64,000 nucleotides of DNA, taken from NCBI GenBank assembly GCA_023267435.1, contig JAHFNH010000004.1, positions 1,236 to 65,235 on the forward strand. Reading direction: 5' to 3'. A model generated the notes under the pieces. It saw nothing but the letters and a program-made list of their open reading frames with translations, had not been told where the DNA came from and did no database searches. Of the stretch, positions 1 through 64,000 are shown in pieces. This DNA comes from Candidatus Nomurabacteria bacterium (GTDB lineage Bacteria > Patescibacteriota > Minisyncoccia > Phycocordibacterales > UBA9973). Numbering within the stretch: position 1 is the stretch's first letter; every line of letters starts with the position of its first letter. The translations under genes and the position numbers were made by a program.

Positions 1-204
1 GCTCGTGGAATAATTCAATTTGAAAAATGTCCCAATCCTAATTTATTAGGATTGTGGGCCTCGCCTCAAGCGAGGTTCAAAGAAATTTAATTTATTAAAC
101 TTCTGGATTTATTGAGTCGGTATTGTGTCGCTCAATTGACGACACAATAGTTTGCTTGAACTTAAAACAATCTGACAAGCGTGGAAAGACATGCACCAAA
201 AAAG

Positions 205-237
205 TTTCCGCCTCTACGGCGGATCAGCCGATGAGGC
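205..237. repeat. GC-rich hairpin repeat (HR family) copy 1: tttccgcctctacggcggatcagccgatgaggc
   Basis: Near-identical to 32726-32758 and the reverse complement of 53834-53866. Folds as a nested stem-loop gcctc/gaggc with an inner cggcg/cgccg stem. Confidence 0.7.
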
Positions 238-280
238 TGAAAGGAACGAAACAAAACAAAGCACAGCAAACTCCTAAAAA

Positions 281-310
281 ACCACCAAGAAATTGGTGGT
301 TTTTGTGTTT
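281..310 (+). terminator. Rho-independent terminator (accaccaagaaattggtggt followed by a T-run)
   Basis: 8-bp perfect stem followed by tttttgtgtttt. Confidence 0.55.
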
Positions 311-395
311 TCAGGTTACTATTGACTTTATATTAAAATATAGTATTCTAATATAGAAAATAATTAATAGTACAAATAATTTAAAAAATAATAAT

Positions 396-575
396 ATGAA
401 AATACCATTTTTGATTATCGGAGTCTTATGTGCTATTTCTATAGAAATAGGCATTTGTTTTTCATTCCCAGCAGTTGATAAATTTCTTACGTTTGGGATT
501 GGCGTTTTTGTTGTAGTAATAATTTATTTACTGGCTTGTATAGTAGATTATCTGCAAAAAATTGCTAAAAAATAA
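396..575 (+). CDS. small hydrophobic membrane protein (59 aa), hypothetical
   Basis: ATG at 396, stop TAA at 573-575. Translation MKIPFLIIGVLCAISIEIGICFSFPAVDKFLTFGIGVFVVVIIYLLACIV... shows two hydrophobic helices. Followed by a terminator. It is just below the track length cutoff, so it is not in the ORF track. Confidence 0.3.
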   Translation: MKIPFLIIGVLCAISIEIGICFSFPAVDKFLTFGIGVFVVVIIYLLACIVDYLQKIAKK

Positions 576-594
576 AAATTTACAAAAGTTTTCA

Positions 595-629
595 AAAACC
601 GTCTCAATATTGAGGCGGTTTCTTTTTAT
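595..629 (+). terminator. Rho-independent terminator
   Basis: aaaaaccgtctcaatattgaggcggtttcttttt: hairpin with a T-run. Confidence 0.55.
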
Positions 630-636
630 CAATTTG

Positions 637-647
637 TGTGTTATAAT
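637..647 (+). promoter_or_regulatory. extended -10 promoter (TGtgTTATAAT) for uvrA
   Basis: TGnTATAAT-like element about 80 nt upstream of the uvrA ATG. Confidence 0.45.
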
Positions 648-726
648 AGTCTCATAATTTAATAGTTACCCCTAAGCGCAAGCGGTGGGGATGTTTGCGT
701 ATTTGAGCTATTTTTAAAATAATTTT

Positions 727-3327
727 ATGAATAAAAAACAAACAACAGAAGGAGTAATAAGAGTTAAAGGAGCAAGAACTCACAATCTGAAAAATATCAG
801 TGTGGAAATGCCACGCGGTAAAATGATCGCCTTTACTGGACTTTCAGGTTCCGGCAAGAGTTCTTTGGCTTTCGATACTATATTTGCGGAAGGGCAGAGA
901 CGTTATGTGGAATCTTTGTCTTCTTATGCGCGTCAGTTTTTGAAACAGATGGCCAAGCCAGATGTGGATGAGATCGAAGGTTTGAGTCCAGCAATTTCCA
1001 TCGATCAAAAATCTCGTTCCAATAATCCTCGTTCGACAGTGGCGACTATCACAGAAATATACGATTATCTGCGTGTTCTTTATGCGCGCGTCGGTCGCCC
1101 GTACTGTCTGATTTGCGGAGATGAAATTAAAAAACTTTCTAATGAAGAAATAATCAGATTCGTAATGGAAAAGATTTCTAAACTTTCTAGTCCAAAGAAA
1201 AAAGTGATGGGTGTGGAATTCGACGATACTCCAATCCAAATATTTGCTCCGGTGGTACGAGGAAGAAAAGGTGAGTACTATCAGCTTCTTTATGATTTAC
1301 TCGGTAAAGGTTATGCGAAAGTGCGCGTAGACGGTGTGATGAAGAACTTGCGTGAACGCGTAGAACTCTCCAAAACTAAAAAACACGATATAGATGTATT
1401 AGTAGATGAATTTTCTGCGCACGAATTTGCAGTGAAAGATATGAAAGACATCGAGCTTCGTTTAGCTGAGTCTGTCGAACGAGCGCTTCTTGAGTCTGAC
1501 GGTTTGGTAAAAGTAGTCATTAATAAAGAAGAGTCGCTTTTGTCTGCGAAATTTTCTTGCCCGAAAGACGGCTTTTCATTTCCAGAAATAGAACCTCGTC
1601 TATTTTCTTTCAACTCTCCGCACGGAGCATGTCCGACTTGTCATGGTCTCGGCACGAAACATATGTTTGGAGATGATGCTTGTGATGAATGTCAGGGTAA
1701 AAGATTGCGTCCGGAAGCACTGCATGTGTACCTAGGTCACGGAGGAGAAAATAAAAATGGCATTAGTATCGTCGACTTCACTGCACTTTCCATCGAAGAC
1801 GCGGTCGAATATTTTAATAAACTAAAATTGACTCCTCAGGAAAAAGAAATTTCTGCGGTACTTTTGCGCGAGATCGAGTCTCGCCTGGAATTTTTGATGA
1901 ACGTCGGTTTGGAATATTTATCTCTCGATCGGAGGGCGAATACACTCTCGGGTGGAGAAGCGCAAAGAATTCGTCTCGCGTCTCAGCTCGGGTCTCGACT
2001 TGTCGGTGCACTTTATGTGTTAGATGAGCCGACGATTGGTCTTCATCAGCGCGACAATGAAAAACTCATCAAGACTCTTACCAACCTCCGAGATTTAGGA
2101 AATACGATTATTGTCGTCGAACACGATGAGGATACGATTTACTCTTCCGACTATATTGTGGACATCGGTCCGAAGGCGGGAGTGCATGGAGGAGAAATTA
2201 TTGTTGCCGACTATTTAGACAAATTACTCACCGCTCCGAAGAATACTTCGAAGTCTCGCACACTCGCATATTTGCGTGGAGAAGAAAAAATTCCCATTCC
2301 AGAAAAAAGGAGAGAAGGAGAGAAGGGGAGTTTGAAAGTTGTCGGTGGAAAAATTTTCAGTATAAAAAATTTGAATGCAGAAATTCCTCTCGGACGATTG
2401 GTCTCGATCACCGGAGTTTCTGGTTCCGGGAAATCTTCCTTCATGTACGAGATACTCCACAAAAATTTACAAGCGAAGTTCGAAAGAAAATACCGCAGTG
2501 CGCAAATTTTTAATTGCGCATCTTTTTCCGGTTCCGAATATTTACAGAGAGTCGTGCTCATCGACCAGTCACCGATCGGAAGAACTCCTCGCTCAAACAT
2601 CGCGACATACACCGGAGCGTTCGTGCATGTTCGTGATCTTTTTTCGGCGACCGAAGAGTCTCGTTTTCGTGGTTGGGGTCAGAGCAGATTTTCTTTCAAT
2701 GTGAAAGGCGGACGATGCGAAGCTTGTGAAGGAAATGGAGAGATAGCAGTCGAGATGCATTTCTTGCCGACAGTGTATGTGACATGCGATGTGTGTAATG
2801 GAAAAAGATTTGATAAAGAAACTTTGAAAGTAAAATATAAAAAGAAAAATATTTTTGAAGTTTTAGAAATGACAGTCGAAGAAGGTTTTACTTTTTTTGA
2901 AGACATACCTGCGATTTATGACAGACTAAAAACTTTGATGGATGTCGGACTCGGTTATGTGAAACTCGGACAAAGTGCGACGACACTTTCTGGCGGTGAA
3001 GCGCAACGTGTAAAAATTTCTAGTGAACTTTTCAGACCATACTTAGAAAAAACAATTTATCTTTTAGACGAGCCGACAGTCGGATTACATTATGATGATG
3101 TTCAGAATTTAATAAATGTTTTAGACAAGCTCGTGAACAAAGGAAACAGTGTTGTTGTCATCGAACACAATATGGATCTCATAAAATGCAGTGACTATAT
3201 ATTGGACTTTGGACCTGAAGGGGGAGACAAAGGTGGTACGTTAGTAGCGAAGGGAACTCCGGAAGAAGTCGCCAATCATCCTAAGTCTTTTACGGGTAAG
3301 TATCTTAAGAAAGTCTTGAGAAAATAA
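727..3327 (+). CDS. uvrA: excinuclease ABC subunit A (UvrA), compact 866-aa form
   Basis: Two ABC ATPase modules (GLSGSGKSSLAF and GVSGSGKSSF Walker A, LSGGEAQR signatures). Zinc-finger Cys clusters CPTCHG, CDEC, CEAC, CDVC. Confidence 0.92.
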   Translation: MNKKQTTEGVIRVKGARTHNLKNISVEMPRGKMIAFTGLSGSGKSSLAFDTIFAEGQRRYVESLSSYARQFLKQMAKPDVDEIEGLSPAISIDQKSRSNNPRSTVATITEIYDYLRVLYARVGRPYCLICGDEIKKLSNEEIIRFVMEKISKLSSPKKKVMGVEFDDTPIQIFAPVVRGRKGEYYQLLYDLLGKGYAKVRVDGVMKNLRERVELSKTKKHDIDVLVDEFSAHEFAVKDMKDIELRLAESVERALLESDGLVKVVINKEESLLSAKFSCPKDGFSFPEIEPRLFSFNSPHGACPTCHGLGTKHMFGDDACDECQGKRLRPEALHVYLGHGGENKNGISIVDFTALSIEDAVEYFNKLKLTPQEKEISAVLLREIESRLEFLMNVGLEYLSLDRRANTLSGGEAQRIRLASQLGSRLVGALYVLDEPTIGLHQRDNEKLIKTLTNLRDLGNTIIVVEHDEDTIYSSDYIVDIGPKAGVHGGEIIVADYLDKLLTAPKNTSKSRTLAYLRGEEKIPIPEKRREGEKGSLKVVGGKIFSIKNLNAEIPLGRLVSITGVSGSGKSSFMYEILHKNLQAKFERKYRSAQIFNCASFSGSEYLQRVVLIDQSPIGRTPRSNIATYTGAFVHVRDLFSATEESRFRGWGQSRFSFNVKGGRCEACEGNGEIAVEMHFLPTVYVTCDVCNGKRFDKETLKVKYKKKNIFEVLEMTVEEGFTFFEDIPAIYDRLKTLMDVGLGYVKLGQSATTLSGGEAQRVKISSELFRPYLEKTIYLLDEPTVGLHYDDVQNLINVLDKLVNKGNSVVVIEHNMDLIKCSDYILDFGPEGGDKGGTLVAKGTPEEVANHPKSFTGKYLKKVLRK

Positions 3328-3346
3328 GCTTTTAACAAATAAAAGT

Positions 3347-3371
3347 CCCACTTCTGGTGGGGTTTTTATTT
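3347..3371 (+). terminator. Rho-independent terminator after uvrA
   Basis: cccac-ttctg-gtggg hairpin followed by gtttttattt. Confidence 0.6.
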
Positions 3372-3707
3372 CTGGTTGCATGTATGAGTTCATTTAATTT
3401 TAATACTTATCCACAGTATAGTTATGTATTCTATTTACACTATATATACAGATTGATACAATATATGCACATACGTAGTTGTATGTTGTTTAGAAAGTTT
3501 TCGCGGAGTTGTTGCCCGGAAACAAAGTTAATTTTGGTTTTAAAAACCAATTTATTTTTTGTTTTCTGTTTGTTCGTTATTATTTATTAGTGTTTATTAT
3601 TAGTCGATTTGTTTTTATTAATAATTAGAGCTTTAATAATAAAAATTAAAGCCTAGCAAATTGCGCCGCGTTTCAATGGATAACGTTGCATGATTTAACA
3701 AAATCAT

Positions 3708-6700
3708 ATGTTTAAAAAAATATTTGTTTCTTCTTTTATTATCGTCGCATTAACTGTCGGCGCTTTTGGCATTTCACATAGTGTCGCTGCCGCTCAGACT
3801 TCTTTGTGGCAAGTTGCTCAGCAACAAGTCGGAGCAGGAGCATCATCCGATGCACTTGTTTCAGCTACAAAAAATCTTGCTACTAAGCACGATATAAAGA
3901 TCCCAGAATGGAGTTGGAATCTTTCTGGAAAATTTGATGTTCGAAAATTATCTTTGTCATTTTTGAAATCAATTGCATCTCTCGCTTCTTTTGGTAAATC
4001 AAATGTTGCGCAAGTAGTTCCCACTACTCCTACTTATACTTACCAATATAGTTTTGGAAGTGCTGGCCTTGGTAATGGACAACTTCGTTATACTCAGAAT
4101 CTTACCTCTGATTCAGACGGTAATATTTATGTTGCCGATGCTTACTACAATCGTCCACGTATTCAAAAATTTGATCAAAACGGAACCTTTCTATTAGGTT
4201 GGGGAGGTTACGGTACAGGTGACACTCAATTTGTTGACATAAGCAGTTTAACTTTCTTTAAAGGACAAATTTATGTTTCTGAAGTAAATGTTGATGATAT
4301 AAAAGTTTTTGATACTTCAGGAAATTTTGTTAGAAAAATAGCATTGAGTGTTTCTGGAGAAAGACAATATTTTGTGGCTAAGATAGCATTAGATTCAAGA
4401 GGTAACATTTATGTTCTTAGTAACAATACTACAAACGTTGTATATAAATTTACAAATTCTGGTACTTATGTTTCTTCTTTCCCTGTTGAGAATCCAAACT
4501 CTGCAAATGCCTTACAAGGCATCACAGTTGATTCCAATAATAATATTTATGTAACTGGATACAACTTTATTCGAGAATTTGATTTAAATGGTACTCTTGT
4601 AAAATCTTTTAATGTCAGTAGTTTATTCGGTTTTTATGGTATAACCGTTGATCTTTCTGGTTACGCTTTTGTTGGTGATAATAGTTACCAACAAGTGGAT
4701 GAATTTGACCCATCTGGAAATTATTTAGCAAGCTTTAAGAATCCAAGTGGTGCTGCAATTTATGGTGTGACTCGAATAGGTAATGGTAATATTTATGCTG
4801 CTGATTTTCCTAGTCAAGTAGATGTATTTATACCTTCTACTCCTTCTACAATTCCACCAATTATAACAATTAATGATCCACTTTATCCTACTGTTGTGAG
4901 TACTGGTCAGCAAATGGTTTTTGCTACTGCATTTACAAACGCAAGTGGTGCTGATATGGGAACTTGTTCATTTATATCAGGAGATGGAAGTATGGTTCCT
5001 ACATATATTGCTAAAGACAATAATCAGAATGATGTATTAGCTGCAAATTATACATATCTAAAAGATGGAACATTTTCAGCTTTATTTGAGTGTGTTTCTC
5101 CTCTCGCTGGTACTATTAGTAATACGCCTACTTCTATTATAGCTAGCACTTTAGACACAACTCCTCCAACAGTTGCTTCTACAAGTCCAACAGATTTATC
5201 TACAAATGTTTCTATTAATACAACCATTGAAGCAACCTTTAGTGAAGCGATAGATTGGAAAACTGCCAATAGCCAAAATGTTGTTCTTCTTGATCCGAAC
5301 GGTAATCAAGTTGAAGCAACCCTTTCTTCTAATAGTTCTATAGTAGGTGTTCTTTCTCCATCAGTACCACTAAATTACAACACAACTTATACAGTGATAA
5401 TTAAAAGAAATTTTAAAGATTTGGTTACAGGTGGCGTAGTAGCTGGTTTAACTGATCTAGCTGGAAATGAGATATCTGCTGATTTTGTTTGGTCATTTAC
5501 CACTGAAGCTAATCCAGTATCTGTAACAATTGGCGCAGTTCTTCCTACGGATACCACAGTCAATACAGCAACAGTATTTACTGCTAGTGTTACAAATCCA
5601 ACTGGCGTTGATTTAGGATCTTGTTATTTCTATGTAGGAATAAAATCTGTAGGTAATATACCTGCAACCTATGATGTGAAAGCTGGACAAGTCAGTGCAA
5701 CTTATACTTATGATACAGCTGGAGTTTATAATACCCAATTCTCTTGCAACGGTAGTCTTATAAGTGTTTCTGGTATTCCAACAGATGTAACTGTGACTAG
5801 TACTGTTCCTTCACCTTGTTCTATAACAATGGACAAAGCAAACCCAGATTTCGCTACATCATTAGGAACCATTTCTTTCGGTGGAGACGTTCTTGTTTCT
5901 TCCAACCCTAATTTATTATTCTCTTCAGATAACGGTGTTAAAAATGCTTGGAATAGTAAATATGATTTAAACTTGAATTCACCTACAGTCTACATGTTTG
6001 ACAAAGCAACAGGAGCGACTCTTCAGTTGACCAATGCCGCTTACGACGCAAAAACTCCTAGCTTTACATTCGACAAGCCAGCAGTAAATGTATTACTCTC
6101 AAAAGCAGCAGGTACTATGTCATACAAGTTTGATAATGGTGGAACAATCACCTTCGATGGTGGCGCCCTTGTTACATTTGCCGGACTAGAAGCATCTTTC
6201 GATGGTGGAACAACTTGGGTAACTTCTTACAAGACTGATCCTTATCCAAAAACATTCATTGTAAGAGATCCAAAAACACTAACAACTACAGACATCACAA
6301 ACGTATTACTTGATTCAAAAGCAGGAGCATTCTCTTTCTCAATAGCTCCAGTTTGTGTTGTTCCTCCTCCACCTTGTTCAACAACTACAACTCTTAACAA
6401 AGCAAACCCAGATTTCGCTACATCATTAGGAACCATTTCTTTCGGTGGAGACGTTCTTGTTTCTTCCAACCCTAATTTAGTAATGTCTGTAGACAATTCT
6501 CTTTGGGAAGGAAAACTTGATTTAAACCTTGTAGCCAAAACAAATATTGTTTATCTATGGGACAAACAAACAGGAGCTACTCTTCAGTTGACCAATGCCG
6601 CTTACGACGCAAAAACTCCTAGCTTCTCATTTGATAAACTACCTACAACAACTGTAGTTGAGTTATCAAAAATGAATACTACTTACACAGCATCAAATGG

Positions 6701-9059
6701 CGTAGTATTAACTTTTGATCCAAGTACATTCTCTTTAACTATCTTAAATGGATTAATGTCTGTAGATAATACAAAATTTGTAACCAGTCTAGGTAAAGCT
6801 GAATTATTAAAGTTCTCTACTTTGTATGTACAAGGTAAGTCAGGAGTAGTTACACCAGTAACTATGAAAGCTGATTCAAATCTAGGAATAATAGACTTTA
6901 CATTTACTACAGCAGATACTTGTGGAGTTTCTGATACAGTTGCACCAGTTACAACACTTACAAATGTTCCTGCAGTTGTAGACGGACAAAATGGTTGGTT
7001 TATAACTTCACCGGTTGTCGGCACACTTACTTGTGCTGATCTTCCAGCAGACAAAACTTCTTCCGGTTGTAACCAGACATTCTACACTCTTGATAAAGAC
7101 AGTGAAGTTTCAGGAGTCGCTCCAATAGATTTCAAAATGTACGACGGTATTCATTCTGTCTCTTATTACTCAAATGATAAAGCTGGAAATACAGAAGTTG
7201 CTCAAAGTGCTTCTTTCTACATAGATTCAGTTGCTCCTTCAACCAATGTTACTTTGATTGACAAGGACGCAGATAAGTTTATCGAAGCTGTTCAGGTTGA
7301 TGCAAAAGACGAAACTTCAGGTGTTGCTTATATGAATTATGTAGTCAGCCTAGGTGGAGTTGATGTTTACAAATCTGATCTTATAAAAGGATCATCCATA
7401 GCTATAGATCTTTCTCTTTGGACTAAAGCAGGTAAATCAATAACCATTACTTATTTCGCAACAGACAATGCTGGTAATACATCTAAAGATCAAGCTGTTG
7501 TTGCAAATTACGATATTTGTCCAGGAGTAGCAGGTCAATATCAAGGTTGTGGTAATAAGAATCATGTTATATCAATCGTTCATAATGTTAATAAAATTGC
7601 AAAATATGATGACAACGATGAATATAAGGGTGATCGAGCAAATTGCGGAATTACTACAGGTAAAGATGGAAAGAAATCAGTTACCGCAGAATGCGACAAA
7701 AATGTTTCAGGTGTAGTTGTTAAAGCCTTCCCATTTACTGTTGCTCAGAATATATTAAAGCCGATTAATGGTTGGGACGAAAATAATGATGGACAGCCTC
7801 GCCAGACATCTCTTGCTGCTCTCTATGCTTCAGGAGCTGAATCAAACTCATGTACTACTATTTCAGGTTCATGTGACATGGGTCTTCCAGTAGGAAAAGG
7901 TGTAGGTCAATTTACTAAATTCATTGATGTTGCTTTGTATACAGTTAAAGATCCATCTTCTGGTAAGAAGATTGATCTTTATCAATCAAAGGTAAAGAAT
8001 TTCATGGGTAAAGACCACGAGGATAATAAATCTGTTAGAGAAAGAGATGATAATCACAAGAGTTACTATAATTGTGACTCAAGTAGTAAATATCCTAACT
8101 TCAGTTCTGATGACTTAAGTAGAGAAAAAGTTTGTCAACAAGAAATTAATGACATGCATGGTACAAACGATGATAGTACAAACATAAATACTATCGTTAC
8201 TAAGACTTTCCGTTTCTTGAATCTTGTAAGTAAGGATTCAAATGGTAAAGAAAAAGATGAACCTTCTACAGCTGGTATTAAGAAAAATTCAGGATCAGAA
8301 CTAGATGTTATTTATCCAGAATATACTATTTGGGACGGTACAACAGCTCTTTATCCTTTCATTATGACTTCAGATTCTGATTGGACTACAGACGTATGTC
8401 TCCAAGTTCCAACAGGATATCAGATCTCGGCTGTTTATGATCAGGAAGGAAATATTATCTCAACTGATCAATGTCAACAGACATTTATCTCTGGTGAAAC
8501 TAAGACAGTTCTATTTTCAGTTAGCGATGTTGGTTCACCTGAACCTGATTTCACATTTTCTCTTCAAACCAAGCACCAAGAAGTTCAAACAGGAGGTGGA
8601 ACAGCACTTCAGCAAACTAACCAGACTCTTAGTGTAGGTGGTATCAGACAAGCAACTAAGGATGTTGTAGACACTCAGATAGCTCAAGCTATTGCTCCTG
8701 TAATCGCTCAGATTAATGCTGACAAGCAGGCTCAATTAGCTCAAGCTGTTCAAGTTCTAGCACCAGCTGTTAGTCCAGTTGTTATTGCTCAAGCTCCTAC
8801 ACCAATCAGCCAGGTTCAAGCAATAAACTTCTCTAATAATTTGAAATTAGGAAAGAAGGGAACTGATGTTAAGGCTCTTCAAGAATACCTTAACAATCAC
8901 GGCTTTGAAGTTTCCAAGTCAGGTGCAGGTTCAAATGGTATGGAATCTGAATACTTTGGAGGAAAAACAAAAGCTGCAGTCGTTAAATTCCAAAAGGCCA
9001 ACAAGCTTCCAGCTACTGGCTTCGTAGGAACAATGACTCGCTCGCTATTGAATAGATAA
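3708..9059 (+). CDS. giant secreted cell-surface protein (1783 aa): signal peptide, NHL-type beta-propeller repeats, Big_5-like Ig domain, duplicated internal domain, C-terminal PG_binding_1-like domain
   Basis: N-terminal hydrophobic signal. Repeated GNIYV(A/T)D/NxIxKF blades typical of NHL repeats. The TPPTVASTSPTDLSTNVSINTTIEATFSEAID segment matches the Big_5 pattern. The C-terminal LKLGKKGTDVKALQEYLNNHGF...VVKFQKANKLPATGFVG matches the peptidoglycan-binding domain pattern. Confidence 0.75.
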   Translation: MFKKIFVSSFIIVALTVGAFGISHSVAAAQTSLWQVAQQQVGAGASSDALVSATKNLATKHDIKIPEWSWNLSGKFDVRKLSLSFLKSIASLASFGKSNVAQVVPTTPTYTYQYSFGSAGLGNGQLRYTQNLTSDSDGNIYVADAYYNRPRIQKFDQNGTFLLGWGGYGTGDTQFVDISSLTFFKGQIYVSEVNVDDIKVFDTSGNFVRKIALSVSGERQYFVAKIALDSRGNIYVLSNNTTNVVYKFTNSGTYVSSFPVENPNSANALQGITVDSNNNIYVTGYNFIREFDLNGTLVKSFNVSSLFGFYGITVDLSGYAFVGDNSYQQVDEFDPSGNYLASFKNPSGAAIYGVTRIGNGNIYAADFPSQVDVFIPSTPSTIPPIITINDPLYPTVVSTGQQMVFATAFTNASGADMGTCSFISGDGSMVPTYIAKDNNQNDVLAANYTYLKDGTFSALFECVSPLAGTISNTPTSIIASTLDTTPPTVASTSPTDLSTNVSINTTIEATFSEAIDWKTANSQNVVLLDPNGNQVEATLSSNSSIVGVLSPSVPLNYNTTYTVIIKRNFKDLVTGGVVAGLTDLAGNEISADFVWSFTTEANPVSVTIGAVLPTDTTVNTATVFTASVTNPTGVDLGSCYFYVGIKSVGNIPATYDVKAGQVSATYTYDTAGVYNTQFSCNGSLISVSGIPTDVTVTSTVPSPCSITMDKANPDFATSLGTISFGGDVLVSSNPNLLFSSDNGVKNAWNSKYDLNLNSPTVYMFDKATGATLQLTNAAYDAKTPSFTFDKPAVNVLLSKAAGTMSYKFDNGGTITFDGGALVTFAGLEASFDGGTTWVTSYKTDPYPKTFIVRDPKTLTTTDITNVLLDSKAGAFSFSIAPVCVVPPPPCSTTTTLNKANPDFATSLGTISFGGDVLVSSNPNLVMSVDNSLWEGKLDLNLVAKTNIVYLWDKQTGATLQLTNAAYDAKTPSFSFDKLPTTTVVELSKMNTTYTASNGVVLTFDPSTFSLTILNGLMSVDNTKFVTSLGKAELLKFSTLYVQGKSGVVTPVTMKADSNLGIIDFTFTTADTCGVSDTVAPVTTLTNVPAVVDGQNGWFITSPVVGTLTCADLPADKTSSGCNQTFYTLDKDSEVSGVAPIDFKMYDGIHSVSYYSNDKAGNTEVAQSASFYIDSVAPSTNVTLIDKDADKFIEAVQVDAKDETSGVAYMNYVVSLGGVDVYKSDLIKGSSIAIDLSLWTKAGKSITITYFATDNAGNTSKDQAVVANYDICPGVAGQYQGCGNKNHVISIVHNVNKIAKYDDNDEYKGDRANCGITTGKDGKKSVTAECDKNVSGVVVKAFPFTVAQNILKPINGWDENNDGQPRQTSLAALYASGAESNSCTTISGSCDMGLPVGKGVGQFTKFIDVALYTVKDPSSGKKIDLYQSKVKNFMGKDHEDNKSVRERDDNHKSYYNCDSSSKYPNFSSDDLSREKVCQQEINDMHGTNDDSTNINTIVTKTFRFLNLVSKDSNGKEKDEPSTAGIKKNSGSELDVIYPEYTIWDGTTALYPFIMTSDSDWTTDVCLQVPTGYQISAVYDQEGNIISTDQCQQTFISGETKTVLFSVSDVGSPEPDFTFSLQTKHQEVQTGGGTALQQTNQTLSVGGIRQATKDVVDTQIAQAIAPVIAQINADKQAQLAQAVQVLAPAVSPVVIAQAPTPISQVQAINFSNNLKLGKKGTDVKALQEYLNNHGFEVSKSGAGSNGMESEYFGGKTKAAVVKFQKANKLPATGFVGTMTRSLLNR
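5833..5915 (+). repeat. intragenic repeat copy A (83 nt identical to 6397-6479)
   Basis: Exact nucleotide identity. Encodes KANPDFATSLGTISFGGDVLVSSNPNL. Confidence 0.9.
6397..6479 (+). repeat. intragenic repeat copy B (tandem domain duplication, ~564 nt periodicity)
   Basis: Exact identity to 5833-5915. A second shared block (caggagc.actcttcagttgaccaatgccgcttacgacgcaaaaactcctagctt) lies at 6010 and 6571. Confidence 0.9.
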
Positions 9060-9087
9060 TTATCCTTCTAGGATTCTTATTGCAAAA

Positions 9088-9120
9088 ACACTCCGACTTT
9101 CGTCGGAGTGTTTTTGTTTT
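9088..9120 (+). terminator. Rho-independent terminator after the giant surface protein gene
   Basis: acactccgac-tttc-gtcggagtgt hairpin followed by ttttgtttt. Confidence 0.7.
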
Positions 9121-9146
9121 AATTTTATGTTAATATTAAAACTATT

Positions 9147-10130
9147 ATGCCAGAAAAATTAGCCAAAAGGTTTATCGCAATATCTTTGATTTTAGTCGCA
9201 GTTTCTTTAGCTGTTGGTGTATATTTTGTTAAGCAAACATTTGATAATATTTTTAACAACATTAATACCGAAGTGGGACAGTCGGCTCGAGCAGTTGCAT
9301 TTGAGCAACAGAGTTGGGTACAGCGCAATCATCAATTAGCAGATGTTCTTTCAGTCCTTCCAGAAGTAGTTGGTAATGATATGACAAAATGTTCAAAAGT
9401 ATTATCGGATATTTTAAAGGCTTATCCGCAATATACAAATTTTGGAGTTGTAGACCTCAATGGTAATGTCATATGTTCTGGATTGCCTTACACTTCAAAA
9501 ATAAACTTTAGTAATGAATCGTGGTTTAAAAATGCAATTTCAAATAACAATTTTTCTATAGGTGATTTTCAAATTGGGCCAATTTCCAAGAAACCGATAA
9601 TTATTTTTGGTCATCCTATTTATGACAGTTCGTTGACTAGCGGAGGAAAAATAAAAAGAGTGATATCAATCGGACTTGATTTGAATTGGATTCATGATTT
9701 GCTTTCAAATATTGATATGAAACAAGGCGAAGTAGCTTTTGTGATAGATCGTAATGGCATTATATTAGCTGGTTTTCCAGATCAATATAATAGTGTTGGT
9801 AAGAACTTTACGGGAGGAGCATTTTTAGATCAAGTTATAAACAATGGCGCACATACTTTTAATATTATAGGCAGTGACGGTGTTCGTCGTATTTATGCTT
9901 CTACTCCTTTATCTGGAGAGGGAGAAAATGATTTATATTTTATATTTGGTGTTCCTGTAACTAGTATCATTACTCAGACGACTAAGGTTTCTATTCCGTT
10001 TATAATTATTTTTATGATTGGAATCTTTATTTTACGCGATGTTTTTCATCACCATCGAAAAGAAGCCATAATAAAAGAAGAAACAAAGGAAGAACCTAAA
10101 GAAGAACCTAAAGAAGAGAAACTAAGTTAA
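9147..10130 (+). CDS. bitopic membrane protein with a large extracytoplasmic (Cache-like?) domain and a C-terminal KEEPKEEPKEE tail; hypothetical
   Basis: N-terminal TM (IAISLILVAVSLAVGVYFV) and C-terminal TM (IPFIIIFMIGIFIL) flank a ~250-aa soluble domain. Tandem gaagaacctaaa repeat near the 3' end. Confidence 0.4.
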   Translation: MPEKLAKRFIAISLILVAVSLAVGVYFVKQTFDNIFNNINTEVGQSARAVAFEQQSWVQRNHQLADVLSVLPEVVGNDMTKCSKVLSDILKAYPQYTNFGVVDLNGNVICSGLPYTSKINFSNESWFKNAISNNNFSIGDFQIGPISKKPIIIFGHPIYDSSLTSGGKIKRVISIGLDLNWIHDLLSNIDMKQGEVAFVIDRNGIILAGFPDQYNSVGKNFTGGAFLDQVINNGAHTFNIIGSDGVRRIYASTPLSGEGENDLYFIFGVPVTSIITQTTKVSIPFIIIFMIGIFILRDVFHHHRKEAIIKEETKEEPKEEPKEEKLS

Positions 10131-10142
10131 TATATTTTTTAA

Positions 10143-11387
10143 ATGCAAACTCAAGAGTTAAAAAAATATAAAATTCCGGATAAGCCTGGAGTATATTTTT
10201 TCCTTAAAAATAAGGATATTTTTTATATTGGCAAAGCGACATCTTTAAAAGATAGAATAAAAAGTTATTTTAGTAATGATTTGTTTAATATGCGCGGACC
10301 TTTATTGGTGGATATGATAACCAAAGCGACAAGTATTAAATGGGTTGAAACTGATTCTGTTTTGGAAGCTCTGATTCTTGAGGCAAATTTTATCAAGAAA
10401 CATCAACCGATTTACAATACCAAAGAAAAGAGTGATAAGAGTTTCAATTATGTTTGTATTACAAGGGACACCTTACCTAAGGTAATTGTTGTTCGAGGAA
10501 AAGATTTAAATAAAAAACAAAAGAATTTTGGAGCCTTCGCCCTCGGAGGCATAAGGCAGGGAACCCACGACTCTGAAAATTCTTTTGTTTTTTACGATAA
10601 AGTTTTCGGCCCATATCCCAATGGTTCACAATTAAAAGAAGCACTAAAAATAGTGCGTCGCATTTTTCCATTTTTAGATGAAAAGAGTAAAAATAATTAT
10701 GAATTTTATAGACAATTAAAACTTGTTCCTGATGAGGGTAACTATAAGAAAAACATAAAAAATATAAAGTTATTTTTTGAAGGTAAAAAGAATAAAATCT
10801 TAAAAAATTTGGAAAAAGAAATGAGGGATTGTGCAAAAAGACATGAGTTTGAGAAAGCAGGGGAAATAAAAAAACAAATTTTTGCATTAAAACATATTCA
10901 AGATATTTCTTTAATTAAAGAAGATAAGATTACTAAAGAATTTTCTAAAGAAAATTTTCGCATTGAAGCTTATGACATAGCGCATATGAGCGGGGAAAAT
11001 ATGGTTGGCGTGATGGTGGTCATTGAAGATGGGGAAGTGAATAAAAAAGAATACCGGAAGTTTAAGATAAAAAATTACTCAAGTTCCAATGACGTTGGTG
11101 CATTAAAAGAAGTATTAGAGCGCAGGTTTGCTCATACAGAATGGATATACCCTAAACTAATGGTGATAGACGGAGGTAAGGCTCAGTTGAATATCGTTAA
11201 AAAATTCCAAAATGAAGTTGGTTTAGCAATACCAGTTGTGTCTGTGGTGAAAGACGAAAGACATAGGCCTAAAGCTATTTTAGGTGTTTCATCTGGTATC
11301 TCAGAGTCTTTGATACTTTTAGCTAATTCTGAAGCTCATAGATTTGCAATTTCGTATCATAGGAAATTACGTGGGAAGATTATATAA
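10143..11387 (+). CDS. uvrC: excinuclease ABC subunit C (UvrC), truncated form lacking the C-terminal HhH domain
   Basis: GIY-YIG motif (GVYFFLKNKDIFYIGKATSLKDRIKSYF). UvrBC-interaction motif (FEKAGEIKKQIFALKHIQ). RNase H-like endonuclease domain (RIEAYDIAHMSGENMVGVMVV...EAHRFAISYHRKLRGK). The ORF ends right after this domain. Confidence 0.8.
   Translation: MQTQELKKYKIPDKPGVYFFLKNKDIFYIGKATSLKDRIKSYFSNDLFNMRGPLLVDMITKATSIKWVETDSVLEALILEANFIKKHQPIYNTKEKSDKSFNYVCITRDTLPKVIVVRGKDLNKKQKNFGAFALGGIRQGTHDSENSFVFYDKVFGPYPNGSQLKEALKIVRRIFPFLDEKSKNNYEFYRQLKLVPDEGNYKKNIKNIKLFFEGKKNKILKNLEKEMRDCAKRHEFEKAGEIKKQIFALKHIQDISLIKEDKITKEFSKENFRIEAYDIAHMSGENMVGVMVVIEDGEVNKKEYRKFKIKNYSSSNDVGALKEVLERRFAHTEWIYPKLMVIDGGKAQLNIVKKFQNEVGLAIPVVSVVKDERHRPKAILGVSSGISESLILLANSEAHRFAISYHRKLRGKII
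10518..10587. repeat. palindromic element (AT-rich inverted arms caaaagaatttt, GC-rich core) inserted in frame in uvrC
   Basis: Arms caaaagaattttggag / ctctgaaaattcttttg are inverted complements. The core gccctcggaggc is itself a perfect palindrome. Related copies at 40132-40219 and 60207-60268. Confidence 0.75.
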
Positions 11388-11395
11388 TATTATAT

Positions 11396-12319
11396 ATGTC
11401 TCAAGATATTACTAATAAAATAAGAGTTGGAGTGTTGAGGGGTGGTGTGGATTCATGCTATAAAAAATCTTTAACAGAAGGCGGAAACGTTATAGCTCAC
11501 ATTCTTGAAAATTTATCGGATAAATATAAACCCGTTGATATTTTAATTGACACAAATGGTATCTGGCATGTGAATGGTGTCCCAATCGAACCAGAAGGAA
11601 TTGCGGGCAAAGTTGATGTTATTTGGAACACGTTACATCCTAATTTATCTAAAGTTTTTAAAGATTTATCTATTCCTATAGTTGGTGTAAATTATTTAAA
11701 TTTTTTATCACCAGATAATCGAGTTATGTTAGAAAAACACATGAAAGAAATTAATGTAAAAATGCCCAGGCATTTGATTCTTCCTTTATACAAAGAAGAC
11801 ATTGATGGAACAAAAGAAAAATATGCGACACAAAAAGCAAAAGATGTTTTTGAAAAGTTTTCTTCACCTTGGATAGTAAGGCCTTTAGTCTCTGATGTTA
11901 GTATGGGTGTTCATATAGCAAACACTTTTCCAGAATTAGTTAATGCTATAATGGATGGTATAAAACATAATCATGGAATTGTGGTTGAAGAATTAATAAT
12001 TGGAAAGTTTGCTTCGGTGCATACACTCGCTGGTTTTAGAAATAAAGATATATATTCTTTTCCAATTATTGAAAAGTTTTCTTCATTGGAAAAAGAAAAA
12101 CTTATATTTATTGCACAAAAAATATATGAACATATTGATACTAATGATTATTTGAAGACAGATTTAATTTTACATCCAACTAAAGGAATTTATCTTTCAG
12201 ATATTTCATCTTACCCTAGTTTAAGTGAAGATTCTCATTTGAATCAGTCTTGTGAATCTGTGGGTGCCAAAACTCATCATGCACTAGCTTCTATACTAGA
12301 AGCTAGTTTTAGCGAGTAA
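11396..12319 (+). CDS. ddl: D-alanine--D-alanine ligase-like ATP-grasp enzyme
   Basis: The N-terminal KIRVGVLRGGVDSCYKKSL resembles the Ddl N-terminus. ATP-grasp-sized (307 aa). Lies upstream of a secA-murE-murD-murC cluster. Confidence 0.55.
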   Translation: MSQDITNKIRVGVLRGGVDSCYKKSLTEGGNVIAHILENLSDKYKPVDILIDTNGIWHVNGVPIEPEGIAGKVDVIWNTLHPNLSKVFKDLSIPIVGVNYLNFLSPDNRVMLEKHMKEINVKMPRHLILPLYKEDIDGTKEKYATQKAKDVFEKFSSPWIVRPLVSDVSMGVHIANTFPELVNAIMDGIKHNHGIVVEELIIGKFASVHTLAGFRNKDIYSFPIIEKFSSLEKEKLIFIAQKIYEHIDTNDYLKTDLILHPTKGIYLSDISSYPSLSEDSHLNQSCESVGAKTHHALASILEASFSE

Positions 12320-12368
12320 AATATAGCTTTAATAATTAGAATATTTAACTAGCTGTTCTTTGTTTTTG

Positions 12369-12377
12369 TGATATAAT
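12369..12377 (+). promoter_or_regulatory. extended -10 promoter (TGaTATAAT) of a putative small-RNA unit
   Basis: Perfect TGnTATAAT in the intergenic region after ddl. Confidence 0.45.
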
Positions 12378-12383
12378 TTTAAA

Positions 12384-12519
12384 CGTAGAATTGTTTTTAT
12401 CTGTGGCGGGTTATCGCACTCACATAGGCACATATGTTGGAGGTTAGCCATAACCCGCCTCAAATGAAAGCAATTTTTAAAAAAACTACATTAAAGTAAA
12501 ACTTAATGTAGTTTTTTTA
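12384..12519 (+). ncRNA. candidate small RNA (~135 nt) with a 10-bp long-range stem (ggcgggttat...ataacccgcc) and an intrinsic terminator
   Basis: The promoter-to-terminator unit has no ORF. The inverted repeat at 12406-12460 encloses a 35-nt loop. Terminator ctacattaaagtaaaacttaatgtag plus T-run at 12486-12519. Confidence 0.35.
12486..12519 (+). terminator. Rho-independent terminator
   Basis: ctacattaaagt-aaaa-cttaatgtag followed by a 7-T run. Confidence 0.7.
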
Positions 12520-12774
12520 TTTTTTATCAAATATATGTTTGATGAAAAAGTTTTTATGATTTTTTATAAAAAATAAAATTATAGAGTTATCCACAGTTTT
12601 TGTTTTAAAAATGTTGTCTTATGGTTTGATATGCGCGATAATTAAATTAGTTCTCCGCAATAATTATTTTGAAAATGTTTTTTACTAAATATTTTTGAGG
12701 TCGTGATTATTGCAAACCAAATTAAAAATTTAATTTTCGCGAAATCTGTTTTTACAGATACAGCGACAAATAAT

Positions 12775-12846
12775 ATGGCAGCAAAAAAGAAAGCAAAGAA
12801 AGTGGCAAAGAAGGCCGCAAAGAAATCAGCAAAAAAGAGAGCTTAA
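12775..12846 (+). CDS. 23-aa lysine/alanine-rich micro-ORF (MAAKKKAKKVAKKAAKKSAKKRA)
   Basis: ATG at 12775, TAA at 12844. Followed by a hairpin plus T-run (12860-12890). Lies ~115 nt upstream of secA. Confidence 0.25.
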   Translation: MAAKKKAKKVAKKAAKKSAKKRA

Positions 12847-12893
12847 TACTCTTTTAAAAAATCTCTCGATGAAAATCGGGGGATTTTTTTATT

Positions 12894-12927
12894 GTGCATC
12901 TTCGGCACATCCGCCGTCGAGGCGGAT
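12894..12927 (+). promoter_or_regulatory. two GC-rich hairpins in the secA leader (tgtgc-atcttcg-gcaca; atccgcc-gtcga-ggcggat), related to the HR hairpin family
   Basis: ccgccgtcgaggcgg resembles ccgcctctacggcgg of the HR repeat. Located 36 nt upstream of the secA ATG. Confidence 0.4.
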
Positions 12928-12962
12928 TTATAATTAATGAAAATTATGTTATTATAGGGGTT

Positions 12963-15404
12963 ATGACATTATTCAGCAAAATTTTCGGGGATACGAGCTC
13001 AAAGTTCATAAAAGATGCTCAAAATATAGTGGAAAAAGTAAATGCCTGGGAGGCTGAAATTTCAAAGTTGCAGGATTTAGATTTTCCAAAAAAAACGCAA
13101 GAGTTTAAAGACAGACTCTTAAAAGATGAAACTTTAGATGATATTTTACCGGAAGCTTTTGCTTTAGTTCGTGAAGCAGGAAAGAGGTGTTTAAACGAGA
13201 GACATTATGATGTTCAGCTTGTTGGAGGCTTGGTTTTACATAAAGGAAAGATTTCTGAGATGAAAACAGGTGAAGGTAAAACTTTAGTTGCAACTTTGCC
13301 AGCATATCTAAATGCATTAACGGGTCTTGGTGTGCATATTGTTACAGTCAATGATTATCTTTCACGCAGAGATGCGGTTTTGATGGGTCAAGTATATAAT
13401 TTTCTCGGTCTTTCTGTTGGCGTTATAAATTCTCAAAATGTTTCTTATTTATATGACGCTAGTCATATTGAAGAAGACAAGGAACGTGACATTATTGGAG
13501 AATTTAAAATTTTTTATGATTTCTTAAAACCATGTTCACGACAGCAAGCTTATGCTGCAGACATTACCTACGGGACAAATCATGAATATGGCTTCGATTA
13601 TTTAAGAGATAATTTAGCGACATCAATAAATGATCTTGTTCAAAGAGAACACAATTTTGCAATCGTTGACGAAGTGGACTCTATTTTAATAGATGAAGCT
13701 CGTACTCCGCTTATTATTTCTTCTGCTTCCGGAGATTCTGAAGATTTTTATGTTAGATTTTATGAAATTGCCAAACAGCTCAAAAGAGATGTTGATTATA
13801 ATGTAGATGAAAAATTAAAGGCGATAACTTTGACTGACGAAGGTATAACTAAAGCAGAAAATTTGCTCGGTATTGAAAATATTTATACCGAAAAGGGTAT
13901 TAAATATGTGCATCATCTAGAGACTGCGGTAAAAGCTCAGGCTATTTTTGAACGTGATAAGGATTATGTTGTGAAAGAAGGTGAAGTGATTATAGTTGAC
14001 CCTTTTACTGGACGTCTTCAACCAGGCAGGCGCTGGTCTGAAGGAATTCACCAGGCTATTGAGGCGAAAGAAGGCGTAAAAATTGAAAAGGAAACACGTT
14101 CGTCTGGATCTATAACTTTCCAAAACTATTTCAGATTTTATAAAAAGTTATCAGGTATGACTGGTACAGCTTTGACTTCCGCGGAAGAATTTTTGAAAGT
14201 TTACGGTTTAGATGTAGTGGTGGTCCCAACTAATCGACCTGTTGTCCGTGCTGATCATTCAGATCTTATTTTCCAGACAGAAAAGGGAAAATTCCAAGCT
14301 ATTGCTAAAAAAGTAAAAGAGTTAAATAGTAAAGGTCAGCCAGTTCTTATTGGTACTATTTCCATTGAAAAGAATGAACTTTTGTCTGTTTACTTAAAAC
14401 AGGAAGGCGTGCCCCATACAATTTTAAATGCAAAAAATCACGAGAGAGAAGGTGAAATTATTGCTCAAGCTGGAAAAAGAGGCGCAGTGACTATTGCTAC
14501 AAACATGGCTGGTCGCGGAATCGACATAAAACTAGGTGGTAATCCAATGATTAAAGAAGAATGTGAAATTGTTAAAGATGCCGGTGGTCTTTTTGTTCTC
14601 GGTACTGAAAGACATGAAGCTCGAAGAATAGACAATCAGTTGAGAGGACGTGCAGGTCGTCAGGGAGATCCTGGTGAAACCCAGTTTTATGTTTCTCTTG
14701 AAGATGATTTGATGCGTATTTTCGGTTCTGAAAGAATAAAAACAATGATGGGACGTTTTGGTATTCCAGAAGAGCAGCCTATAGAGAATCGTTTTATCAA
14801 TAGAACCTTAGAAGGCGCACAAGCTAAAATCGAAGGTTTTCACTTTGATTCTCGTAAAAGTACTCTTGAATATGATGATGTTCTTAATCATCAAAGAGAA
14901 TCTATTTACGAGAGAAGGAGAAAAATGATTCACGCAGACAAGATGGAGATTGAGAATTTACTTCAAAAACTCACAGAAGAAAGAGAAGGTTCAGAAAAAA
15001 CAATAAAAGATAAAAGGGAAAAATTAGGAGACGAGGCTTTCCTTGAGACAGTACGAAGAATTGCATTGTATAGTACAGACGCGCTTTGGATGGAGCATTT
15101 GGAAGCGATGGATTATTTACGTTCATCTGTGAACTTAAGAGCTTACGGTCAGCGTGAACCTATTGTTGAGTATAAAAAAGAAGGGCTTAAAATGTTCAAG
15201 GAAATGGAAGAGGTCTTTGAAGATCAAGTTCTTTCATTAATTGAAACTATTACAGAGCCAGCTAAGCCTGAGAGTGCAGAACCTAAAGAAGTTCTAATCA
15301 CAAGCCATAATGAACCTTCTGAATTTTCTGATACTGAAGCAGGCAGAAATGATCCATGCCCTTGTGGAAGCGGTAAAAAATTCAAGAAGTGTCACGGGCA
15401 GTAA
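12963..15404 (+). CDS. secA: preprotein translocase ATPase SecA
   Basis: MTLFSKIFGD start. DEAD-like motor motifs. C-terminal zinc-binding CPCGSGKKFKKCHG. The track ORF begins at 12894, but the conserved SecA N-terminus starts at Met 12963. Confidence 0.92.
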   Translation: MTLFSKIFGDTSSKFIKDAQNIVEKVNAWEAEISKLQDLDFPKKTQEFKDRLLKDETLDDILPEAFALVREAGKRCLNERHYDVQLVGGLVLHKGKISEMKTGEGKTLVATLPAYLNALTGLGVHIVTVNDYLSRRDAVLMGQVYNFLGLSVGVINSQNVSYLYDASHIEEDKERDIIGEFKIFYDFLKPCSRQQAYAADITYGTNHEYGFDYLRDNLATSINDLVQREHNFAIVDEVDSILIDEARTPLIISSASGDSEDFYVRFYEIAKQLKRDVDYNVDEKLKAITLTDEGITKAENLLGIENIYTEKGIKYVHHLETAVKAQAIFERDKDYVVKEGEVIIVDPFTGRLQPGRRWSEGIHQAIEAKEGVKIEKETRSSGSITFQNYFRFYKKLSGMTGTALTSAEEFLKVYGLDVVVVPTNRPVVRADHSDLIFQTEKGKFQAIAKKVKELNSKGQPVLIGTISIEKNELLSVYLKQEGVPHTILNAKNHEREGEIIAQAGKRGAVTIATNMAGRGIDIKLGGNPMIKEECEIVKDAGGLFVLGTERHEARRIDNQLRGRAGRQGDPGETQFYVSLEDDLMRIFGSERIKTMMGRFGIPEEQPIENRFINRTLEGAQAKIEGFHFDSRKSTLEYDDVLNHQRESIYERRRKMIHADKMEIENLLQKLTEEREGSEKTIKDKREKLGDEAFLETVRRIALYSTDALWMEHLEAMDYLRSSVNLRAYGQREPIVEYKKEGLKMFKEMEEVFEDQVLSLIETITEPAKPESAEPKEVLITSHNEPSEFSDTEAGRNDPCPCGSGKKFKKCHGQ

Positions 15405-15407
15405 AAT

Positions 15408-16637
15408 ATGAGAGGATTGATAAAAAATCTTAAAATAAAAAGACGGGCGATCTCAACTCTAGCGGCGTTGCATTTTTATGGTAATCCATCAGCTAAATTA
15501 AAAATAGTCGGAGTGACAGGTACGAATGGTAAGACGACGACAGCGACACTTTTATATAAAATTGCTACTAGTTTAGGATATAAAGCAGGACTTATTGGAA
15601 CAGTAGAAAATATTTTGGTAGATGAAATTAGGCCATCGACACATACGACACCTGGGCCTATTCAACTCAACAAACTTCTTTCAGAAATGGCAGACAGGAG
15701 ATGCGAGTACGTTTTTATGGAAGTGTCTTCACATGCCATAGATCAAAAGCGCATTGCGGGAGTAAATTTTGTCGGAGGTATTTTTACAAATCTTACTCAT
15801 GATCATTTGGATTATCATAAGAGTTTCGAAAATTATTTTTTAGCTAAGAAGAAGTTTTTTGAGCATCTTCCTAAAGATTCTTTTGCTCTTTCAAATATGG
15901 ACGATGAACACGGTAAGGCGATGATTGAAAGTATTTCAGCTAGAAGATTTTTCTATGGATTTAATGGAGGCGAAGATTTTCATGGAGAAATTAATAAATT
16001 AGATTCTAAGGGATTAGAACTTATTTTTAATGAGGAAAAAATTAAGGTAAAACTTTTAGGTAAATTTAATGCCTATAATTTACTTTCAGTTTGGAGCACT
16101 GCAAAACTTTTAGGTTTTGATATGGAAAAGGTTAAAACAATTTTGGAAGATATTGATCCTCCAAGAGGTAGGTTTGATCATTTTATGTCTCCAAATGGTG
16201 TTTTAGTTGTTGTTGATTATGCTCACACTCCGGATGCATTAGAGAAGATACTTTTAGCGGTATTGGAATTAAAAATAGAAAAGGGCAGGATTATTTCGGT
16301 GTTTGGTTGCGGGGGAGATCGAGATCCTTTAAAACGAAGGATTATGGGAAAAATCGGAGTGACACTTTCTGACATAGCTATTTTTACATCGGACAATCCA
16401 AGGAGTGAAGATCCTGAAAAAATTCTTATTGAAATGAAAACTGATTTGTCTATTGCTGATTCAAAAAAAGTAAAAAAGATTTCAAACCGTCGTGAAGCAA
16501 TTCTTGAAGCAGTTCATTTAGCAAAGGAAGGGGATATAATTTTATGCGCCGGCAAGGGTCATGAAGATTATCAGGAAATAAAAGGAGTGAAGCATCATTT
16601 TAATGATTTAGAAGAACTTAAAAATGCCTTTAAATAA
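15408..16637 (+). CDS. murE: UDP-N-acetylmuramoyl-tripeptide synthetase (MurE-like Mur ligase), compact
   Basis: GVTGTNGKTTTA P-loop, DYAHTPDALEK and TSDNPRSEDP motifs typical of MurE. Confidence 0.75.
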   Translation: MRGLIKNLKIKRRAISTLAALHFYGNPSAKLKIVGVTGTNGKTTTATLLYKIATSLGYKAGLIGTVENILVDEIRPSTHTTPGPIQLNKLLSEMADRRCEYVFMEVSSHAIDQKRIAGVNFVGGIFTNLTHDHLDYHKSFENYFLAKKKFFEHLPKDSFALSNMDDEHGKAMIESISARRFFYGFNGGEDFHGEINKLDSKGLELIFNEEKIKVKLLGKFNAYNLLSVWSTAKLLGFDMEKVKTILEDIDPPRGRFDHFMSPNGVLVVVDYAHTPDALEKILLAVLELKIEKGRIISVFGCGGDRDPLKRRIMGKIGVTLSDIAIFTSDNPRSEDPEKILIEMKTDLSIADSKKVKKISNRREAILEAVHLAKEGDIILCAGKGHEDYQEIKGVKHHFNDLEELKNAFK

Positions 16638-17964
16638 TTACAAGAAAATCTTTAAGAATAAAAAAATAACAGTCATGGGATTGGGTATTTTAGGGCGGGG
16701 TCTTGGATATACTAAATTCTTGGCAGAATGCGGAGCGGATTTGATTGTGACGGACTTGAAAACAAAAAAACAATTAATAACTTCAGTGAAAGCTCTTTCT
16801 AAGTTTAAAAATATAAAATTTATCTTAGGTGAGCATAGACTGGAAGATTTTAGAGATAGAGATATGATTATCAAGGCAGCCGGTGTACCATTTGATTCTA
16901 TTTATATAAATGAAGCTAGAAAAAACAATATTCCAATTGAGATGGATGTTTCTCTTTTTGCTAAAACTGCACCGAAAGTAATGATTGTCGGCGTGACTGG
17001 CACGAGAGGGAAGTCAATGACGACAACTTTGATTTATGAAATTCTTAAAAAGAATGAAAAGTTCTTGAAAAGAAATGTTTTTATAGGAGGTAATCTTCGT
17101 GGTGTAGCTACATTGCCTTTATTAAAAAAGGTTAAAGCTGGCGATATTATAGTTTGTGAACTTGATTCATGGCAATTGCAGGGTTTTGGCGAAGCAAAAA
17201 TTTCTCCGCATATTTCTGTCTTTACTACTTTTATGCCGGATCATATGAATTACTATAAAAATAGTATGAAAAAGTATTTTGATGATAAAGCAAATGTTTT
17301 TAAATATCAGAAAAAAGAAGATACTTTAATTGTGCGTCCTGATATGAAGAAATTAATTCCGAAAGGTATTAAATCAAAATTAATAGTAGTAAACAAAAAA
17401 GATGTTTTAGGTTGGAAATTTAACGTGCCGGGGGAGCATCATCGAGAAAATTTGGCGTGTGCTGTGGCTGTGGCTAAAAATTTAGGAATTCCAGAAGTTA
17501 AAATTATCAAAGCTGTTGCTGATTTTAAAGATTTAGAAGGCCGCCTCCAGCTTTTGAAAGTGTATAAGGGTGTAAAAATATATAATGATAATAATGCCAC
17601 GACTCCCGAAGCGACTATTGCTGGAATTGAGGCATTAAAAAACGACAAGAAAAATATTGTTTTAATTTGTGGCGGAGCAGATAAAAAGCTTGATTTAACC
17701 AACTTTGTGAAAGTAGTAAATAAATACTGTAAGGCTGTGATACTAATACCTGGCACTGGAACAGATGTTTTATTAAATAACTATAAACTAAAAGTACCCA
17801 ATGAAGTTGGTAAAGATTTAAAAGATATAATAAAAAAGTCTTTAGGTCTTGCCTCAAGAGGAGATATTATTCTTTTCTCTCCAGCTTTTGCTTCATTTGG
17901 AATGTTTAATAATGAATACGAAAGAAATGATTTGTTTATGAAGATAGTTAAAAAGTTAAAGTAA
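16624..17964 (+). CDS. murD: UDP-N-acetylmuramoylalanine--D-glutamate ligase (MurD)
   Basis: N-terminal Rossmann-like ITVMGLGILGRGL, GVTGTRGKSMTT P-loop, Mur ligase architecture. Confidence 0.75.
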   Translation: MPLNNYKKIFKNKKITVMGLGILGRGLGYTKFLAECGADLIVTDLKTKKQLITSVKALSKFKNIKFILGEHRLEDFRDRDMIIKAAGVPFDSIYINEARKNNIPIEMDVSLFAKTAPKVMIVGVTGTRGKSMTTTLIYEILKKNEKFLKRNVFIGGNLRGVATLPLLKKVKAGDIIVCELDSWQLQGFGEAKISPHISVFTTFMPDHMNYYKNSMKKYFDDKANVFKYQKKEDTLIVRPDMKKLIPKGIKSKLIVVNKKDVLGWKFNVPGEHHRENLACAVAVAKNLGIPEVKIIKAVADFKDLEGRLQLLKVYKGVKIYNDNNATTPEATIAGIEALKNDKKNIVLICGGADKKLDLTNFVKVVNKYCKAVILIPGTGTDVLLNNYKLKVPNEVGKDLKDIIKKSLGLASRGDIILFSPAFASFGMFNNEYERNDLFMKIVKKLK

Positions 17965-17965
17965 T

Positions 17966-19288
17966 ATGCAACTAGATTTATCAAAAATTAAAAATGTTCA
18001 CTTTATTGGTATCGGTGGTATCGGTATTTCGGCTATTGCTCGAATGATGCTTCATGATGATAAAAATGTTACAGGTCAAGATATGCAAGAAGGTGAGGTT
18101 GTTAGAGAGCTTCGTAAAATAGGTGTTGATGTTATCATAGGCCAGTCATATGAAAATATCCCAAAAGATGTAGATTTGATTGTTTATACTATTGCAATAG
18201 ATAATTACGACCCCGAACTAGCTGAAAAAATAAAAAACCAAGATAAGATTCCCGTCAGGTCATATCCACAAATGCTTGGAGAAATAACTAAAAATAAATA
18301 TACTATCGCAATTTGTGGAACTCATGGAAAAACGACAACTACTGGAATGATTGCAAAAGTCTTATGTGATGCAAATAAAAAACCAACAGTAATTATTGGA
18401 AGCTTGTTAGCTGGAAAGACTAATTTTATTTCGGGTGAAGGTGATTTATTTGTCGTAGAAGCTTGCGAATACCGCAGATCATTTTTAAATATTAATCCAA
18501 AGATTTTAGTTGTTACAAATATTGATGAGGATCATTTAGACTATTACAAAGACATAGAAGATATTAAAGATGCATTTCGTGAGATGGCGATGAAAGTCCC
18601 AATTGATGGGTTTGTTGTCTGTAACCCAAATGATCCGAATATTACTGATGTACTAAAAAATATAAATGCTCAAGTAATAAACTATCACGATTTTTTTGAT
18701 GATCATTTGAAATTAAAAATTCCTGGTATCCACAATAGAAAAGATGCAGCCGCAGCTCAGGCGGTGGCAAATATTTTAGAAATTTCAAAAGAAGACTCAC
18801 AAAAATCTGTGGCTCAGTTTCCTGGGACTTGGAGGAGATTTGAACATAAAGGGGAGATTAAAGAGAGGGCGCAAGTTTACGATGATTATGCTCATCATCC
18901 AACAGAGATATCTGCGACCTTGGAGGGCTTTCGCGAACTTTATCCTAAAGAAGCCGGCTGGAATATAACCGTAATTTTTCAACCGCATCTTTTTAGTCGC
19001 ACAAAGCTATTATTGAATGAATTTGCTCAGAGTTTTGTCTTGGCTGACAACATTCTTTTGTTGCCGATTTACTATGCTCGAGAGGAAGATGATGGCACTA
19101 TTTCGTCAAAAATACTTTCCTATGAGATTAATAAATTTCAGAACAATCAAAACTCTCAAGCCTTTAATAGTTTTGAAGAGGCTGAAAAAGCTTTAAAACA
19201 AAGGGTCTTTACAGATAAAGATATTATTGTGACGATGGGAGCAGGGGAAGCTTTTAAGATTGGTGATGATTTGCTCAAATCTCAGTAA
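17966..19288 (+). CDS. murC: UDP-N-acetylmuramate--L-alanine ligase (MurC)
   Basis: VHFIGIGGIGISAIARMM N-terminus, CGTHGKTTTT P-loop. Confidence 0.85.
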   Translation: MQLDLSKIKNVHFIGIGGIGISAIARMMLHDDKNVTGQDMQEGEVVRELRKIGVDVIIGQSYENIPKDVDLIVYTIAIDNYDPELAEKIKNQDKIPVRSYPQMLGEITKNKYTIAICGTHGKTTTTGMIAKVLCDANKKPTVIIGSLLAGKTNFISGEGDLFVVEACEYRRSFLNINPKILVVTNIDEDHLDYYKDIEDIKDAFREMAMKVPIDGFVVCNPNDPNITDVLKNINAQVINYHDFFDDHLKLKIPGIHNRKDAAAAQAVANILEISKEDSQKSVAQFPGTWRRFEHKGEIKERAQVYDDYAHHPTEISATLEGFRELYPKEAGWNITVIFQPHLFSRTKLLLNEFAQSFVLADNILLLPIYYAREEDDGTISSKILSYEINKFQNNQNSQAFNSFEEAEKALKQRVFTDKDIIVTMGAGEAFKIGDDLLKSQ

Positions 19289-19412
19289 AACCTTGCATTT
19301 TAAGCTGAATATGACCATATTTAAGCCTTATTTGTCAAGGAGTATAGTGTAAAATACCCTTATTTTACAAGCTACTTTTCATTTGACAGATGACAAAAAT
19401 GTTGTTTAACTA

Positions 19413-19441
19413 TTGACTTTTGAACCCGGACATGCTAGTAT
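19413..19441 (+). promoter_or_regulatory. sigma70-type promoter TTGACT-17-TAGTAT
   Basis: Consensus-like -35 with a 17-nt spacer, upstream of the 19543 gene. Confidence 0.5.
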
Positions 19442-19542
19442 GTACGAGTATCCTTATTGAAGTCTAAAAAGACTTATCAATAAGTGATCTTCAGTCACAG
19501 CTGAATACAGATATATGGTTGGCGGAGCAAAATCGCCTTACT

Positions 19543-20166
19543 ATGCAAAATAAAAAATTAATACGGTTTGTGGAGGCGGTTATTCTTATGCCTATGATGT
19601 CAGTATCAATGTCTTCTGGAAATGTTCCAAAAGGACCAGTGATTACTGAAACTCCCCAGGTTGTATTATCACAACAAATGAATAAAGGTTTTAATGGTCT
19701 TTTAGCTTTTAACCAAGCTGAAGATCAAAAAGCCGACAAAACTCTTGAAGCTCAAGCGAAAGCCATTGATGCATATTTCAAGGCTCATGATATGCCTTTA
19801 GAAGGCACAGGTATGAAAATGGCTGTTGAGGCTCAAAAGAACAATATTGATTGGCGTCTTTTGCCAGCTATTGCCGCTCGTGAGTCAACTGGTGGCAAGC
19901 ATGCTTGTAAGAAAGTAGCTCATAGTTTTATGGGTTGGGGTTCTTGTAAGATTAGCTTTAAATCAGACGAAGAGGCGATTGAAATCGTGGCAAATAATTT
20001 AGGAGGTAATAATCCAAACACTGATCAGCATTATGCTGGTAAAACCACAAAAGAAATTCTCCGTAAGTATAATTCCGTAATACCAAAATATGTCACTCAG
20101 GTTATAACCATAATGGATGAAATAGGTGATGAAACAATTAATGTAGACCAAAAAGCCCAGGCGTAG
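19543..20166 (+). CDS. hypothetical protein (possible cell-wall-acting enzyme)
   Basis: The ORF track starts at TTG 19519; the first ATG in frame is 19543. No confident family assignment. Confidence 0.4.
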   Translation: MQNKKLIRFVEAVILMPMMSVSMSSGNVPKGPVITETPQVVLSQQMNKGFNGLLAFNQAEDQKADKTLEAQAKAIDAYFKAHDMPLEGTGMKMAVEAQKNNIDWRLLPAIAARESTGGKHACKKVAHSFMGWGSCKISFKSDEEAIEIVANNLGGNNPNTDQHYAGKTTKEILRKYNSVIPKYVTQVITIMDEIGDETINVDQKAQA

Positions 20167-20188
20167 CCGCTCGGGCTTTTTGTTTTTT
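20154..20188 (+). terminator. Rho-independent terminator overlapping the stop codon
   Basis: agccc...gggct hairpin followed by ttttgtttttt. Confidence 0.55.
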
Positions 20189-20246
20189 AGTGTATACTTA
20201 AGATATTAAAATTTAACTGTAATTAATTATTAATTTAAAAAACAAT

Positions 20247-21164
20247 ATGAAAAACAATAAAGGTTTTACGATGGTTGCGATAGCTCTGATTATGTTAGCT
20301 GTTTTTGTTGTGGGTGGCAGTGTTATTTATTTGATTACAAAAGGTTCAACACCTTCTTCACAAAATACAAACACATCAGTAAATAATTCTCCACAAGTGA
20401 ACCAGAACAGTGTTACAAATACAAATACACCTGTTCAAAATAATCCAGTTTCTAACAATCCAGCACCGACTGTCATAGGTAGTAATGCAGATATAAGTAA
20501 ACCTAAAACAGACTGTTTACCAACAACTACTCCTTCAATAACAGTTCTTTATCCAAATGGTGGAGAGGCATTTACTGTTAATCAAAAGATCATAATCAAG
20601 TGGTCGAGTTGTAATGTAAATAATGTAAATATTGCTTTACTAAGTGGAGGAAAAGATTTTGGAAATTTAACAATGACACCCATTTCTGCATCACCAGGTT
20701 CATTCCAATGGATGGCTTCGAATCCTGCTCAGGCTTTTACTCAATCAGGTACTAATAACTATCAGATTGGTATTACAAGTCAGTCACCTAATGTTCTGGT
20801 AAAAAGTAATACATTTACAATTCAACCTCAAGTTCAAACACAACCAATCACATTAATACAACCATTAGATCAAGTTGTGTGGACTGGCGGAAATCAATAC
20901 GATATAAGCTGGATTGCAGGTACAGGAAATGTAGCATTATCTGCTTGCAGTACAAACTATACAAATACAGGATATTCTCCTCAGCAATGCGTGCCTATCG
21001 TAAGCAACCTATCTTCTAGTGGTAGTTATAATTACAGTCTTCCTTCCAGTACCAGTTCGAATTCCGGTTTTGTAGAAATAAAAGCGACAGATTCAACAAG
21101 CACTTATGATAGTCATATTGTGAAAGTAAATAACTCTTCAATATTACCTTTAATAGGTGAGTAA
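20247..21164 (+). CDS. secreted pilin-like paralog 1 (prepilin-like N-terminus MKNNKGF...)
   Basis: Short basic leader ending in G then F plus a hydrophobic helix (class-III-signal-like, but no Glu at +5). Conserved DCLPTTTPS...PNGGEAFTVNQKIIIKWSSCN module shared with the next two genes. Confidence 0.55.
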   Translation: MKNNKGFTMVAIALIMLAVFVVGGSVIYLITKGSTPSSQNTNTSVNNSPQVNQNSVTNTNTPVQNNPVSNNPAPTVIGSNADISKPKTDCLPTTTPSITVLYPNGGEAFTVNQKIIIKWSSCNVNNVNIALLSGGKDFGNLTMTPISASPGSFQWMASNPAQAFTQSGTNNYQIGITSQSPNVLVKSNTFTIQPQVQTQPITLIQPLDQVVWTGGNQYDISWIAGTGNVALSACSTNYTNTGYSPQQCVPIVSNLSSSGSYNYSLPSSTSSNSGFVEIKATDSTSTYDSHIVKVNNSSILPLIGE

Positions 21165-21176
21165 TAATTAATTTTT

Positions 21177-21782
21177 ATGAAAAAATATTCAAAAGGATTT
21201 AGTAGTATTACGCTCATTGTTTTAATTGTACTGGTAGTAGGTTTTTATTATTTTTCAACAATAAAAACGAATACAAATACGAACCAAGTAAATAAAAATA
21301 TTGTTACAAATAATTCTGTAAATAGTGCAGACAGTAATGCAGAAATAAATAAACCTAAAACAGGTTGTTTATCTTCAACAACTCCCTGGATTAAGATTTT
21401 GTCCCCAAACGGTGGAGAGATATATTCTGTTGGTCAGCAGATTACAGTAACCTGGACGAGTTGTAATATACCTTCGAATTCTCTAATTTCATTTCGTCTT
21501 TATTTTAACAATAGTAGTACTATACTTGAAAATTCACTCACAGGTCCTGGTCCTGGAAATGCTGTAAATAATGGAATAAAAAATATTATTATTCCTAATA
21601 TTACAAATAACCCAACACATGGTTTAAACATTATGTGGTCTGGATGGAGTTTAGGCGGGTCTTATTTTAAAATTAAAGCATTTGTAGTTGCACCTATTTC
21701 TGTTAATGGTACTATTGTTGGCACTCCTACTTCTTCTGGAATAGAGGATTTATCTGATAATACGTTTACAATAAATCCTTAA
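21177..21782 (+). CDS. secreted pilin-like paralog 2
   Basis: MKKYSKGFSSITLIV... N-terminus. Shares the KPKTGCLSSTTPWIKILSPNGGEIYSVGQQITVTWTSCN module. Confidence 0.55.
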   Translation: MKKYSKGFSSITLIVLIVLVVGFYYFSTIKTNTNTNQVNKNIVTNNSVNSADSNAEINKPKTGCLSSTTPWIKILSPNGGEIYSVGQQITVTWTSCNIPSNSLISFRLYFNNSSTILENSLTGPGPGNAVNNGIKNIIIPNITNNPTHGLNIMWSGWSLGGSYFKIKAFVVAPISVNGTIVGTPTSSGIEDLSDNTFTINP

Positions 21783-21875
21783 TTAATTTATCTAGATTGT
21801 CTTTTTAATAGGTGAGTAAGATTATAAGTGTGTTATTACTAAATAAGTTATTAATAGTTAATAAAAAAATTTTAA

Positions 21876-22946
21876 ATGAAAAACAATAAAGGTTTTATAG
21901 GTATGGGTTTGATATTAGCAATTATTGCTGTATTAATTATCGGTGGCTGTGCGTATTACGTAGGAAAGAATTCGAATACTACTTCTAAAAATACAAATGT
22001 AAATAATTCTCAACAGGAAAATCAAAATACTGTTACAAATACTCCTGTGCAAAATAATTCAACATCTGTTGTTGTGGGTGGTGCACAAATTAATACTAGC
22101 ACTTCTTCATCACAGCCATGTGCGAAAGGTGATACACCTTGGATAAAAGTTATTTCTCCAAATGGTGGGGAAACATTTACTGCTGGTCAACAAATTACTG
22201 TAAAGTGGACGAGTTGTAATGTAACACCACCAGTTAGTCTTATGCTTGTTAAACACGATTCATCTGTAGCATATACACAAAGTGAAGGACAAAGTGATTA
22301 TGCAGGGTTTACTCTTGGTGGTTTTAATTCTAACACTGGAACACCAGATGATGGTATTCAACAAATAACATTACCTAGTAGTTTAAATACTAATTTAACA
22401 TTAGGTCAGCATTATTTTATTATAGTTGCTGGTCAAGACAATCCATCTTTCGGACCAGGATTTAGTCCAAGAGATTTGTCGGACAATTTATTTACAATAA
22501 ATAATTCAATAAAGGATGAACCGAAGATAAAACCATTTGGAGGAGTTTCTGCTCTTGCACCAGTGGTTATTTATAAGCCAAAGAACAATAATTATGCTAA
22601 TTTGGTTTGGGTTAATTTAGATTCTAGTAAAACACAAATAACATCTTTTCCTGGTCCAGGTGATGTAAGAAGTCCAGTCTCTTTACATGGTGGTTATTTT
22701 GTTAAGAGTTTTGGTGGAAAGGATTCAGTTCCTTTAAATTTAATAATTTCAACATATGCCACGTATACTTCCACTTTATCTCTTGCACAGATGTTTAATT
22801 TAATTTTGGATATGAATCCAATACTTGAATTATATGATTGTACAAATAGTTACCACCAAGATTTTATTGCAGAGGATGTTAAGGCTTCTAATTTAAATAC
22901 CTATATTGATAACAATCAACTATCTGTTAAGTGTGTACAATATTAA
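21876..22946 (+). CDS. secreted pilin-like paralog 3
   Basis: First 24 nt identical to paralog 1 (atgaaaaacaataaaggtttta). Shares the PWIKVISPNGGETFTAGQQITVKWTSCN module. Confidence 0.55.
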   Translation: MKNNKGFIGMGLILAIIAVLIIGGCAYYVGKNSNTTSKNTNVNNSQQENQNTVTNTPVQNNSTSVVVGGAQINTSTSSSQPCAKGDTPWIKVISPNGGETFTAGQQITVKWTSCNVTPPVSLMLVKHDSSVAYTQSEGQSDYAGFTLGGFNSNTGTPDDGIQQITLPSSLNTNLTLGQHYFIIVAGQDNPSFGPGFSPRDLSDNLFTINNSIKDEPKIKPFGGVSALAPVVIYKPKNNNYANLVWVNLDSSKTQITSFPGPGDVRSPVSLHGGYFVKSFGGKDSVPLNLIISTYATYTSTLSLAQMFNLILDMNPILELYDCTNSYHQDFIAEDVKASNLNTYIDNNQLSVKCVQY

Positions 22947-22996
22947 CTAATCAAATTAAAAAACCACCCGTATGGGTGGTTTTTTAATTTGATTAG
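22947..22996. terminator. bidirectional Rho-independent terminator (perfect 50-nt palindrome)
   Basis: ctaatcaaattaaaaaaccaccc-gta-tgggtggttttttaatttgattag between convergent genes. Confidence 0.8.
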
Positions 22997-23004
22997 TATT
23001 TAGA

Positions 23005-24093
23005 TTATTCTAAATACATCAATGTCATTTTGTGATCTTTTGGTTCGAACAATGTGATCTGGAAGTTGTAGGTCTTACCAAGTTCCAATTTTTCACGAAG
23101 TTTTGCTTCAGATCCAAAGGTTGAGTTGTGGACAAGTCCAGCTACTCCTTCTTTGATTGAAACTAATGCACCGTGCTTGTTGTATTTAATAACTACGCCT
23201 TTGATGATATCGCCCTTCTTTAATTTGTCTTCGTACTCTTTCCATGGGTTTTCTTTTAGAGCTTTGATAGAAAGGGAAATCTTACCATCTTTTATTTCAA
23301 TAACCTTAGCACGAACAGGATCGCCAACTTTGAATAGGGTACGAGGATCTTCTACGAGACCCCAATCAAGTTCAGAGATGTGTACGAGACCTTCTAGACC
23401 ATCTTCAAGTTTCAAGAATACTCCGAAGTCGACAAGACCTGCGACTGTACAATCTAGATCATCACCAACATTGTATTTACTTAGGATTTCTTTTTTTTCT
23501 TCAGGATTGTTGTCTTTTTCAGAGAAGATTAGTTTACCTTCTTTTGGAAGAGTAGAAATAATCATAACTGAAATTTTCTGGCCAATGAGTTTCTTTAATT
23601 CTTTTAATATTTTATCTTTATCAGAATCTAGAACGCGAGGGTAGTGATCTGCTTTAAGCTGGGAAGCTGGTAGGAATCCTTGGATACCTTGCCATTCCAA
23701 AATAAGTCCGCCTTTGTTTGCATCCTTGATTTCCAAATCCATGACAGTCTTAGCCTTGATTGCTTTCTCGGCTTCGCTCCATGTGAGGGCTTGTTTAGCT
23801 TCCTTTAGAGAAAGTTCTACATAACCGTCTTCGTTTTCTATGTCAACAACTTTTGCTTTGATAATATCACCAAGATTTATTTTCTTGATTATATCTTTTG
23901 CGTTGATAAATTCTCGTCCGTAAATAATACCTGTTCTGAAAGGTGACAAATCAACAAAGACTGATGATTTTTGGATAAGAATGACAGGACCTTCCACAAG
24001 AGAATCGACTTCCAATTTACTGGAACTTCGATCGACGATAGATTTTAAAACTGGGTTTTCTATTACTTCTACGATTGCTTCTTCTTTTTTCAT
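23005..24093 (-). CDS. rpsA: 30S ribosomal protein S1 (four S1 domains)
   Basis: Repeated S1-domain signatures (GDIIKAKVVDIE..., GDDLDCTVAGLVDFGVFLKL, VGDPVRAKVIEIKDGKISLSIK). Confidence 0.85.
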   Translation of the reverse strand: MKKEEAIVEVIENPVLKSIVDRSSSKLEVDSLVEGPVILIQKSSVFVDLSPFRTGIIYGREFINAKDIIKKINLGDIIKAKVVDIENEDGYVELSLKEAKQALTWSEAEKAIKAKTVMDLEIKDANKGGLILEWQGIQGFLPASQLKADHYPRVLDSDKDKILKELKKLIGQKISVMIISTLPKEGKLIFSEKDNNPEEKKEILSKYNVGDDLDCTVAGLVDFGVFLKLEDGLEGLVHISELDWGLVEDPRTLFKVGDPVRAKVIEIKDGKISLSIKALKENPWKEYEDKLKKGDIIKGVVIKYNKHGALVSIKEGVAGLVHNSTFGSEAKLREKLELGKTYNFQITLFEPKDHKMTLMYLE

Positions 24094-24110
24094 ATTATTT
24101 GCAACTTAAT

Positions 24111-24135
24111 AAAAAAATCCGCCAATAAAGCGGAT
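24111..24135 (-). promoter_or_regulatory. hairpin plus U-tract in the rpsA leader (possible attenuator or translational operator)
   Basis: On the minus strand, atccgctttattggcggat is followed by ttttttt, 17 nt before the rpsA ATG. Confidence 0.3.
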
Positions 24136-24254
24136 ATTAGGCTTAGGTTCTCTAAGATCGAAATCTTTGGAGGGTTACCCTAAATCCATGCTTTTAATAA
24201 ATATTTAAGTTGTACCAACATACTACTACAAAACCATAAAAATGCAACCTTTAC

Positions 24255-24322
24255 CTTGTCTATTTTGCATCCCACCCGCCTCACCCCTGACCCCTCTCCA
24301 AAATAAGATTTTAGAGAGGGGA
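24255..24322. repeat. GC-rich repeat A flanking the DUF559 cassette (…ttgcatcccacccgcctcacccc…cccctctcc-N13-gagagggg)
   Basis: About 80% similar to the left arm of 24975-25064. Contains an internal inverted repeat. Confidence 0.55.
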
Positions 24323-24394
24323 GAAATACAACCTCTTGACGTGCAGAGAGAGAGAGTATTATGAGGGTATTATTATTTTAAATAAAAAATATAT

Positions 24395-24610
24395 ATGGAA
24401 AATGCACCTGTTTCTTTAGAACAAAAAAGAAAAGATATTATCAATAATGCCAAGGGTCTGTTCGCGACTGCTCTCGATGAACTTGGGTCTACGTATGGGA
24501 CACCGATGAAAGGTATGGAAGATGACCAAAAGAATATGATAGAAATGCGTTTGAAAAATTTGGAATCTCTCATAAAAATGATAAACGAAAAACTAAAAGA
24601 GGTTTCTTGA
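24395..24610 (+). CDS. hypothetical small protein (71 aa)
   Basis: ORF with an upstream TTGACG...TATTAT promoter-like element and an (ag)5 run. No family recognised. Confidence 0.35.
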   Translation: MENAPVSLEQKRKDIINNAKGLFATALDELGSTYGTPMKGMEDDQKNMIEMRLKNLESLIKMINEKLKEVS

Positions 24611-24625
24611 TCTAATTAAAATTTT

Positions 24626-24979
24626 TTAAGAGGTATATTTTTTAATTTTCTCCAATGATTTATCTAAGTCTTTTTCTATTTCTGAATTCCAAAATCGGAT
24701 GACTTGGATATTCTTTGATTTTAAATATTCCGTGCGTGCTTTATCGTACTCTTTATTTTCTTTATGAATAGAGCCGTCTAATTCAATGGCGAGTTTTATT
24801 TTTGGTGCATAAAAATCAAGAATGAATTTCTCTATTGGGTGTTGCCTGCGAAATTTTACTCTGAGTTTATTGTTTCGTAGTTCTTTCCAAAGAATTTTTT
24901 CTGCTTCTGTTTCTTCTTTTCTGAGATAACGAGCTTTTGTTATTGATTGTAATTTTGGCATAAGATAATTATACCTCAC
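24626..24979 (-). CDS. DUF559 (Vsr/restriction-endonuclease-like) domain protein
   Basis: FRRQHPIEKFILDFYAPKIKLAIELDGSIHKENKEYDKARTEYLKSKNIQVIRFWNSEI matches the DUF559 endonuclease-domain pattern. Confidence 0.7.
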   Translation of the reverse strand: MRYNYLMPKLQSITKARYLRKEETEAEKILWKELRNNKLRVKFRRQHPIEKFILDFYAPKIKLAIELDGSIHKENKEYDKARTEYLKSKNIQVIRFWNSEIEKDLDKSLEKIKKYTS

Positions 24980-25064
24980 CCTGTCTGCTTCGCATCCACC
25001 CTCCCCATTTTTTTAAAAAAATGGGGAGGGGAAAGGGGTGGGGTGCATTTGTTTTCCTGTCTGG
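24975..25064. repeat. GC-rich palindromic repeat B (gcatccaccctcccca-T7A7-tggggagggg...ggggtggggtgc), flanked by cctgtctg direct repeats
   Basis: Near-perfect hairpin in an AT-rich context. Related to the in-frame palindrome in mnmA (60679-60724) and to repeat A. Confidence 0.65.
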
Positions 25065-25085
25065 TTTTGTTATAATATATCAACG

Positions 25086-25712
25086 ATGATAATCACATAT
25101 TTCGGCAAGCAATTTTTTAAGATAACCCAGGGCGAGATGGTTTTAGCCTTTAATCCTGTTAGCAAGAATTCCAAGTCTGGCATTTCAGCTCACTTCGGTG
25201 CAGATATAGCATTAATTACGACTAATCATCCCGACTACAACGGCATAGACCAACTTTCTCACGGAGAGAGGGAACCTTTTGCTATTAAAGGTCCAGGAGA
25301 TTATGAAGTAAAAGAAATTTTTGTTAAAGGTGTTATGTCTGAGACAACATTGTCTGGTAAAAATTATATCAACACTATTTATGCGCTTTCAGTTGATAAT
25401 ATAAATATCGCTTTTTTAGGAGCGTTATCAAATGCAGAAATTTCAAAAGAAGCGCGTGAAGCAGTCGGCGAGCCGGATATTCTTTTTGTGCCAGTCGGTG
25501 GAAATGGTTTGCTTGATACAAAACAATCCGCAAAACTCGCTTTGTCTTTCGAACCAAAAATGATTATACCGATGGATTATGATAGTGCATCGCTTAAAGC
25601 TTTCTTAAAAGAAATTGGAGAAGAAAAAGCTGAAGCAGTAGACAAGCTCACACTTAAGAGAAAAGATTTAGAAGGCAAGGAAGGGGATGTTGTAGTTTTA
25701 AAATATGATTAA
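25086..25712 (+). CDS. MBL-fold metal-dependent hydrolase (UPF0173-like)
   Basis: ITYFGKQFFKI...LITTNHPDYNG...ILFVPVGGNG... pattern of the small MBL-fold hydrolases. The track ORF starts at 25038, inside repeat B; Met 25086 is the more likely start. Confidence 0.5.
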   Translation: MIITYFGKQFFKITQGEMVLAFNPVSKNSKSGISAHFGADIALITTNHPDYNGIDQLSHGEREPFAIKGPGDYEVKEIFVKGVMSETTLSGKNYINTIYALSVDNINIAFLGALSNAEISKEAREAVGEPDILFVPVGGNGLLDTKQSAKLALSFEPKMIIPMDYDSASLKAFLKEIGEEKAEAVDKLTLKRKDLEGKEGDVVVLKYD

Positions 25713-25977
25713 TTATACTAAAACAAAAGTTAAAAAAGCAGTCCATCATTTGAGACGTCAGCCAGAAGAAACTAGAAGGCACATTTCTCATGTCATTACA
25801 GCCATAGCAGCTGTTATCATGATAATTTTGTGGACCTATTCTTTAGGCAGGAGTTTGAGTAATCCTGAAAAAAAGGTTCAAATAAAAAATGATTTGCAGC
25901 CGTTTTCAGTTTTGAAAGATAATTTAGTTGGTGGGTATAATAGTATTTCAGTACCAAGTGGTAATGTGGTAAGATAA
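25705..25977 (+). CDS. small membrane-anchored protein, hypothetical
   Basis: Single TM ([15 protein letters not shown]), immediately upstream of gyrA. Confidence 0.35.
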
Positions 25978-25982
25978 TTTTT

Positions 25983-28445
25983 ATGGCAAAGAAACCTGTA
26001 GCACCAGTTGAAGAAACACCTCGCACAGACGGAATCCTTCCAGTCAATATTGTGACAGAAATGAAAGAATCGTATTTGGCATATGCCATGTCGGTTATCA
26101 CTGCGCGTGCCTTGCCAGATGTCAGAGACGGATTGAAGCCAGTGCATAGAAGAATTCTTTTCGCTATGAATGAAATGGGCTTGACTTCTTCTTCACGTTT
26201 CAGAAAATCTGCAGCAGTAGTGGGAGATGTGTTGGGAAAATATCATCCTCATGGAGACGTCGCTGTGTATGATTCGATGGTGAATATGGCGCAAGAATTT
26301 TCTTATCGTTATCCTTTGATTTTAGGACAAGGAAATTTCGGTTCGATAGATGGCGATAACGCCGCGGCGATGCGTTATACCGAAGCCAAGATGTCAAAGA
26401 TTTCCTCTGAACTTCTACGAGATTTAGAAAAAGAAACCGTTGATTTTAGACCAAACTACGACCAGACTCGCAAAGAACCCATTGTGCTTCCTTCAGCTGT
26501 TCCAGCGCTTCTTTTGAACGGTACATTGGGTATTGCTGTCGGTATGGCGACAAATATCCCTTCACATAATTTAGCGGAGGTAATAGACGCCACAACTCAT
26601 TTAATCGATAACGAAGATGCAACCACCGAAGATTTAATGCAATTTGTGAAAGGTCCCGATTTCCCAACAGGCGGAATAGCTTATGGATACAAGGATATGC
26701 TTCATGCGTACTCGACAGGGCGCGGAGGGGTTGTTTGTCGTGGAGAAGCAGAAATCATAGAGCAAAAAGGCGGATTATTCCAAATAATAATTACGTCAAT
26801 TCCTTTCCGTGTTAATAAAGCCAATTTAATAATGGCTATTGCTGAATTGGTTCAAGAAAAGAAACTGGAAGGCATAAAGGGTTTGCGAGATGAATCTACG
26901 AGAGATATTAGAGTTGTGATTGATTTGAAGTCTGGCGCGCACCCTGAAAAAGTTTTAAATTATATTTATAAAAATACCCAGCTTGAATCAAATTTCAATT
27001 TTAATATCGTGGCCTTGGTAGATGGCGTGCCTCAGACACTCTCACTCAAATCAATTCTTTCTGAATTTATTTCACACAGAAAGGAGGTTGTAAAAAGGAG
27101 ATTACAATACGATTTACGCAGAGCAGAAGAGCGTGAGCATATTTTGCTTGGCTTGAAAAAGGCGCTCGATAAGATAGATAAAGTTATCAGTATTATTCGT
27201 GCATCCAAAGATGCAGGGCTTGCAAAACTTAATTTAATAAAAGAATTTAAATTCTCTGATTTACAAGCGACTGCAATTCTTGAAATGAAGTTGCAGAAAT
27301 TGGCAGGCCTTGAGAGGAAAGCAGTTGAGAATGAATTGGCAGAAAAGCAGAAATTCATAAAAGAAGTAAAAGAACTTTTAGCAAATGCAAAGAAGATGTT
27401 GAAAGTTATTTCAGATGAATTAAAAGAAATTCGCGATAAATATGCCGATGAAAGAAGAACCAAGATAGTGAAAGGCGGAATAAAAGAAATTTCCGACGAA
27501 GATTTAATTCCAGAAAAAGAAACAATGCTGGTGTTTACTGCGGGCGGTTATGTAAAACGCACAGATCCTTCTGAATACCGCTCACAAAAAAGAGGCGGTG
27601 TTGGAGTTGTTGATCTTGAAACAAAAGAAGAAGATTTTGTGACGATGTTGGTCAGTGGTTCTACTCATAGTGATTTATTATTTTTTACCAATTTAGGTAA
27701 AGCTTATCAGATAAAAATGTATGACATTCCAGAAGGTCGCCGTGCGACAAAAGGCAAGTCGATTATGAATTTCCTTTCACTTTCAGGCGATGAAAAAGTG
27801 ACTTCTATTTTGCCAATGCCAAAGGAACTTAAAAAATCCCCAATCTCATTGATGTTGGTTACAAAAAATGGAACAGCTAAAAAAATGTCTGGAGAGAGTT
27901 TTAAAGATGTACGCCGAAGCGGAATTATTTCTATTCGCTTGGATAAGGGCGATGAGCTTTCAACTGCTCTTTCTGTAGATAAAGGTGATGAAGTTATGAT
28001 TGCGACTGAAAATGGACAATCTATCAGATTTAAAGAATCAGATATTCGTGAAATGGGACGCACAGCCGGAGGTGTCAGAGGAATAAATCTTGGAAAAGGT
28101 GATACTGTTATCGGTGTGGATGTTGTTAAAAAAGAAAACAAAGCTGGAGCATTTTTGACAATGAGTGCAAACGGCTTGGGTAAGAAAACAAAACTTTCTG
28201 AATACAAAGTCCAGAAGCGCGGAGGTTCTGGTATTAAGACAGCGAAAGTTACTCCTAAAACAGGAAAGTTAATCGTTTCCAAAGTTCTAACAGGCGAGGA
28301 GGAAGAAATCATCGCTATGTCCAAAAAAGGACAAGTCATCAGAACAGCTCTAAAAGATATTCCATCTCTCGGCCGTCAGACACAAGGTGTTACCATAATG
28401 CGTCTACGCGGTGGCGATGGTATTGCATCTATCGCTTGTGTTTAA
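25983..28445 (+). CDS. gyrA: DNA gyrase subunit A
   Basis: [31 protein letters not shown], and GyrA box-like C-terminal repeats. Confidence 0.95.
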
Positions 28446-28473
28446 AAAGCTTTTTTAGTGTTATTATATAAAT

Positions 28474-29007
28474 ATGTTTGCCGATCCGGAAAAAATTTTA
28501 AAGCAAATTGGTATTCAGGATAATATGATTGTCGCGGACTTGGGCGCTGGTTCAGGCTTTTATTCTATTTTGGCTGCGCAAATGGCGTCAAACGGAAAAG
28601 TCTACGCTGTTGAAATACAGAAAGATTTTTTGACGACAATTAAAAATAAAGCAAACGATGCGCATTTGAATAATTTGGAAACTATTTGGGGAGATGTTGA
28701 GCAAGTTGGAGGTACAAAATTAAAAGATGAAATTATAGATAGAGTAATCGCTTCAAATGTTTTATTTCAAATCGTAAATAAACAGAAATTTATAGATGAA
28801 GCTTTTAGAATTTTAAAACCGGAAGGGAAGATACTTCTGATTGATTGGACAGATGCAATGGAAGTTTTGAGACCAAAAAAAGAGGTTATTATAAACAAAG
28901 AACAAGCCCGTGAAATGTTTGAGAAAAAAGGTTTTGTTTATGAGCGGGATATTGATGCTGGAATGCACCATTATGGTATGATATTAAAGAAGGTTGTAAA
29001 TGCGTAG
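28474..29007 (+). CDS. class I SAM-dependent methyltransferase
   Basis: VADLGAGSGFYSILAA motif I, short Rossmann-fold MTase. Confidence 0.6.
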   Translation: MFADPEKILKQIGIQDNMIVADLGAGSGFYSILAAQMASNGKVYAVEIQKDFLTTIKNKANDAHLNNLETIWGDVEQVGGTKLKDEIIDRVIASNVLFQIVNKQKFIDEAFRILKPEGKILLIDWTDAMEVLRPKKEVIINKEQAREMFEKKGFVYERDIDAGMHHYGMILKKVVNA

Positions 29008-29014
29008 ATAATAT

Positions 29015-30301
29015 ATGAAAGGAAATTTTCAAATAATACTTTTAATAGTTTTTGTTGCCGCAGCTGTTTTAGGACTTTTGGTGTTTTCAGGAGCGATACC
29101 ACTTGGTAAAAATAGCAACACAGCCGGTGGGCAGGGCACTGTCGTTTTATGGGGCACTGTTGGTCAGCAATTTATATCCAAACCCCTCGATATTCTAAAT
29201 CGTGCCAATCCAAGCTTTGTTGTGAAATATGTTCAAAAAGATCCAGCGACATTTGATCAGGATTTACTCGAAGCTTTGGCTTCAGGCAACGGTCCTGATT
29301 TATTTTTCTTGCCTGATAATTTAGCATTTCATTATAGTAATAGAATATCTGTCATACCATACGCCAGTTTTTCTTTGGCATCTTTTAAGAATTATTTTGC
29401 CGGAGCGGGCGAGGTTTTTTTAACCTCAAAAGGCATTCTTGCTTTTCCTATGTTTATTGATCCGATGGTTATGTATTACAACCGAAGCATTTTAGATTCA
29501 AACAACATAGTCAATCCTCCTGCATCTTGGGATGAATTACAAAATATGGCTCAAACTTTAACTCAAAAAGATCAGGGTAAAAAAATCATCCAGAGCGCGG
29601 TTGCTATGGGACAATTTTCAAATATAACTCATGCTAAAGACATTATCTCCACTCTTTTCATGCAAGCTGGTAATCCTATAACAACTGAAAAAAACGGTTT
29701 GTTTTCTTCGGCTTTGAAAGATACAGCTGATTTAGGTCCCGTTCTTAAGTTCTACACAGATTTTTCCGATCCATTGAATCCTGTTTATTCTTGGAATAAA
29801 TCTTTACCTCCATCCATAAATGTTTTTAGTTCTGGAGATCTGGCTTTTTATTTCGGCTATGCGAGCGAGTTACCATCTTTGATAAATCGCAATCCAAATG
29901 AAAACTTCTTGGCTGCACCTATGCCTCAATTAAAAAATTCAAATACAAAAATCACATCTGCCAGAGTCACCGGTATCGCTATTTCATCTTTTTCAAAAAA
30001 TCCGACAGCTGCTTTCACTGTGATGGGTCTTATCGCGACAGGAGATTTTGCTAAAGATCTCGCTAATGCACTTTCTACCGTACCAGCGAGACGCGATCTT
30101 TTAGCAACGAAACCAACCGATGCTTATTTCCCGATTTTTTATTCCTCCGCTCTTTTTGCTAAAAGTTGGATCGATCCATCTCCGTCAGATACTGATGATA
30201 TTTTTAGAGGAATGGTTGATAAAGTTCTTTCCAACGATATGTCACCTAGCAATGTAGTCAGCGACGCATCTGCTAAATTAGGACTTTTATTAGCTAGATA
30301 A
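29015..30301 (+). CDS. membrane-anchored extracellular solute-binding-like protein (SBP family 1-like)
   Basis: N-terminal TM anchor. PDLFFLPDN, FIDPMVMYYNRSIL and PASWDELQ resemble MalE-type SBP motifs. Confidence 0.4.
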   Translation: MKGNFQIILLIVFVAAAVLGLLVFSGAIPLGKNSNTAGGQGTVVLWGTVGQQFISKPLDILNRANPSFVVKYVQKDPATFDQDLLEALASGNGPDLFFLPDNLAFHYSNRISVIPYASFSLASFKNYFAGAGEVFLTSKGILAFPMFIDPMVMYYNRSILDSNNIVNPPASWDELQNMAQTLTQKDQGKKIIQSAVAMGQFSNITHAKDIISTLFMQAGNPITTEKNGLFSSALKDTADLGPVLKFYTDFSDPLNPVYSWNKSLPPSINVFSSGDLAFYFGYASELPSLINRNPNENFLAAPMPQLKNSNTKITSARVTGIAISSFSKNPTAAFTVMGLIATGDFAKDLANALSTVPARRDLLATKPTDAYFPIFYSSALFAKSWIDPSPSDTDDIFRGMVDKVLSNDMSPSNVVSDASAKLGLLLAR

Positions 30302-30305
30302 AATT

Positions 30306-31799
30306 GTGCCAAACATGATTTTGGTAAATCAAATGAAAAATTTAAAGAAAAAAATATTATTAATAAGCACACTTTCAATATTATTTTTTTCTTTTTTGTT
30401 TACTAATTATGCTTTTGCAAATGTTGCACTTACTAAAACATTTTCTGGATCAACCAAGGTTACAATAAAAGCAACAGGTCTTTTTTCTGGTGGAGATTAC
30501 AGTTTGGCTGTTCATAGTTCTTCTGCTTCAACTCCCGCATACAATAAAACTTTACAGCTTAAAGCAGACAGCGCTGGCATGGTTCAAGGGGATTTTATCG
30601 ACTTAGCTCCAAATGGTAGCTACTCAGCTTTCGTTATGATATATGACTCTACCAGCAGTAATGTTCAACCAGCGCTCGCTACGATTGATTTCACAGCACC
30701 AATAGCCGGTTCGGGTTCTGTTGTCATCACCACTTCATCTATAACGCAAACCTCTGCCATATTTAGGGTTTCAGGTCTTATTCCTCACAATCAATATACG
30801 ATAGGGGTTTATAATACCGATTCATCTACGCCTGCATATAACCAGCAAGTACATTTTACCGGAGCTAGCAATGACAGAATAATTTCTATTCCAAATTTAA
30901 CTCCTGATGGTCACTATACGGCTTACATAACTCCTTTTGATAATACCAGTAATGTGCAACCCAGAATTGCTACGGTTGATTTCGCGACGCTCACAAGCAA
31001 TATCACCGCTCCGAAAATTACTGCGAGTGTTTCAGAAATAACTTCAACCAGTGCAAAGATTACCGTAAACATAGAACAATTTGATCCATCTTTATTTCCA
31101 ATCAGACTCGGTTTGGCTTCCGGCAAGACCGGCGGAACAGTTTCTGTTAGATCTTTTAATACAGAAAATTTAATTCCTACTGACATTCCTCATAGCGTGG
31201 ATATCACTTTAACTTTAGATCCAGGTTCTGATTATTCATTTAGAATTATAAAATTAGGTAGCAATGCTCCTTACACAGATATTCAGACTTTCTCAACTCC
31301 AGCCACAGTCGTTACTACTCCGCCAAACAATACTCCACCAGACAATACCACTACGACAAATACTTACACTCCTCCGGCTATTTATGAACCAGTTGGCGGT
31401 CTAGTGCCATGCGGTACTGCTCGCTATAAAGCAGGAGACGTCGCTCCTAATGGAAAGGTAATTCCAAAAGATAGGCCTACAAATGATCAAGCACTTTTAG
31501 ATACTTATGCATATTTAGGACAAGTAAAAAATCCTTGTGATTTTAATTATGCTCTTACTTTGATAAATAATGTTGTTAAGTTTATTCTTTTCGGTTTAGC
31601 CATACCTCTTGCTGCGATTATGTTCATGTATGCCGGATTTGAAATGGTGACAGCTGGCGGAAGCGAGGAAAAGGCAGGGAAGGCAAGGAGAATATTCACC
31701 AACGCTGTCATAGGTTTAGCACTCGCAGCTGCTGCATGGCTTATCGTAGAGTTAATATTAACAACACTCGGGTACGACGGGTCTTGGATTGGATTTTAA
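30306..31799 (+). CDS. fusion protein: signal peptide + three ~95-aa Ig/FN3-like repeats + Pro/Thr linker + C-terminal two-helix TrbC/VirB2-like (T4SS-pilin-like) domain
   Basis: Repeats each carry ...TPAYN...NVQP(A/R)(L/I)ATxDF. The C-terminal VVKFILFGLAIPLAAIMFMYAGFEMVTAGGSEEKAGKARRIFTNAVIGLALAAAAWLIVELIL aligns with the four small proteins downstream. Confidence 0.55.
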   Translation: MPNMILVNQMKNLKKKILLISTLSILFFSFLFTNYAFANVALTKTFSGSTKVTIKATGLFSGGDYSLAVHSSSASTPAYNKTLQLKADSAGMVQGDFIDLAPNGSYSAFVMIYDSTSSNVQPALATIDFTAPIAGSGSVVITTSSITQTSAIFRVSGLIPHNQYTIGVYNTDSSTPAYNQQVHFTGASNDRIISIPNLTPDGHYTAYITPFDNTSNVQPRIATVDFATLTSNITAPKITASVSEITSTSAKITVNIEQFDPSLFPIRLGLASGKTGGTVSVRSFNTENLIPTDIPHSVDITLTLDPGSDYSFRIIKLGSNAPYTDIQTFSTPATVVTTPPNNTPPDNTTTTNTYTPPAIYEPVGGLVPCGTARYKAGDVAPNGKVIPKDRPTNDQALLDTYAYLGQVKNPCDFNYALTLINNVVKFILFGLAIPLAAIMFMYAGFEMVTAGGSEEKAGKARRIFTNAVIGLALAAAAWLIVELILTTLGYDGSWIGF

Positions 31800-32180
31800 A
31801 TGATGTATAATATAGGAATGAATAAAAAACTTTCGAAATTAATGCTTTTGGCTGTTGTGTTTTTAATGCCAGTTATTTCTTTTGCCGATGTCATAGGTGG
31901 TGCACCTGCTGATCTTTCAGGTAAAATAGTGAATCCTATAAGCTCTAGCACTTTAAATGATTTTATACAACTAATACTTAAAGGTGCCATAAAAATCGGC
32001 ATACCGATCATAGCATTAGCCATCATTTACTGTGGTTTTCTTTTTGTGAAAGCTCGTGGTAATCCGGGAGAAATAGAAGTGGCTAAAAAATCTTTGACTT
32101 ATACTATTATCGGAGCAGCGATACTTCTAGGCGCATGGGCTATCGCTCAGCTCGTGGCTAATACAATTTTAGCACTTTAA
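31800..32180 (+). CDS. TrbC/VirB2-like (T4SS-pilin-like) small protein, paralog 1
   Basis: Signal peptide (…VISFA), two hydrophobic helices separated by KARGNPGEIEVAKKS. 126 aa. Confidence 0.5.
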   Translation: MMYNIGMNKKLSKLMLLAVVFLMPVISFADVIGGAPADLSGKIVNPISSSTLNDFIQLILKGAIKIGIPIIALAIIYCGFLFVKARGNPGEIEVAKKSLTYTIIGAAILLGAWAIAQLVANTILAL

Positions 32181-32211
32181 TTTTTATTAATTTTAAACAC
32201 TATTTAAATAC

Positions 32212-32649
32212 ATGAAAAATTTTAAAAAATTTATTTACTCACTTTTAATATTATCTATTTTTATTTTACCAGCAATTTCTTTGGCTCAATATACAGGTGG
32301 TCCAGGTGGTGGCAGTGCTTCTTCAAATGTAGTCAGTTCTTCTTGTTCCTTTCCAGCCAGTCCCACATTTGGAACTTTTGTAGATTTTATTACTTGCAAT
32401 ATTAATAAATCAATTCTTCCTCTTTTGTTTACTTTAGCTTTTGCAGCTTTTGTCTGGGGAATAGTGCAGTATGTCATTCTAGGTGCTGAAGAAGAGGCGA
32501 AAAGGGAAAAAGGCAGGCAGTTTATGATTTGGGGTATTATCGCTTTGGCCGTGATGATCTCAGTTTGGGGTATTGTTAATATATTCACTAATACTTTCGG
32601 TATAAAAAACACCAGTGTTCCCATTATTCCACAGCTTCCGACGCACTAG
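32212..32649 (+). CDS. TrbC/VirB2-like small protein, paralog 2
   Basis: Signal (…AISLAQ). Helix-loop-helix with GAEEEAKREKGRQFMIWGIIALAVMISVWGIVNIFTNTFGI. Confidence 0.5.
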   Translation: MKNFKKFIYSLLILSIFILPAISLAQYTGGPGGGSASSNVVSSSCSFPASPTFGTFVDFITCNINKSILPLLFTLAFAAFVWGIVQYVILGAEEEAKREKGRQFMIWGIIALAVMISVWGIVNIFTNTFGIKNTSVPIIPQLPTH

Positions 32650-32670
32650 TGTTTGTTTCCAAGGGTTTTA

Positions 32671-32679
32671 TGTTATAAT
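32671..32679 (+). promoter_or_regulatory. extended -10 promoter (TGtTATAAT) for the 32787 pilin-like gene
   Basis: Perfect extended -10. The predicted TSS places the HR hairpin in the 5' UTR. Confidence 0.45.
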
Positions 32680-32725
32680 TAAGTCACCTATAAATATTTA
32701 GGAAATTATTATTAACAGGTCGTTT

Positions 32726-32758
32726 TTCCGCCTCTACGGCGGATCGCCGATGAGGCGA
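32726..32758. repeat. HR hairpin repeat copy 2 (ttccgcctctacggcggatcgccgatgaggcga) in the 5' UTR
   Basis: Stem gcctc/gaggc with inner cggcg-gat-cgccg. Lies 28 nt upstream of the ATG at 32787. Confidence 0.7.
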
Positions 32759-32786
32759 TATTATTAATTAGGTTTTATAAAATTAT

Positions 32787-33182
32787 ATGAAAAAGAAATT
32801 CGCTTCATTAGTCGGTTTAGGTCTAGTTATGTCAGCTCCATTATTAGCTTTCGCTCAAAGTCAGCTTCAAACTACTTGTAGTAATGCGACAGGAACAATC
32901 CAGGGAATAATTTGCGATATCAGTAAAATTCTAAATACTGTTATCCCAGTTATCATCGTCTTGGGTGTTGTTTATTTCGTTTGGGGTGTTGTTACTTATG
33001 TTATCTCCAGTGAAGAGGAAGCAAAAGCAGCTGGTAAAAACAGAATGATTTGGGGAATCATCGGTCTTGTTGTTATTGTATCAATGTGGGGCTTGGTAAA
33101 TATTGTTGTTAATACTTTCGGATTACAGAGTTCTTCCATCCAAGTAAACGTCCCTTGTATTACCGGCACACCTGGCTGTTAA
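32787..33182 (+). CDS. TrbC/VirB2-like small protein, paralog 3
   Basis: Signal (…LLAFAQ). SSEEEAKAAGKNRMIWGIIGLVVIVSMWGLVNIVVNTFGL. Confidence 0.5.
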   Translation: MKKKFASLVGLGLVMSAPLLAFAQSQLQTTCSNATGTIQGIICDISKILNTVIPVIIVLGVVYFVWGVVTYVISSEEEAKAAGKNRMIWGIIGLVVIVSMWGLVNIVVNTFGLQSSSIQVNVPCITGTPGC

Positions 33183-33186
33183 TCTT

Positions 33187-33564
33187 ATGAATTTTTTATT
33201 TACCAATGTCGCTTATGCAGCCAATGCAGCGAGTGGTGAAAGTTTGGATAAGTTCATTCAGAATGTAAACAAGCTCATCATCAATCCGCTCATCATGTTG
33301 TTGTTCGCTTTGGCTCTAGTTTATTTTGTTTATGGACTTGTTCAGTTTATTGCAAATGCTGAAAACGAAGAGGAAAGATCAACAGGCAAGAAGCATATGA
33401 TTTGGGGGGTGATTGGTTTGACTATCATGCTGGGAGTTTGGACTCTTATAGCAATCATTACGAATACTTTAGGTATATCTTCATCAGATATAAATCCTCA
33501 AACAGGTACGGTAGATCTAAAGAATTATACTCCACCTCCAGGAAGCGGATTGTTAAATTTTTAA
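33187..33564 (+). CDS. TrbC/VirB2-like small protein, paralog 4
   Basis: ANAENEEERSTGKKHMIWGVIGLTIMLGVWTLIAIITNTLGI, same topology. Confidence 0.5.
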   Translation: MNFLFTNVAYAANAASGESLDKFIQNVNKLIINPLIMLLFALALVYFVYGLVQFIANAENEEERSTGKKHMIWGVIGLTIMLGVWTLIAIITNTLGISSSDINPQTGTVDLKNYTPPPGSGLLNF

Positions 33565-33624
33565 TTAGAAAATAAAAAGACCATTCACAATGTGTGAATG
33601 GTCTTTTTGCATCGGGCAATGCGA

Positions 33625-34530
33625 TTATACGCCCTCTTTGATCTCTACAACTTTGAATACTTTAGCCCAAACACTCGGTTTGTTTTCATTGTTGGAAGTT
33701 ATGACAGCATTTCCAGAAAGATAATTCGGAGGAACGTTAATTTCTCCTTTTCCTGAATATGCTACCGGATCTCTTATTCCCTGTAGTTTTACATTAATAG
33801 GTTCTCCATCTGTTTGGATGTGGAACGCGTATTCAATATCAACTGTAAGGGGAGTCCATCCTTCCTGCATAAGTACCAGAGCTGTCGGAACTTTTTCTGT
33901 CTTTTTTGTACTGTTATCAGCCTTGTTGCCGCTTTGAGATAAGTCTTTCATAAACTCTTTCATTTCTTTTGAAAGCTCATCTTTTTTTGCAGCGCTAGTG
34001 CTGGATGGGTATGAAAAATTTAAAAAAATAATTGCTACCATCGCACTTACAGCAAGTTTCCATGACTCTTTAAAGGCAAACAAAACAATGACAACGATAA
34101 CATTTGTGATCCAGAATAATTCCGCAGGGTTGTTCCACGCTTCCCAAATTCTTGGGAATTGTGTATATATGAGCCGTAGGCTTAATACATATATAGCAAA
34201 CGCTGCGATTCTTTTAACTAAATTACCTTGTTCCACTTTTCCGTTAAAAAAATCAATTACTCCAAAGTAAATCTTTAGTATTAAAGAACTTAAAAGCATG
34301 AAAGCTGTTATGTCGAATATAACCGCATTCATAGCGCTAAAAACATGTAATCCTTCTTCCTTTCCTTTGAATGATTCTGAAATTACAGGATAGGAATCAG
34401 CTGCTATAAATAACCAGATGTGCCAATTAAAGATGATTGATTCAGCAAGTTCTTTTAGCTTTTCTGCGCTACTCATCGCTCCCTTTATTCTTTTAAGGAA
34501 GTTGATGAATTTTTCAAACAATTTTTTCAT
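33625..34530 (-). CDS. polytopic membrane protein with a C-terminal beta-rich soluble domain (NfeD-like partner of an SPFH protein?)
   Basis: Four to five TM helices, then a ~90-aa C-terminal domain. Overlaps the upstream SPFH-like gene by 4 nt. Confidence 0.3.
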   Translation of the reverse strand: MKKLFEKFINFLKRIKGAMSSAEKLKELAESIIFNWHIWLFIAADSYPVISESFKGKEEGLHVFSAMNAVIFDITAFMLLSSLILKIYFGVIDFFNGKVEQGNLVKRIAAFAIYVLSLRLIYTQFPRIWEAWNNPAELFWITNVIVVIVLFAFKESWKLAVSAMVAIIFLNFSYPSSTSAAKKDELSKEMKEFMKDLSQSGNKADNSTKKTEKVPTALVLMQEGWTPLTVDIEYAFHIQTDGEPINVKLQGIRDPVAYSGKGEINVPPNYLSGNAVITSNNENKPSVWAKVFKVVEIKEGV

Positions 34531-35663
34531 TTTCGTGTCCTCCTTTTAGGTTTAGTTTTTTTACCATCAACACTTGTTGTGGCCATTACTTTAACATCAG
34601 ATGATGCTCCTCCTCCATAGCTTAGTAATTCAGTATCCTTTACTTGTTCCAGTTTCATAAACTCTGCAAGTTGAGGATTATTTTTCATTACTTTACCCAT
34701 TGAGTTAAAATAAGCTCCATCTGCATCTGCATCAATTAAACGAGCTTCTCTTCTTTTTTCAGCTGTTTTAACCAAAGCAGAACCTTCATTCTCTGCTATA
34801 AGTTTGGCAACTTGAGATTTCTCCACCTCTGCATTTGCGGGGCTCTTAACCATTTCATAGAATTTAAGCTCTACAAGATGAACTTTGATACCGAGCGCTT
34901 TTTCTGTAACAGCATCCACAGCTTCTATGATTGTTGTAGCAAGCTTAGAATTTTGGTCAAGCTTTCCCATATTTTGAAAAGTTTCCCAATCTTGATCGTT
35001 TGCAAAATCTTCAAAAGCTGTTTCTACGGCAGTTGAGGCTTGAGTAAAAATGATTCCCTGAGGGGGAACTTTAAAGATAACTTTAATAATGTTCATTACT
35101 TGAAATGTAACAATTAGAACAGCATTAATTTTAATAGTACCTTCATCTTTACCATCAACATTTTTACTAGCACCTTTTTTGCTTCTTGTGGCAGTTTTTT
35201 TAGCAGGTTTTGATTTCATTGCTTTCATTTCTACATCTGTAATTTCTACAGCGTGGGCATAAAAGCGGCTAAAAGAAGTACAATCTTCTTTTTCTTCCAA
35301 TTTTATGAAAGATTTTGCTTCAGGTGTTCTGTTTTCTACAAACTCACACCAAGAACGTTTGAAATGCATAATGCTAAAAATAGGACTTAAACCGATGTCA
35401 GTTATTCCAAGAAAGTTGAATAAACGACCTAATTTTTGTTTTTCACCAGGTTTCCAATCACCATGTTCGTCATAATGACCATCTTCTGAGTTAAATAATA
35501 TTTTTACAACATTTTCTCCTTTTACGACAACTTTCCCAGTTTCTGGTGCAAGTTGTGTATAGTTCCAGTCTCTTTTTGCCCAAGCTTTTAAAACTTGTAT
35601 AATAATAACAACTACTGTCATTATTCCAAAAAGAATGCTAAATGTAATAATGTGCGTTTCCAT
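34527..35663 (-). CDS. SPFH/band-7 (stomatin/HflC-like) membrane protein
   Basis: N-terminal TM. Central beta/alpha SPFH-like region and a C-terminal coiled coil (AKLIAENEGSALVKTAEKRREARLIDADADGAYFNSMGKVMKNNPQLAEFMKLEQ). Confidence 0.4.
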   Translation of the reverse strand: METHIITFSILFGIMTVVVIIIQVLKAWAKRDWNYTQLAPETGKVVVKGENVVKILFNSEDGHYDEHGDWKPGEKQKLGRLFNFLGITDIGLSPIFSIMHFKRSWCEFVENRTPEAKSFIKLEEKEDCTSFSRFYAHAVEITDVEMKAMKSKPAKKTATRSKKGASKNVDGKDEGTIKINAVLIVTFQVMNIIKVIFKVPPQGIIFTQASTAVETAFEDFANDQDWETFQNMGKLDQNSKLATTIIEAVDAVTEKALGIKVHLVELKFYEMVKSPANAEVEKSQVAKLIAENEGSALVKTAEKRREARLIDADADGAYFNSMGKVMKNNPQLAEFMKLEQVKDTELLSYGGGASSDVKVMATTSVDGKKTKPKRRTRK

Positions 35664-35705
35664 TGTTTGTTTCTCCTTTTTATTTTAGGTTAGTTTATTA
35701 TTTTT

Positions 35706-35762
35706 AGTTATGTTCAGCTAAATGCTCAAAATGAATTGAGCTACTTGGCTGAACATAACTAT
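35706..35762. repeat. nested inverted repeat (agttatgttcagc ... gctgaacataact, enclosing ctcaa-aatgaa-ttgag)
   Basis: 13-bp perfect outer stem with an inner 5-bp hairpin. Intergenic, upstream of the SPFH gene. Confidence 0.6.
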
Positions 35763-35816
35763 TTTTCTAACCAGTTTTCAAATAACTTATTACGCTTAAA
35801 GTATATCATAAACAAA

Positions 35817-35850
35817 CAAAAAAGTCAAGCCTTTCGGCTCGACTTTTTTG
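35817..35850. terminator. bidirectional-type terminator (A-run, gtcaagcc-tttc-ggctcgac, T-run)
   Basis: Hairpin flanked by A6 and T6, downstream of the minus-strand IPT gene. Confidence 0.5.
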
Positions 35851-35867
35851 TTATATTTTATAGCTTT

Positions 35868-36596
35868 TTAAGCGTGTTTTGGATGCAGTTCTTGTTTGGG
35901 TTTTTCTTGGGCGAAAGCCTTTCGAGCCAATATTACTATCAAGAGAATTAGGGCCAAAAGCAGTAACCATTGAGTCAAAGTTGTAGGCATTAAACCATTT
36001 GCTCCGAAGAGTGCGCCTGCAGCAAGACTGTTGCCGGTATTAGTTGATTTAGTTGGTGTACTTTTAGTGGTTGCAGCTGGAGGTGTTTTCTTTGGAGTTG
36101 TAGTTGTTGCAGTAGTAGTTGGTTTGTTTAAATGAAACAAAGCTGCGTTTGACATTCCGCCTCCTGGTTGAGGGCTTAATACAGTTACTGAGTAAGCACC
36201 TACACCCGCCATATCTGATGTGGTAAGAGTCATGGTAAGAGTGTTTGAATTTATAAAAGTTGTAGCTCTTTCTGCACTATTCCATCTAGCCATAGATCCA
36301 GGTACAAAGTTTGCTCCAGTGATCACTACGGTTACAGGATTACTTGTTGTATTTGCAGAATTTGGACTGATTGAATAGATAACTGGAGTAGGGTTGCTGT
36401 AAGTTGGTGTTGGGTTTGTAACAGGAGGATAGGAAGGATTTGGATTGGTAGGATTAGATGGTGCTGAAGTTCCACTACCTGCAGAATAGAAGCCTGCATT
36501 AGCATGCATAGGCAAGACAAACATAACACTGAAAATAGAAACAGCCAGTATCCCCAAGGCGTTTAATATTAAGTTGTTATTTGTTTTAGTTTTCAT
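35868..36596 (-). CDS. cell-surface protein with an IPT/TIG-like domain and C-terminal membrane anchor
   Basis: Signal peptide. Pro/Thr/Asn-rich linker. IYSISPNSANTTSNPVTVVITGANFVPGSMARW is IPT-like. The C-terminal TTLTQWLLLLALILLIVILARK resembles a sorting-signal/TM anchor. Confidence 0.5.
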   Translation of the reverse strand: MKTKTNNNLILNALGILAVSIFSVMFVLPMHANAGFYSAGSGTSAPSNPTNPNPSYPPVTNPTPTYSNPTPVIYSISPNSANTTSNPVTVVITGANFVPGSMARWNSAERATTFINSNTLTMTLTTSDMAGVGAYSVTVLSPQPGGGMSNAALFHLNKPTTTATTTTPKKTPPAATTKSTPTKSTNTGNSLAAGALFGANGLMPTTLTQWLLLLALILLIVILARKAFAQEKPKQELHPKHA

Positions 36597-36652
36597 ACAG
36601 AAAGTATATCATATATAAATACAAAAGTCAAGCCTTACGATAACCTATTTTG

Positions 36653-36734
36653 TGCCGGGAGGGAGACTCGAACTCCCAAGGGTTGCCCCACTAGTTCCTA
36701 AGACTAGCGCGTATACCAATTCCGCCATCCCGGC
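36653..36734 (-). tRNA. tRNA-Leu (anticodon TAG)
   Basis: Cloverleaf read manually: acceptor GCCGGGA/TCCCGGC, anticodon stem CTAGT/ACTAG, loop CTTAGGA, long variable arm, T-arm GGGAG-TTCGAGT-CTCCC. Confidence 0.8.
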
Positions 36735-36737
36735 AAT

Positions 36738-36916
36738 GTATTAAACTCTAACATTAAAACAGTGCTTACGCACTCCGTCTCGCACAAGGATATTGTGGTC
36801 ACAAGTATTTTTCTACTGAAAAATCTCGCGAAGCCTATCGTATTAATAGGCACCTGTAGACGGCCCGCTCTCGGCACCGTCGTGCCTGCGGCTCGCACAA
36901 AGCATCCCATGCTTTG
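36738..36916 (-). ncRNA. 179-nt highly structured spacer between tRNA-Lys and tRNA-Leu (candidate small RNA)
   Basis: On the minus strand: GCACAAAGCAT-GGG-ATGCTTTGTGC, GGCAC-GACG-GTGCC, CCTAT-TAATACG-ATAGG hairpins. GC-rich relative to surroundings. Confidence 0.3.
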
Positions 36917-36989
36917 TGCGCCCACCAGGGATCGAACCTGGGACATTCTCCTTAAGAGGGAGCTACTCTACCAGCTGAGTTATGGGCGC
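36917..36989 (-). tRNA. tRNA-Lys (anticodon CTT)
   Basis: Acceptor GCGCCCA/TGGGCGC, D-stem ACTC/GAGT, anticodon loop CTCTTAA, T-arm CCAGG-TTCGATC-CCTGG. 73 nt. Confidence 0.8.
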
Positions 36990-37036
36990 ATGAAATATTC
37001 AGTTATCGGCGTATAAAAACAAAACTTAAACACCGG

Positions 37037-37118
37037 TGCCCGGAGTGGGGGTCGAACCCACATCCCTTGCGAGACACGATTTTAAGTCGTGCGCGTATAC
37101 CAATTCCGCCATCCGGGC
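37037..37118 (-). tRNA. tRNA-Leu (anticodon TAA)
   Basis: Acceptor GCCCGGA/TCCGGGC, anticodon stem CACGA/TCGTG, loop CTTAAAA, long variable arm. Confidence 0.8.
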
Positions 37119-37166
37119 AATTTTTAAATTATAATTCAAAACTATTCTTTTCTCAAATTACAATTG

Positions 37167-37238
37167 AGGCCTGGGGCGGAATTGAACCGCCGCATAGAGA
37201 TTTTGCAGATCTCTGCCTTACCACTTGGCTACCAGGCC
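37167..37238 (-). tRNA. tRNA-Cys (anticodon GCA)
   Basis: Acceptor GGCCTGG/CCAGGCC, anticodon stem GAGAT/ATCTC, loop CTGCAAA, T-arm GGCGG-TTCAATT-CCGCC. Confidence 0.8.
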
Positions 37239-37268
37239 TAATATTATATTTATACTAACCAACTCATC

Positions 37269-37592
37269 TTACTTTTCTCTCAGCAATTCGTCAATTTTTT
37301 GTCTGTTCTTTTCTCCGCGATCTATCTCAATATCAATAAAAGGAATTGTCTTTACTTCCATATTCTTTTTTAAATAATCTCGCAAGTCTGCTCTTTTGCG
37401 TTTTGCGAAGTCTAATGCATCGTGTTCTTTTGATTCTGGCAGGACTGTGATAAATATAGTTGCGCGTTTCATATCAGGAGAGGTATTACAAGAGGTGACG
37501 GTGATGAGTGAAGTTCTATTATTTTCACGTGCTAAAAATTGAGCTGCGAGCTCTTTGACATATTGCGCTATTTTTTCATTTCTTGGAATCAT
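37269..37592 (-). CDS. rbfA: ribosome-binding factor A
   Basis: RNEKIAQYVKELAAQFLARE...SLITVTSCNTSPDMKRATIFITVL pattern of RbfA. The track start at 37631 overlaps infB; Met 37592 fits the family. Confidence 0.7.
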   Translation of the reverse strand: MIPRNEKIAQYVKELAAQFLARENNRTSLITVTSCNTSPDMKRATIFITVLPESKEHDALDFAKRKRADLRDYLKKNMEVKTIPFIDIEIDRGEKNRQKIDELLREK

Positions 37593-37593
37593 A

Positions 37594-39099
37594 TTATTTT
37601 TGTGTGATTGAGAACGATTCAAGAATATCACCGGATACTATTTCGATCTTTGATTCGATCATAGTACCGAATTCAGATCCTTCTTCGACTTTGCTTGTTT
37701 TCTGTTTACTCTTTTCAAGATTTACTATTTTACCTTTGCCTATTTCGAATTCTCGGCGAATTATTTTTACAGTTTCACCCAGAGAGATGCTTCCTTCGGT
37801 GACTTTTCCGCCGACAACTTGTCTTTCTTTTGTACGACTGAACGCTTTGATTATTTTTGCTCGTCCGGTCGTTTCAACTGTTTCCACTCTTGGGCGTCTT
37901 TTTTCCATTTCTTCTGCAAGCCACTCGGTCATTTTATAAATAATATCAAAGAAAAGAACCGGTATGTTTTGTTTTAACGCTAGGTCATTTGCACCTTTGT
38001 CAGCTTTGACATTGAAACCGATTACGATAATGTCTGAACTTCCTTGAGATGATTTTATATCAGATTCATTGATAGGCCCGACACCTTTTTGAATTATTTT
38101 GAATTCTGCACCATCACTTTTGATTTTACCTATTTCTTTTTCAATCGCTTCAATGGATCCCATGACGTCTGCACGTAAAATTATCGGAATGATTTTTTTA
38201 TCGCTTACTTCTCTTTTTTCAGTTTTTGTTATTTTTCCAGTTAGTATGTCTTTTGCATATTCTTCCGCATCACTTTTCTTTTCAAAAGATTTAAACATTG
38301 CTCCAACTTTGGGAACTTTATTAAAACCAACGAGTCGGACAGGGGAGGAAAATGTAGCATCGTTAACCATCTTACCTAAAAAGTTTTCCATGATGCGGGT
38401 AGAACACAAAGCATCTTCCACTGCCACAGTCATTCCTTTTTTGAGTTTTCCATCCTTGATTACTAAAGTTGCTTGAACTCCACGTTTTGAATCCAAATTT
38501 GCTTCTATCACATAACCACTTGCTCCTTCTTCAGTGTTTGCTGTGAAATTTTCCATCTCAGCAAGTAAAAGAATAAGAGTTAAAAGATTATCTACACCAG
38601 TGCCTACTTTGGCAGATATTTCTGCGACAGGTGTTTTACCTCCATAACCCTCAATATATATTTCATTTTCTGCGAGCTCCATTTTTGTTTTTTCAATATT
38701 GGCTGCTGGTCTGTCGATTTTATTAATAGCAACGATAAATGGAATCTTGCTTTCCAGAATTGTTTTGTAAGCTTCCACTGTTTGTGGTTTTACTCCGTCT
38801 TCAGCTGAGACGACTAAGATAGCAATATCAGCAGCTTCTGCTCCGCGTTCGCGCATTTTGGAAAAAGCTTCGTGACCGGGAGTATCTAGGAATGTTATTT
38901 TTTTATCTTTGCCGTGCTCATCTTTATGAACAACTTCATAAGCGGAAATATGCTGGGTAATTCCTCCAGCTTCACGGTCTACTATATTTGTCTTTCGAAT
39001 ATAATCCAACAATGTAGATTTACCGTGGTCGATATGACCCATAACCACCACGATTGGCGGACGCTCTGTTATATTTGTTTTTTCTTTTGAATCTTTCAT
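37594..39099 (-). CDS. infB: translation initiation factor IF-2 (short form lacking the N-terminal domains)
   Basis: G-domain GHIDHGKSTLLD, DTPGHEAF, NKID. C-terminal beta-barrel domains. 501 aa. Confidence 0.9.
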   Translation of the reverse strand: MKDSKEKTNITERPPIVVVMGHIDHGKSTLLDYIRKTNIVDREAGGITQHISAYEVVHKDEHGKDKKITFLDTPGHEAFSKMRERGAEAADIAILVVSAEDGVKPQTVEAYKTILESKIPFIVAINKIDRPAANIEKTKMELAENEIYIEGYGGKTPVAEISAKVGTGVDNLLTLILLLAEMENFTANTEEGASGYVIEANLDSKRGVQATLVIKDGKLKKGMTVAVEDALCSTRIMENFLGKMVNDATFSSPVRLVGFNKVPKVGAMFKSFEKKSDAEEYAKDILTGKITKTEKREVSDKKIIPIILRADVMGSIEAIEKEIGKIKSDGAEFKIIQKGVGPINESDIKSSQGSSDIIVIGFNVKADKGANDLALKQNIPVLFFDIIYKMTEWLAEEMEKRRPRVETVETTGRAKIIKAFSRTKERQVVGGKVTEGSISLGETVKIIRREFEIGKGKIVNLEKSKQKTSKVEEGSEFGTMIESKIEIVSGDILESFSITQK

Positions 39100-39146
39100 T
39101 TGATTTATTTTATAGCCTAGCTACGAATTTACTAATTCGAATCACG

Positions 39147-39620
39147 CTAGGCGTGAACTTCTGCTCTTTTAAGAGTTTCTTTTTCTTCCGCCGTTAATTC
39201 ATATTCTGATTTTCCTTTTTTAACAGGCTTGGCGAATACACTCATGCGTTCACGGGAATATAAACTTGAAATAACCACACCATCGCCTTCTTCGTTTAAT
39301 AATCCAATTGCAAAACTTTGATTACTGCCTTGGTCAGGGAATGGATTGAAGCGCACAGTCTCAAGTCCGCGAATACTTTTCTTGAGTTTTGAATTTATTA
39401 AGACTAACTCTTTCTCGTGTTCTTCTTTTGATTTTTTTAACTTAGCAATGTCACTCTCTAGAGCAATAATAGTATCTTCCAAATCTTTAGCCTTTTTGCC
39501 GATAAAAAATCTTTTCAAGCGTTTTTCGGTTTTAATAACCCAAATAACGCCGACAATGATGGCGATCCCAGTTAAAACAAAAAAAGCCAAGAAAATAATA
39601 TTGTCGAGCTTTATATTCAT
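39147..39620 (-). CDS. membrane-anchored protein, DUF4446-like
   Basis: N-terminal TM, coiled coil, RFNPFPDQGSNQSFAIGLLNEEGDGVVISSL motif. Confidence 0.3.
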   Translation of the reverse strand: MNIKLDNIIFLAFFVLTGIAIIVGVIWVIKTEKRLKRFFIGKKAKDLEDTIIALESDIAKLKKSKEEHEKELVLINSKLKKSIRGLETVRFNPFPDQGSNQSFAIGLLNEEGDGVVISSLYSRERMSVFAKPVKKGKSEYELTAEEKETLKRAEVHA

Positions 39621-39644
39621 GCCTTTTCAATATATACTATTTTT

Positions 39645-40868
39645 ATGGTTAAATCAAACAAAATATATATGGATTACGCCAGTGGCGCTTGTTCAGATCC
39701 AGCCAACCCGGGGGCTATCCATGAATTTGGAGTAAAAGCAAAGAAAAGATTGAATGAAGCAAGAGAAGAAATTGCTGGAATTTTAGGCGCGCATTCTGAT
39801 GAAATAATTTTTACCTCTGGAGCAACTGAAAGTAACAATTTGGTGATTTTAGGTGTTTTGAAAAAGTATCTTCAAAATTTTTCCCATTTGCCACACATTG
39901 TAACTACCAACATAGAACACGCATCCGTATTGGAAGTTTGTAAATATTTAGAGAAAACAAAACAAGCAGAGATAACTTTTGTGCCAGTTGAATCAAACGG
40001 AATAGTTTCTCCAGAAAAAATAAAAAAAGCGTTGAAAAAAAATACTATTTTAGTTTCTGTGATGTATGCGAATAATGAAATTGGCACAATCCAACCAATA
40101 CGAGAAATTGCAAAAGAAATTAGGCACTTTAGGAAAACGAAAAATTCAGCAGAATTTTCTCGGGTCCTCGGAAGGGGGTCAGCCAGACCACTCGAAAATT
40201 CTCTGAATTTCTCGTTTCCCATTTTTCATACTGATGCTACTCAGGCGATAAATTATTTGCCGATCAATGTCGAGAAGCTCGGTGTTGATTTGTTATCCTT
40301 CAATGGATTAAAAATTTACGGACCGAGCGGTGTTGGAGTTTTGTATGAAAAAAGGAATACGCCCATCAGTAGTATTATGTTTGGTGGTGATCAAGAAAGA
40401 GGATTGAGACCCGGAACAGAAAATATTAATGGAATTATTGCTTTGGCTAAAGCTTTGAAAATTACTGAACAAATAAAAGATAAAGAAGTAAAACGCTTAA
40501 CCAAGCTTCGAGATTATTTTACTAAAAAATTATTAAAATTTAATTTTGTTGTTAATGGTAGTTTGGAAAATAGATTACCCAATAATATAAATATCACTAT
40601 TCCAAAAACCCCGAGTGATCTTTTAGTAATAGAACTTTCAGCAAAGGGAATTATGGCTTCTGTAAAAAGCGCTTGTAAGTCTGGCGATGAAAAATCTTCT
40701 CATGTCATACAAGCTATTCGTGAAGCGAAAACAGGGAAGTCTTTGTTGGATAAAGAAGTAGACGGATCTATTAGATTTTCTCTGGGCAGACAGACGACTA
40801 AGGCTGATATTGATTACACAGTTAAAGCTTTGTCTCAAATTTTGACTAAACTAAAAAAATGGTACTAA
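39645..40868 (+). CDS. cysteine desulfurase (IscS/NifS, class V aminotransferase) with an internal palindromic-element insertion
   Basis: TSGATESNN, HASVLE, FHTDATQA, SFNGLKIYGP (PLP-Lys) motifs. An extra ~30-aa segment (FRKTKNSAEFSRVLGRGSARPLENSLNFSFP) sits between the conserved EIRH and FHTDATQ. Confidence 0.8.
   Translation: MVKSNKIYMDYASGACSDPANPGAIHEFGVKAKKRLNEAREEIAGILGAHSDEIIFTSGATESNNLVILGVLKKYLQNFSHLPHIVTTNIEHASVLEVCKYLEKTKQAEITFVPVESNGIVSPEKIKKALKKNTILVSVMYANNEIGTIQPIREIAKEIRHFRKTKNSAEFSRVLGRGSARPLENSLNFSFPIFHTDATQAINYLPINVEKLGVDLLSFNGLKIYGPSGVGVLYEKRNTPISSIMFGGDQERGLRPGTENINGIIALAKALKITEQIKDKEVKRLTKLRDYFTKKLLKFNFVVNGSLENRLPNNINITIPKTPSDLLVIELSAKGIMASVKSACKSGDEKSSHVIQAIREAKTGKSLLDKEVDGSIRFSLGRQTTKADIDYTVKALSQILTKLKKWY
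40132..40219. repeat. palindromic element (arms ggaaaacgaaaaattcagcagaattttctcg / cgaaaattctctgaatttctcgtttcc, GC-rich core) in frame inside the cysteine desulfurase gene
   Basis: 27 of 31 arm positions are complementary. The core cctcggaag...ccactcgaaaattct resembles the uvrC copy. Confidence 0.75.
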
Positions 40869-40890
40869 AGTACTGCGATTTCTACAATCC

Positions 40891-40919
40891 TTGAGGGATT
40901 AAGAAATCGGGAGTATAAT
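40891..40919 (+). promoter_or_regulatory. promoter TTGAGG-17-TATAAT, 7 nt upstream of the ATG (leaderless mRNA likely)
   Basis: The -10 ends at 40919; the ATG is at 40927. Confidence 0.45.
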
Positions 40920-40926
40920 TAAAACT

Positions 40927-41736
40927 ATGGACATTCAAGATTTAAATAAAACACAACTAATACTATTAGCTTTACTTTTAAGTTTCGTTACTTCGATCGC
41001 GACAGGTATAACGACTGTGACTTTAATGCAACAAGCTCCAGCATCCGTGACTGTGCCTATTAATAGAATTATCAGACAAACAGTTGAAAAGATTGTGCCA
41101 GCAGAAATAGGAAAGCCAGCAGTGCAGACAATAGTCATAAAAGAAGAAGATTTAGTGGTGGATGCAATTGCAAAAAATCAATCCGCTATTTTTTCAATAA
41201 TCAAAGAGACGACCGATGGGTCTGGTCTTGTTACTGAAGTTTCTGCCGGTAGAGGATTTGTTATTTCAACTGACGGTATGATTGTAGCCGATGCGGCATT
41301 GGTGCCGGATAAGGAGGTCTATTACGTAAGCAATGATTCAGGAAAATTTAAAGCAGATTTTGTTTCTGCTAAAGATGGATTTTCATTTTTAAAAATAGGC
41401 GCACCGTTGGATGAAAAAAATAAAGTGTCGTTTGCAGTGCCAACTTTCGGTGATATTAAAAATATGAAAATAGGACAAAAAGTGATAACACTAGGGAGTT
41501 CGATATCTTCATTTATTTATGACGGATCGAAAGATCTTAAATTGAATGTTACAAAATCAAATGCAGGAGGCATGATACTCGACCTTGATGGAGATGTTCT
41601 TGGCATTGCTTTGTCTGGTGAGACTGCATCCTTTGCTTCAATTTCTACTATTACTGATGCGTTAAAAACAGCAACGATAGTAACACCAGTATCAACAGGC
41701 GCAGCGGCAGCGATAGAGGCTCCAAAAGTACAGTAG
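40927..41736 (+). CDS. membrane-anchored trypsin/HtrA-like domain protein with a degenerate catalytic triad (pseudo-protease)
   Basis: GRGFVISTDGMIVADAALV aligns with the GSGFII.dGyIlTNaHVv of HtrA but lacks the His. NAGGMILDLDGDVLGIAL sits in the place of GNSGGPL, with the Ser replaced. Confidence 0.4.
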   Translation: MDIQDLNKTQLILLALLLSFVTSIATGITTVTLMQQAPASVTVPINRIIRQTVEKIVPAEIGKPAVQTIVIKEEDLVVDAIAKNQSAIFSIIKETTDGSGLVTEVSAGRGFVISTDGMIVADAALVPDKEVYYVSNDSGKFKADFVSAKDGFSFLKIGAPLDEKNKVSFAVPTFGDIKNMKIGQKVITLGSSISSFIYDGSKDLKLNVTKSNAGGMILDLDGDVLGIALSGETASFASISTITDALKTATIVTPVSTGAAAAIEAPKVQ

Positions 41737-41737
41737 C

Positions 41738-41765
41738 TTGACATTTAGTCTGTTTATTTTATTAT
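41738..41765 (+). promoter_or_regulatory. sigma70-type promoter TTGACA-16-TATTAT for clpB
   Basis: Consensus -35. Overlaps the stop codon of the upstream gene. Confidence 0.5.
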
Positions 41766-41782
41766 CTAGTATCTAAAAACAT

Positions 41783-44479
41783 ATGCCACCATTAACCAGA
41801 TTTACAACTAAAGCTAAAGATGCGATAAAAAAAGCTCACGAGCTGGCTATTGAACGCGGGCAAAATCACGTTTCTTCAATGCATTTACTAGCGGCACTCT
41901 TATTACAAGAAGAAAGCATGGTGAATTCTATTTTAGATAAAATGGAAATAGATACTATGCTTTTGACTGATTCCGTATTAGAAGCGATTGAATCACCTGA
42001 AGCACAGACAACGATGTCTGCTTCGTATCAGATTTATCTCAATCCTGACTTGGCTCAGTCTATCGAGCATTCAGTGAAAATGGCGGAATCTTTAAAAGAT
42101 GAATTTGTTTCAACTGAGCATCTTTTTATTGCTATGCTCGATGTGCCCAGCGAGGCGCGCGAGACTTTAGCGAGATTTAGAATTCATAAAGATTTAGTGA
42201 TGAAGATTTTGGAAGAACTTCGCAGTCAAAATATTACCGACACGACAGAGACAAAAAAGTTTCGTTTACTTTCGAAATATACTCGCAATTTAACCAAACT
42301 TGCGAAAGAAGATAAGCTTGATCCAGTCATTGGGCGTGATAATGAAATTATGCGCATAATGCAGATTTTATCTCGACGAACAAAAAACAATCCTATCTTG
42401 ATAGGCGAAGCGGGGACTGGTAAGACTGCTGTCGTAGAAGGACTAGCGCAGAGAATTGCTAAGAATGACGTTTCTGAATCTTTGAAAGAAAAAGAACTTG
42501 TTTCTCTTGACTTAGGTTCACTCATTGCCGGTACAAAATATCGCGGAGAATTTGAAGAAAGATTGAAGGGTATTATGAAAGAAATAGAAAGGGCTGATGG
42601 AAAAATAATTCTTTTTATTGATGAGATACACACCATCGTCGGTGCTGGAGGTGCAGAAGGAACGATGGATGCTTCAAATATGTTAAAGCCCGCACTGGCT
42701 CGTGGAGAATTGCGTGCTATTGGAGCGACGACCTTAAAAGAATATCAGAAACATATTGAAAAAGATCCAGCCTTGGCTCGTCGTTTTCAGCCTGTTTATA
42801 TAGATGAACCTTCGTTGGAAGATACGATTGCTATTTTGCGCGGACTGAAAGAAAAATATGAACTTTTTCATGGTGTGCGCATTACTGATGACGCGATACT
42901 TTCAGCTGTTAATTTGAGCACTCGATATATTACAAATAGATTCTTGCCGGATAAAGCTGTCGATTTGATCGATGAAGCTTCTTCTTCATTGAAAATAGCT
43001 CTTGAAAATAAGCCTCCAGTTTTAGAAGAAGCTCATAGAAAAATAATGCGTTTGGAAATTGAAAAAGAAGCATTAAAAAAGGAAAGTGAAGAAAATAAAG
43101 ATGCTAAAATTAGAGTGAAAGATATCGATAAAGAAATAGGAAATTTGCGTGAGAAAACAAAAGAGCTTGAATTAAAATGGCAGAATGAAAAAAATATTGT
43201 TATTGAAATACGTTCTATTAAAAAAGAACTTGAAACTTTACGTTTAGAAGCGGAGAGTGCTGAAATGCGCGCGGATCTTTCTCGTGCGGCAGAAATACGT
43301 TATGGCAAAATTCCTAGTTTGAAAAAAGATCTTGAAACAAAACTTACTCGTTTAAAAAAATTACAGAAGTCTCGCAGAATATTAAAAGAAGAAATTAACG
43401 CTGAGGATATTGCAGAAGTTGTCGCACGTTGGACGGGTATACCACTTGCGAAAATGCTAGAAGAAGAACGCGCGAAGTTGGAAAAAATGGAAGAAGAATT
43501 GCGAAAGCGTGTCATTGGACAAGATGAAGCTATCAAGCGCGTGGCAGATGTTATACGCCGTTCACGAGCTGGAATTTCTGATCCAAATCGTCCGATCGGT
43601 TCCTTCATTTTCTTGGGTCCGACGGGTGTCGGGAAAACAGAGCTTACCAAAGCTTTGGCACAATTTATGTTTAATGATGATAAGGCTCTTATCCGAGTGG
43701 ATATGTCAGAATATATGGAACGTCATTCTATTTCAAAACTTATTGGTTCTCCACCAGGATATGTCGGTTATGATGAATCTGGTCAATTAACAGAATCAGT
43801 CAGACATCGTCCTTATGCGGTGATACTTTTTGATGAAGTTGAAAAAGCGCATCCGGAAGTTTTCAATATGCTTTTGCAAGTTCTTGATGAAGGCAGATTG
43901 ACCGATGGAAAGGGTAGAGTGGTTAATTTCAAAAATACAATTATCATTCTTACATCAAACATCGGTTCTCAATTTATCGATAAGATGGAGTCTATTGGAT
44001 TTTCCAATAATTCAGATAAGCAAAATTACAGCAATATGAAAGAAAAAGTAATGGAAACATTAAAGGACCATTTTCGTCCGGAGTTTTTGAATCGTCTGGA
44101 TGAAACTATTGTCTTCGATGTTTTGCCTGAAGAAGCAATCAGAGAAATTGTGAACTTAAGAATTAAAGTTGTGAAAGAGCGCTTAGCTTCTAAAGATATC
44201 GGATTGGAGATTTCAAATGAAGCTCTCGATTATCTGGCAAAGGAAGGATACAATCCGCATTACGGTGCAAGACCATTAAATCGTCTGATTCAAAATAAAA
44301 TTCTAAATCCTGTAGCCTCATATATTCTTTCTAGTGGAGCAAAGAAAGGTGATGTTGTTCATGTTTCGGTAAAAGCGAGAGAGCTTTTGATTGAAACTAA
44401 AAAAGGGAAAAGCTCGTCCCGCCCTGGCGGGGTAAAAAGTTCTGTGCGAGTTCGGGCTAGTTCTGGAGCTAGGTCATAA
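41783..44479 (+). CDS. clpB: ATP-dependent chaperone ClpB with a ~25-aa basic/Ser-rich C-terminal extension
   Basis: N-domain, two AAA+ modules ([24 protein letters not shown]), long middle coiled coil. The C-terminal [26 protein letters not shown] is encoded by a GC-rich stretch. Confidence 0.92.
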
Positions 44480-44567
44480 ATTTTTACAGTAAAAAAGATG
44501 CAAAAATAATAATTTTATGCTATTTTATAGTCTATGGAAGGTGATCAGTAAATAAATAAAAACTAAT

Positions 44568-44650
44568 GCGTCGGTGGTGGAGTGGTCTATCACAACAGAC
44601 TGTAAATCTGTCGGCTTCGGCCTTCGAAGGTTCGAATCCTTCCCGACGCA
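44568..44650 (+). tRNA. tRNA-Tyr (anticodon GTA)
   Basis: Acceptor GCGTCGG/CCGACGC, anticodon stem ACAGA/TCTGT, loop CTGTAAA, long variable arm. T-arm GAAGG-TTCGAAT-CCTTC is near-identical to E. coli tRNA-Tyr. Confidence 0.85.
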
Positions 44651-44772
44651 CAATTGACAAATAAACTTAATAATGCTATTATTTTAATGTAATAATAGTT
44701 CTTTGATATTTGTTTTTATTGGTTTCCAGAGTAGGTTTATACCTTTTATGGTAACTAATAAAAACTATTCAT

Positions 44773-45264
44773 ATGAAGAAAATTATATGTTTGTTAATTC
44801 TTTGTTTTAATTTTTTATGTGGCCAGTCACAAATTTATGTGACAAAAACAAAAACTTCATCAAATAATAATGGTGATAATTTACATAAAATAGCAAATGA
44901 ATTTTCTAAAGAAGTCGGGAATAAATTAAAAGAATTATATCCCGCTAAGATAAATAATATTTCAGTCAAACTCAAAGTAGTTAATGGAATGTTGAGTCTA
45001 ACTTACATAGCACAAATAATAAAGTGCAATAAACAGGAAGCTCAATATTATTTTGATCACCGAGGAGCATTAAGTGCAAGCAATAAAAAATTAAATGCCC
45101 TTAATAATGCAAAAAGTCGTGTTGAACAACAAAAAACAGAGGTTGTTTTTGAGTTTAAAAAATTTTATAACAACGTGACTGTTGTTTCTCAAAATATTGA
45201 TCAAATAGAATATTCAGGTATGTTTTGGGTAATAAATGAATTATTTATAGCAAGTAGTAAATAA
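44773..45264 (+). CDS. secreted hypothetical protein (very AT-rich)
   Basis: Signal peptide MKKIICLLILCFNFLCGQSQ. No family recognised. Confidence 0.35.
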   Translation: MKKIICLLILCFNFLCGQSQIYVTKTKTSSNNNGDNLHKIANEFSKEVGNKLKELYPAKINNISVKLKVVNGMLSLTYIAQIIKCNKQEAQYYFDHRGALSASNKKLNALNNAKSRVEQQKTEVVFEFKKFYNNVTVVSQNIDQIEYSGMFWVINELFIASSK

Positions 45265-45289
45265 AACAATAATTTTAAAATCACAAATC

Positions 45290-45508
45290 ATGGGAAAGAA
45301 AAATAAAAATTTTCTAAAGGAAATACAAAAAGACCCTGAGCTTTTAGGAATCTATGAAGCCAGAGTAAATGAAAAAGGATCAGTAGAAAAATCATTCAAA
45401 CAGGAAATGAATGATTCTATTAAGCCGACGGATTGGATGAGAGTGAGTAAGTTTGAGTTTGAATTTAACAATTCCGGTTTTACAGGAAAATGCAGATCAG
45501 CAATGTGA
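45290..45508 (+). CDS. hypothetical small protein (72 aa)
   Basis: ORF followed by a strong terminator. Confidence 0.3.
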   Translation: MGKKNKNFLKEIQKDPELLGIYEARVNEKGSVEKSFKQEMNDSIKPTDWMRVSKFEFEFNNSGFTGKCRSAM

Positions 45509-45521
45509 CAAAATTATTATA

Positions 45522-45556
45522 AAAGAGCGACGTAATATTATGTCGCTCTTTTTTAT
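45522..45556 (+). terminator. Rho-independent terminator
   Basis: aagagcgac-gtaatattat-gtcgctctt followed by tttt. Confidence 0.7.
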
Positions 45557-45596
45557 ATACTAACGTTTTTTTTCTAGTCTATGTTATTATGTTTTA

Positions 45597-46454
45597 GTGA
45601 AAAAGTTTTTAATTATAATTTTATTGCTGATAGCCGTCTTAATAATAGGATTTCCAGCTCATACTGTTGAAACACTTAAGACGACAGAAGGTTTTCCAGA
45701 TTATCTTAAAGGTTTACCGAAAGAGCTTTCTGTACAAGAAATTCCATCTAATGAAAAAGTATCAAGTCATTCTATAAGAGTGCCTATTTTGGTTTATCAT
45801 AGTATTAGGCCAGAACGTCCGACTGATACCGATTTTATTAAAAGTTTTAATACCGAGCCTCAATCTTTTGAAAAACAAATGCAATATTTAAAAGATAATG
45901 GCTACTCAGTTGTTTCTTTAAACGATCTTTACGACGCTTTGACTGCCGGTAAAAAATTACCAGAAAAATCAGTTATTCTAAATTTTGATGATGGTTGGCA
46001 AGATCAATACGACAACGCTTTTCCTATTTTGAAAAAATTTAATTATACTGCCACATTTTTTATTTTTTCTAGTGCGCCTGAACATAAATATTTTATGACT
46101 TGGGATGAAATAAAAGAGCTGGATGCTGCTGGTATGACGATAGGCAGTCATACATTGAATCATCCATATCTTGAAAAAATAACCGACGAAAAAGAATTAG
46201 AAAAACAGATTTTTTATGGTAAAAAATCTTTAGAAAAGCATATCGGCAAAACTGCTGATTTATTCGCTTATCCTTTCGGTGAATATAATGATCAAATAAT
46301 AAGTGTGGTAAAAAGTGCCGGTTTTAAAATGGCCAGAAGTATTCACAATGGCAGATATCATAGTTTAGAGGATCTTTATACTATCAAGGCCATTATTACC
46401 AATAGCGATTACAATAGATTTGTAAGAGAATTGGAAAAAGTTACTAAATCGTAA
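45597..46454 (+). CDS. polysaccharide deacetylase (NodB-homology domain), secreted
   Basis: ILNFDDGWQDQYDNAFPILKKFNYTATFFIF...MTIGSHTLNHP NodB motifs. N-terminal signal/TM. Confidence 0.7.
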   Translation: MKKFLIIILLLIAVLIIGFPAHTVETLKTTEGFPDYLKGLPKELSVQEIPSNEKVSSHSIRVPILVYHSIRPERPTDTDFIKSFNTEPQSFEKQMQYLKDNGYSVVSLNDLYDALTAGKKLPEKSVILNFDDGWQDQYDNAFPILKKFNYTATFFIFSSAPEHKYFMTWDEIKELDAAGMTIGSHTLNHPYLEKITDEKELEKQIFYGKKSLEKHIGKTADLFAYPFGEYNDQIISVVKSAGFKMARSIHNGRYHSLEDLYTIKAIITNSDYNRFVRELEKVTKS

Positions 46455-46476
46455 ATATATAGCATATAATATAACT

Positions 46477-49104
46477 ATGAATTGGCTTCGGCATATTTTT
46501 CTAAAAATCAAAGAAGGAGGAGATGAAACAAATTCTTCTAAAAAAGAGTTTTTGGATAAATTGTTGGAATTTGCAAAAAATGATTCTAATTTTGCATTAG
46601 ATAGATTGGATTCTCGAGTAAATGGATTAAACGATGAAGAAGTAAAAAAAAGAATAAAAACTTTTGGCTTCAATGATTTAAATGGTGAGAAAAAAACAAA
46701 CCATCTTTTAAGATTATTAATAATTTTAAAAAATCCGTTAAATTTACTTTTGTCTATTTTAGCGATAGTTTCTTTGTTTGTCGGTGATGTTAAAGCAGCT
46801 ATCATTGTGGTGGTGATGGTATTACTCAGCGTAGTTTTGAATTTTTATCAAGAAACAAAAGCTGAAATAGCTGCGGATAAATTAAAATCAATCATTCATG
46901 CGAAAGCTACCGTTATAAGAAATGGAATTAAAAATGAAGTTCTTTTAAGAGATGTTGTTCCGGGAGATATTGTGTCTCTATATTCTGGAACGATTATACC
47001 GGGTGATGTAAAAATACTTTCTTCAAAAGATTTATTTATAAACCAAGCGATGCTGACTGGTGAATCAATGCCGGTAGAAAAACATGTTCTCGATGCTGAT
47101 TTAGAAAATAAAAGTATAATAGAATTTAATAATTTGTGTTTCTTGGGAACCAGTGTCGAGAGCGGTATGGCGATGGCCCTTGTTTTAAGCACTGGAAAAA
47201 ATACTTATCTAGGCAGTATTGCTTCTGATATTAATAAAAACGATCATGTTTCTGATTTTAATAAAGAACTGCAGCAATTTGTAATTTTGATTTTGAAGTT
47301 TATGGCCGTGATGGTGCCGGCAGTATTTTTATTGAACGGAATTTTTAAAGGGAATTGGTTTGAAGCATTTTTGTTCGCATTGGCTGTGGCTGTCGGCATG
47401 GCTCCAGAAATGATTCCGACGATTGTAGCTGTGAATTTATCAAAAGGAGCTTTAGCTTTGGCAAAAAATAAAGTAATTGTAAAACATTTGGAAGCGATAG
47501 AAAATCTAGGTGTGATGGACGTATTGTGTACAGACAAGACTGGTACCTTAACAGAAGGGAAGATTGTTTTGGAAAAACACTTGGATATTAATGGTAAAGA
47601 AAGCACTGAAGCATTACATTACGCTTTTTTAAATAGTTATTTTCAGACGGGTCTTTATGACATTATTGATGACGCTATTTTGAAACACGAAGAAATAAAA
47701 GAAAAATCAGAAATATCAAATTATAAAAAAATAGATGAAATTCCTTTTGATTATGACAGGAGAAAAATGTCAGTAATAGTATCAAATAACGTGGATAAGC
47801 ATTTATTTGTTTGTAAGGGAGCTGTGGAGGAAATTTTCAATTCTTGTACAAGTGTCTTGGTTGATAATAAAAAAGTTACCTTGAGTAATTTCAGTGAAGA
47901 TAAAAAAATACTAATAGAAAAAGAATTAAACAAAGAAGGTTTTCGAGTTATTGCTGTCGCTTATAAGGAAGTTGATAAGAATAAAAAAGTTTTTACAGTT
48001 GATGATGAAGAGGGTCTGACTTTTGTCGGATTTTTAGCTTTTTTTGATCCTCCGAAACAAAGTGTCACTGAAACGATAGAAGATTTGAAAGAATTAGGTG
48101 TGACGGTAAAAATTTTAACAGGGGACAATGAGATAGTTACCAATAAGATATGTGAGGAAGTCGGTATGCATGTTGACAGAATTCTTTTAGGCAAAGATAT
48201 AGAACATATGACTGATGAGGAACTGGCAAAAGAAGTAGAACTAGTGTCAATTTTTGCAAAACTTTCTCCTTATGATAAAGAAAGAATTATAAAAACTTTG
48301 CGTAAGAATAATCATATTGTCGGTTTCTTAGGAGACGGTATCAACGATTCTCTTTCTTTGATTGCGGCGGATGTCGGTATATCTGTCGACACTGCGGCAG
48401 ATATTGCCAAAGAATCTTCCGACATGATTTTGCTCGAAAAAAGCTTATTGGTTCTAAAAGATGGAATAAAAGAAGGAAGAAGAATTTTCGACAATATAAT
48501 CAAATATATAAAGATGGCGGCTAGTTCGAATTTTGGAAATATGTTTAGTGTTGTCGGTGGTAGTATTTTCTTACCATTTTTGCCTATGTTGCCGGTGCAA
48601 ATTTTGACCAATAATATGCTTTATGATTTTTCTCAGATGACCATACCGACGGATAATGTAGATGAGGAAAGATTGTTGAAACCTAAAAAATGGGATTTTA
48701 AAAATATCAAAAGATTTATTTTATTCTTTGGTCCGATAAGTTCCTTGTTTGATTATGCTACATTTTTCGTAATGCTTTATGTATTTCATGCTTGGGGTAA
48801 TCCAGAACTTTTCCATACTGGTTGGTTCGTAGAATCGCTTCTTACTCAGACTTTGATCGTGCATATTATCAGAACGAGCAAGATCCCATTTTTCCAAAGT
48901 ATGGCGAGCTGGCCACTCGTTGTCTCGACTTTGTGTGTGATTGGAGTTGGAATTTATCTACCATTTTCACCATTTGCGGGAGCATTTAAAATGGTCGCAT
49001 TACCGCCATTGTATTTCTGTTTGTTGTTTATCGGTCTTGTTTTGTATTTCTTAATAACTCAATTCCTAAAAATGTGGTTTATTAAAAAATACGAGTGGAT
49101 ATAA
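46477..49104 (+). CDS. mgtA: P-type ATPase, Mg2+-importing MgtA-like
   Basis: DKTGTLT phosphorylation site, TGDN, GDGINDSL hinge. N-terminal LLRLLIILKNPLNLL typical of MgtA. Confidence 0.7.
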   Translation: MNWLRHIFLKIKEGGDETNSSKKEFLDKLLEFAKNDSNFALDRLDSRVNGLNDEEVKKRIKTFGFNDLNGEKKTNHLLRLLIILKNPLNLLLSILAIVSLFVGDVKAAIIVVVMVLLSVVLNFYQETKAEIAADKLKSIIHAKATVIRNGIKNEVLLRDVVPGDIVSLYSGTIIPGDVKILSSKDLFINQAMLTGESMPVEKHVLDADLENKSIIEFNNLCFLGTSVESGMAMALVLSTGKNTYLGSIASDINKNDHVSDFNKELQQFVILILKFMAVMVPAVFLLNGIFKGNWFEAFLFALAVAVGMAPEMIPTIVAVNLSKGALALAKNKVIVKHLEAIENLGVMDVLCTDKTGTLTEGKIVLEKHLDINGKESTEALHYAFLNSYFQTGLYDIIDDAILKHEEIKEKSEISNYKKIDEIPFDYDRRKMSVIVSNNVDKHLFVCKGAVEEIFNSCTSVLVDNKKVTLSNFSEDKKILIEKELNKEGFRVIAVAYKEVDKNKKVFTVDDEEGLTFVGFLAFFDPPKQSVTETIEDLKELGVTVKILTGDNEIVTNKICEEVGMHVDRILLGKDIEHMTDEELAKEVELVSIFAKLSPYDKERIIKTLRKNNHIVGFLGDGINDSLSLIAADVGISVDTAADIAKESSDMILLEKSLLVLKDGIKEGRRIFDNIIKYIKMAASSNFGNMFSVVGGSIFLPFLPMLPVQILTNNMLYDFSQMTIPTDNVDEERLLKPKKWDFKNIKRFILFFGPISSLFDYATFFVMLYVFHAWGNPELFHTGWFVESLLTQTLIVHIIRTSKIPFFQSMASWPLVVSTLCVIGVGIYLPFSPFAGAFKMVALPPLYFCLLFIGLVLYFLITQFLKMWFIKKYEWI

Positions 49105-49118
49105 GCCGGTTTATTTTT

Positions 49119-50285
49119 CTAATGATGATGTTCATAATGTTCTAAATTTTCTTTTTCTTTTTCCAACATTGAATTATTTTCCGATTTTTTTATTTTAACT
49201 AATATAAAAGTCGCTAAAAGTGTTGTGATTGGAACGGCAAGTACTAATCCTATGCTTCCAATTAGTATTCTTATTATCTCTGTAGCAAAGATTTCTCTAT
49301 TCATAGTCATTAATATATTAATTGGCGGAGTTGAAAAGAAAAGAAGAAGTGGTAATGAAGCACCTACATATGCAATAGCCAATGTATTCACTAAAGCCCC
49401 AATATGTTCTCGTCCCATCCTCATTGCTCTTTTGAAGATTATTTTTCTTGGAATATGGGGAGCAATATGATGAAGTTCTTCTACTGAAATTGCCTGTCCA
49501 ATAGCCACATCATATAAAACACCCAAAAGACCAATCATTATTCCACCAATTAATACTCCAACTAAATTAATATTTCCATGAGTATTTAAATTTAAATAAA
49601 CCGCCTCTTCGCTTGCAAAACCACTAAATTCTGACATATGCACAGCTGAGTAAGCCATAATTCCAGTAAAAATAACTGTAATAATCATTCCAATAACGGC
49701 AGAAGAAGTTGTCTTGTTAAATCCATGTGTTACATACGATCCTAAAATTATAATAAAAGAAGAAACAGCAATACTTATTAATACCGGCGAATAACCATGA
49801 AGAATGCCTGGTAAAAGAACATACATAATCAATACAAAACTTCCTGCTAAACTGATAAGCCCACGGATTCCCTGTATGCCACCAATCAATAAAACTAGAA
49901 CAACAAACAATATAGCAAAAAAATAAATTACTGGCAGACGATAAGTATCTTCTACGTTGTAATAGGTTTCACCCGTATCTGCTGATACGGTATAGTTTAA
50001 ATAAAAAATATCACCCTTTTTAAGCTGAGTAAAGTCATTATTAAATGTTGCTGTTTCTCCTTCTTTTTCTCCTTCTAAAATTTGTGCTGTAATTATTTGA
50101 CTAGTACTCGGTACATCTAATACAGGTATATTTTCTGTACCTTTAGCTTGTACTTCTAAAACTTTAGCTTTGACTATGTCAGTTTTGTCTGGGACTATTT
50201 CTGAAGCTTTTACTTGGTAAGGAACAAGTAAGGAGTATAAAAAGATGGAAAAAAGTATTAATGAAAATATTTTTAATTTTGTCAT
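49119..50285 (-). CDS. YibE/F-family polytopic membrane protein
   Basis: N-terminal extracytoplasmic segment, then ~7 TM helices with YibE/F-like pattern (…GIQGIRGLISLAGSFVLIMYVLLPGIL…AYVGASLPLLLF). His-rich C-terminus. Confidence 0.5.
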   Translation of the reverse strand: MTKLKIFSLILFSIFLYSLLVPYQVKASEIVPDKTDIVKAKVLEVQAKGTENIPVLDVPSTSQIITAQILEGEKEGETATFNNDFTQLKKGDIFYLNYTVSADTGETYYNVEDTYRLPVIYFFAILFVVLVLLIGGIQGIRGLISLAGSFVLIMYVLLPGILHGYSPVLISIAVSSFIIILGSYVTHGFNKTTSSAVIGMIITVIFTGIMAYSAVHMSEFSGFASEEAVYLNLNTHGNINLVGVLIGGIMIGLLGVLYDVAIGQAISVEELHHIAPHIPRKIIFKRAMRMGREHIGALVNTLAIAYVGASLPLLLFFSTPPINILMTMNREIFATEIIRILIGSIGLVLAVPITTLLATFILVKIKKSENNSMLEKEKENLEHYEHHH

Positions 50286-50322
50286 TATAAATTTATAACA
50301 TATTTAATATACTAATACTAGT

Positions 50323-50337
50323 TGCAAATCATTTGCA
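50323..50337. promoter_or_regulatory. perfect 7-1-7 palindrome TGCAAATcATTTGCA: candidate Fur/Zur-family operator in the divergent promoter region
   Basis: Located 20 nt upstream of the Fur-family gene start, between divergently transcribed YibE/F and the fur-znu operon. Confidence 0.45.
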
Positions 50338-50356
50338 TTTATGATAAATTTTATTC

Positions 50357-50755
50357 ATGAGAAATTTATTAAAAGGTAAGGGATATAAGGCTACGCCAGC
50401 AAGGATTGAAATACTTGATATTTTAAACAAAAGTAAGAAGCCACTTAATGCAGAATTGGTGTACCAAAAAATAAAAAATAAAAATATCAACAAAACAACT
50501 GTGTATCGAACCCTCTCTTCTCTTTCAGAATCTGAAATTTTGAAAATAGTTGATTTACATAAAGATTCTGTATTTTTTGAACTGCAAAACAAGCACCATC
50601 ATCATATAATTTGCACCGACTGTGATTTGGTGGAAGACATAGAAAACATAGAGGTGGAAAAAGTATTATCAAAAATTAAAATAAGCTCGTCGAAATTTAA
50701 AAACATTAAAGAACATTCATTGGAATTTTTTGGAATTTGCAAAGAGTGTTCGTAA
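50357..50755 (+). CDS. Fur-family metalloregulator (probably Zur-like, given the linked transporter)
   Basis: The winged-helix N-terminus ATPARIEILDILN..VYRTLSSL is Fur-like. HHHH and CxxC...CxxC metal sites. Confidence 0.65.
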   Translation: MRNLLKGKGYKATPARIEILDILNKSKKPLNAELVYQKIKNKNINKTTVYRTLSSLSESEILKIVDLHKDSVFFELQNKHHHHIICTDCDLVEDIENIEVEKVLSKIKISSSKFKNIKEHSLEFFGICKECS

Positions 50756-50766
50756 GATTAAAAAGT

Positions 50767-51696
50767 ATGAATATTAATAAAAAATATATTATTGTTGGGG
50801 TTTTAATTGTTCTAGTTATTTTTATTTTAGCTTTTTCGTTGCGCGGGCAAAAACAAATATCAAATCAATCTGGTAAGTTACAAGTTGTTACGAGTTTTTA
50901 TCCTTTGTATTTTTTCTCTTCAGTAATTGGCGGAGATAAGGCAGATGTTAAAAACATTACACCCTCTGGCACTGAACCTCATGATTATGAACCTACTTCC
51001 GGTGATATTGCTAACATAGAAAATAGTAAACTTCTTATATTACAAGGTACCGGTCTTGAAGCGTGGGGAGACAATATAAAAAAAAATATTAATCCGAATC
51101 ATACAACCGTTGTTGTTGCAGGACAGGAATTTATGAATCTCTCTATTTTAGAGAATGGTGTAACTATCACCGACCCGCATGTGTGGCTCTCTCCGCCACT
51201 CGCAGAAAAAATGGCAGATAAGATACTTGCTGGATTTATAGCTGTTGATCCTTTAAATGCGACTTATTATACAATTAATGAAACAAAACTAAAGACAGAT
51301 TTGTCTGCGCTTGATTCTGAGTATAAACAGGGACTAGCAACCTGCGCTTCAAAAGATATTATTACTTCTCATGCCGCCTTTGGGTATCTAGCGACAACTT
51401 ACGGGCTTAATCAAGTATCAATTGCCGGACTTTCTCCCGATGCCGAGCCGTCACCGAAACAATTGGTAGATATTGTAAATTTTGCTAAACTTAATAATGT
51501 TAAGTATATATTTTTCGAGAGTCTGGTCAGTCCGAAATTATCAGAGACAATAGCCAATGAAATAGGCGCGCAGACGAGTGTATTGAATCCAATTGAAGGT
51601 TTGACTACAAATGAATTAGCACAAGGCAAAGATTATTTTTCTGAAATGGAAAATAATTTATTAAACTTAGAAACAGCTTTACAATGCAAAAAGTAG
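50767..51696 (+). CDS. metal (Zn/Mn) ABC transporter substrate-binding protein (ZnuA/TroA family)
   Basis: VVTSFYPLYFF...PHDYEP...DPHVWLSP cluster-9 SBP motifs. Start taken as Met 50767 (the track ORF starts at 50737, overlapping fur). Confidence 0.65.
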   Translation: MNINKKYIIVGVLIVLVIFILAFSLRGQKQISNQSGKLQVVTSFYPLYFFSSVIGGDKADVKNITPSGTEPHDYEPTSGDIANIENSKLLILQGTGLEAWGDNIKKNINPNHTTVVVAGQEFMNLSILENGVTITDPHVWLSPPLAEKMADKILAGFIAVDPLNATYYTINETKLKTDLSALDSEYKQGLATCASKDIITSHAAFGYLATTYGLNQVSIAGLSPDAEPSPKQLVDIVNFAKLNNVKYIFFESLVSPKLSETIANEIGAQTSVLNPIEGLTTNELAQGKDYFSEMENNLLNLETALQCKK

Positions 51697-52454
51697 ATCA
51701 TACAAAAAATATTATCGAAGTTAATGATATTTCATTTTCTTACAATAAAGAAAAGGTTTTAAAAAACATTACGCTGGGCATACACCAAGGCGACTATCTT
51801 TGTCTTGTCGGTCCGAACGGAGCAGGGAAGACAACATTATTGAAAATAATGCTTGGGCTTCTTTCTAGTGAAACTGGATCGGTTAAATTATTTAATCAAG
51901 ATATAAAAGATTTCAAAGATTGGCAGAGGATAGGTTATGTTCCGCAAAAAGCTACGAGTTTCGATATCAATTTTCCAGCGACAGTGAAAGAGGTAGTACT
52001 AATGGGCAGATATGCGCACGCGGGACTTTTTCATAGAATGACGGAAAAAGATTTAGAATTGGTTAAAAAATCTTTAGAACAAGTTGAAATGTGGGAATAT
52101 CGAGACAGGCTTATCGGAGATCTTTCCGGTGGACAGCAACAGCGCGTATTTATAGCACGAGCGCTTGTCACGGAGCCAGAAATTATTTTTCTAGATGAGC
52201 CGACAGCTGGTGTTGATGAAAAAACTCAAAATGAATTTTATGCGCTTCTGAAAAAATTAAATCAGGAATTTTCTTTGACGCTTGTTTTGATATCGCATGA
52301 CATAGAAAGAATTACTAAAGAGGTGATGCACATAGCTTGCATCGATAAGACTTTGGTTTGTCATACCTCACCGGAAGAATATTTAAAAGATAGTCATTCA
52401 CTAGATATATCCGGTCAGCCAGTAAAAATTATTACTTCACATCATCACAATTAA
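51684..52454 (+). CDS. metal ABC transporter ATP-binding protein
   Basis: GPNGAGKTTLL Walker A, LSGGQQQRV signature, ILDEPT Walker B. Confidence 0.75.
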   Translation: MQKVDHTKNIIEVNDISFSYNKEKVLKNITLGIHQGDYLCLVGPNGAGKTTLLKIMLGLLSSETGSVKLFNQDIKDFKDWQRIGYVPQKATSFDINFPATVKEVVLMGRYAHAGLFHRMTEKDLELVKKSLEQVEMWEYRDRLIGDLSGGQQQRVFIARALVTEPEIIFLDEPTAGVDEKTQNEFYALLKKLNQEFSLTLVLISHDIERITKEVMHIACIDKTLVCHTSPEEYLKDSHSLDISGQPVKIITSHHHN

Positions 52455-52457
52455 TAT

Positions 52458-53261
52458 ATGTTAGAAAATCTTTTACAATATGGTTTTGTGGTCAGGGGAT
52501 TGGAAGCTGGTATTATCGTGGCTATTATTGCTCCACTTATTGGTATTTTTCTAGTGCTTAGACGCTACTCACTCATTGCTGATACTCTCGCTCATGTATC
52601 ACTCGCAGGTATTGCTGTTGGATTACTCTTTGGTTGGAACCCAGCAGTGACTGCATTGGGTTCGACCCTTTTGGCTTCATTCGGTATAGAAAGACTTAGA
52701 AATTCTAAAAAAGTATATGGCGAATCTGCCTTGGCTTTATTTCTTTCCGGTAGTTTAGCTTTAGCTATCGTTTTGCTCAGTCTCTCTCATGGTTTGAATG
52801 CAAATCTTTTTAATTATTTATTTGGTAGTATTGTGACAGTAACTTCAAATGATGTATTATCTATTGCGTTGGTAGCTATTCTGGTAGTTGTAACTTTATT
52901 TAGTTTTTATAAAGAGCTTGTCTATGTTTCTTTTGACGAAGAAGCTGCGAAGGTGAGTGGTATTCCTGTTCGTTTTATAAATACAGTTCTTATTTTCTTA
53001 ACTGCCCTCACTGTTTCTCTGGCAATACCGATCGTTGGAGTTCTACTTATTGCTGCATTGATAGTCGTTCCAGTGGTCACCGCGCTTCAGTTGAAAAAAA
53101 GTTTTATTAAAACAATTTTCTGGGCGGAAATAATTTCTATTTTTTCAGTTATTTCAGGAATTATAATTTCTTTTTATCTCAACCTTGCTACAGGTGGAAC
53201 AATAGTTCTCCTAATGCTTTCAATTTTCTCTATTGTTTTTTTCCTAAAGCGTAATAATTAG
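52458..53261 (+). CDS. metal ABC transporter permease (ZnuB-like)
   Basis: Eight hydrophobic helices. ABC-3 family pattern (…DTLAHVSLAGIAVG…). Confidence 0.65.
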   Translation: MLENLLQYGFVVRGLEAGIIVAIIAPLIGIFLVLRRYSLIADTLAHVSLAGIAVGLLFGWNPAVTALGSTLLASFGIERLRNSKKVYGESALALFLSGSLALAIVLLSLSHGLNANLFNYLFGSIVTVTSNDVLSIALVAILVVVTLFSFYKELVYVSFDEEAAKVSGIPVRFINTVLIFLTALTVSLAIPIVGVLLIAALIVVPVVTALQLKKSFIKTIFWAEIISIFSVISGIIISFYLNLATGGTIVLLMLSIFSIVFFLKRNN

Positions 53262-53419
53262 CTATTGACTTTTTAGATAAAACGTTATAAACTGTTGAAT
53301 AGTAATTGTTATTTGAAATTAGTGATTTTAATTTATATTTGTTTGAGTTATTTTGTATTTCTCTATGTTGGAATTCAAGATAATTCAAATAAATAGTAAT
53401 AATCTAAAAATCACAAAAA

Positions 53420-53713
53420 ATGAAAAAGCCTATTTCACATCAAGCTAAATTTGGTATAACCTTATTGCTTGCAGTTATCATCTTCTCTACATCTTGTGAG
53501 AAAAGACGCCCAACAACAATTTATGACAATCGATATCAGAATGCTAATGTAATAATTAATGATACATCAAGAAGTAGAATTGACACTTCTTCAGATGGAA
53601 ATATTACAGTTTATGATAATACAAGACAAAACGCTAATGTTATTATTAATCAACCGCAGGTAAATAATATTGATATTGATTCTAATGGAAAGATTGTAAC
53701 ACGGCGAAAATAA
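53420..53713 (+). CDS. small secreted/lipoprotein-like protein with two internal repeats (YDN(R/T)xQNANVIIN)
   Basis: Signal peptide with Cys (…IFSTSC). Duplicated 25-aa module. Confidence 0.4.
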   Translation: MKKPISHQAKFGITLLLAVIIFSTSCEKRRPTTIYDNRYQNANVIINDTSRSRIDTSSDGNITVYDNTRQNANVIINQPQVNNIDIDSNGKIVTRRK

Positions 53714-53726
53714 AAAATAAGTTTTT

Positions 53727-53763
53727 TAAAAACCTTACTTAATATTAAAAGTAAGGTTTTTTT
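53727..53763 (+). terminator. Rho-independent terminator
   Basis: aaaaaccttactt-aatattaaa-agtaaggttttttt. Confidence 0.7.
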
Positions 53764-53785
53764 ATTTGCTGTTTTATAAAAAGTA

Positions 53786-53794
53786 TGCTATTAT
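53786..53794 (+). promoter_or_regulatory. extended -10 promoter (TGcTATTAT) for typA
   Basis: TGn-TATTAT about 100 nt upstream of typA. Confidence 0.4.
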
Positions 53795-53833
53795 GGATCT
53801 ATTCGAATGAAGCCCTTGGGCTTTTTTTGTTTA

Positions 53834-53866
53834 TCGCCTCAACGGCGATCCGTCGAAGAGGCGGAA
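53834..53866. repeat. HR hairpin repeat copy 3 (reverse orientation) in the typA leader, preceded by a hairpin plus T-run (53808-53830)
   Basis: tcgcctcaacggcgatccgtcgaagaggcggaa is the reverse complement of copy 2 with a few mismatches. Lies 28 nt upstream of the typA ATG. Confidence 0.65.
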
Positions 53867-53893
53867 TTATTATTTTAAAAGAAATATACAAAA

Positions 53894-55708
53894 ATGGAAA
53901 TCAGAAATATCGCAATCATAGCTCACGTGGACCACGGCAAGACGACCTTGACCGACGCTTTAATGAAGCAAAATGGAGGACTTCAAGATGAAGGAATATC
54001 AATGGACTCAAACGCCCTAGAAAAAGAGCGCGGTATTACTATTTATTCAAAAAATACTTCGATCAATTACAAGGGAACAAAGATAAATATCGTTGATACG
54101 CCAGGGCACGCTGATTTCGGTTCTGAAGTTGAACGCGTTTTAAGAGCGATTGATTCTGTGCTTCTTTTAGTTGACGCTGTTGAAGGACCTATGCCTCAAA
54201 CTAGATTCGTTTTGAAGAAATCTTTAGAGTTAGGTTTGAAGCCAATCGTTGTTATCAATAAAATTGATAAGCCAGCTGCTGATCCGCATAGAGTTCATGA
54301 TGAAGTCTTGGAATTATTTTTCGAGCTTGGTGCTAATGAAGATCAGGCAAATTTCGAAACAGTCTATGCTATCGGGCGCCAAGGTCTAGCGAAGAAAAAA
54401 CTTACAGATGAATCTTCTGACCTTTCTCCTTTGTTAGATGTAATTTTAGAAAAAGTTCCGCCGGCTTCCGTCAACGAAGAAGGAAAAATGTCTGCGCAGG
54501 TTTTCAATCTTGGTTATGACAACTTCTTAGGCAGAATGGCTGTCGCTAGAATTTACTCTGGAAAAATGACACAAGGAAGCCAGCTTTTTATAAAAGGTGA
54601 GAATGGTACAAGAACAGGAAAGATAACGAAACTTTTCACTTTTGAAGGAATAAACAGAAAAGATGTTTCAGAAGCGACGTCAGGTGATATCGTGCTTCTT
54701 GCCGGTATTCCAGATATTTATATCGGTGAGACAATTTGCGGAGATGAGAGCGTTGAACCATTACCGCATATCGCGATCGATGAACCAACTATTTCGTTGA
54801 ATTTTTTAGTGAACGATTCTCCGTTTGCCGGTAAAGAAGGAAAATTTGTCACCTCCAGACAAATCAAAGAAAGATTAGAAAAAGAACTTGAAATAAACGT
54901 CGGACTTAAAGTTGATTTTTCTCCCGACCAAGGAGAGGCGAAGTTCGGTCCAAGCTTCTTTAAGATTTATGGAAGAGGCGAACTTCACATTGCAATACTT
55001 TTGGAAAATATGCGCCGAGAAGGATTTGAAATGCAGGTCTCTCAACCAGAAGTAATTATTAAAGAAGAAAACGGACAAAAGACGGAACCTTATGAAGAAT
55101 TAGTTATTGATGTTCCGATGGAATCTTCTGGAGGAGTTATTGAAAAAATCGGCAAGCGCCGAGGTATCATGAAAGACATGACAGAGAAGGAAGGCATAGC
55201 TAGAATTGTTTTTGATATACCGACACGCGGACTTCTGGGTTATCGCGGAGAATTTACTGTCGATACGAAAGGTGAGGGCATAATGTCTTCACGAGTTATC
55301 GGTTTTAAGGAGTATGCGGGAGAAATAAAGAAACGCGAATACGGTTCCATGACTTCCATGGTTTCCGGCAAGGCGGTGGCTTTTGCACTTGCAAATTTAC
55401 AGGAACGTGGTATTATGTATATTGAACACGGAACGGAGGTTTACGAAGGTATGGTTATCGGAAATGTTCTTAAAGGAGAAGATATGGCTGTGAACCCCAC
55501 AAAAGGCAAGCAGCTTACCAATATGCGAGCTTCGGGAACTGATGAAGCCTTATTTTTAAAGCCTGCTTTCATTTTAACCATTGAAAGAGGTCTTGAGGTT
55601 ATGAATGCCGATGAGTACCTAGAAATCACTCCAAAGTCAGTCAGACTCCGAAAAAAGTACTTAACAGAGCTGGATCGCATCAAAGCCGGACGAGGAGGCA
55701 AGAATTAA
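53894..55708 (+). CDS. typA: translational GTPase TypA/BipA
   Basis: [39 protein letters not shown]-like domains. 604 aa. Confidence 0.9.
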
Positions 55709-55820
55709 CACAATTATGTCAATAGTAAGTTTGACATCGAATTAAAAGAGTGTAATATATATAGTATAAAAAGAAATAAAGTTTTATTAAAAATCATTAT
55801 AAATTATTTTATCAAAAATT

Positions 55821-56849
55821 ATGTCAACAATATCATTTAAACCAAAACAAGTTACCAAAAAAATCACATCACATCTTCAAGACCGCGCCAGCGATGTCAT
55901 CATGAATCGTTTTGGTTTAACTTCCGAAGCTGAAAGAAAAACTTTGGAAGAGATAGGCAAGAAATACGGCATCACTCGAGAACGTGTCAGACAGATAGAA
56001 GACGCAGCTTTATCTTCGATCAAAAAATCTGATTCTTATAAAGCTGAACAAGCGATTTTTGATGAAATAAAACAATTGATAAATTCTTTAGGTTCAATCG
56101 TAGCAGAACACGAATTTTTGCCTAGCATCTCAAAAGACAAAGCTACTCAGAACCATATACATTTTTATTTGGTTTTAGGAGATGCTTTCAAGAAACACCG
56201 CGAAGACGATCATTTTCAGACACGATGGAGTGTTGATGATGAAATGGCAACCAAAGTCCATGATTCTTTGAAAAAACTTTACTCAAGTTTGAGTGATGTT
56301 GATCTTGTTCCTGAAAGTGAAATGATTAAAAGATTTTTTGATCAAATGAAAGATGTTTCTGATCAATACAGAGATGAAGAAGTTGCTCGAAGATGGCTTG
56401 CTATTTCTAAAAATATTTCTAAAAATCCTCTTGGTGAATGGGGTAAATCTACATCACCAAACGTTCACACGCGCGGAGTCAAAGATTACGCATTCTTAGT
56501 TATGAGAAAACACGGTTCTCCTATGCATTTCCGAGAAGTAGCTGATTCCATTTCTAAAACTTTCGGCAGAAAGACACATTATGCGACTTGTCACAATGAA
56601 CTTATTAAAGATCCTAGATTCGTTTTGGTTGGACGCGGAATGTATGCTCTAGCTGAATGGGGTTATAAGACAGGCATTGCACGTGAAGTTATTCGCGATA
56701 TTCTAAAAAGAGAAGGACCGCTTTCTAAAGAAGATGTGGTAGATCGAGTGATGAAAGAAAGATATTTCAAGAAAAATACTATTTTGGTAAATCTTCAGAA
56801 TCCAAAATATTTCAAGAAGAATAAAAACGGACTTTATACTTTAGCTTAA
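55821..56849 (+). CDS. protein with an N-terminal sigma-70 region-4-like HTH (TLEEIGKKYGITRERVRQIEDAAL) and an uncharacterised C-terminal domain
   Basis: The motif matches the sigma70 region 4 helix-turn-helix. No regions 2 or 3. Confidence 0.35.
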   Translation: MSTISFKPKQVTKKITSHLQDRASDVIMNRFGLTSEAERKTLEEIGKKYGITRERVRQIEDAALSSIKKSDSYKAEQAIFDEIKQLINSLGSIVAEHEFLPSISKDKATQNHIHFYLVLGDAFKKHREDDHFQTRWSVDDEMATKVHDSLKKLYSSLSDVDLVPESEMIKRFFDQMKDVSDQYRDEEVARRWLAISKNISKNPLGEWGKSTSPNVHTRGVKDYAFLVMRKHGSPMHFREVADSISKTFGRKTHYATCHNELIKDPRFVLVGRGMYALAEWGYKTGIAREVIRDILKREGPLSKEDVVDRVMKERYFKKNTILVNLQNPKYFKKNKNGLYTLA

Positions 56850-56855
56850 TTGATC

Positions 56856-56990
56856 ATGAAAGATAATAGGGGTATCGCTCATATTATTATAATAATAGTT
56901 GGTATCCTGGTTATCTTGGTGCTTTTTGGTTTTTTCTCTGTAAAGCGCGGATCAGGTTCTGGTCCCAGCTCTTTGCAAGCTGGACAATAA
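56856..56990 (+). CDS. 44-aa small membrane protein (MKDNRGIAHIIIIIVGILVILVLFGFFSVKRGSGSGPSSLQAGQ)
   Basis: ATG at 56856, TAA at 56988. One strong TM helix. Not in the ORF track (too short). Confidence 0.3.
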   Translation: MKDNRGIAHIIIIIVGILVILVLFGFFSVKRGSGSGPSSLQAGQ

Positions 56991-57045
56991 TAATCTGTCC
57001 CCAATTTATTTTGATTTACTTCTATTTTGTATTAAAATATAACCA

Positions 57046-58308
57046 ATGATTAATTCATTGGGTTTTTTTGTTTCTTATGTTTTTTCGGCAGTTTGGCCTG
57101 TCCTTGGATTGGCGTTTCTTGGCTATCTTGCTTGGCTTTTTTGGCATCATTATGTAGAACACGATTTTATTTCTGGAATTGATTGGGTCTTGCTTGAAAT
57201 AGTTCCTCCACGAGATGTGTTAAGGTCTCCCAAGGCAATGGAACTTTTTTTCACTAACGGTCTTTACCATTTGAGCAATAAGGGGTTTGTTGAAAAATAT
57301 TGGCTTGGAGCAGTTCAGTTGTGGTTCTCGCTTGAGATAGTTTCAATTGGCGGACAAGTTCATTTTTATATTAGAACACCTTCTCGTTTGAAAGGATTGA
57401 TTGAAACGCAGTTGTACGCGCAATATCCTCAAGCACAAGTAAAATTAGCCGAGGATTATACTTTAGCTGTAAATAATATTTCCCCTGAAAGCGGATGGGA
57501 TCTTTGGGGCTGTGAATTTACTTTGGCAAAACCTGATGCGTATCCGATAAAAACTTATGTTGATTTCGGTTTAGATAAAGATCCAAAAGAAGAATATAAA
57601 GTTGATCCTATTTCTCCGGTAATAGAACTTTTTGGTTCTATCGAAAAAGGTGAACAAGTATGGATGCAGATAGTCATAGCGCCTTCACAGAAAAAATATC
57701 ATACTCACGGCACATGGTTTGGACATCATGGATGGGTGGAAGAATCAGAGCATATGATGAAGGAGCTGACAGAAAAATATACAAAGAGTAAAGAAGCAGG
57801 TGAGGATGGTTTTGCTCAAATGTTACCAAAGTGGGTAAGTCCAGTTTTGGAAGGTATGAATACTAAAAGTACTAAAGCTGGATTTGATACTGGTATCAGA
57901 GTTTGTTATGTGGCAAAAAAAGAAAATTTTCAAAACAACAGCAAGCGTAATCTACGTTTGATTTTTCGACAATATGATATATCGACTCTCAATAGTTTCA
58001 AGCGTGTGAATACGACGAGCTTCAGTCATTTTTGGCAGTTTTCTCCATCTGCGCTTTTTAAATTGAAAGAAAGAATGCTTTTAGAATACAGAGAAAGAGC
58101 TTTTCTTTATCCTCCGCTTATTCATCATATTCCTATTCCGTTTCCTGTTTCATTATTTTTTCCAAAATATAATCATTCCAATATTAGCGTTCTAAACACA
58201 GAAGAGCTGGCTACGATTTTCCATTTCCCAGGTCAGATATTGAAAGTACCTACCCTCGAACGTATCGAGTCCAAAGAAGCTGCTCCTCCAACTAATTTGC
58301 CTATGTAG
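57046..58308 (+). CDS. hypothetical membrane protein (420 aa)
   Basis: Two N-terminal TM helices then a large soluble domain. No family recognised. Confidence 0.4.
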   Translation: MINSLGFFVSYVFSAVWPVLGLAFLGYLAWLFWHHYVEHDFISGIDWVLLEIVPPRDVLRSPKAMELFFTNGLYHLSNKGFVEKYWLGAVQLWFSLEIVSIGGQVHFYIRTPSRLKGLIETQLYAQYPQAQVKLAEDYTLAVNNISPESGWDLWGCEFTLAKPDAYPIKTYVDFGLDKDPKEEYKVDPISPVIELFGSIEKGEQVWMQIVIAPSQKKYHTHGTWFGHHGWVEESEHMMKELTEKYTKSKEAGEDGFAQMLPKWVSPVLEGMNTKSTKAGFDTGIRVCYVAKKENFQNNSKRNLRLIFRQYDISTLNSFKRVNTTSFSHFWQFSPSALFKLKERMLLEYRERAFLYPPLIHHIPIPFPVSLFFPKYNHSNISVLNTEELATIFHFPGQILKVPTLERIESKEAAPPTNLPM

Positions 58309-58311
58309 TTT

Positions 58312-59253
58312 ATGGAAACTTCTCCAACAAATAATCCAGTTATTTTTCCCGATAATAATTTTAACCAAGATAACTTTTTAAAGAAGGCGATCTTTTATGT
58401 TTTTGGAATAATTTTTGTTTTAATTTGTTTTTATTTTTTATTTTTCAGTGCACCTGGTAATTTTCCAGCAGGTCAAATATTAAACATCGAACAGGGAGCA
58501 AGCTTGAGACATATCTCCAAAGATTTTCAAGCAAAGCATATTATTACTTCCAGAATAGCTTTTGAAACCTTTGTTATTTTTTATGGAGGTGAAAAACATA
58601 TAGTGCCCGGAGATTATCTTTTTGAAAATAAAACTTCTGTTTTTGAAGTGGCTCGAAGAATTTCATACGGAGATCATCATTTATTGCCGAATAAAGTTAC
58701 AATTCCGGAAGGATTTAATGTTTCGGATATTAGTAATGCTATGTCTTTGAAATTGCCAAGTTTCAATAAAGATAAATTCTTGTCAGAGGCAAAACCTAAA
58801 GAAGGTTATCTTTTTCCAGACACTTATTTTTTCTTCTCCACAGCAAATGAAGGAGATGTTTTAAAAGCGATGAGTGATAATTTTGATAAAAAAATAAAAC
58901 CTATTTTGCCTGAAATTAATTCTTCCGGCAAGTCTGAAAAAGATATTATTACCATGGCATCAATCATTGAACGTGAAGCGAAAGGTGATGCGGACAGAGG
59001 AGTTATATCTGGTATTCTTTGGAATAGGTTGAGTAAAGACATGCCACTTCAGGTGGATGCTGCACCGGAGACTTACAAGACAAAAGGATTACCAAGTAGT
59101 CCGATTTCAAACCCAGGACTTGAAGCGATAAAGGCTGCAATTCATCCAGAAAATTCACCTTATCTTTTTTATCTACATGACAAAAATGGTATTATTCATT
59201 ATGCAGTTAATTTCACTGAGCATAAGAAAAATATTGCAAAATATCTCAAATAG
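58312..59253 (+). CDS. mltG: endolytic murein transglycosylase MltG (YceG-like)
   Basis: N-terminal TM. IIEREAKGDADRGVISGILWNRL...LQVDAAPETYKTKGLPSSPISNPG...HYAVNFTEHKKN matches the YceG pattern. Confidence 0.7.
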   Translation: METSPTNNPVIFPDNNFNQDNFLKKAIFYVFGIIFVLICFYFLFFSAPGNFPAGQILNIEQGASLRHISKDFQAKHIITSRIAFETFVIFYGGEKHIVPGDYLFENKTSVFEVARRISYGDHHLLPNKVTIPEGFNVSDISNAMSLKLPSFNKDKFLSEAKPKEGYLFPDTYFFFSTANEGDVLKAMSDNFDKKIKPILPEINSSGKSEKDIITMASIIEREAKGDADRGVISGILWNRLSKDMPLQVDAAPETYKTKGLPSSPISNPGLEAIKAAIHPENSPYLFYLHDKNGIIHYAVNFTEHKKNIAKYLK

Positions 59254-59258
59254 ATATC

Positions 59259-59789
59259 ATGAAAAAACACAACTTATCTTTTATTGATATAGAAACCACT
59301 GGGCTCAATTTAGTTGAAAATGAGATTATTGAAATTGGTTGTGTTATTGTGGATACTTCTTTAAATATAGTCGAAGAGTTTGAGTTAAAAATAAAACCAC
59401 TACATATTAAAACTGCTGATCCTGTATCTCTTAAAATAACTCACTATGATCCAAAAAATTGGGAAGAGGCTATTACCCTGAATGAAGCTATAAAAATTTT
59501 AGCTGATAAAACAGAGAACACTACATTGGTTGGACATAATATTTCTTTCGACGCTTCTTTTTTAGAAAAAGCTTTTTGTGATACTGGAATTAAAAAGAAA
59601 TTTTTCCATTATCATTTGCTTGATACTGTTTCGATTGCTTTTACTAAGTTGCATGACAAAAGTGATATTGAGAAACTTACTCTTCATGAATTATGTGAAT
59701 ATTTCAATATAAAAAATGAACATGAACACACCGCGCTTTCAGATGCTCGTGCAGACTTCGAGCTTTACAAAAAGCTGATGAACTTGTAA
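59259..59789 (+). CDS. DnaQ-like 3'-5' exonuclease (DEDDh, Pol III epsilon family)
   Basis: Exo I SFIDIETTGL, Exo II VGHNISFDASFL, Exo III HTALSDAR. Confidence 0.65.
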   Translation: MKKHNLSFIDIETTGLNLVENEIIEIGCVIVDTSLNIVEEFELKIKPLHIKTADPVSLKITHYDPKNWEEAITLNEAIKILADKTENTTLVGHNISFDASFLEKAFCDTGIKKKFFHYHLLDTVSIAFTKLHDKSDIEKLTLHELCEYFNIKNEHEHTALSDARADFELYKKLMNL

Positions 59790-59801
59790 AATCGAAACAT
59801 C

Positions 59802-60950
59802 TTGATAAAGCAAAAGAAAACTATATTTGTCGGTATGTCGGGTGGGGTGGATTCTTCTGTTTCCGCTGCTATTTTAAAAGACCAAGGATATGATGTCGTT
59901 GGGGTTTTTATTCGTACCTGGCATCCTGATTTTTTGGTTTGTAATGAAGAAGACGAACGCCGCGACGCTATGCGCGTCGCGGCGCATTTAGATATTCCAT
60001 TTCTGACTTTCGATCTTGCAGATGTATATAAAAAAGAAGTGGCTGATTATATGATTTCTGAATATAAGGCAGGACGCACTCCAAACCCAGATGTGATGTG
60101 TAATAAAGAAGTGAAGTTTGGCGCTTTTCTAAAAAAGGCACTAGAGATGGGTGCGGATTATGTGGCGACAGGGCATTATGCGCAGGTTTCATTAAATAAA
60201 AATTTAAAAGATTTTGGAGCCTTCGCCCTTGGAGAATTAAAGAGAGGGGGCTCTAAAAATCTTTCAAATTTTTCTTTAATTAAAGGCAAAGACCCTTCCA
60301 AAGATCAATGTTATTTTTTGTGGACATTAAAACAAGAACAACTAAAACATATTTTATTTCCAGTGGGACATTTAAATAAAACAGCTGTGAGAAAACTGGC
60401 GAAGAAATATAAATTACCAGTAGCAGAAAAGAAAGATAGTCAGGGTATATGTTTCTTGGGTGATATTGATTTGAAAGATTTTTTGAAACACTATATTAAA
60501 GAAAAAAGAGGGAAAATTTTGCTAGAAAATGGTGAAGAAATTGGATTCCATGACGGTGCGGTTTTCCATACTCTCGGTGAACGTCATGGTTTTACAATTA
60601 CCAAAAAAGGTCCGAATGATAGTGCGTATTATATTGTCGGAAAAGACGTAAAGAAAAATATTTTAGTTGTTTCGCAGAACCCCTCCCAACCCTCCCCTTA
60701 TCAAGGGGAGGGCGAGGGTGGGGTAATTAAAAAATTAGATAATGTGAATTTTATTTCAGGTATTCCAAATGAAAATAAAAATTATACAGCGCAGATAAGA
60801 TATCACGGAGAATTTTTAGATTGTAAAATTAAAATTACTGGAAAAACAACCGTTGAAGTAATTTTTGAAAAACCAGTATTAGTAGCGGGAGGTCAATCGG
60901 TAGTCTTTTATGATAAAGATATTTGTCTTGGCGGGGGAGTAATTATTTAG
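59802..60950 (+). CDS. mnmA: tRNA-specific 2-thiouridylase MnmA, carrying two in-frame palindromic-element insertions
   Basis: PP-loop VGMSGGVDSSV. CNKEVKFGAFL…ATGHYA, DPSKDQCYFL motifs. Extra segments FGAFALGELKRGGSKNLSNF and PSQPSPYQGEGEGG. Confidence 0.85.
   Translation: MIKQKKTIFVGMSGGVDSSVSAAILKDQGYDVVGVFIRTWHPDFLVCNEEDERRDAMRVAAHLDIPFLTFDLADVYKKEVADYMISEYKAGRTPNPDVMCNKEVKFGAFLKKALEMGADYVATGHYAQVSLNKNLKDFGAFALGELKRGGSKNLSNFSLIKGKDPSKDQCYFLWTLKQEQLKHILFPVGHLNKTAVRKLAKKYKLPVAEKKDSQGICFLGDIDLKDFLKHYIKEKRGKILLENGEEIGFHDGAVFHTLGERHGFTITKKGPNDSAYYIVGKDVKKNILVVSQNPSQPSPYQGEGEGGVIKKLDNVNFISGIPNENKNYTAQIRYHGEFLDCKIKITGKTTVEVIFEKPVLVAGGQSVVFYDKDICLGGGVII
60207..60268. repeat. palindromic element (arms aaaagattttggagcc / ggctctaaaaatcttt) in frame inside mnmA
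   Basis: Shares ttttggagccttcgccct with the uvrC copy. Inverted AT-rich arms around a GC-rich core. Confidence 0.75.
60679..60724. repeat. GC-rich palindrome (cccaaccctcccc-ttatcaa-ggggagggcgagggtgggg) in frame inside mnmA
   Basis: Same arm motif (accctcccc / ggggaggg..gggtgggg) as repeat B at 24975-25064. Sharp GC spike within an AT-rich gene. Confidence 0.7.
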
Positions 60951-60958
60951 AAATGAAG

Positions 60959-61001
60959 CATACGGAGGAAAATCCTCCGTATGTTGAGCTTGCTTTTTGA
61001 A
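60959..61001 (+). terminator. Rho-independent terminator after mnmA
   Basis: gcatacggagg-aaaa-cctccgtatg followed by a T-rich tract. Confidence 0.5.
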
Positions 61002-61069
61002 CTTTTTATGGTATACTTTTTGTAGATAGCAATATTGCTATTTGATAATTAAAAAAAGGAGGACAAACC

Positions 61070-61804
61070 ATGAAAAATGGAACCGATTCCCAAAAGCCGA
61101 GCCTGTCAGACAGAATACAGCAACTCGGATCACTTGCTGGATTTATCGTAGATTTTCTAGCAACAATTTTATCCTATGAACAAGTCAAATATTGGCTTGA
61201 ACATAAAACAGAATTAAAGAAAAATCTTATAGAAGCTTTTAAAATTGTAGATGAGTATGCTGATACCCGCGAAGAATGGCAAGAATTTTACAAAATAAAA
61301 TTTGGTTGGGATGTAGATTTTAGTCGAGTAATTATTCCAACAATGCCAATAGAAGGCAAATGGAGATTACTTATTCTTCCGAGAAGAATGGGACTCGATC
61401 TTGCTTTTGAAGCTTGCACAAAACTTTTTAAAACATGTAGGTATAATGATAACTTGGATGGTGCAGTTACAGAAAATATTCGCACAACTAGTGACCATTA
61501 TGCAGTGTGGGTACGAGATGAAATAGAACCCGATAAAGAATTTTTAGGAAAATCCACTCGTCAAGCGGATCCTGATATGAAAATCGGTGTTACTCTACTA
61601 GAAAGAATTATTTTTGAAATTAAGTATTTTACCGAAACAGGTAAGCATCTTGATGTAAAAGGATTAACTTTTTGTAGCGGTTCTCGGCCTTCCGTGGGTC
61701 TTGTGCCGTGCGCGGATTGGTACGGTGACAAGTTCAGGGTGGACTGGAGCGGCCTAGACAATTCTGATTCGGGCTACGGTATCCGTTCAGCAGTTGCTCT
61801 TTAG
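61070..61804 (+). CDS. hypothetical protein (244 aa), preceded by a canonical AAAGGAGG Shine-Dalgarno; GC-rich 3' end
   Basis: Only strong SD in the window (aaaaaaaggaggacaaaccATG). The 3' third is notably GC-rich. No family recognised. Confidence 0.5.
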   Translation: MKNGTDSQKPSLSDRIQQLGSLAGFIVDFLATILSYEQVKYWLEHKTELKKNLIEAFKIVDEYADTREEWQEFYKIKFGWDVDFSRVIIPTMPIEGKWRLLILPRRMGLDLAFEACTKLFKTCRYNDNLDGAVTENIRTTSDHYAVWVRDEIEPDKEFLGKSTRQADPDMKIGVTLLERIIFEIKYFTETGKHLDVKGLTFCSGSRPSVGLVPCADWYGDKFRVDWSGLDNSDSGYGIRSAVAL

Positions 61805-61825
61805 TTTTTTAACTTTTAATATTAG

Positions 61826-61860
61826 AACCGTTTGCAAAATTTGCAGGCGGTTTTTTCTTT
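61826..61860 (+). terminator. Rho-independent terminator
   Basis: aaccgtttgcaaaatttgcaggcggtt followed by ttttttcttttt. Confidence 0.6.
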
Positions 61861-61889
61861 TTGCATTCATTTTTGGCTTAAAGTATAAT
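61861..61889 (+). promoter_or_regulatory. sigma70-type promoter TTGCAT-17-TATAAT, 6 nt upstream of the mgtC ATG (leaderless)
   Basis: The -10 ends at 61889; the ATG is at 61896. Confidence 0.5.
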
Positions 61890-61895
61890 GGTTCT

Positions 61896-62366
61896 ATGTC
61901 TCAATATTTAATGCAAAATAGTGATTTAATTTTAAGGTTAGTGGTGGCTGTAGTGCTCGGTATGGTTATCGGAGCAGAAAGGCTTTTAGTGCACAAAGAA
62001 GCTGGAATGAAGACTCACGCGCTTGTTTCTATGGGTGCAGCGGTTTTTATGTTGGTCTCTGAAGCAATGGTAGTTAAATATATTAATCTTCCCGGTATGA
62101 ATCCAGTAATGATGCCTTCACAGATTATCGTCGGTATCGGTTTTCTTGGTGCTGGTTTAATTATTTTACAAGGCAATAGACTTATGGGCCTTACGACAGC
62201 TGGAGGGCTTTGGGTTACAGCTGGCATAGGTATGGCGGCAGGTTTCGGACTTTATAGTCTCGCAATTATTTCAACTATTTTGGTACTCTTTATTTTTATT
62301 GCTATGAATATTTTAGAGAAGCCACTCAGAAAAATTTCAGACGGTATGGAAAATCATTCTGATTAG
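61896..62366 (+). CDS. mgtC: MgtC/SapB-family membrane protein
   Basis: VVAVVLGMVIGAERLLVHKEAGMKTHALVSMGAAVFMLVS matches the MgtC N-terminal motif. The track ORF starts earlier, at 61794. Confidence 0.6.
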   Translation: MSQYLMQNSDLILRLVVAVVLGMVIGAERLLVHKEAGMKTHALVSMGAAVFMLVSEAMVVKYINLPGMNPVMMPSQIIVGIGFLGAGLIILQGNRLMGLTTAGGLWVTAGIGMAAGFGLYSLAIISTILVLFIFIAMNILEKPLRKISDGMENHSD

Positions 62367-62381
62367 ATAATCATCTTTTAA

Positions 62382-64000
62382 ATGGAATCAAAAAAGTTTT
62401 TGGATTATCTAAATAAAAAGTATTTTAATCTTCATAAAAATTACGAAGAACTTTTTTGGATTTCTTATATGGGTGATCATTCTGTCGACAATAAAAAAGA
62501 TGAAGCTCAAAAATTGCGCGATGAATTTAGGTCAGATCCAATACTTCTCGATAAGGTAAATATTTTTTTACGAAAAGACAATAATAAAGACAAGAAGCGC
62601 CTTTTGGCTTGGAAAATGTTTTTTGAAAGACACCAGACTCCGATAGAGCTCTTGAGTTTGAAAAATAAAATTATCAAATTAGAATCCGAAATAATGCGCA
62701 AAAGGGCTGCAAGAAAGGAAGGATATATCGAACCAAAAACAAAAAAATTCGTTAATGCATCCGAGAATGAAATGAGAATGATTAAGAGCACTCATTCGAA
62801 CGAAGATGTTCGCAAGGCCGCCTTTTATGCGATGGAGAACCTTGCTGTAACGTCTCTAAAAGAATATGTTCAATTGGTGGCATTGTTAAATCAATATGCC
62901 AAGAAAATGGGTTTTGAAGATTTTTATGCTTATAAGATAAACATAGAAGAAGGTTTAACTAAAAAAGAACTTTTTAAAATATTTGATGAGATTTTTGAAA
63001 AAACAAAATATGCCTATAAAGATATCAGAAAAATGGAAAAAAAAATACAAGGCTTGAGAAAGCCGTGGAATTTCAGTTATATGCTTTCGGGTGATTTTAC
63101 TAAAGAAGAAGATCCATATTTCCAATTTGAAGATGCGCTTATGAGATGGGGTCAATCTTTTTCAGCTTTAAATATAAAATATAGGGGCGGGGAATTGAAA
63201 CTTGATTTACTCGACCGCAAGGGAAAATGGAGTAATGGTTTTTGTCATTGGCCGAGGATAGTTTATTACGAAAATAATAAGAGATTTCCCGGTGCTTCGA
63301 ATTTTACTTGCAACGTTGTTTTTGGGCAAGTCGGTTCTGGTGCTCAAGGAATACACACTCTTTTCCATGAGGGCGGACATGCAGCACATCTTTTGAATTC
63401 TACTGAAACAGAATCATGTTTAAATCAGGAATATCCTCCAATGTCGACAGCTTGGGCTGAAACTCAAAGTATGTTTCTAGATACGCTTTTTTCAAGTATT
63501 GAATGGAAAACAAGATATGCTAAAAACAAAAATGGAGATCTTTATCCTTTTAGTTTATTTGAACGCAAAGCGAAAAAACTTTATCCTCTTTGGCCTCTCT
63601 CTATGAGAAGTATAATGTATGTCATGAATTTTGAGAAAGAAATTTATGAAGCGAAAAATTTAACTGAAGATAAAGTGAAGCTCATTTCTAAAAAGATTTA
63701 TAAAAAATATATGGATTTTACCGAAGACTCGCTTTCTATTCTCAATGTTCCGCATATTTATTCTTGGGAAAGTATTTGTTCTTATCATTCGTACGGTTTA
63801 GCTGAAATTTCTTTGTCACAATGGAGGGATTATTTTTATAAAAAATACGGATATATTGTAGATAATCCTAATGTGGGAAAAGAAATGACTAAAGTTTGGA
63901 AATTCGCGGCTTCAAAAAGTTATAAAGAAACAGTGAAGATTGCCACAGGGGAAAATCTTTCCGCGAAAAGTTATATAAATAATGTTACGATGAGTTTATC
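62382..64000 (+). CDS. M3-family oligoendopeptidase (PepF-like), 3'-partial (runs off the window)
   Basis: Open frame from ATG 62382 to the window end. HEGGHAAH zinc-binding HExxH motif at ~63365. Confidence 0.55.
   Translation, partial: MESKKFLDYLNKKYFNLHKNYEELFWISYMGDHSVDNKKDEAQKLRDEFRSDPILLDKVNIFLRKDNNKDKKRLLAWKMFFERHQTPIELLSLKNKIIKLESEIMRKRAARKEGYIEPKTKKFVNASENEMRMIKSTHSNEDVRKAAFYAMENLAVTSLKEYVQLVALLNQYAKKMGFEDFYAYKINIEEGLTKKELFKIFDEIFEKTKYAYKDIRKMEKKIQGLRKPWNFSYMLSGDFTKEEDPYFQFEDALMRWGQSFSALNIKYRGGELKLDLLDRKGKWSNGFCHWPRIVYYENNKRFPGASNFTCNVVFGQVGSGAQGIHTLFHEGGHAAHLLNSTETESCLNQEYPPMSTAWAETQSMFLDTLFSSIEWKTRYAKNKNGDLYPFSLFERKAKKLYPLWPLSMRSIMYVMNFEKEIYEAKNLTEDKVKLISKKIYKKYMDFTEDSLSILNVPHIYSWESICSYHSYGLAEISLSQWRDYFYKKYGYIVDNPNVGKEMTKVWKFAASKSYKETVKIATGENLSAKSYINNVTMSL

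What the first reader, a model, noticed from the sequence alone, without database searches (positions are those of the whole stretch)
24255..25064. DUF559 endonuclease-like gene bracketed by related GC-rich palindromic repeats
The DUF559 (Vsr/restriction-endonuclease-fold) ORF at 24626-24979, together with a small unknown ORF, is flanked by two ~70-90-nt GC-rich repeats (24255-24322; 24975-25064). The repeats share ~80% similar arms (ccttgtct..ttgcatcccaccc / ccctgtctgcttcgcatccaccc), and the right-hand one is a near-perfect long hairpin flanked by cctgtctg direct repeats. The cassette sits between rpsA and an MBL-fold hydrolase whose track-predicted N-terminus is partly read from the repeat. 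The arrangement looks like a small mobile or homing-type module, or a MITE-delimited insertion.
Basis: partly seen in the sequence, partly recalled or inferred. Interest (0 to 1): 0.65.

Follow-up and report, generated by a model that had tools for sequence, protein, structure and literature searches.

The report
Endonuclease gene bracketed by mobile palindromes
A small DNA-cutting-enzyme gene (DUF559) and the GC-rich hairpin repeats on both sides of it form a roughly 780-base cassette that the closest related genomes lack, and the same gene-plus-hairpin pairing recurs across many bacterial phyla, sometimes spliced in frame into essential genes, so it looks like a widespread selfish element I could not find described.

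Summary
Window 24271-25048 is about 778 bp that the two closest relatives lack; there rpsA and the MBL hydrolase lie 217 bp apart. The segment holds a 111-aa DUF559 nuclease gene, an orphan 71-codon ORF and two copies of a modular GC-rich palindrome (C-rich arm, loop, G-rich arm, extra arm GGGGTGAGG).

A covariance model built only from other genomes hits both flanking copies (E=5e-16 and 8e-12). Its only other hit in the 64 kb lies in frame inside mnmA (E=2e-8).

In 80 DUF559 loci from many phyla, 75 carry such hairpins within 200 nt of the gene and 53 carry them on both sides, a 45-fold enrichment. In at least 12 loci the unit repeat-DUF559-repeat sits in frame inside a large host gene; Pfam confirmed LeuRS, IleRS, ValRS-type, MetH, HsdM, MmeI-like and DUF1156 hosts. 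Solo palindromes far outnumber gene-carrying ones.

The fold is closest to 3HRL and to the homing endonuclease I-Bth0305I.

Best reading: a selfish nuclease-plus-palindrome cassette. Its layout resembles REP/RAYT, its in-frame insertion resembles Rickettsia palindromic elements, and its enzyme resembles a homing endonuclease. Enzyme activity and the mobilisation mechanism are inferred, not shown. I found no prior description.

The parts
24271..25048 (.). The whole cassette: about 778 bp present in the window and absent from the empty site of the closest relatives. It is bounded by GCAT on both sides (24267-24270 and 25045-25048) and by a 12-nt terminal inverted repeat, TGCATCCCACCC (24266-24277) / GGGTGGGGTGCA (25036-25047).
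   Evidence: Pairwise alignment with L087 and L085; sequences; inverted repeat I25.
24265..24325 (-). Left repeat unit, downstream of DUF559 in gene orientation. It consists of hairpin H (24291-24321, CCCCTCTCC / loop / GGAGAGGGG read on the - strand) followed by the extra arm GGGGTGAGG (complement of 24279-24287).
   Evidence: Covariance model R1: 53 bits, E=5e-16; fold z=-3.6; near-identical units in L004, L001 and L017.
24253..24277 (+). Linker-like module ACCTTGTCTATTTTGCATCCCACCC. It is a degenerate copy of the CTGCTTCGCATCC module of the longer 'L-type' elements, and it also resembles the sequence at the empty site.
   Evidence: D2 (80% over 20 nt). Its status, element part or target site, is unresolved.
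24395..24610 (+). orf71, an orphan 71-codon ORF lying between the DUF559 stop codon and the downstream repeat. A variable passenger or chance ORF: L001 has an unrelated 153-aa ORF in this position and L004 has none.
24626..24961 (-). DUF559 endonuclease gene (111 aa), with a Vsr / I-Bth0305I-like PD-(D/E)XK fold. Residues R38 R39 Q40 H41 P42 D49 E60 D62 H66 are invariant among 31 relatives.
   Evidence: Pfam E=2.5e-34; alignment A1; PDB 3HRL E=6e-24; AF2 model pLDDT 79.7 and Foldseek hits 3HRL 2e-7 and 3R3P 8e-5.
24968..24973 (-). TATAAT hexamer exactly 6 nt upstream of the DUF559 ATG. It is a likely -10 box of a leaderless transcript, so the promoter would lie inside the cassette.
   Evidence: Sequence. 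The same 6-nt spacing of a TAnnnT hexamer occurs in 17 of 22 Patescibacteria loci, against a background of 2.4% per position. Function is inferred.
24974..25048 (.). Right repeat, upstream of DUF559: a complete two-sided 'L-type' element. Its parts are outer arm CCTCACCC (24974-24981), linker TGTCTGCTTCGCATCCA (24982-24998), hairpin H (24999-25030, with 18-nt perfect arms), GAAA, G-rich arm GGGGTGGGG (25035-25043) and TGCAT.
   Evidence: R1 hits on both strands: 24994-25057(+) 40.8 bits, E=8e-12, and 24960-25035(-) 20.3 bits, E=1e-4. Fold z=-4.5. Homologous L-type elements in L007, L009, L010 and L013.
25056..25063 (+). CCTGTCTG, a direct repeat of 24980-24987 that flanks the right hairpin.
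   Evidence: D18. Significance unresolved.
60680..60724 (+). Solo copy of the same palindrome family, inserted in frame in mnmA (peptide NPSQPSPYQGEGEGGV). It shares the window-specific variant (CCCTCCCC / GGGGAGGG, GGGTGGGG) with the right repeat and is preceded by TTCGCAG.
   Evidence: GC scan; sequence and ORF; fold z=-4.9; R1 31.1 bits, E=2e-8; absent from several MnmA orthologues and from PDB MnmA chains.

Best explanation
The feature is one copy of a widespread selfish cassette. The cassette consists of a small DUF559 nuclease gene with its own leaderless-type promoter, bracketed by copies of a cognate GC-rich palindromic repeat (C-rich arm, loop, G-rich arm, then a second G-rich arm such as GGGGTGAGG).

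Proposed mechanism (inferred). The DUF559 protein recognises and nicks or cuts these palindromes, either as duplex sequence or as extruded hairpins. Host repair or replication of the break then copies, removes or relocates repeat-bounded DNA. This spreads solo palindromes, which are the great majority, and occasionally the nuclease gene together with its two repeats.

Most reading frames of the repeats are free of stop codons; only one frame of the G-rich strand contains a stop, the TGA within GGGTGAGGG. The open frames encode Pro/Ser/Gly/Glu-rich linkers such as PSPxPSP...GEGxGVR. Solo repeats and the whole repeat-nuclease-repeat unit can therefore persist as in-frame insertions in essential genes.

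Shown: the indel, the family membership of the repeats, the cross-phylum gene-repeat association, the in-frame insertions and the nuclease fold. Inferred: that the nuclease acts on the repeats, and how copying occurs.
For: - Presence/absence: the closest relatives have an empty rpsA-MBL site, and the alignment breaks at a duplicated GCAT.
- Repeat family: model R1, built from other genomes, hits exactly three sites in the 64 kb, and two of them flank the only DUF559 gene. The stem is 95% paired against 49-71% in slid controls, and its two inner pairs show compensatory changes.
- Association: 75 of 80 DUF559 loci have such hairpins within 200 nt and 53 have them on both sides, always as an inverted pair. 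Density is 5.7 per kb near the gene against 0.13 per kb in 1.09 Mb of flanks.
- Cross-phylum conservation: the Patescibacteria-derived model hits 69 sites in 60 loci of other phyla. By my manual reading of the coordinates, most (about 57) lie within roughly 250 nt of a DUF559 ORF.
- The unit moves as a whole: continuous reading frames run through repeat-DUF559-repeat inside LeuRS, IleRS, ValRS-type, MetH, HsdM, MmeI-like and DUF1156 proteins. In LeuRS of the isolate Ilyomonas limi it is a clean insertion of about 150 aa.
- Solo copies: they lie in frame in mnmA here, with orthologues that lack them, and inside long ORFs in other Patescibacteria loci. In an unbiased metagenome sample only 9 of 160 elements have DUF559 nearby. 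That ratio resembles non-autonomous to autonomous copies.
- Fold: the nearest characterised structural neighbour is the catalytic domain of homing endonuclease I-Bth0305I (PMC3239194).
- Promoter: a -10-like hexamer sits 6 nt before the start codon in 17 of 22 loci.
Against: - Vertical inheritance: at the rpsA-MBL site the gene is syntenic in at least seven related genomes, and its identity (67-78%) tracks that of neighbouring MBL (66-79%). This suggests long vertical inheritance and low mobility, so the empty site may be a deletion.
- Ends not defined: GCAT is only 4 bp, and the adjacent linker motif is ambiguous between target site and element part.
- No recent copies: no two copies in the window are identical.
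- Chemistry: a hydrolytic PD-(D/E)XK nuclease cannot perform strand transfer on its own.
- Most palindromes have no DUF559 gene nearby, so they could spread by another route.
- No biochemical data exist for any DUF559 protein in the literature searched.
Confidence: 0.6

Rival explanations
1. The palindromes are the mobile entities, mobilised by some other, unidentified enzyme or by replication slippage. DUF559 is only a passenger or a favoured landing place, for example a host repair, defence or addiction nuclease with no activity on the repeats.
For: Only 5.6% of elements sampled without regard to genes have DUF559 within 250 nt. Other repeat-peptide families also invade mnmA. PD-(D/E)XK nucleases lack strand-transfer chemistry.
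Against: The geometry is fixed: an inverted pair at short, conserved distances from the start and stop codons, seen across phyla in genomes of 32-69% GC. The three parts also appear together inside unrelated host genes. No other conserved gene accompanies them in the loci read.
Confidence: 0.15
2. DUF559 is a vertically inherited housekeeping nuclease, and the hairpins are its own cis-regulatory, insulating or terminator elements. The cassette is not mobile and the difference from close relatives is an ordinary deletion.
For: Conserved synteny and neighbour-like divergence. The downstream hairpin overlaps or directly follows the stop codon. The promoter lies just after the upstream hairpin.
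Against: The hairpins lack T-tails and were not called as terminators. With a leaderless start, the upstream hairpin is not in the mRNA. Solo copies sit in frame in mnmA and other ORFs. The unit is found inside LeuRS, IleRS, MetH and HsdM reading frames. The empty site is clean.
Confidence: 0.1
3. The system works on RNA. DUF559 shares its fold with RAP/FASTK-type RNA-binding nucleases and would bind or cut the flanking hairpins in transcripts. This could serve mRNA processing or autoregulation, or at the extreme, excision of the insert from host mRNAs followed by ligation.
For: Foldseek also hits Vsr-like proteins of mitochondrial ribosomes. Stem covariation is compatible with RNA as well as DNA hairpins. 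In-frame inserts in essential enzymes would be harmless if removed at the RNA level.
Against: In Patescibacteria the inferred leaderless start excludes the upstream hairpin from the DUF559 mRNA. Reading frames stay open through both junctions in all the nested cases, which would not be needed if the insert were spliced out. There is no Rfam family match. The outer stem is conserved in sequence, not only in pairing.
Confidence: 0.07
4. The inverted repeats are sites of programmed inversion, forming a phase-variation switch around DUF559.
For: 'DUF559 domain-containing protein' is 14-fold enriched among predicted inversion targets (PMC9881135). The cassette occurs in both orientations relative to efp in different genomes.
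Against: No invertase gene was called next to the locus in the loci whose gene calls were examined. The gene carries its own promoter inside the invertible segment, so inversion would change nothing. That enrichment is what any gene flanked by inverted repeats would produce.
Confidence: 0.03

Closest known systems
REP / RAYT (REPIN) systems
   Same: A single small nuclease gene is flanked by inverted copies of a short GC-rich palindromic repeat, and the repeat is also dispersed in many solo or doublet copies. The gene is largely vertically inherited. Repeat sequence varies between lineages while the architecture is kept. A gene-less doublet with two inner hairpins enclosed by outer arms is seen in L004 3877-3990.
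   Different: The enzyme is a PD-(D/E)XK Vsr-fold hydrolase (PF04480), not a Y1 HUH transposase. There is no GTAG/CGTC tag. The repeats carry an extra G-rich arm. Solo repeats and the whole unit occur in frame inside genes. The pairing occurs in phyla, including Patescibacteria, for which I know of no REP/RAYT report (from memory, not checked).
Rickettsia palindromic elements (RPEs)
   Same: [quoted passage not shown]
   Different: These repeats are much shorter (about 45-90 nt), GC-rich within an AT-rich genome, distributed across phyla and partnered with a nuclease gene. No associated enzyme is known for RPEs (background knowledge).
Vsr-like (EDxHD) homing endonucleases such as I-Bth0305I, and 'fractured genes'
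   Same: The catalytic fold is the same (Foldseek 3R3P E=8e-5, TM 0.67-0.74). It is a selfish nuclease gene that lodges in conserved essential genes and shows presence/absence between relatives.
   Different: There is no intron or intein: Pfam finds only host domains plus DUF559 and Rfam finds nothing. There is no NUMOD/HTH DNA-binding extension. The gene carries its own flanking palindromes, which classical homing endonuclease genes do not.
IS200/IS605 elements
   Same: A very small gene is flanked by sub-terminal hairpins rather than long terminal inverted repeats. The indel is clean, with a short conserved tetranucleotide (GCAT) at both borders, which recalls insertion 3' of a target tetranucleotide.
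   Different: There is no TnpA (Y1) or TnpB. The enzyme class differs. The resemblance at the borders rests on a single empty site.

Membership tests
DUF559 (Pfam PF04480) protein family | HMM match above the curated threshold | tested here: met
   117.9 bits against a cut-off of 20.6, E=2.5e-34.
DUF559 (Pfam PF04480) protein family | Vsr-like restriction-endonuclease fold with conserved acidic and His residues | tested here: met
   AF2 model (pLDDT 79.7) matches 3HRL (E=2e-7, rmsd 1.8 Å) and 3R3P. D49, E60, D62 and H66 are invariant in 31 relatives. Their catalytic role is inferred.
REP/RAYT (REPIN) system | Associated gene encodes a Y1 HUH tyrosine transposase (RAYT) | tested here: not met
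   The only conserved gene is PF04480. There is no Y1_Tnp match.
REP/RAYT (REPIN) system | Nuclease gene flanked by inverted copies of the repeat | tested here: met
   Window; 53 of 80 loci have hairpins on both sides, in inverted polarity.
REP/RAYT (REPIN) system | Many dispersed copies of the same palindrome in the genome | tested here: inconclusive
   One further copy in this 64 kb; 0.13 per kb in flanks; solo copies dominate a metagenome sample. Whole-genome counts were not obtainable.
REP/RAYT (REPIN) system | Conserved GTAG or CGTC tetranucleotide at one end of the palindrome | tested here: not met
   Not present in alignment A3. The feature is defined in PMC3733652.
Rickettsia palindromic elements | Palindromic repeat inserted in frame in ORFs | tested here: met
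   mnmA 60680-60724; other loci.
Rickettsia palindromic elements | Sequence homology to RPE families, about 100-150 bp, in Rickettsia | not tested
   No RPE sequences were compared. Size, GC content and host differ.
Homing endonuclease gene (EDxHD / Vsr-like family) | Vsr-like catalytic domain | tested here: met
   Foldseek 3R3P E=8e-5.
Homing endonuclease gene (EDxHD / Vsr-like family) | Residence in a self-splicing intron or an intein | tested here: not met
   No Rfam intron match. No Hint/intein domain in nine host fusions.
Homing endonuclease gene (EDxHD / Vsr-like family) | Cleaves the empty allele and is copied into it | not testable with these tools
   Needs enzymology or genetics. An empty allele exists.
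MITE / IS-type transposon | Terminal inverted repeats | tested here: met
   12-nt TIR, 92% complementary, at 24266-24277 / 25036-47 (I25); inverted repeat units in 53 of 80 loci.
MITE / IS-type transposon | Target-site duplication | tested here: inconclusive
   Only GCAT (4 bp) is duplicated relative to one empty site.
MITE / IS-type transposon | Cognate transposase (DDE, HUH or serine/tyrosine recombinase) | tested here: not met
   No such gene in the cassette or recurrently next to it.
Intein | Hint splicing domain flanking the nuclease | tested here: not met
   The junctions are repeat-encoded linkers of 15-30 aa. Pfam finds no Hint domain.

The most novel reading that the evidence does not exclude
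DUF559 proteins are the trans-acting enzymes of a previously unrecognised, pan-bacterial repeat system, a functional analogue of REP/RAYT built on a Vsr-fold nuclease. Their stop-poor palindromes act both as portable recognition and homing sites and as flexible linkers. This would let the nuclease domain and its solo repeats nest in frame inside essential proteins (aminoacyl-tRNA synthetases, MetH, DNA methylases) without any intein or intron. It would also explain the PSPxPSP...GEGxGVR-type peptides seen at the ends of and inside many annotated bacterial proteins.
Probability: 0.35. Interest if true: 0.85.

Novelty: new variant of a known kind. Interest (0 to 1): 0.75.

Why it matters
DUF559 is a large, phylogenetically broad family with no assigned function. 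A specific, conserved DNA partner gives it a directly testable substrate.

If the nuclease acts on the palindromes, this would be a second, independent invention of the REP/RAYT lifestyle using a different enzyme chemistry. It would also be a route by which a nuclease domain and short repeats enter essential genes in frame without self-splicing, which bears on how proteins acquire insertions.

Practically, the repeats cause systematic mis-annotation. They add false N- and C-terminal extensions, as with the MBL hydrolase here and many DUF559 entries, and they may contribute to assembly breaks: one short-read contig carrying this gene starts close to the right-hand palindrome.

Tried and rejected
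- Known RNA families: Rfam at gathering threshold over the window finds only tRNAs. At E<=1 over 24100-25150 it gives only sub-threshold miRNA-hairpin look-alikes.
- Intrinsic terminators: neither GC-rich hairpin is called. The only call near the locus is the conserved hairpin upstream of rpsA at 24117-24135, which the empty-site relatives also have.
- G-quadruplex idea: the G-rich side in the window (GGGGAGGGGAAAGGGGTGGGG) and in many phyla fits a four-tract motif. Lineages whose repeats read CCCCTTTAGGGGATTTAGGGGT have only two G-tracts, so this is not a universal feature. Dropped as the defining property.
- Exact ends and target-site duplication: unresolved.
- orf71: no homologues, only weak coiled-coil-like noise.
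- Phage vehicle: only one distant DUF559 relative in 2.9 million viral contigs.
- Literature: 25 papers mention DUF559 and none describes flanking repeats or nested insertions. The only hint is enrichment among inverted-repeat-flanked 'inversion targets'.
- Simple pattern searches with up to 3 mismatches missed the family. A GC-island scan and the covariance model found it.
Full report
**1. What is in the window**

The window is AT-rich (35% GC). Its best protein matches are from Candidatus Nomurabacteria / Paceibacterota, i.e. Patescibacteria.

Between rpsA (23005-24093, -) and an MBL-fold hydrolase (true start 25086, +) the following lie in order:
- A GC-rich element at 24253-24325.
- An orphan 71-codon ORF at 24395-24610 (+).
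- A DUF559 gene at 24626-24961 (-), Pfam E=2.5e-34.
- A second GC-rich element at 24974-25048, containing an 18-nt perfect palindrome.

**2. The two repeats belong to one family, and there is a third copy**

Reading homologous loci shows that the repeats are modular. The modules are:
- A hairpin H, with arms CCCCTCTCC and GGAGAGGGG around a variable loop.
- A second G-rich arm, GGGGTGAGG, a few bases 3' of the hairpin ('O3'). In the opposite orientation this appears as its complement, CCTCACCCC, 5' of the hairpin ('O5').

I aligned 34 such units from 20 other Patescibacteria genomes. The stem is 95% paired, against 49-71% when the partner columns are slid. The outer pairs are invariant and the two inner pairs show compensatory changes.

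A covariance model built from this alignment scores as follows:

| Site | Bits | E-value |
|---|---|---|
| Left element, 24265-24325(-) | 53 | 5e-16 |
| Right element, 24994-25057(+) | 40.8 | 8e-12 |
| Right element, opposite strand, 24960-25035(-) | 20.3 | 1e-4 |
| 60685-60737(+) | 31.1 | 2e-8 |

Apart from weaker overlapping hits at these same three loci (E=1.3e-3 and 3.1e-3), nothing else in the 64 kb scores below E of about 1.

The third site lies in frame inside mnmA and encodes NPSQPSPYQGEGEGGV. It sits at the linker before the C-terminal barrel. That position is shorter in solved MnmA structures and in several orthologues. In other orthologues it carries different repeat-derived peptides.

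**3. The cassette is an indel**

The closest relatives I could find are L085 (GCA_036169735.1) and L087 (GCA_049287045.1). They are 95% (rpsA), 94% (gyrA) and 90% (MBL) identical to the window at protein level. In both, rpsA and MBL are 217 bp apart, with no DUF559 gene and no GC-rich palindrome.

The window's left flank aligns with that spacer up to a GCAT at 24267-24270. The right flank resumes at a GCAT at 25045-25048. The window therefore carries about 778 extra bases, which are also bounded by a 12-nt inverted repeat, TGCATCCCACCC / GGGTGGGGTGCA.

A third relative, L088, has an unrelated 321-aa ORF in the slot.

More distant relatives (rpsA 83-88%: L001/L005, L004, L010, L016, L017, and L012, where the contig ends before rpsA) do have DUF559 at this site, with the repeats. 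Their DUF559 identity (67-78%) is similar to that of neighbouring MBL (66-79%).

The distribution is therefore patchy. Either there was an old insertion followed by precise loss in the lineage of L085 and L087, or there were repeated insertions at one site. I cannot tell which.

**4. The gene-repeat partnership is general**

A scan of one genome per species with the DUF559 alignment returned 80 loci from Patescibacteria, Bacteroidota, Chloroflexota, Verrucomicrobiota, Proteobacteria, Planctomycetota, Cyanobacteria and others.

I used a simple detector: a C-rich pyrimidine arm, a stem of at least 7 with at most one mismatch, and a loop of 3-24. It finds the same three loci in the window that the covariance model finds (four overlapping calls). 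Applied to the 80 loci:
- 75 loci have at least one such hairpin within 200 nt of the gene.
- 53 loci have hairpins on both sides.
- Density is 5.7 per kb near the gene against 0.13 per kb in 1.09 Mb of flanks.

The Patescibacteria-derived model hits 69 sites (E<=1e-3) in the 60 loci from other phyla. By my manual reading of the coordinates, most (about 57) lie within roughly 250 nt of a DUF559 ORF.

The pair is always inverted, but there are two polarities:
- O5-H, gene, H-O3. Seen in Patescibacteria, Longimicrobium and Chitinophagaceae.
- H-O3, gene, O5-H. Seen in Verrucomicrobiota, Proteobacteria, Chloroflexota and Planctomycetota.

Repeat sequences differ between lineages. Examples are CCCTTCTCC/GGAGAAGGG, CCCCCATTATTGGGGG and CCCCTTTAGGGG+TTTAGGGG. 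The architecture of C-arm, loop, G-arm and second G-arm is kept.

**5. The unit nests in frame inside genes**

In at least 12 loci a single open frame runs for hundreds of codons on both sides of the DUF559 domain. Pfam confirms these hosts:

| Host protein | Loci |
|---|---|
| IleRS | L027 |
| LeuRS | L032, L074 |
| ValRS-type | L034, L066 |
| MetH | L061 |
| HsdM | L064 |
| MmeI-like enzyme | L076 |
| DUF1156 protein | L046 |

Junction peptides place L079 at the same LeuRS site as L032. L028 and L084 show similar long open frames and junctions but were not scanned with Pfam.

The junctions are the repeats read through. One example is ...PLKPSPSGRGLGEG...[DUF559]...PSPNPLPEGEG....

In the LeuRS of the isolate Ilyomonas limi, the insert is a clean 150 residues between positions 486 and 496 of a solved LeuRS.

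Solo hairpins also lie inside long ORFs in several Patescibacteria loci.

**6. Solo copies dominate**

A metagenome scan for the repeat alone returned 120 loci holding 160 elements. Only 9 elements had a DUF559 ORF within 250 nt, and 83 clearly had none. This is the ratio expected of non-autonomous to autonomous copies, or of REPs to their RAYT gene.

**7. The protein**

The family profile matches the structural-genomics DUF559 protein 3HRL (E=6e-24). An AlphaFold model (pLDDT 79.7) matches, in order: 3HRL, then the catalytic domain of the homing endonuclease I-Bth0305I (E=8e-5), then Vsr-like proteins of mitochondrial ribosomes, PvuRts1I/AbaSI and Vsr itself.

I-Bth0305I is a Vsr-like enzyme that nicks or cleaves a pseudopalindromic TTxG-N6-CxAA site (PMC3239194).

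RRQHP, D49, E60, D62 and H66 are invariant among 31 relatives.

**8. Expression**

A TAnnnT hexamer (TATAAT in the window) ends exactly 6 nt before the start codon in 17 of 22 Patescibacteria loci. The background frequency is 2.4% per position. This suggests a leaderless transcript from a promoter that travels with the gene. That is an inference.

**9. Interpretation**

The data fit a selfish nuclease-plus-palindrome cassette. The mechanism I think most likely is this. DUF559 nicks or cuts its cognate palindrome. Repair of the break then copies or removes repeat-bounded DNA, in a homing-like way, between palindrome copies.

For the O5-H, gene, H-O3 class, recombination between the two hairpins would leave exactly the solo O5-H-O3 form seen in mnmA and to the right of the gene. 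Conversely, such a solo copy offers homology on both sides for copying the gene in.

This step is inferred. A hydrolytic nuclease alone cannot transpose DNA, the ends are not defined and nothing has been tested biochemically.

The rival explanations are the palindromes as independent elements, cis-regulatory hairpins, RNA-level function, and programmed inversion. They are listed with their evidence in the Rival explanations section.

**10. Comparison with known systems**

- The layout is that of REP/RAYT, but the enzyme is not a Y1 transposase and the GTAG/CGTC tag is absent. It is not a member of that family.
- In-frame palindromes recall Rickettsia palindromic elements, for which no associated enzyme is known.
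- The fold and the choice of essential host genes recall Vsr-like homing endonucleases, but there is no intron or intein.

The literature available here does not describe the association. 'DUF559 domain-containing protein' does appear as 14-fold enriched among genes flanked by inverted repeats in a survey of programmed inversions (PMC9881135).

**11. Unresolved points**

- The 17-nt motif GTCT..TT.GCATCC precedes both window elements in direct orientation. It is also internal to 'L-type' elements at unrelated loci in other genomes, and it resembles the empty-site sequence. TT(C/T)GCA(T/G) also precedes the mnmA copy. It may be the preferred target, carried along with the element.
- The meaning of the two polarity classes is open.
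- A conserved G·A mismatch (GGCGAGGGG) occurs in the upstream copy of many loci, and its meaning is also open.

Noticed in passing
window 208-237(+), 32727-32758(+), 53835-53864(+), 12896-12925(-): A second, unrelated family of about 30-nt GC-rich intergenic elements: CCGCCTC(T/A/G)(A/T)CGGCGGATC(A)GCCGA(T/A)GAGGCG. Outer arms are CGCCTC/GAGGCG and inner arms CCGCC/GGCGG. There are four copies, all in AT-rich spacers close to gene starts or terminator-like hairpins. No Rfam match.
   Followed up: partly
window about 60195-60290 (inside mnmA): A second in-frame insert of about 20 aa (NLKDFGAFALGELKRGGSKNLSNF), containing the inverted repeat AAAGATTTTGGAGCC / GGCTCTAAAAATCTTT. The same repeat peptide (FGAFALGDxGQGTH) occurs at two different sites in MnmA orthologues and is absent from others, so another in-frame repeat family is active in this clade.
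   Followed up: partly
window 25038-25085: The listed MBL-hydrolase ORF starts at a GTG inside the right palindrome. Homologues (207-208 aa, beginning MIITYFGKQ) show the real start is the ATG at 25086, preceded by TATAAT 9 nt upstream.
   Followed up: yes
window 24100-24250: The rpsA upstream region holds a terminator-like hairpin (24117-24135, - strand) and a block GGGTTACCCTAAATCCATGCTTTTAATA. Both are conserved in all relatives, including the empty-site genomes. This may be an rpsA leader or attenuator.
   Followed up: no
L071 9743-11485; L079 8380-9900: Pedobacter sandarakinus has three DUF559 genes in tandem, each separated by the repeat unit. A Chitinophagales leuS ORF contains two DUF559 domains plus several solo repeats in one 1319-aa frame.
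   Followed up: partly
L077 10560-11148: Five tandem repeats of about 141 bp, each carrying a hairpin (CCTCTCCCTCAGATGGCAGGGAGAGG), lie just downstream of a DUF559 gene in Brevefilum, within a 234-aa open frame.
   Followed up: no
window 20247-22946: Three consecutive ORFs (305, 201 and 356 aa) share a similar N-terminal signal/anchor and low-complexity N/T/S-rich region followed by a shared motif (TPWIKxxSPNGGE). They look like tandem paralogous secreted proteins.
   Followed up: no
L088 2332-3297: In a relative with 93% rpsA identity, the rpsA-MBL slot holds an unrelated 321-aa ORF of unknown function instead of DUF559. The slot seems to be a hotspot for gene gain.
   Followed up: no

What the first reader, a model, noticed from the sequence alone, without database searches (positions are those of the whole stretch)
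30306..31799. Adhesin-repeat::pilin-like fusion protein at the head of the pilin array
The 497-aa protein has a signal peptide and three ~95-aa tandem Ig/FN3-like repeats, each ending ...NVQP(A/R)(L/I)AT(I/V)DF. A Pro/Thr-rich linker (TTPPNNTPPDNTTTTNTYTPP) follows, then a C-terminal domain with the two-helix arrangement and conserved residues of the downstream TrbC/VirB2-like proteins. Such a fusion could be a tip or minor pilin that presents an adhesive module. It is directly preceded by a membrane-anchored SBP-like protein (29015-30301).
Basis: inference. Interest (0 to 1): 0.65.

Follow-up and report, generated by a model that had tools for sequence, protein, structure and literature searches.

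The report
VirB2-like pilin carrying FN3 cargo
In an ultra-small Nomurabacteria-type bacterium, the first gene of a conserved five-gene conjugation-type pilin cluster has three fast-evolving fibronectin-like domains inserted between its signal peptide and its pilin domain, which makes it a plausible but untested surface or host-contact module for a secretion system in which no adhesin has been found.

Summary
The fusion is real. ORF 30306-31799 most likely starts at ATG 30333 (488 aa). It has a Sec signal peptide, three FN3-fold domains, a Pro/Thr/Asn linker, a 41-residue Cys-Cys loop and a two-helix C-terminal domain. That domain scores 42.5 bits on Pfam PF18895 T4SS_pilin (cut-off 26.6). It is homologous to the four downstream pilins (hhalign 95.5%, E 1.4e-8).

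Only repeats 1 and 2 are sequence repeats (z = 24). The third domain has the fold only and lacks the NVQP motif.

In 78 genomes of Ca. Nomurabacteria/Paceibacterota the order gyrA-methyltransferase-SBP-pilin array recurs. The first pilin has no cargo in about 55 genomes (122-202 aa) and carries 150-600 aa of unrelated beta-sandwich cargo in about 23. The cargo sits exactly between the signal peptide and the GLVPC motif. So this protein is an ortholog of an ordinary head pilin that gained hypervariable cargo. The cargo here has no detectable homolog.

No VirB4 lies within 10 kb of any array, though seven related genomes are listed as having VirB4. Surface display and adhesion are inferred; pilus incorporation is unproven. 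PF18895 pilin arrays in Patescibacteria are already published, but I found no description of the cargo-bearing form. Verdict: new variant of a known kind, moderate interest.

The parts
29015..30301 (+). Membrane-anchored solute-binding-protein-like gene directly upstream. It keeps this position in about 75 of 78 related loci.
   Evidence: Pfam SBP_bac_8 and SBP_bac_1, both about 67 bits. Synteny. The gap to the first pilin start in related loci is mostly -3 to +9 nt.
30306..31799 (+). The fusion ORF as reported. The probable true start is ATG 30333 (488 aa).
   Evidence: The public gene call P0001 is 488 aa.
30333..30419 (+). Sec signal peptide (MKNLKKKILLISTLSILFFSFLFTNYAFA), with AFA|N as the predicted cleavage site.
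   Evidence: Read from the sequence. Predicted helix 2-26 in the model. The same pattern occurs in all homologs.
30426..30695 (+). FN3-fold domain 1. It ends in NVQPALATIDF.
   Evidence: AF2 strands 32-121, pLDDT about 88. Foldseek matches to triple-FN3 structures. Homologous to domain 2, z = 23.8.
30723..30974 (+). FN3-fold domain 2. It ends in NVQPRIATVDF.
   Evidence: AF2 strands 131-214, pLDDT about 70..
31017..31295 (+). Third beta-sandwich domain. It has an FN3-like fold at low confidence, no sequence similarity to domains 1 and 2, and no NVQP motif.
   Evidence: AF2 strands 229-321, pLDDT 40-57. z about 0 against repeats 1 and 2. Included in the roughly 300-column Foldseek alignments.
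31299..31403 (+). Disordered Pro/Thr/Asn-rich linker.
   Evidence: pLDDT below 50 over residues 319-358. Composition. Equivalent low-complexity linkers occur in all long homologs.
31410..31538 (+). Loop bounded by the protein's only two cysteines (C369 and C411 in 497-aa numbering), within the motif GGLVPC...NPCDF. It holds 41 residues and is probably closed by a disulfide outside the cell.
   Evidence: Both Cys are nearly invariant in the family. All 74 head pilins examined have the pair, with a loop of 2-36 aa, median 13. The disulfide is inferred.
31542..31766 (+). PF18895 T4SS_pilin helical hairpin: TM helix 1, the loop GGSEEKAGKARR, then TM helix 2.
   Evidence: Pfam 42.5 bits against cut-off 26.6. 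AF2 helices with pLDDT 85-91 in the domain model. Hydropathy. hhalign to the downstream paralogs.
31767..31796 (+). Extreme C-terminal motif LGYDGSWIGF, the signature of the head-pilin ortholog group.
   Evidence: Conserved in most of the 78 head pilins, long or short alike.
31800..32180 (+). Pilin 2 (126 aa). Its start codon abuts the stop codon of the fusion gene.
   Evidence: PF18895 at 37.9 bits, and PF04956 TrbC/VirB2 at 30.4 bits against cut-off 27.9.
32212..32649 (+). Pilin 3 (145 aa).
   Evidence: PF18895 at 33.3 bits. Shares 66-71% DNA identity over 77 nt with pilins 4 and 5.
32787..33182 (+). Pilin 4 (131 aa).
   Evidence: PF18895 at 47 bits.
33187..33564 (+). Pilin 5 (125 aa).
   Evidence: PF18895 at 36.7 bits. 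NCBIfam Mbov_0395 pilin-like conjugal transfer protein at 43.3 bits against cut-off 40.
33574..33608 (.). 16-bp-stem hairpin between the last pilin and the convergent gene. It is a likely bidirectional terminator that closes the cluster.
   Evidence: This is a consensus scan only.

Best explanation
The gene encodes the head pilin of a conserved chromosomal set of five distinct VirB2-like (PF18895) pilins in a Nomurabacteria-type patescibacterium. About 330 residues of cargo have been inserted between its signal peptide and its mature N-terminus. The cargo is three FN3-fold domains followed by a flexible Pro/Thr linker.

Proposed mechanism:
1. Sec export and signal-peptide cleavage place the FN3 modules, the linker and the Cys-bounded loop outside the cell.
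2. The two hydrophobic helices insert as a hairpin. The basic loop (KAGKARR) faces the cytoplasm and the conserved LGYDGSWIGF tail faces outward. This is the topology of VirB2/TraA propilins.
3. The pilin domain then takes the same place as the cargo-free head pilin of related species. That place is in a heteromeric pilin assembly built with the four downstream paralogs, presumably by the VirB4-type T4SS encoded elsewhere in the genome.
4. The linker holds the FN3 array away from that structure as a contact or recognition module for host or partner surfaces. Its rapid turnover between species reflects changing targets.

Shown: the domain architecture, homology to the pilin family and to the downstream paralogs, orthology to short head pilins, the exact insertion point, cargo hypervariability, and operon-like packing.

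Inferred: topology, the disulfide, incorporation into a pilus-like polymer, dependence on the T4SS, low-copy or tip position, and binding function.
For: - Pfam PF18895 is above cut-off for this protein and for all four downstream genes. Pilin 2 also passes PF04956 TrbC/VirB2.
- hhalign of the head-pilin family against the downstream paralogs gives 95.5% probability, E 1.4e-8.
- The AF2 models show three beta sandwiches, a disordered linker and a helical hairpin. Foldseek matches triple-FN3 structures at E about 6e-12.
- The order S1/gyrA/methyltransferase/SBP/pilin array/u242/rbfA/infB recurs in about 75 loci.
- The first pilin is short in about 55 loci and long (271-743 aa) in about 23. Nearly all share the LGY(D/N/E)G(S/A)WIGF end. 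In the short forms the signal peptide runs straight, or within a few residues, into GLVPC.
- A domain that exists without cargo in most species has a function of its own and is not merely an anchor.
- Each array position is a conserved ortholog group: 57%, 68% and 64% identity across genomes, against 27% between positions. This points to a heteromeric structure.
- Cargo is 21-36% identical, effectively unalignable, between genomes whose GyrA is 85-91% and whose pilin domain is 52-70% identical. Two strains with identical GyrA and identical pilin domain differ by 24% plus a 65-aa indel in the cargo.
- The cargo alone finds only itself among 5.8 billion proteins.
- Cargo also occurs on the C-terminal side in four proteins, which fits both termini lying on the same outer face.
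- PF18895 pilins are encoded inside the T4SS locus of Southlakia epibionticum and are essential there (PMC10633639).
- Seven Nomurabacteria genomes that carry the orthologous locus are listed as VirB4-positive (PMC12102498 Table S1).
- Other surface proteins in the window use different anchors: a single C-terminal TM in u242 (sequence) and PG_binding_1 in the 1783-aa protein.
Against: - No VirB4, VirB6, PrgI or VirD4 gene lies in the 64-kb window. No other large gene cluster appeared within 10 kb of the array in the syntenic related loci, whose flanks are all housekeeping genes.
- No experiment has shown that any PF18895 protein forms a pilus; the reviews call it a possibility (PMC12857230).
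- The predicted hairpin gives no significant PDB match. Its best E-value is 2, and T-pilus VirB2 ranks beside ATP-synthase c subunits, so the fold does not discriminate.
- A sequence profile of the domain finds no solved pilin.
- FN3 domains are generic spacers, and no lectin or other binding domain was identified.
- Cargo-bearing PF18895 proteins also occur as singletons away from any array (L016, L026).
- Proteins with 6-8 covalently linked PF18895 domains exist. These are hard to reconcile with subunit-by-subunit pilus polymerisation.
- The third FN3 domain and the Cys loop are modelled with low confidence.
Confidence: 0.55

Rival explanations
1. It is a cell-surface protein held on the membrane by a pilin-derived two-helix hairpin. 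The PF18895 domain stays in the cytoplasmic membrane and is never polymerised. The FN3 modules then form a stalk on the cell body, a wall-spanning or S-layer-like surface coat, independent of any T4SS.
For: - No T4SS gene lies near the array in the window or in the related loci examined.
- Singleton cargo-bearing PF18895 proteins sit beside unrelated metabolic genes or giant surface proteins (L016, L026, L041).
- All recognisable cargo is stalk-type beta-sandwich.
- Poly-pilin proteins with 6-8 linked hairpins suggest that the domain can work inside the membrane.
- The hairpin fold is not distinguishable from other membrane hairpins.
Against: - About 55 of 78 orthologs have no cargo at all, so the domain has nothing to anchor in them.
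- The extracellular parts of the domain are strongly conserved (Cys pair, LGYDGSWIGF end), which a simple anchor would not require.
- The gene is embedded in a fixed set of four other conserved pilin paralogs.
- The same genome uses ordinary single-TM or peptidoglycan-binding anchors for other surface proteins.
Confidence: 0.3
2. The SBP and the five small two-helix proteins form a membrane or envelope complex that is independent of the T4SS, for example a solute-capture or uptake device. In that case the name 'pilin' is only a family label, and the FN3 cargo positions the complex against a partner cell.
For: - The SBP gene is packed tightly against the first pilin in about 75 loci, mostly -3 to +9 nt.
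- No ABC permease or ATPase lies next to this SBP.
- The five paralogs are individually conserved, like subunits of a fixed complex.
- Between two near-identical strains, the methyltransferase-SBP-pilin block evolves as one faster unit: 88-89% DNA identity against 96-98% in the flanks.
Against: - The whole neighbourhood (gyrA, methyltransferase, rbfA, infB) is syntenic in this clade, so adjacency of the SBP may be inherited gene order rather than function.
- The non-syntenic PF18895 loci examined have no SBP.
- In other Patescibacteria, PF18895 arrays lie next to virB4: 1135 of 1948 assemblies (PMC12102498).
Confidence: 0.1
3. It is an artefact: two genes joined by an assembly or frameshift error, or a decaying pseudogene.
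For: The sequence comes from a metagenome-assembled genome. The cargo has no homologs.
Against: - The ORF is uninterrupted and has a proper signal peptide.
- The identical protein is in NCBI/ENA, and a second, independent assembly holds a member of its 90%-identity cluster.
- About 23 orthologous loci and 86 of the 158 nearest relatives have the same architecture.
- The cargo folds into three FN3 domains.
Confidence: 0.02

Closest known systems
VirB2-like (PF18895) pilin arrays of Patescibacteria (Wang et al. 2023, PMC10633639; Quinonero-Coronel et al. 2025, PMC12102498)
   Same: It has the same Pfam family and the same tandem array of divergent paralogs on the chromosome of a monoderm CPR bacterium. 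The arrays are reported as 2-11 genes with about 25% identity within an array. Here there are five genes, with 27% identity between positions in the related loci.
   Different: The published arrays are described as small pilins; the Southlakia ones are about 185 aa or less. Here the first member carries about 330 aa of FN3 cargo. The array is not near virB4 and follows an SBP gene. The paralogs are conserved position by position across species, which argues against the antigenic-variation idea raised in that paper.
Conjugative pilins VirB2 / TrbC / TraA (PF04956)
   Same: It has a Sec leader, then two hydrophobic helices joined by a short basic loop. Pilin 2 of the array passes the PF04956 cut-off, and 22 of 103 long relatives hit it at E < 1e-3.
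   Different: The target itself scores only 19.2 bits on PF04956 (cut-off 27.9). Its mature size is about 460 aa, against about 70 for the classical pilins. It carries N-terminal cargo, sits in a monoderm, and has no adjacent T4SS genes. From my own knowledge, VirB2 and TrbC are cyclised head to tail, which an N-terminal fusion would preclude.
Modular or two-domain pilins of other pilus systems: FimH/PapG (chaperone-usher), modular type IV pilins such as Streptococcus sanguinis PilB/PilC, and R64 PilV (from my own knowledge)
   Same: The logic is the same: a receptor-binding or surface module grafted onto a pilin module, so that a low-copy subunit gives the fibre its specificity. As with R64 PilV, the variable part changes while the pilin part is kept.
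   Different: The pilin folds and the assembly machines are unrelated. In type IV modular pilins the module is C-terminal. No binding activity is known here.
T4SS-associated adhesins: VirB5/TraC/CagL minor pilus proteins and the Gram-positive adhesin PrgB
   Same: They fill the presumed role of contact with the target cell for a T4SS. PMC12102498 reports that no PrgB-like adhesin was found in Patescibacteria, so this class could fill that gap.
   Different: There is no sequence or fold relation. VirB5 is a helical bundle and PrgB is LPXTG-anchored. Here the adhesin candidate is built on the VirB2-like pilin domain itself.

Membership tests
Pfam PF18895 T4SS_pilin | HMM score at or above the curated gathering cut-off (26.6 bits) | tested here: met
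   42.5 bits, E 6.7e-11, residues 418-484 matching profile positions 7-71 of 71.
Pfam PF04956 TrbC/VirB2 pilin | HMM score at or above the cut-off (27.9 bits) | tested here: not met
   19.2 bits, E 0.0014 for the target. The adjacent pilin 2 reaches 30.4 bits.
VirB2-like conjugative pilin (functional class) | Cleavable Sec leader followed by two hydrophobic helices separated by a short charged loop | tested here: met
   Signal peptide read from the sequence. Helices 404-440 and 445-478 in the model, pLDDT 85-91 in the domain model. Hydropathy peaks of 2.1 and 2.3 flank the loop GGSEEKAGKARR.
VirB2-like conjugative pilin (functional class) | Encoded with T4SS machinery (VirB4, VirB6, VirB3/PrgI) | tested here: not met
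   None in the 64-kb window. The flanks of the syntenic related loci hold only housekeeping genes within 10 kb of the array. VirB4 is reported elsewhere in seven related genomes.
VirB2-like conjugative pilin (functional class) | Structural similarity to solved conjugative pilins | tested here: inconclusive
   Foldseek best E = 2. T-pilus VirB2 (8exh_A) has TM 0.57 normalised to the target, but ATP-synthase c hairpins score alike. A sequence profile against the PDB gives only GPCR noise.
VirB2-like conjugative pilin (functional class) | Polymerises into an extracellular pilus | not testable with these tools
   This needs imaging or biochemistry. It has not been shown for any PF18895 protein (PMC12857230).
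Head-pilin ortholog group of the Nomurabacteria gyrA-SBP-pilin locus (defined here) | First pilin after the SBP gene, with a GLVPC...C(D/G)F Cys pair, a P(I/L)AAIMF.YAGF helix and an LGY.G.WIGF C-terminus | tested here: met
   Position and motifs match those of the head pilins in the 78 loci. The pilin domain is 52-70% identical to orthologs.
Fibronectin type III domain | Match to a Pfam fn3-type HMM | tested here: not met
   No fn3 or Ig family matches at E <= 1. Relatives do hit fn3, Pur_ac_phosph_N, TIG and others.
Fibronectin type III domain | Seven-strand beta-sandwich fold superposable on solved FN3 domains | tested here: met
   AF2 predicts three seven-strand sandwiches. Foldseek against the PDB puts triple-FN3 fragments of fibronectin, sDscam and tenascin on top, E 6e-12 to 1e-10, probability 1.00, about 300 columns. 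The third domain has low pLDDT.
Adhesin | Demonstrated or domain-predicted ligand binding | not testable with these tools
   No lectin, vWA or other binding domain was found. The role is inferred from surface location and hypervariability.
Diversity-generating retroelement target | A template/variable repeat pair near the gene | tested here: not met
   No direct repeat of 35 nt or more touches 30306-31799.

The most novel reading that the evidence does not exclude
Cargo-bearing head pilins are the missing target-recognition subunits of the patescibacterial T4SS-related pilus. A conserved VirB2-like subunit sits at the tip or in low copy and displays a rapidly replaced beta-sandwich module that sets which host cell the epibiont attaches to. 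In the furthest reading, the co-encoded membrane-tethered solute-binding protein means the structure works as an import or feeding device rather than an export device.
Probability: 0.3. Interest if true: 0.8.

Novelty: new variant of a known kind. Interest (0 to 1): 0.58.

Why it matters
Patescibacteria make up a large share of bacterial diversity and live attached to other microbes. Their T4SS and its PF18895 pilin array are essential for epibiotic growth in the one genetically tractable species. Nobody knows what the pilins build or how the system recognises a host, and a survey of about 3,000 genomes found no known T4SS adhesin.

A VirB2-type pilin that carries a swappable surface module would be a concrete candidate for a host-range determinant. 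To my knowledge it would also be the first modular pilin in the conjugative-pilin family. It suggests practical handles: the cargo as an epitope for imaging the structure, and cargo type as a marker to correlate with hosts.

If instead the domain is only a membrane anchor, the result still matters. It would caution against counting every PF18895 hit as a pilus subunit.

Tried and rejected
1. T4SS machinery next to the array. Pfam scans of essentially all large ORFs of the window found only housekeeping genes. The related loci have the same flanks.
2. Structural proof of pilin identity. Foldseek of the isolated hairpin gave no significant hit, and a sequence profile against the PDB gave only GPCR noise. 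I therefore rest homology on Pfam and hhalign, not on fold.
3. Three equal repeats. Rejected: the third unit is not a sequence repeat.
4. A diversity-generating retroelement or cassette mechanism for cargo variation. No DNA repeats touch the gene, and the Pfam scans of the window's large ORFs found no reverse transcriptase.
5. Cargo shuffled from other surface proteins. A search with the cargo alone found only the protein itself, so its source is untraceable at the sequence level.
6. Antigenic-variation-type array. Rejected for this clade, because each array position is a conserved ortholog group.
7. Origin of the contig. An exact look-up of the protein's encoding contig returned nothing. Taxonomy is inferred from the 80 related loci, all Ca. 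Nomurabacteria/Paceibacterota MAGs.
8. A functional link between the SBP and the pilins. This cannot be separated from inherited synteny with the present data.
Full report
**What is at the coordinates**

The window looks like a chromosome of a Patescibacteria (CPR) organism. GC content is about 35%. The genes include uvrA, secA, the mur ligases, gyrA, infB, clpB and znuABC.

ORF 30306-31799 (+) is uninterrupted. Its most likely start is ATG 30333. That start gives the 488-aa protein found identically in NCBI/ENA, and a second, independent assembly holds a 494-aa member of the same 90%-identity cluster. All homologs begin MKxxxK followed by a hydrophobic stretch and an AxA-type site.

Pfam places residues 418-484 in PF18895 T4SS_pilin at 42.5 bits (cut-off 26.6). 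The same stretch gives a sub-threshold TrbC/VirB2 hit of 19.2 bits. The four downstream ORFs all pass PF18895, and the first of them also passes TrbC/VirB2. The upstream ORF is an SBP_bac_1/8 protein with an N-terminal membrane anchor.

**The repeats**

Repeats 1 and 2 are true sequence repeats (z = 23.8 against shuffles), and both end in NVQP..AT.DF. The third unit has no detectable sequence similarity to either and lacks the motif.

AlphaFold2 (mean pLDDT 64.6) predicts three seven-strand sandwiches, a disordered stretch at 319-358, a short helix and a long helical hairpin. Foldseek aligns the sandwiches over about 300 columns to triple-FN3 crystal structures at E about 6e-12. No Pfam fn3 or Ig model matches the sequence.

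So 'three FN3-like domains' is right by fold. 'Three repeats each ending NVQP...' is not.

**Is the C-terminus really a pilin domain?**

- A profile of 30 head-pilin domains aligns to the four downstream paralogs with hhalign probability 95.5%, E 1.4e-8, 77 columns and 30% identity. The alignment covers the charged loop and conserved G/W positions, not just hydrophobic stretches.
- The isolated-domain model has helices at pLDDT 85-91.
- The fold itself is uninformative. The best Foldseek E-value is 2, and T-pilus VirB2 ranks next to ATP-synthase c subunits. A sequence profile finds no solved pilin.

Homology therefore rests on sequence profiles.

**The family**

A full HMMER scan with the C-terminal 146 residues finds 10,943 cluster representatives at E <= 1e-3, and 952 at E <= 1e-10.

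- 86 have an N-terminal extension of more than 150 aa with the pilin domain at the extreme C-terminus.
- 54 are short.
- 10 are of intermediate length (201-257 aa) and fit none of the other classes.
- 4 have the pilin domain first and more than 400 aa after it.
- 4 contain 6-8 tandem pilin domains.

Where Pfam recognises the extension, it is always a beta-sandwich module: Pur_ac_phosph_N, fn3, DUF5018, Flg_new_2, CHB_HEX_C_1, TIG, Big_7 and Big_3. The close homologs share only the last roughly 90 residues (56-69% identity) and have unrelated N-termini.

**Synteny and orthology**

Exact look-ups and a scan of one genome per species returned 80 further loci, all from Ca. Nomurabacteria/Paceibacterota MAGs. 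My ORF and HMM annotation shows one shared order in about 75 of them: S1(-), gyrA, methyltransferase, SBP, 3-5 pilins, u242(-), rbfA(-), infB(-), DUF4446(-), aminotransferase. The window has the same order.

In 78 non-redundant loci, the first pilin after the SBP is 122-202 aa in about 55 and 271-743 aa in about 23. Nearly all end in LGY(D/N/E)G(S/A)WIGF. In the short forms the signal peptide runs straight, or within a few residues, into GLVPC. The cargo of the long forms is therefore inserted exactly between the signal peptide and the mature pilin N-terminus.

On a GyrA tree, the long forms fall mostly in one subclade, which includes the window. There are two smaller groups elsewhere, and short forms are interspersed among the long ones.

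All 74 head pilins examined have two cysteines bounding a loop of 2-36 residues. The window's loop has 41 residues, and these are the protein's only cysteines.

**Rates of change**

Between genomes with 85-91% GyrA identity:

| Part | Identity |
|---|---|
| SBP | 48-65% |
| Pilin domain | 52-70% |
| Cargo | 21-36%, different lengths, effectively unalignable |

Two strains have identical GyrA and identical pilin domains, yet their cargo is only 76% identical and differs by a 65-aa indel. The window's cargo alone finds only itself among 5.8 billion proteins. No DNA repeat or DGR-like pair touches the gene.

Each array position is a conserved ortholog group: 57%, 68% and 64% identity across genomes, against 27% between positions. 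The array therefore looks like a fixed heteromeric set rather than antigenic-variation copies.

**Link to a T4SS**

The published work establishes the following:

- PF18895/VirB2-like arrays of 2-11 genes are common in Patescibacteria.
- The pilin gene lies near virB4 in 1135 of 1948 assemblies.
- No PrgB-like adhesin was detected (PMC12102498).
- The PF18895 array inside the Southlakia T4SS locus is essential for epibiotic growth (PMC10633639).
- Whether the pilins form a pilus is still only a possibility (PMC12857230).

In this window and its related loci, no T4SS gene lies near the array. Even so, seven Nomurabacteria genomes that carry the orthologous locus are listed as VirB4-positive. 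I found no paper describing cargo-bearing PF18895 proteins.

**Operon signals**

The fusion's stop codon abuts the next start codon. The gaps between genes in the cluster are 0-137 nt. The strongest promoter-like site lies before gyrA (25912-25941), and a 16-bp hairpin follows the last pilin (33574-33608). These are consensus scans only.

**Interpretation**

The best-supported reading is a head pilin of a five-member VirB2-like set that displays FN3 cargo on a flexible linker outside the cell. The cargo probably serves as a contact or recognition module, and the pilin domain probably works as it does in cargo-free orthologs.

The main rival is a non-polymerising membrane anchor. Three observations keep it alive: the absence of nearby T4SS genes, singleton fusions next to unrelated genes, and poly-pilin proteins. 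Two observations weaken it: most orthologs carry no cargo at all, and the extracellular motifs of the domain are conserved.

A T4SS-independent complex of the SBP with the pilins cannot be excluded. The evidence for it cannot be separated from inherited gene order.

**Verdict**

This is a new variant of a known kind, of moderate interest.

Noticed in passing
P0017 (606 aa), P0031 (820 aa), P0044 (552 aa), P0131 (501 aa); not in the window: These 'poly-pilin' proteins carry 6-8 tandem PF18895 domains in one chain, which makes 12-16 predicted TM helices. Covalently linked pilin hairpins are hard to fit with subunit-wise pilus assembly. They hint that the domain can work as a membrane-embedded oligomer.
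   Followed up: partly
Related loci such as L003 11511-12407, L004 11186-12106, L015 and L028; compare window 32212-33182: In most orthologous arrays the third gene is a double pilin, about 190-350 aa with two PF18895 domains. The window instead has two separate paralogous genes (32212-32649 and 32787-33182). They are split by a 137-nt spacer that contains a TGTTATAAT-like element and a small hairpin at 32743-32759.
   Followed up: partly
P0008, P0111, P0125, P0150; not in the window: These proteins have the reverse architecture: signal peptide, pilin domain first, a Thr-rich linker, then a domain of about 400-480 aa with no Pfam match. P0008 contains an HELNH (HExxH-like) motif. Cargo can therefore sit on either terminus of the pilin domain.
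   Followed up: partly
window 35868-36596 (-): A 242-aa protein with a signal peptide, Pro/Thr-rich segments, a probable IPT/TIG-like domain and a single C-terminal TM anchor. It keeps the same position downstream of the pilin array in nearly all of the roughly 75 related loci. No Pfam family matches it.
   Followed up: partly
window 33625-34530 (-) and 34527-35663 (-): Two overlapping genes of unknown function lie between the array and u242. One is a 301-aa polytopic membrane protein and the other is 378 aa. They recur in only a minority of related loci, so this slot is variable.
   Followed up: partly
window 31410-31538, and head pilins of L001-L085: The Cys-bounded loop just before the first pilin helix varies from 2 to 36 residues among the head pilins of the related loci. 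The window's loop, at 41 residues, is longer than any of them. It is a second hypervariable, presumably exposed, element besides the cargo.
   Followed up: yes
L016 2741-4447, L026 1763-2578, L041 9662-10282: Cargo-bearing or short PF18895 genes also occur as singletons outside arrays. Two lie next to genes for deoxyhypusine synthase, CN-hydrolase and agmatine deiminase. One directly follows a 2218-aa TIG/CARDB giant surface protein.
   Followed up: partly
window 20247-22946: Three adjacent paralogous genes (305, 201 and 356 aa) have no Pfam match. They share DNA repeats of 138 nt at 60-74% identity and Asn/Thr-rich segments.
   Followed up: no
window 3708-9059: A 1783-aa surface protein with NHL/beta-propeller, Big_5 and C-terminal PG_binding_1 domains. 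It contains internal near-identical DNA repeats (5821-5932 against 6385-6496 at 90%; 6000-6076 against 6561-6637 at 91%).
   Followed up: no
L003 4474-8115; L001 6048-6722; L004 7420-8058: In related genomes the gyrA gene carries an intein (1213 aa, with Intein_splicing). IS200-like Y1 transposase genes have inserted between gyrA and the methyltransferase, so the block upstream of the SBP is not inviolate.
   Followed up: no
L001 against L027 (DNA): Between two near-identical strains, the methyltransferase-SBP-pilin block is 88-89% identical while the flanking housekeeping DNA is 96-98% identical. The cargo region has an indel of about 180 nt. The whole block evolves faster or has been exchanged.
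   Followed up: partly
window 36652-37238 (-): A cluster of four tRNA genes (Leu, Lys, Leu, Cys) lies between u242 and rbfA.
   Followed up: no

What the first reader, a model, noticed from the sequence alone, without database searches (positions are those of the whole stretch)
31800..33564. Tandem array of four TrbC/VirB2-like (T4SS-pilin-like) two-helix proteins
Four consecutive 125-145-aa proteins share the same design: a cleavable signal peptide (…AFA/…ALAQ), a hydrophobic helix, a short acidic/basic loop ((S/G)xEEEAK…GK), and a second hydrophobic helix ending …W(G/T)(I/L)VNI…NTFG(I/L). This topology matches conjugative and T4SS pilins (TrbC/VirB2) and CPR-specific T4SS-pilin-like families. 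The genes are diversifying paralogs sitting next to an adhesin-pilin fusion and a solute-binding-like protein. This suggests a surface filament or secretion-associated system that may mediate host or partner attachment in an episymbiotic lifestyle. No VirB4/VirB6 ATPase or channel genes are in the window, so the machinery is unknown.
Basis: inference. Interest (0 to 1): 0.8.

Follow-up and report, generated by a model that had tools for sequence, protein, structure and literature searches.

The report
VirB2-like pilin gene array, Patescibacteria
This is a conserved set of five small membrane "pilin-like" genes, one of them fused to three fibronectin-type domains, of a kind already described in ultrasmall episymbiotic bacteria (Patescibacteria); they probably build a type IV secretion surface tube used to contact a host cell.

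Summary
The four ORFs exist as described. With the upstream 488-aa protein they form a five-gene array. All five score above Pfam's cut-off for PF18895 (T4SS_pilin). One also passes TrbC/VirB2, and one passes an NCBIfam model for a pilin-like conjugal transfer protein.

VirB2-like pilin arrays in Patescibacteria were reported by Wang et al. 2023 (essential in Southlakia epibionticum) and catalogued by Quiñonero-Coronel et al. 2025 (441 arrays, about 25% identity between paralogs). NCBI names close homologues "pilin".

What I add:
- The array sits at a fixed chromosomal locus (gyrA–methyltransferase–SBP–pilins) in 80 Nomurabacteria-type species.
- Each window gene has a position-specific orthologue (about 53% identity, against 22–27% between paralogs). 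The set is old and fixed, not recently diversifying.
- The last pilin lacks a signal peptide.
- The first pilin carries swappable adhesion-type ectodomains; in this window they are three FN3 domains.
- Different pilin units are often fused in one polypeptide in relatives, which suggests a mixed-subunit assembly.
- No virB4 lies within 10 kb in any locus, but relatives encode VirB4/VirB3/VirB6 elsewhere.

Whether a pilus is formed remains inference.

The parts
29015..30301 (+). Membrane-anchored orphan solute-binding protein (SBP_bac_1/SBP_bac_8), always immediately upstream of the array. A functional link to the array is unproven.
   Evidence: Pfam E 4e-18. N-terminal TM segment at aa 7-25. 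Directly upstream of the first pilin gene in every locus with enough flank. Orthologues are 63-78% identical. No ABC permease or ATPase partner for it in the window.
30333..31799 (+). Array member 1: signal peptide, three FN3 domains, T/P/N-rich linker, Cys-containing neck, then a C-terminal VirB2-like pilin domain (aa ~395-488).
   Evidence: PF18895 42.5 bits, TrbC E 0.0014. The 488-aa product is an exact database match. AF2 model: three 7-strand sandwiches at aa 32-121, 131-214 and 229-321, plus a helical hairpin at 404-478. Foldseek matches triple-FN3 fragments at E 6e-12. P0126 is 30% identical over the full length and has fn3 above the Pfam cut-off.
31800..32180 (+). Array member 2 (126 aa): signal peptide plus two TM helices. 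This is the most VirB2/TrbC-like member.
   Evidence: PF18895 37.9 bits; PF04956 TrbC 30.4 bits, above the cut-off of 27.9, across profile positions 8-97 of 98. Three hydrophobic segments. Its best hits fall at the second gene of the array: position -4 of five-gene arrays (55 loci) or -5 of six-gene arrays (21 loci), out of 80.
32212..32649 (+). Array member 3 (145 aa): signal peptide, Cys-pair ectodomain, two TM helices, loop GAEEEAKREKGR.
   Evidence: PF18895 33.3 bits. Orthologues at position -3 in 74 of 82 loci. In 49 of 81 relatives the gene at this slot carries two pilin domains.
32787..33182 (+). Array member 4 (131 aa): signal peptide, conserved Cys pair, two TM helices, loop SSEEEAKAAGKNR.
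   Evidence: PF18895 47 bits. 232 homologues, all PF18895, named 'pilin' by NCBI. AF2 helical hairpin at 38-73 and 77-110. Orthologues at position -2 in 76 of 82 loci.
33187..33564 (+). Array member 5 (125 aa): leaderless two-TM pilin-like protein, loop NAENEEERSTGKK.
   Evidence: PF18895 36.7 bits. NCBIfam NF045849 43.3 bits against a cut-off of 40. Only two hydrophobic segments. Orthologues are last in the array in 78 of 82 loci and mostly leaderless.
33574..33608 (.). Palindromic hairpin flanked by an A-run and a T-run. Likely a bidirectional terminator closing the array and the convergent downstream operon.
   Evidence: 16-bp stem with 5 GC pairs, the second strongest terminator-like site in the region scanned, 25500-36800.

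Best explanation
The locus encodes five distinct VirB2-like (PF18895) pilin subunits of the Patescibacteria type IV secretion system.

Shown:
- Family membership.
- The design of two helices joined by a charged loop.
- A fixed gene order with position-specific orthologues across about 80 species.
- An FN3 ectodomain on member 1.

Inferred mechanism:
1. Members 1-4 are inserted by Sec and trimmed by signal peptidase. Member 5 inserts without a leader.
2. All sit N-out/C-out in the membrane with the charged loop in the cytoplasm.
3. A VirB4/TrsD/VirB3/VirB6 machine encoded elsewhere in the genome extracts them and stacks them on a VirB6 platform.
4. The result is a short tube or pilus of mixed subunits that crosses the wall. 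The loop lines the lumen. The variable termini, and the FN3 domains of member 1, face outward and contact the host cell.

What the tube carries (effectors out, or DNA and metabolites in) is unknown.
For: - Pfam PF18895 is above the cut-off for all five; TrbC/VirB2 is above it for member 2; NF045849 is above it for member 5.
- Topology and helical hairpin.
- Homologues are confined to Paceibacterota and Nomurabacteria MAGs and are named 'pilin'.
- The same kind of array is described in PMC12102498. It is essential in S. epibionticum (PMC10633639; PMC12857230).
- Six of six relatives that carry this locus are listed as VirB4-positive. One of them has VirB2-VirB4-TrsD-VirB3-VirB6 at CDS 292-298.
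- In each orthogroup the helices and loop are conserved while the termini vary, as expected if the loop lines a lumen and the termini are exposed.
- Different paralog units are covalently fused in 49 of 81 relatives, and poly-pilins of up to 16 units exist. This fits co-assembly with N- and C-termini on the same outer face.
- Ectodomains on member 1 are adhesion-type modules: FN3, TIG, TSP1, CHB_HEX_C, DUF5018.
- PrgF, a leaderless two-TM protein of a monoderm T4SS, was recently shown to behave as a VirB2-like pilus subunit on VirB6 (bioRxiv 10.64898/2025.12.18.695078).
Against: - No T4SS ATPase or channel gene lies in the window, or within 10 kb of the array in any of 80 relatives. The link to the machine is therefore indirect, and I could not check this genome itself.
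- Similarity to experimentally proven pilins is weak. Four of five are below the TrbC cut-off.
- hhalign against seven genuine VirB2/TrbC proteins gave probabilities of 10% or less. The best single-comparison P was 8.5e-4.
- There was no hit to pCF10 PrgF, no PDB sequence hit and no significant Foldseek hit for the hairpin.
- No T4SS pilus has been seen on any Patescibacterium.
- PF18895 was named by inference, so membership does not prove filament formation.
Confidence: 0.6

Rival explanations
1. The proteins are membrane-resident. The PF18895 hairpin is a membrane anchor or oligomerisation module that holds surface domains (such as the FN3 repeats) on the cell, or forms part of a membrane complex. 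No extracellular filament is built and no T4SS is needed.
For: - The array is never next to virB4 in this clade.
- Many family members are large proteins with diverse ectodomains ending in this hairpin.
- The array's constant neighbours are housekeeping and envelope genes: an SBP, a Band_7/SPFH protein and a surface protein.
- No pilus has been visualised (PMC12857230).
Against: - Four of the five genes have almost no ectodomain to anchor.
- The cytoplasmic loop is as strongly conserved as the helices, which is unnecessary for a simple anchor.
- There are TrbC/VirB2 and conjugation-pilin HMM hits.
- In other Patescibacteria classes the same family lies inside the T4SS cluster and is essential.
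Confidence: 0.22
2. The paralogs are alternative major pilins used one at a time. This would be surface variation to match different host strains or to evade host defences, as proposed for Bartonella and Anaplasma VirB2 paralogs and suggested for Patescibacteria in PMC12102498.
For: - Identity between paralogs is low (22-27%).
- The exposed termini are variable.
- Ectodomains on member 1 turn over rapidly between species.
- The literature makes this suggestion.
Against: - Each paralog has a position-specific orthologue at about 53% identity in about 80 species. The set is ancient and every member is kept under constraint.
- Different units are covalently fused in one protein in most relatives. 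This forces co-expression and co-assembly.
- The genes are tightly spaced on one strand, with a single strong terminator-like hairpin, after the last gene.
Confidence: 0.1
3. The proteins are unrelated small two-TM proteins, for example holin-like, immunity or stress proteins. Their pilin HMM hits would then reflect only hydrophobic composition.
For: - Weak spurious hits to many TM families appear in the same scans.
- hhalign and fold searches against proven pilins are not significant.
Against: - PF18895 hits are above the curated cut-off over the full profile for all five. TrbC hits align in the same register.
- The family co-localises with virB4 in 1,135 assemblies.
- PADLOC gave no defence-system hit for any of the neighbouring proteins scanned (the SBP and the three downstream genes); the upstream methyltransferase matched only the methyltransferase region of a mad2 model.
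Confidence: 0.05

Closest known systems
VirB2-like pilin arrays of Patescibacteria (Wang et al. 2023, Cell, PMC10633639; Quiñonero-Coronel et al. 2025, Microb Genom, PMC12102498)
   Same: - Same Pfam family (PF18895, with PF04956).
- Tandem arrangement of 2-11 genes.
- About 25% identity between paralogs.
- Monoderm ultrasmall host organism.
- Chromosomal location, with no relaxase context.
   Different: - In S. epibionticum the six pilins lie inside the essential T4SS cluster. Here the array is at a separate, fixed gyrA-SBP locus with no virB4 within 10 kb, across the whole Nomurabacteria-type clade.
- The published survey says arrays are most abundant in Microgenomatia and Saccharimonadia. 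For one relative it lists only two hits (a T_virB2 and a FATA_PrgF match) at what appears to be this locus (the mapping is my inference).
- FN3-pilin fusions, the SBP neighbour and position-specific orthology are not mentioned there.
VirB2/TrbC conjugative pilins of Gram-negative T4SS (Agrobacterium VirB2, RP4 TrbC, R388 TrwL)
   Same: - Signal peptide, two hydrophobic helices and a short charged loop.
- Small size.
- TrbC HMM hit above the cut-off for member 2.
   Different: - Not encoded next to virB3/virB4.
- Five different paralogs instead of one.
- Longer Cys-containing N-terminal ectodomains, and one member with three FN3 domains.
- No sign of a cyclisation system.
- Profile-profile similarity is not significant.
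PrgF of pCF10 and other VirB2-like proteins of Gram-positive T4SS (ter Beek et al. 2025, bioRxiv 10.64898/2025.12.18.695078)
   Same: - Monoderm context. The Patescibacteria T4SS derives from the same MPF-FATA class.
- Member 5 is, like PrgF, a leaderless two-TM protein with an acidic/basic loop.
- The probable orthologue of member 5 in a relative is listed as a FATA_PrgF hit.
   Different: - PrgF is 75 aa, single-copy and adjacent to virB6 (prgH).
- PrgF does not hit PF18895.
- hhalign of the window groups against PrgF is not significant.
Mbov_0395-family pilin-like conjugal transfer protein of Mycoplasma ICEs (NCBIfam NF045849)
   Same: Member 5 scores above the curated cut-off (43.3 against 40). 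Members 3 and 4 score just below it (28 and 38 bits).
   Different: The ICE protein is part of a mobile conjugative element. Here there is no relaxase, integrase or T4SS gene in 64 kb, and the locus is vertically inherited.

Membership tests
Pfam PF18895 T4SS_pilin | Whole-protein HMM score at or above the gathering cut-off (26.6 bits) | tested here: met
   47.0, 42.5, 37.9, 36.7 and 33.3 bits for the five proteins.
Pfam PF18895 T4SS_pilin | Two hydrophobic helices joined by a short charged loop | tested here: met
   Hydropathy. AF2 hairpins at 38-73/77-110 in member 4 and 404-440/445-478 in member 1.
Patescibacteria VirB2-like pilin array (PMC12102498) | Two or more PF18895/PF04956 genes in tandem, or separated by one gene | tested here: met
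   Five consecutive genes at 30333-33564.
Patescibacteria VirB2-like pilin array (PMC12102498) | Highly divergent paralogs (mean about 25% identity) | tested here: met
   22-27% identity to member 2.
Patescibacteria VirB2-like pilin array (PMC12102498) | The genome also encodes a VirB4-type T4SS | not testable with these tools
   Only 64 kb of the genome is available, and the source genome is not among the species representatives (best 66% identity). In relatives with the same locus it is met: six of six are VirB4-positive, and a full cluster is listed for GCA_000991415.1.
TrbC/VirB2 conjugative pilin (PF04956) | HMM score at or above the gathering cut-off (27.9 bits) | tested here: inconclusive
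   Member 2 scores 30.4 bits (met). Members 1, 5 and 4 score 19.2, 18.4 and 16.0 bits (not met). Member 3 has no hit.
TrbC/VirB2 conjugative pilin (PF04956) | Encoded in a T4SS operon beside virB3/virB4 | tested here: not met
   No VirB3, VirB4, VirB6 or VirD4 in the window, and none within 10 kb in 80 related loci.
TrbC/VirB2 conjugative pilin (PF04956) | Detectable profile or fold similarity to experimentally proven pilins | tested here: inconclusive
   hhalign against 7 genuine VirB2/TrbC proteins: probability 10% or less, best P 8.5e-4. Foldseek on the PDB gave E>1. PDB sequence searches gave no pilin.
TrbC/VirB2 conjugative pilin (PF04956) | Polymerises into an extracellular pilus | not testable with these tools
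   Needs microscopy, biochemistry or multimer modelling with the cognate VirB6.
PrgF-type VirB2-like protein of monoderm T4SS | Small leaderless two-TM protein with a charged loop, adjacent to virB6 | tested here: inconclusive
   Member 5 is leaderless with two TM helices. It is 125 aa, is not near a virB6 gene, and has no significant hhalign match to PrgF. The CONJScan FATA_prgF profile was not available here.
Type IV pilus (T4P) pilins | Class III signal peptide with a G|F/M-x-x-x-E prepilin-peptidase motif and a single N-terminal hydrophobic helix | tested here: not met
   The sequences read show ordinary AxA-type signal ends (SFA|D, SLA|Q, AFA|Q) and two TM helices. There are no PilB, PilC or PilM genes in the window.

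The most novel reading that the evidence does not exclude
The five paralogs are fixed, non-redundant building blocks of one mixed-subunit T4SS filament in a monoderm. Member 1 would act as a built-in tip or side adhesin whose FN3, TIG or TSP1 ectodomain is swapped between species to set host specificity. It would replace the missing VirB5 and adhesins. The always-adjacent orphan sugar-type SBP would take part in host-surface recognition or pilus function. This would be a heteropolymeric VirB2 pilus with covalently attached adhesin domains, which has not been described for any T4SS.
Probability: 0.25. Interest if true: 0.65.

Novelty: new member of a known kind. Interest (0 to 1): 0.35.

Why it matters
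Patescibacteria make up a large share of bacterial diversity and live attached to other cells. In the one genetically tractable species, the T4SS and its pilin array are essential, yet their role is described as completely unknown (PMC11665869).

This locus adds no new class. It does provide a clean comparative data set: a five-to-seven-unit pilin set conserved in order across about 80 species, with one subunit carrying exchangeable adhesion domains. That set gives testable predictions about which subunits are structural, which contact the host, and whether the assembly is heteromeric.

Tried and rejected
- **Foldseek of the member-4 AF2 model against the PDB.** No hit below E=1. A two-helix hairpin is too simple for this test.
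- **PDB sequence searches with the paralog profile and with member 2.** Only spurious rhodopsin and similar hits.
- **tblastn of member 2 against 72,556 plasmids.** Nothing relevant.
- **hhalign of the window and orthologue alignments.** Not significant against seven real VirB2/TrbC proteins retrieved from plasmids or against pCF10 PrgF.
- **Identifying the source genome.** The listing of cluster members gave no names. A look-up of GyrA found no record. The genome-contig scan showed the genome is not a species representative. VirB4 in the same genome therefore could not be checked.
- **Testing the SBP-pilin link outside the syntenic clade.** The SBP search returned only close orthologues (63-78% identity). 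Adjacency may simply reflect conserved gene order.
- **First attempt to fold the fusion protein with alignment A4.** I repeated the job with A5.
- **PADLOC scan of neighbouring genes.** No defence system.
- **T4P pilins.** Considered and rejected: wrong signal-peptide class and two TM helices.
- **A mobile conjugative element.** Considered and rejected: the window is housekeeping chromosome (uvrA, uvrC, secA, mur genes, gyrA, infB, clpB) and the locus is vertically syntenic.
Full report
**1. The observation**

They align with one another, and with the C-terminus of the upstream gene, at 22-27% identity. The shared features are two hydrophobic helices, a short acidic/basic loop and an invariant Trp in helix 2. 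HMMs built from these sequences find exactly five pilin-domain ORFs in the 64-kb window, all in this cluster.

Hydropathy gives an N-terminal signal-like segment plus two TM-like helices for the fusion protein and the first three small proteins. The last protein has only two helices. It starts 4 nt after the preceding stop, so it cannot have a longer N-terminus.

Gene spacing is tight (31, 0-18, 31, 137 and 4 nt). A 16-bp palindromic hairpin at 33574-33608 closes the array against a convergent operon.

**2. Family assignment**

- All five proteins score above the gathering cut-off of Pfam PF18895 T4SS_pilin (33.3-47.0 bits against 26.6).
- The 31800 protein also passes PF04956 TrbC/VirB2 (30.4 against 27.9), across nearly the whole profile. 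Three others hit TrbC below the cut-off, in the same register.
- NCBIfam NF045849 (Mbov_0395-family pilin-like conjugal transfer protein of Mycoplasma ICEs) is passed by the last protein (43.3 against 40) and narrowly missed by two others.
- A database search with the 131-aa protein returned 232 homologues. All carry PF18895 and come from Paceibacterota, Nomurabacteria or Patescibacteria MAGs. Several are named 'pilin' by NCBI.
- A profile of the five paralogs finds 57,897 cluster representatives at E≤1e-3 among 1.84 billion proteins. This is a very large family.

**3. The rest of the window**

Pfam annotation of essentially all ORFs of at least 110 aa shows an ordinary chromosome: uvrA, uvrC, ddl, secA, three mur ligases, S1 protein, gyrA, infB, rbfA, clpB, a P-type ATPase, znuABC, typA, mnmA and others. 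There is no VirB4, VirB6, VirB3, VirD4, relaxase, PilB or PilC.

**4. What is already known**

- Quiñonero-Coronel et al. 2025 (PMC12102498) searched 3,035 Patescibacteria genomes with PF18895 and PF04956. They found VirB2-like pilins in 1,948 VirB4-positive assemblies, near virB4 in only 1,135 of them.
[quoted passage not shown] It proposes antigenic variation or host-range adaptation.
- Wang et al. 2023 (PMC10633639) showed that the T4SS cluster of Southlakia epibionticum, including its pilin series, is essential for epibiotic growth.
- A 2025 review calls this the only monoderm T4SS with VirB2-like pilins and speculates about a pilus conduit.
- A perspective article states that the role of the T4SS is 'completely unknown'.
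- A December 2025 preprint reports that pCF10 PrgF, a leaderless 75-aa two-TM protein, is an essential VirB2-like subunit. It is modelled as a pilus on a VirB6 pentamer, and similar proteins occur in most Gram-positive T4SS.

The finding therefore belongs to a described class.

**5. New comparative evidence**

*Conserved locus.* Context look-ups and a scan of species-representative genomes (80 loci, all Nomurabacteria/Paceibacterota-type) show one conserved locus in every case with enough flank:

S1< – metallo-β-lactamase-fold> – gyrA> – methyltransferase> – SBP> – 5 or 6 pilin-domain genes> – (membrane protein / Band_7)< – surface protein< – rbfA< – infB< – DUF4446< – aminotransferase> – clpB>

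No locus has room for virB4 within 10 kb.

*T4SS genes in relatives.* Six of six relatives that appear in the paper's Table S1 are VirB4-positive. For GCA_000991415.1, the genome of my locus L040, Table S3 lists VirB2(PF18895)-VirB4-TrsD-VirB3-VirB6 at CDS 292-298. Far away it lists a 'T_virB2' hit at CDS 551 and a 'FATA_PrgF' hit at CDS 554. That spacing fits the second and fifth genes of this array. The mapping is my inference, but it agrees with member 2 being the best TrbC match and member 5 the best conjugation-pilin match in my own scans.

*Position-specific orthology.* Each window gene finds its best match at the same array position in other species. For example, member 4 matches position -2 in 76 of 82 loci and member 5 matches the last position in 78 of 82. 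Median identity to these orthologues is 51-55%. The paralogs are therefore ancient and individually maintained, not recently diversifying.

*Pattern of conservation.* Within each orthogroup the helices and the loop are highly conserved, while the N-terminal ectodomain and the C-terminal tail vary.

*Leaderless last member.* The absence of a signal peptide in the last member is conserved.

*Fused pilin units.* In 49 of 81 loci the third-from-last gene carries two pilin domains. Loci hold 5, 6 or 7 units (20, 38 and 16 loci). The wider family includes polypeptides with up to 16 units joined by short linkers and with no internal signal peptides. Such fusions are only topologically possible if each unit is N-out/C-out. 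They force co-assembly of different units.

**6. The fusion protein**

Its true start is ATG 30333, giving 488 aa, an exact database match. Homologues share only the C-terminal pilin domain. Their N-terminal parts differ: fn3, CHB_HEX_C_1/Fn3_assoc, TIG, and an InlB-type B-repeat.

Nineteen of the 80 related loci have a pilin of at least 300 aa (321-966 aa), in every case the first gene of the array. A Pfam scan of these long first-position pilins together with some two-domain third-slot pilins (28 proteins) found fn3, Pur_ac_phosph_N, DUF5018 and TSP_1 domains.

The AF2 model has three 7-strand sandwiches (the first at pLDDT about 90), a disordered T/P/N-rich linker and a helical hairpin. Foldseek matches three-domain FN3 fragments at E about 6e-12. 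P0126 is 30% identical over the full length and has fn3 above the Pfam cut-off, aligned with repeat 3.

**7. Limits of the homology to proven pilins**

- Profile-profile comparison with seven genuine VirB2/TrbC proteins gave probabilities of 10% or less. The best single-comparison P was 8.5e-4, for the pilin domain of member 1.
- Comparison with PrgF gave nothing, and PrgF itself does not hit PF18895.
- Fold and PDB sequence searches were uninformative.

Membership of PF18895 is firm. Homology to VirB2 is weakly supported. Pilus formation is inferred.

**8. Interpretation**

The best explanation (confidence about 0.6) is that these are five distinct VirB2-like subunits of the Patescibacteria MPF-FATA-derived T4SS. 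They would be assembled on VirB6 by a machine encoded elsewhere into a mixed-subunit tube or pilus. The charged loop would line the lumen, and the variable termini and FN3 domains would face outward for host contact.

The main rival (about 0.2) is a membrane-resident anchor or complex that forms no filament. Alternative pilins used one at a time (about 0.1) is disfavoured by the fixed orthology and the covalent fusions. A compositional artefact is unlikely (about 0.05).

**9. Verdict**

The moderately interesting additions are:
- the fixed locus remote from virB4;
- the ancient five-paralog set;
- the leaderless last member;
- the exchangeable adhesion ectodomains on the first member;
- the constant SBP neighbour, whose functional link is unproven because the whole region is syntenic.

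Noticed in passing
Proteins P0256, P0258, P0265, P0267, P0302; loci L009, L013, L021 and others, third-from-last pilin gene: Poly-pilins: single polypeptides with 2-16 tandem PF18895 units (for example 1,775 aa with 16 units). The units are joined by short linkers and have no internal signal peptides. In 49 of 81 syntenic loci the gene in the window-P2 slot holds two units.
   Followed up: partly
window 29015-30301 (+): Orphan, membrane-anchored sugar-type solute-binding protein with no ABC permease or ATPase nearby. It is more conserved (63-78% identity) than the pilins it always precedes. Whether it belongs to the pilin system could not be tested outside the syntenic clade.
   Followed up: partly
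window 33625-34530 (-) and 34527-35663 (-): Convergent pair just downstream of the array: a 301-aa multi-TM protein and a 378-aa protein with no Pfam hit. The gene at the matching position in relatives is annotated Band_7/SPFH. The 378-aa protein itself matched only 3 of the related loci at E<=1e-5, so the family assignment is not shown for it.
   Followed up: partly
window 35868-36596 (-): 242-aa surface protein with a signal peptide, a 'choice-of-anchor Z' repeat (NF058597, E 5e-26), a T/P-rich linker and a C-terminal TM anchor. The corresponding gene in one relative carries a TIG domain.
   Followed up: no
PMC12102498 Table S3, genome GCA_000991415.1 (= locus L040): At what appears to be this five-gene array, the published survey lists only two hits (T_virB2 at CDS 551 and FATA_PrgF at CDS 554). 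Nomurabacteria-type arrays may be under-counted among the reported 441 arrays.
   Followed up: partly
window 3708-9059 (+): 1,783-aa predicted surface protein with NHL/beta-propeller repeats, a Big_5 Ig-like domain and a C-terminal peptidoglycan-binding domain. It is another candidate host-interaction protein.
   Followed up: no
window 24626-24979 (-): DUF559 (Vsr-like endonuclease fold) protein between the S1 protein gene and the beta-lactamase-fold gene. It is absent from the gene lists of the three related loci inspected.
   Followed up: no
L003 5950-6576 and L004 5407-6033: A Y1_Tnp (IS200/IS605-type) transposase and an isochorismatase gene are inserted between gyrA and the methyltransferase in one relative. 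This is one of the few breaks in an otherwise rigid synteny.
   Followed up: no
window 36652-37238 (-): Cluster of four tRNA genes (Leu-TAG, Lys-CTT, Leu-TAA, Cys-GCA) between the surface-protein gene and rbfA.
   Followed up: no
window 32650-32786: The only long gap in the array (137 nt, between members 3 and 4) contains a weak hairpin at 32743-32759. Members 4 and 5 may have their own promoter or an attenuator.
   Followed up: no
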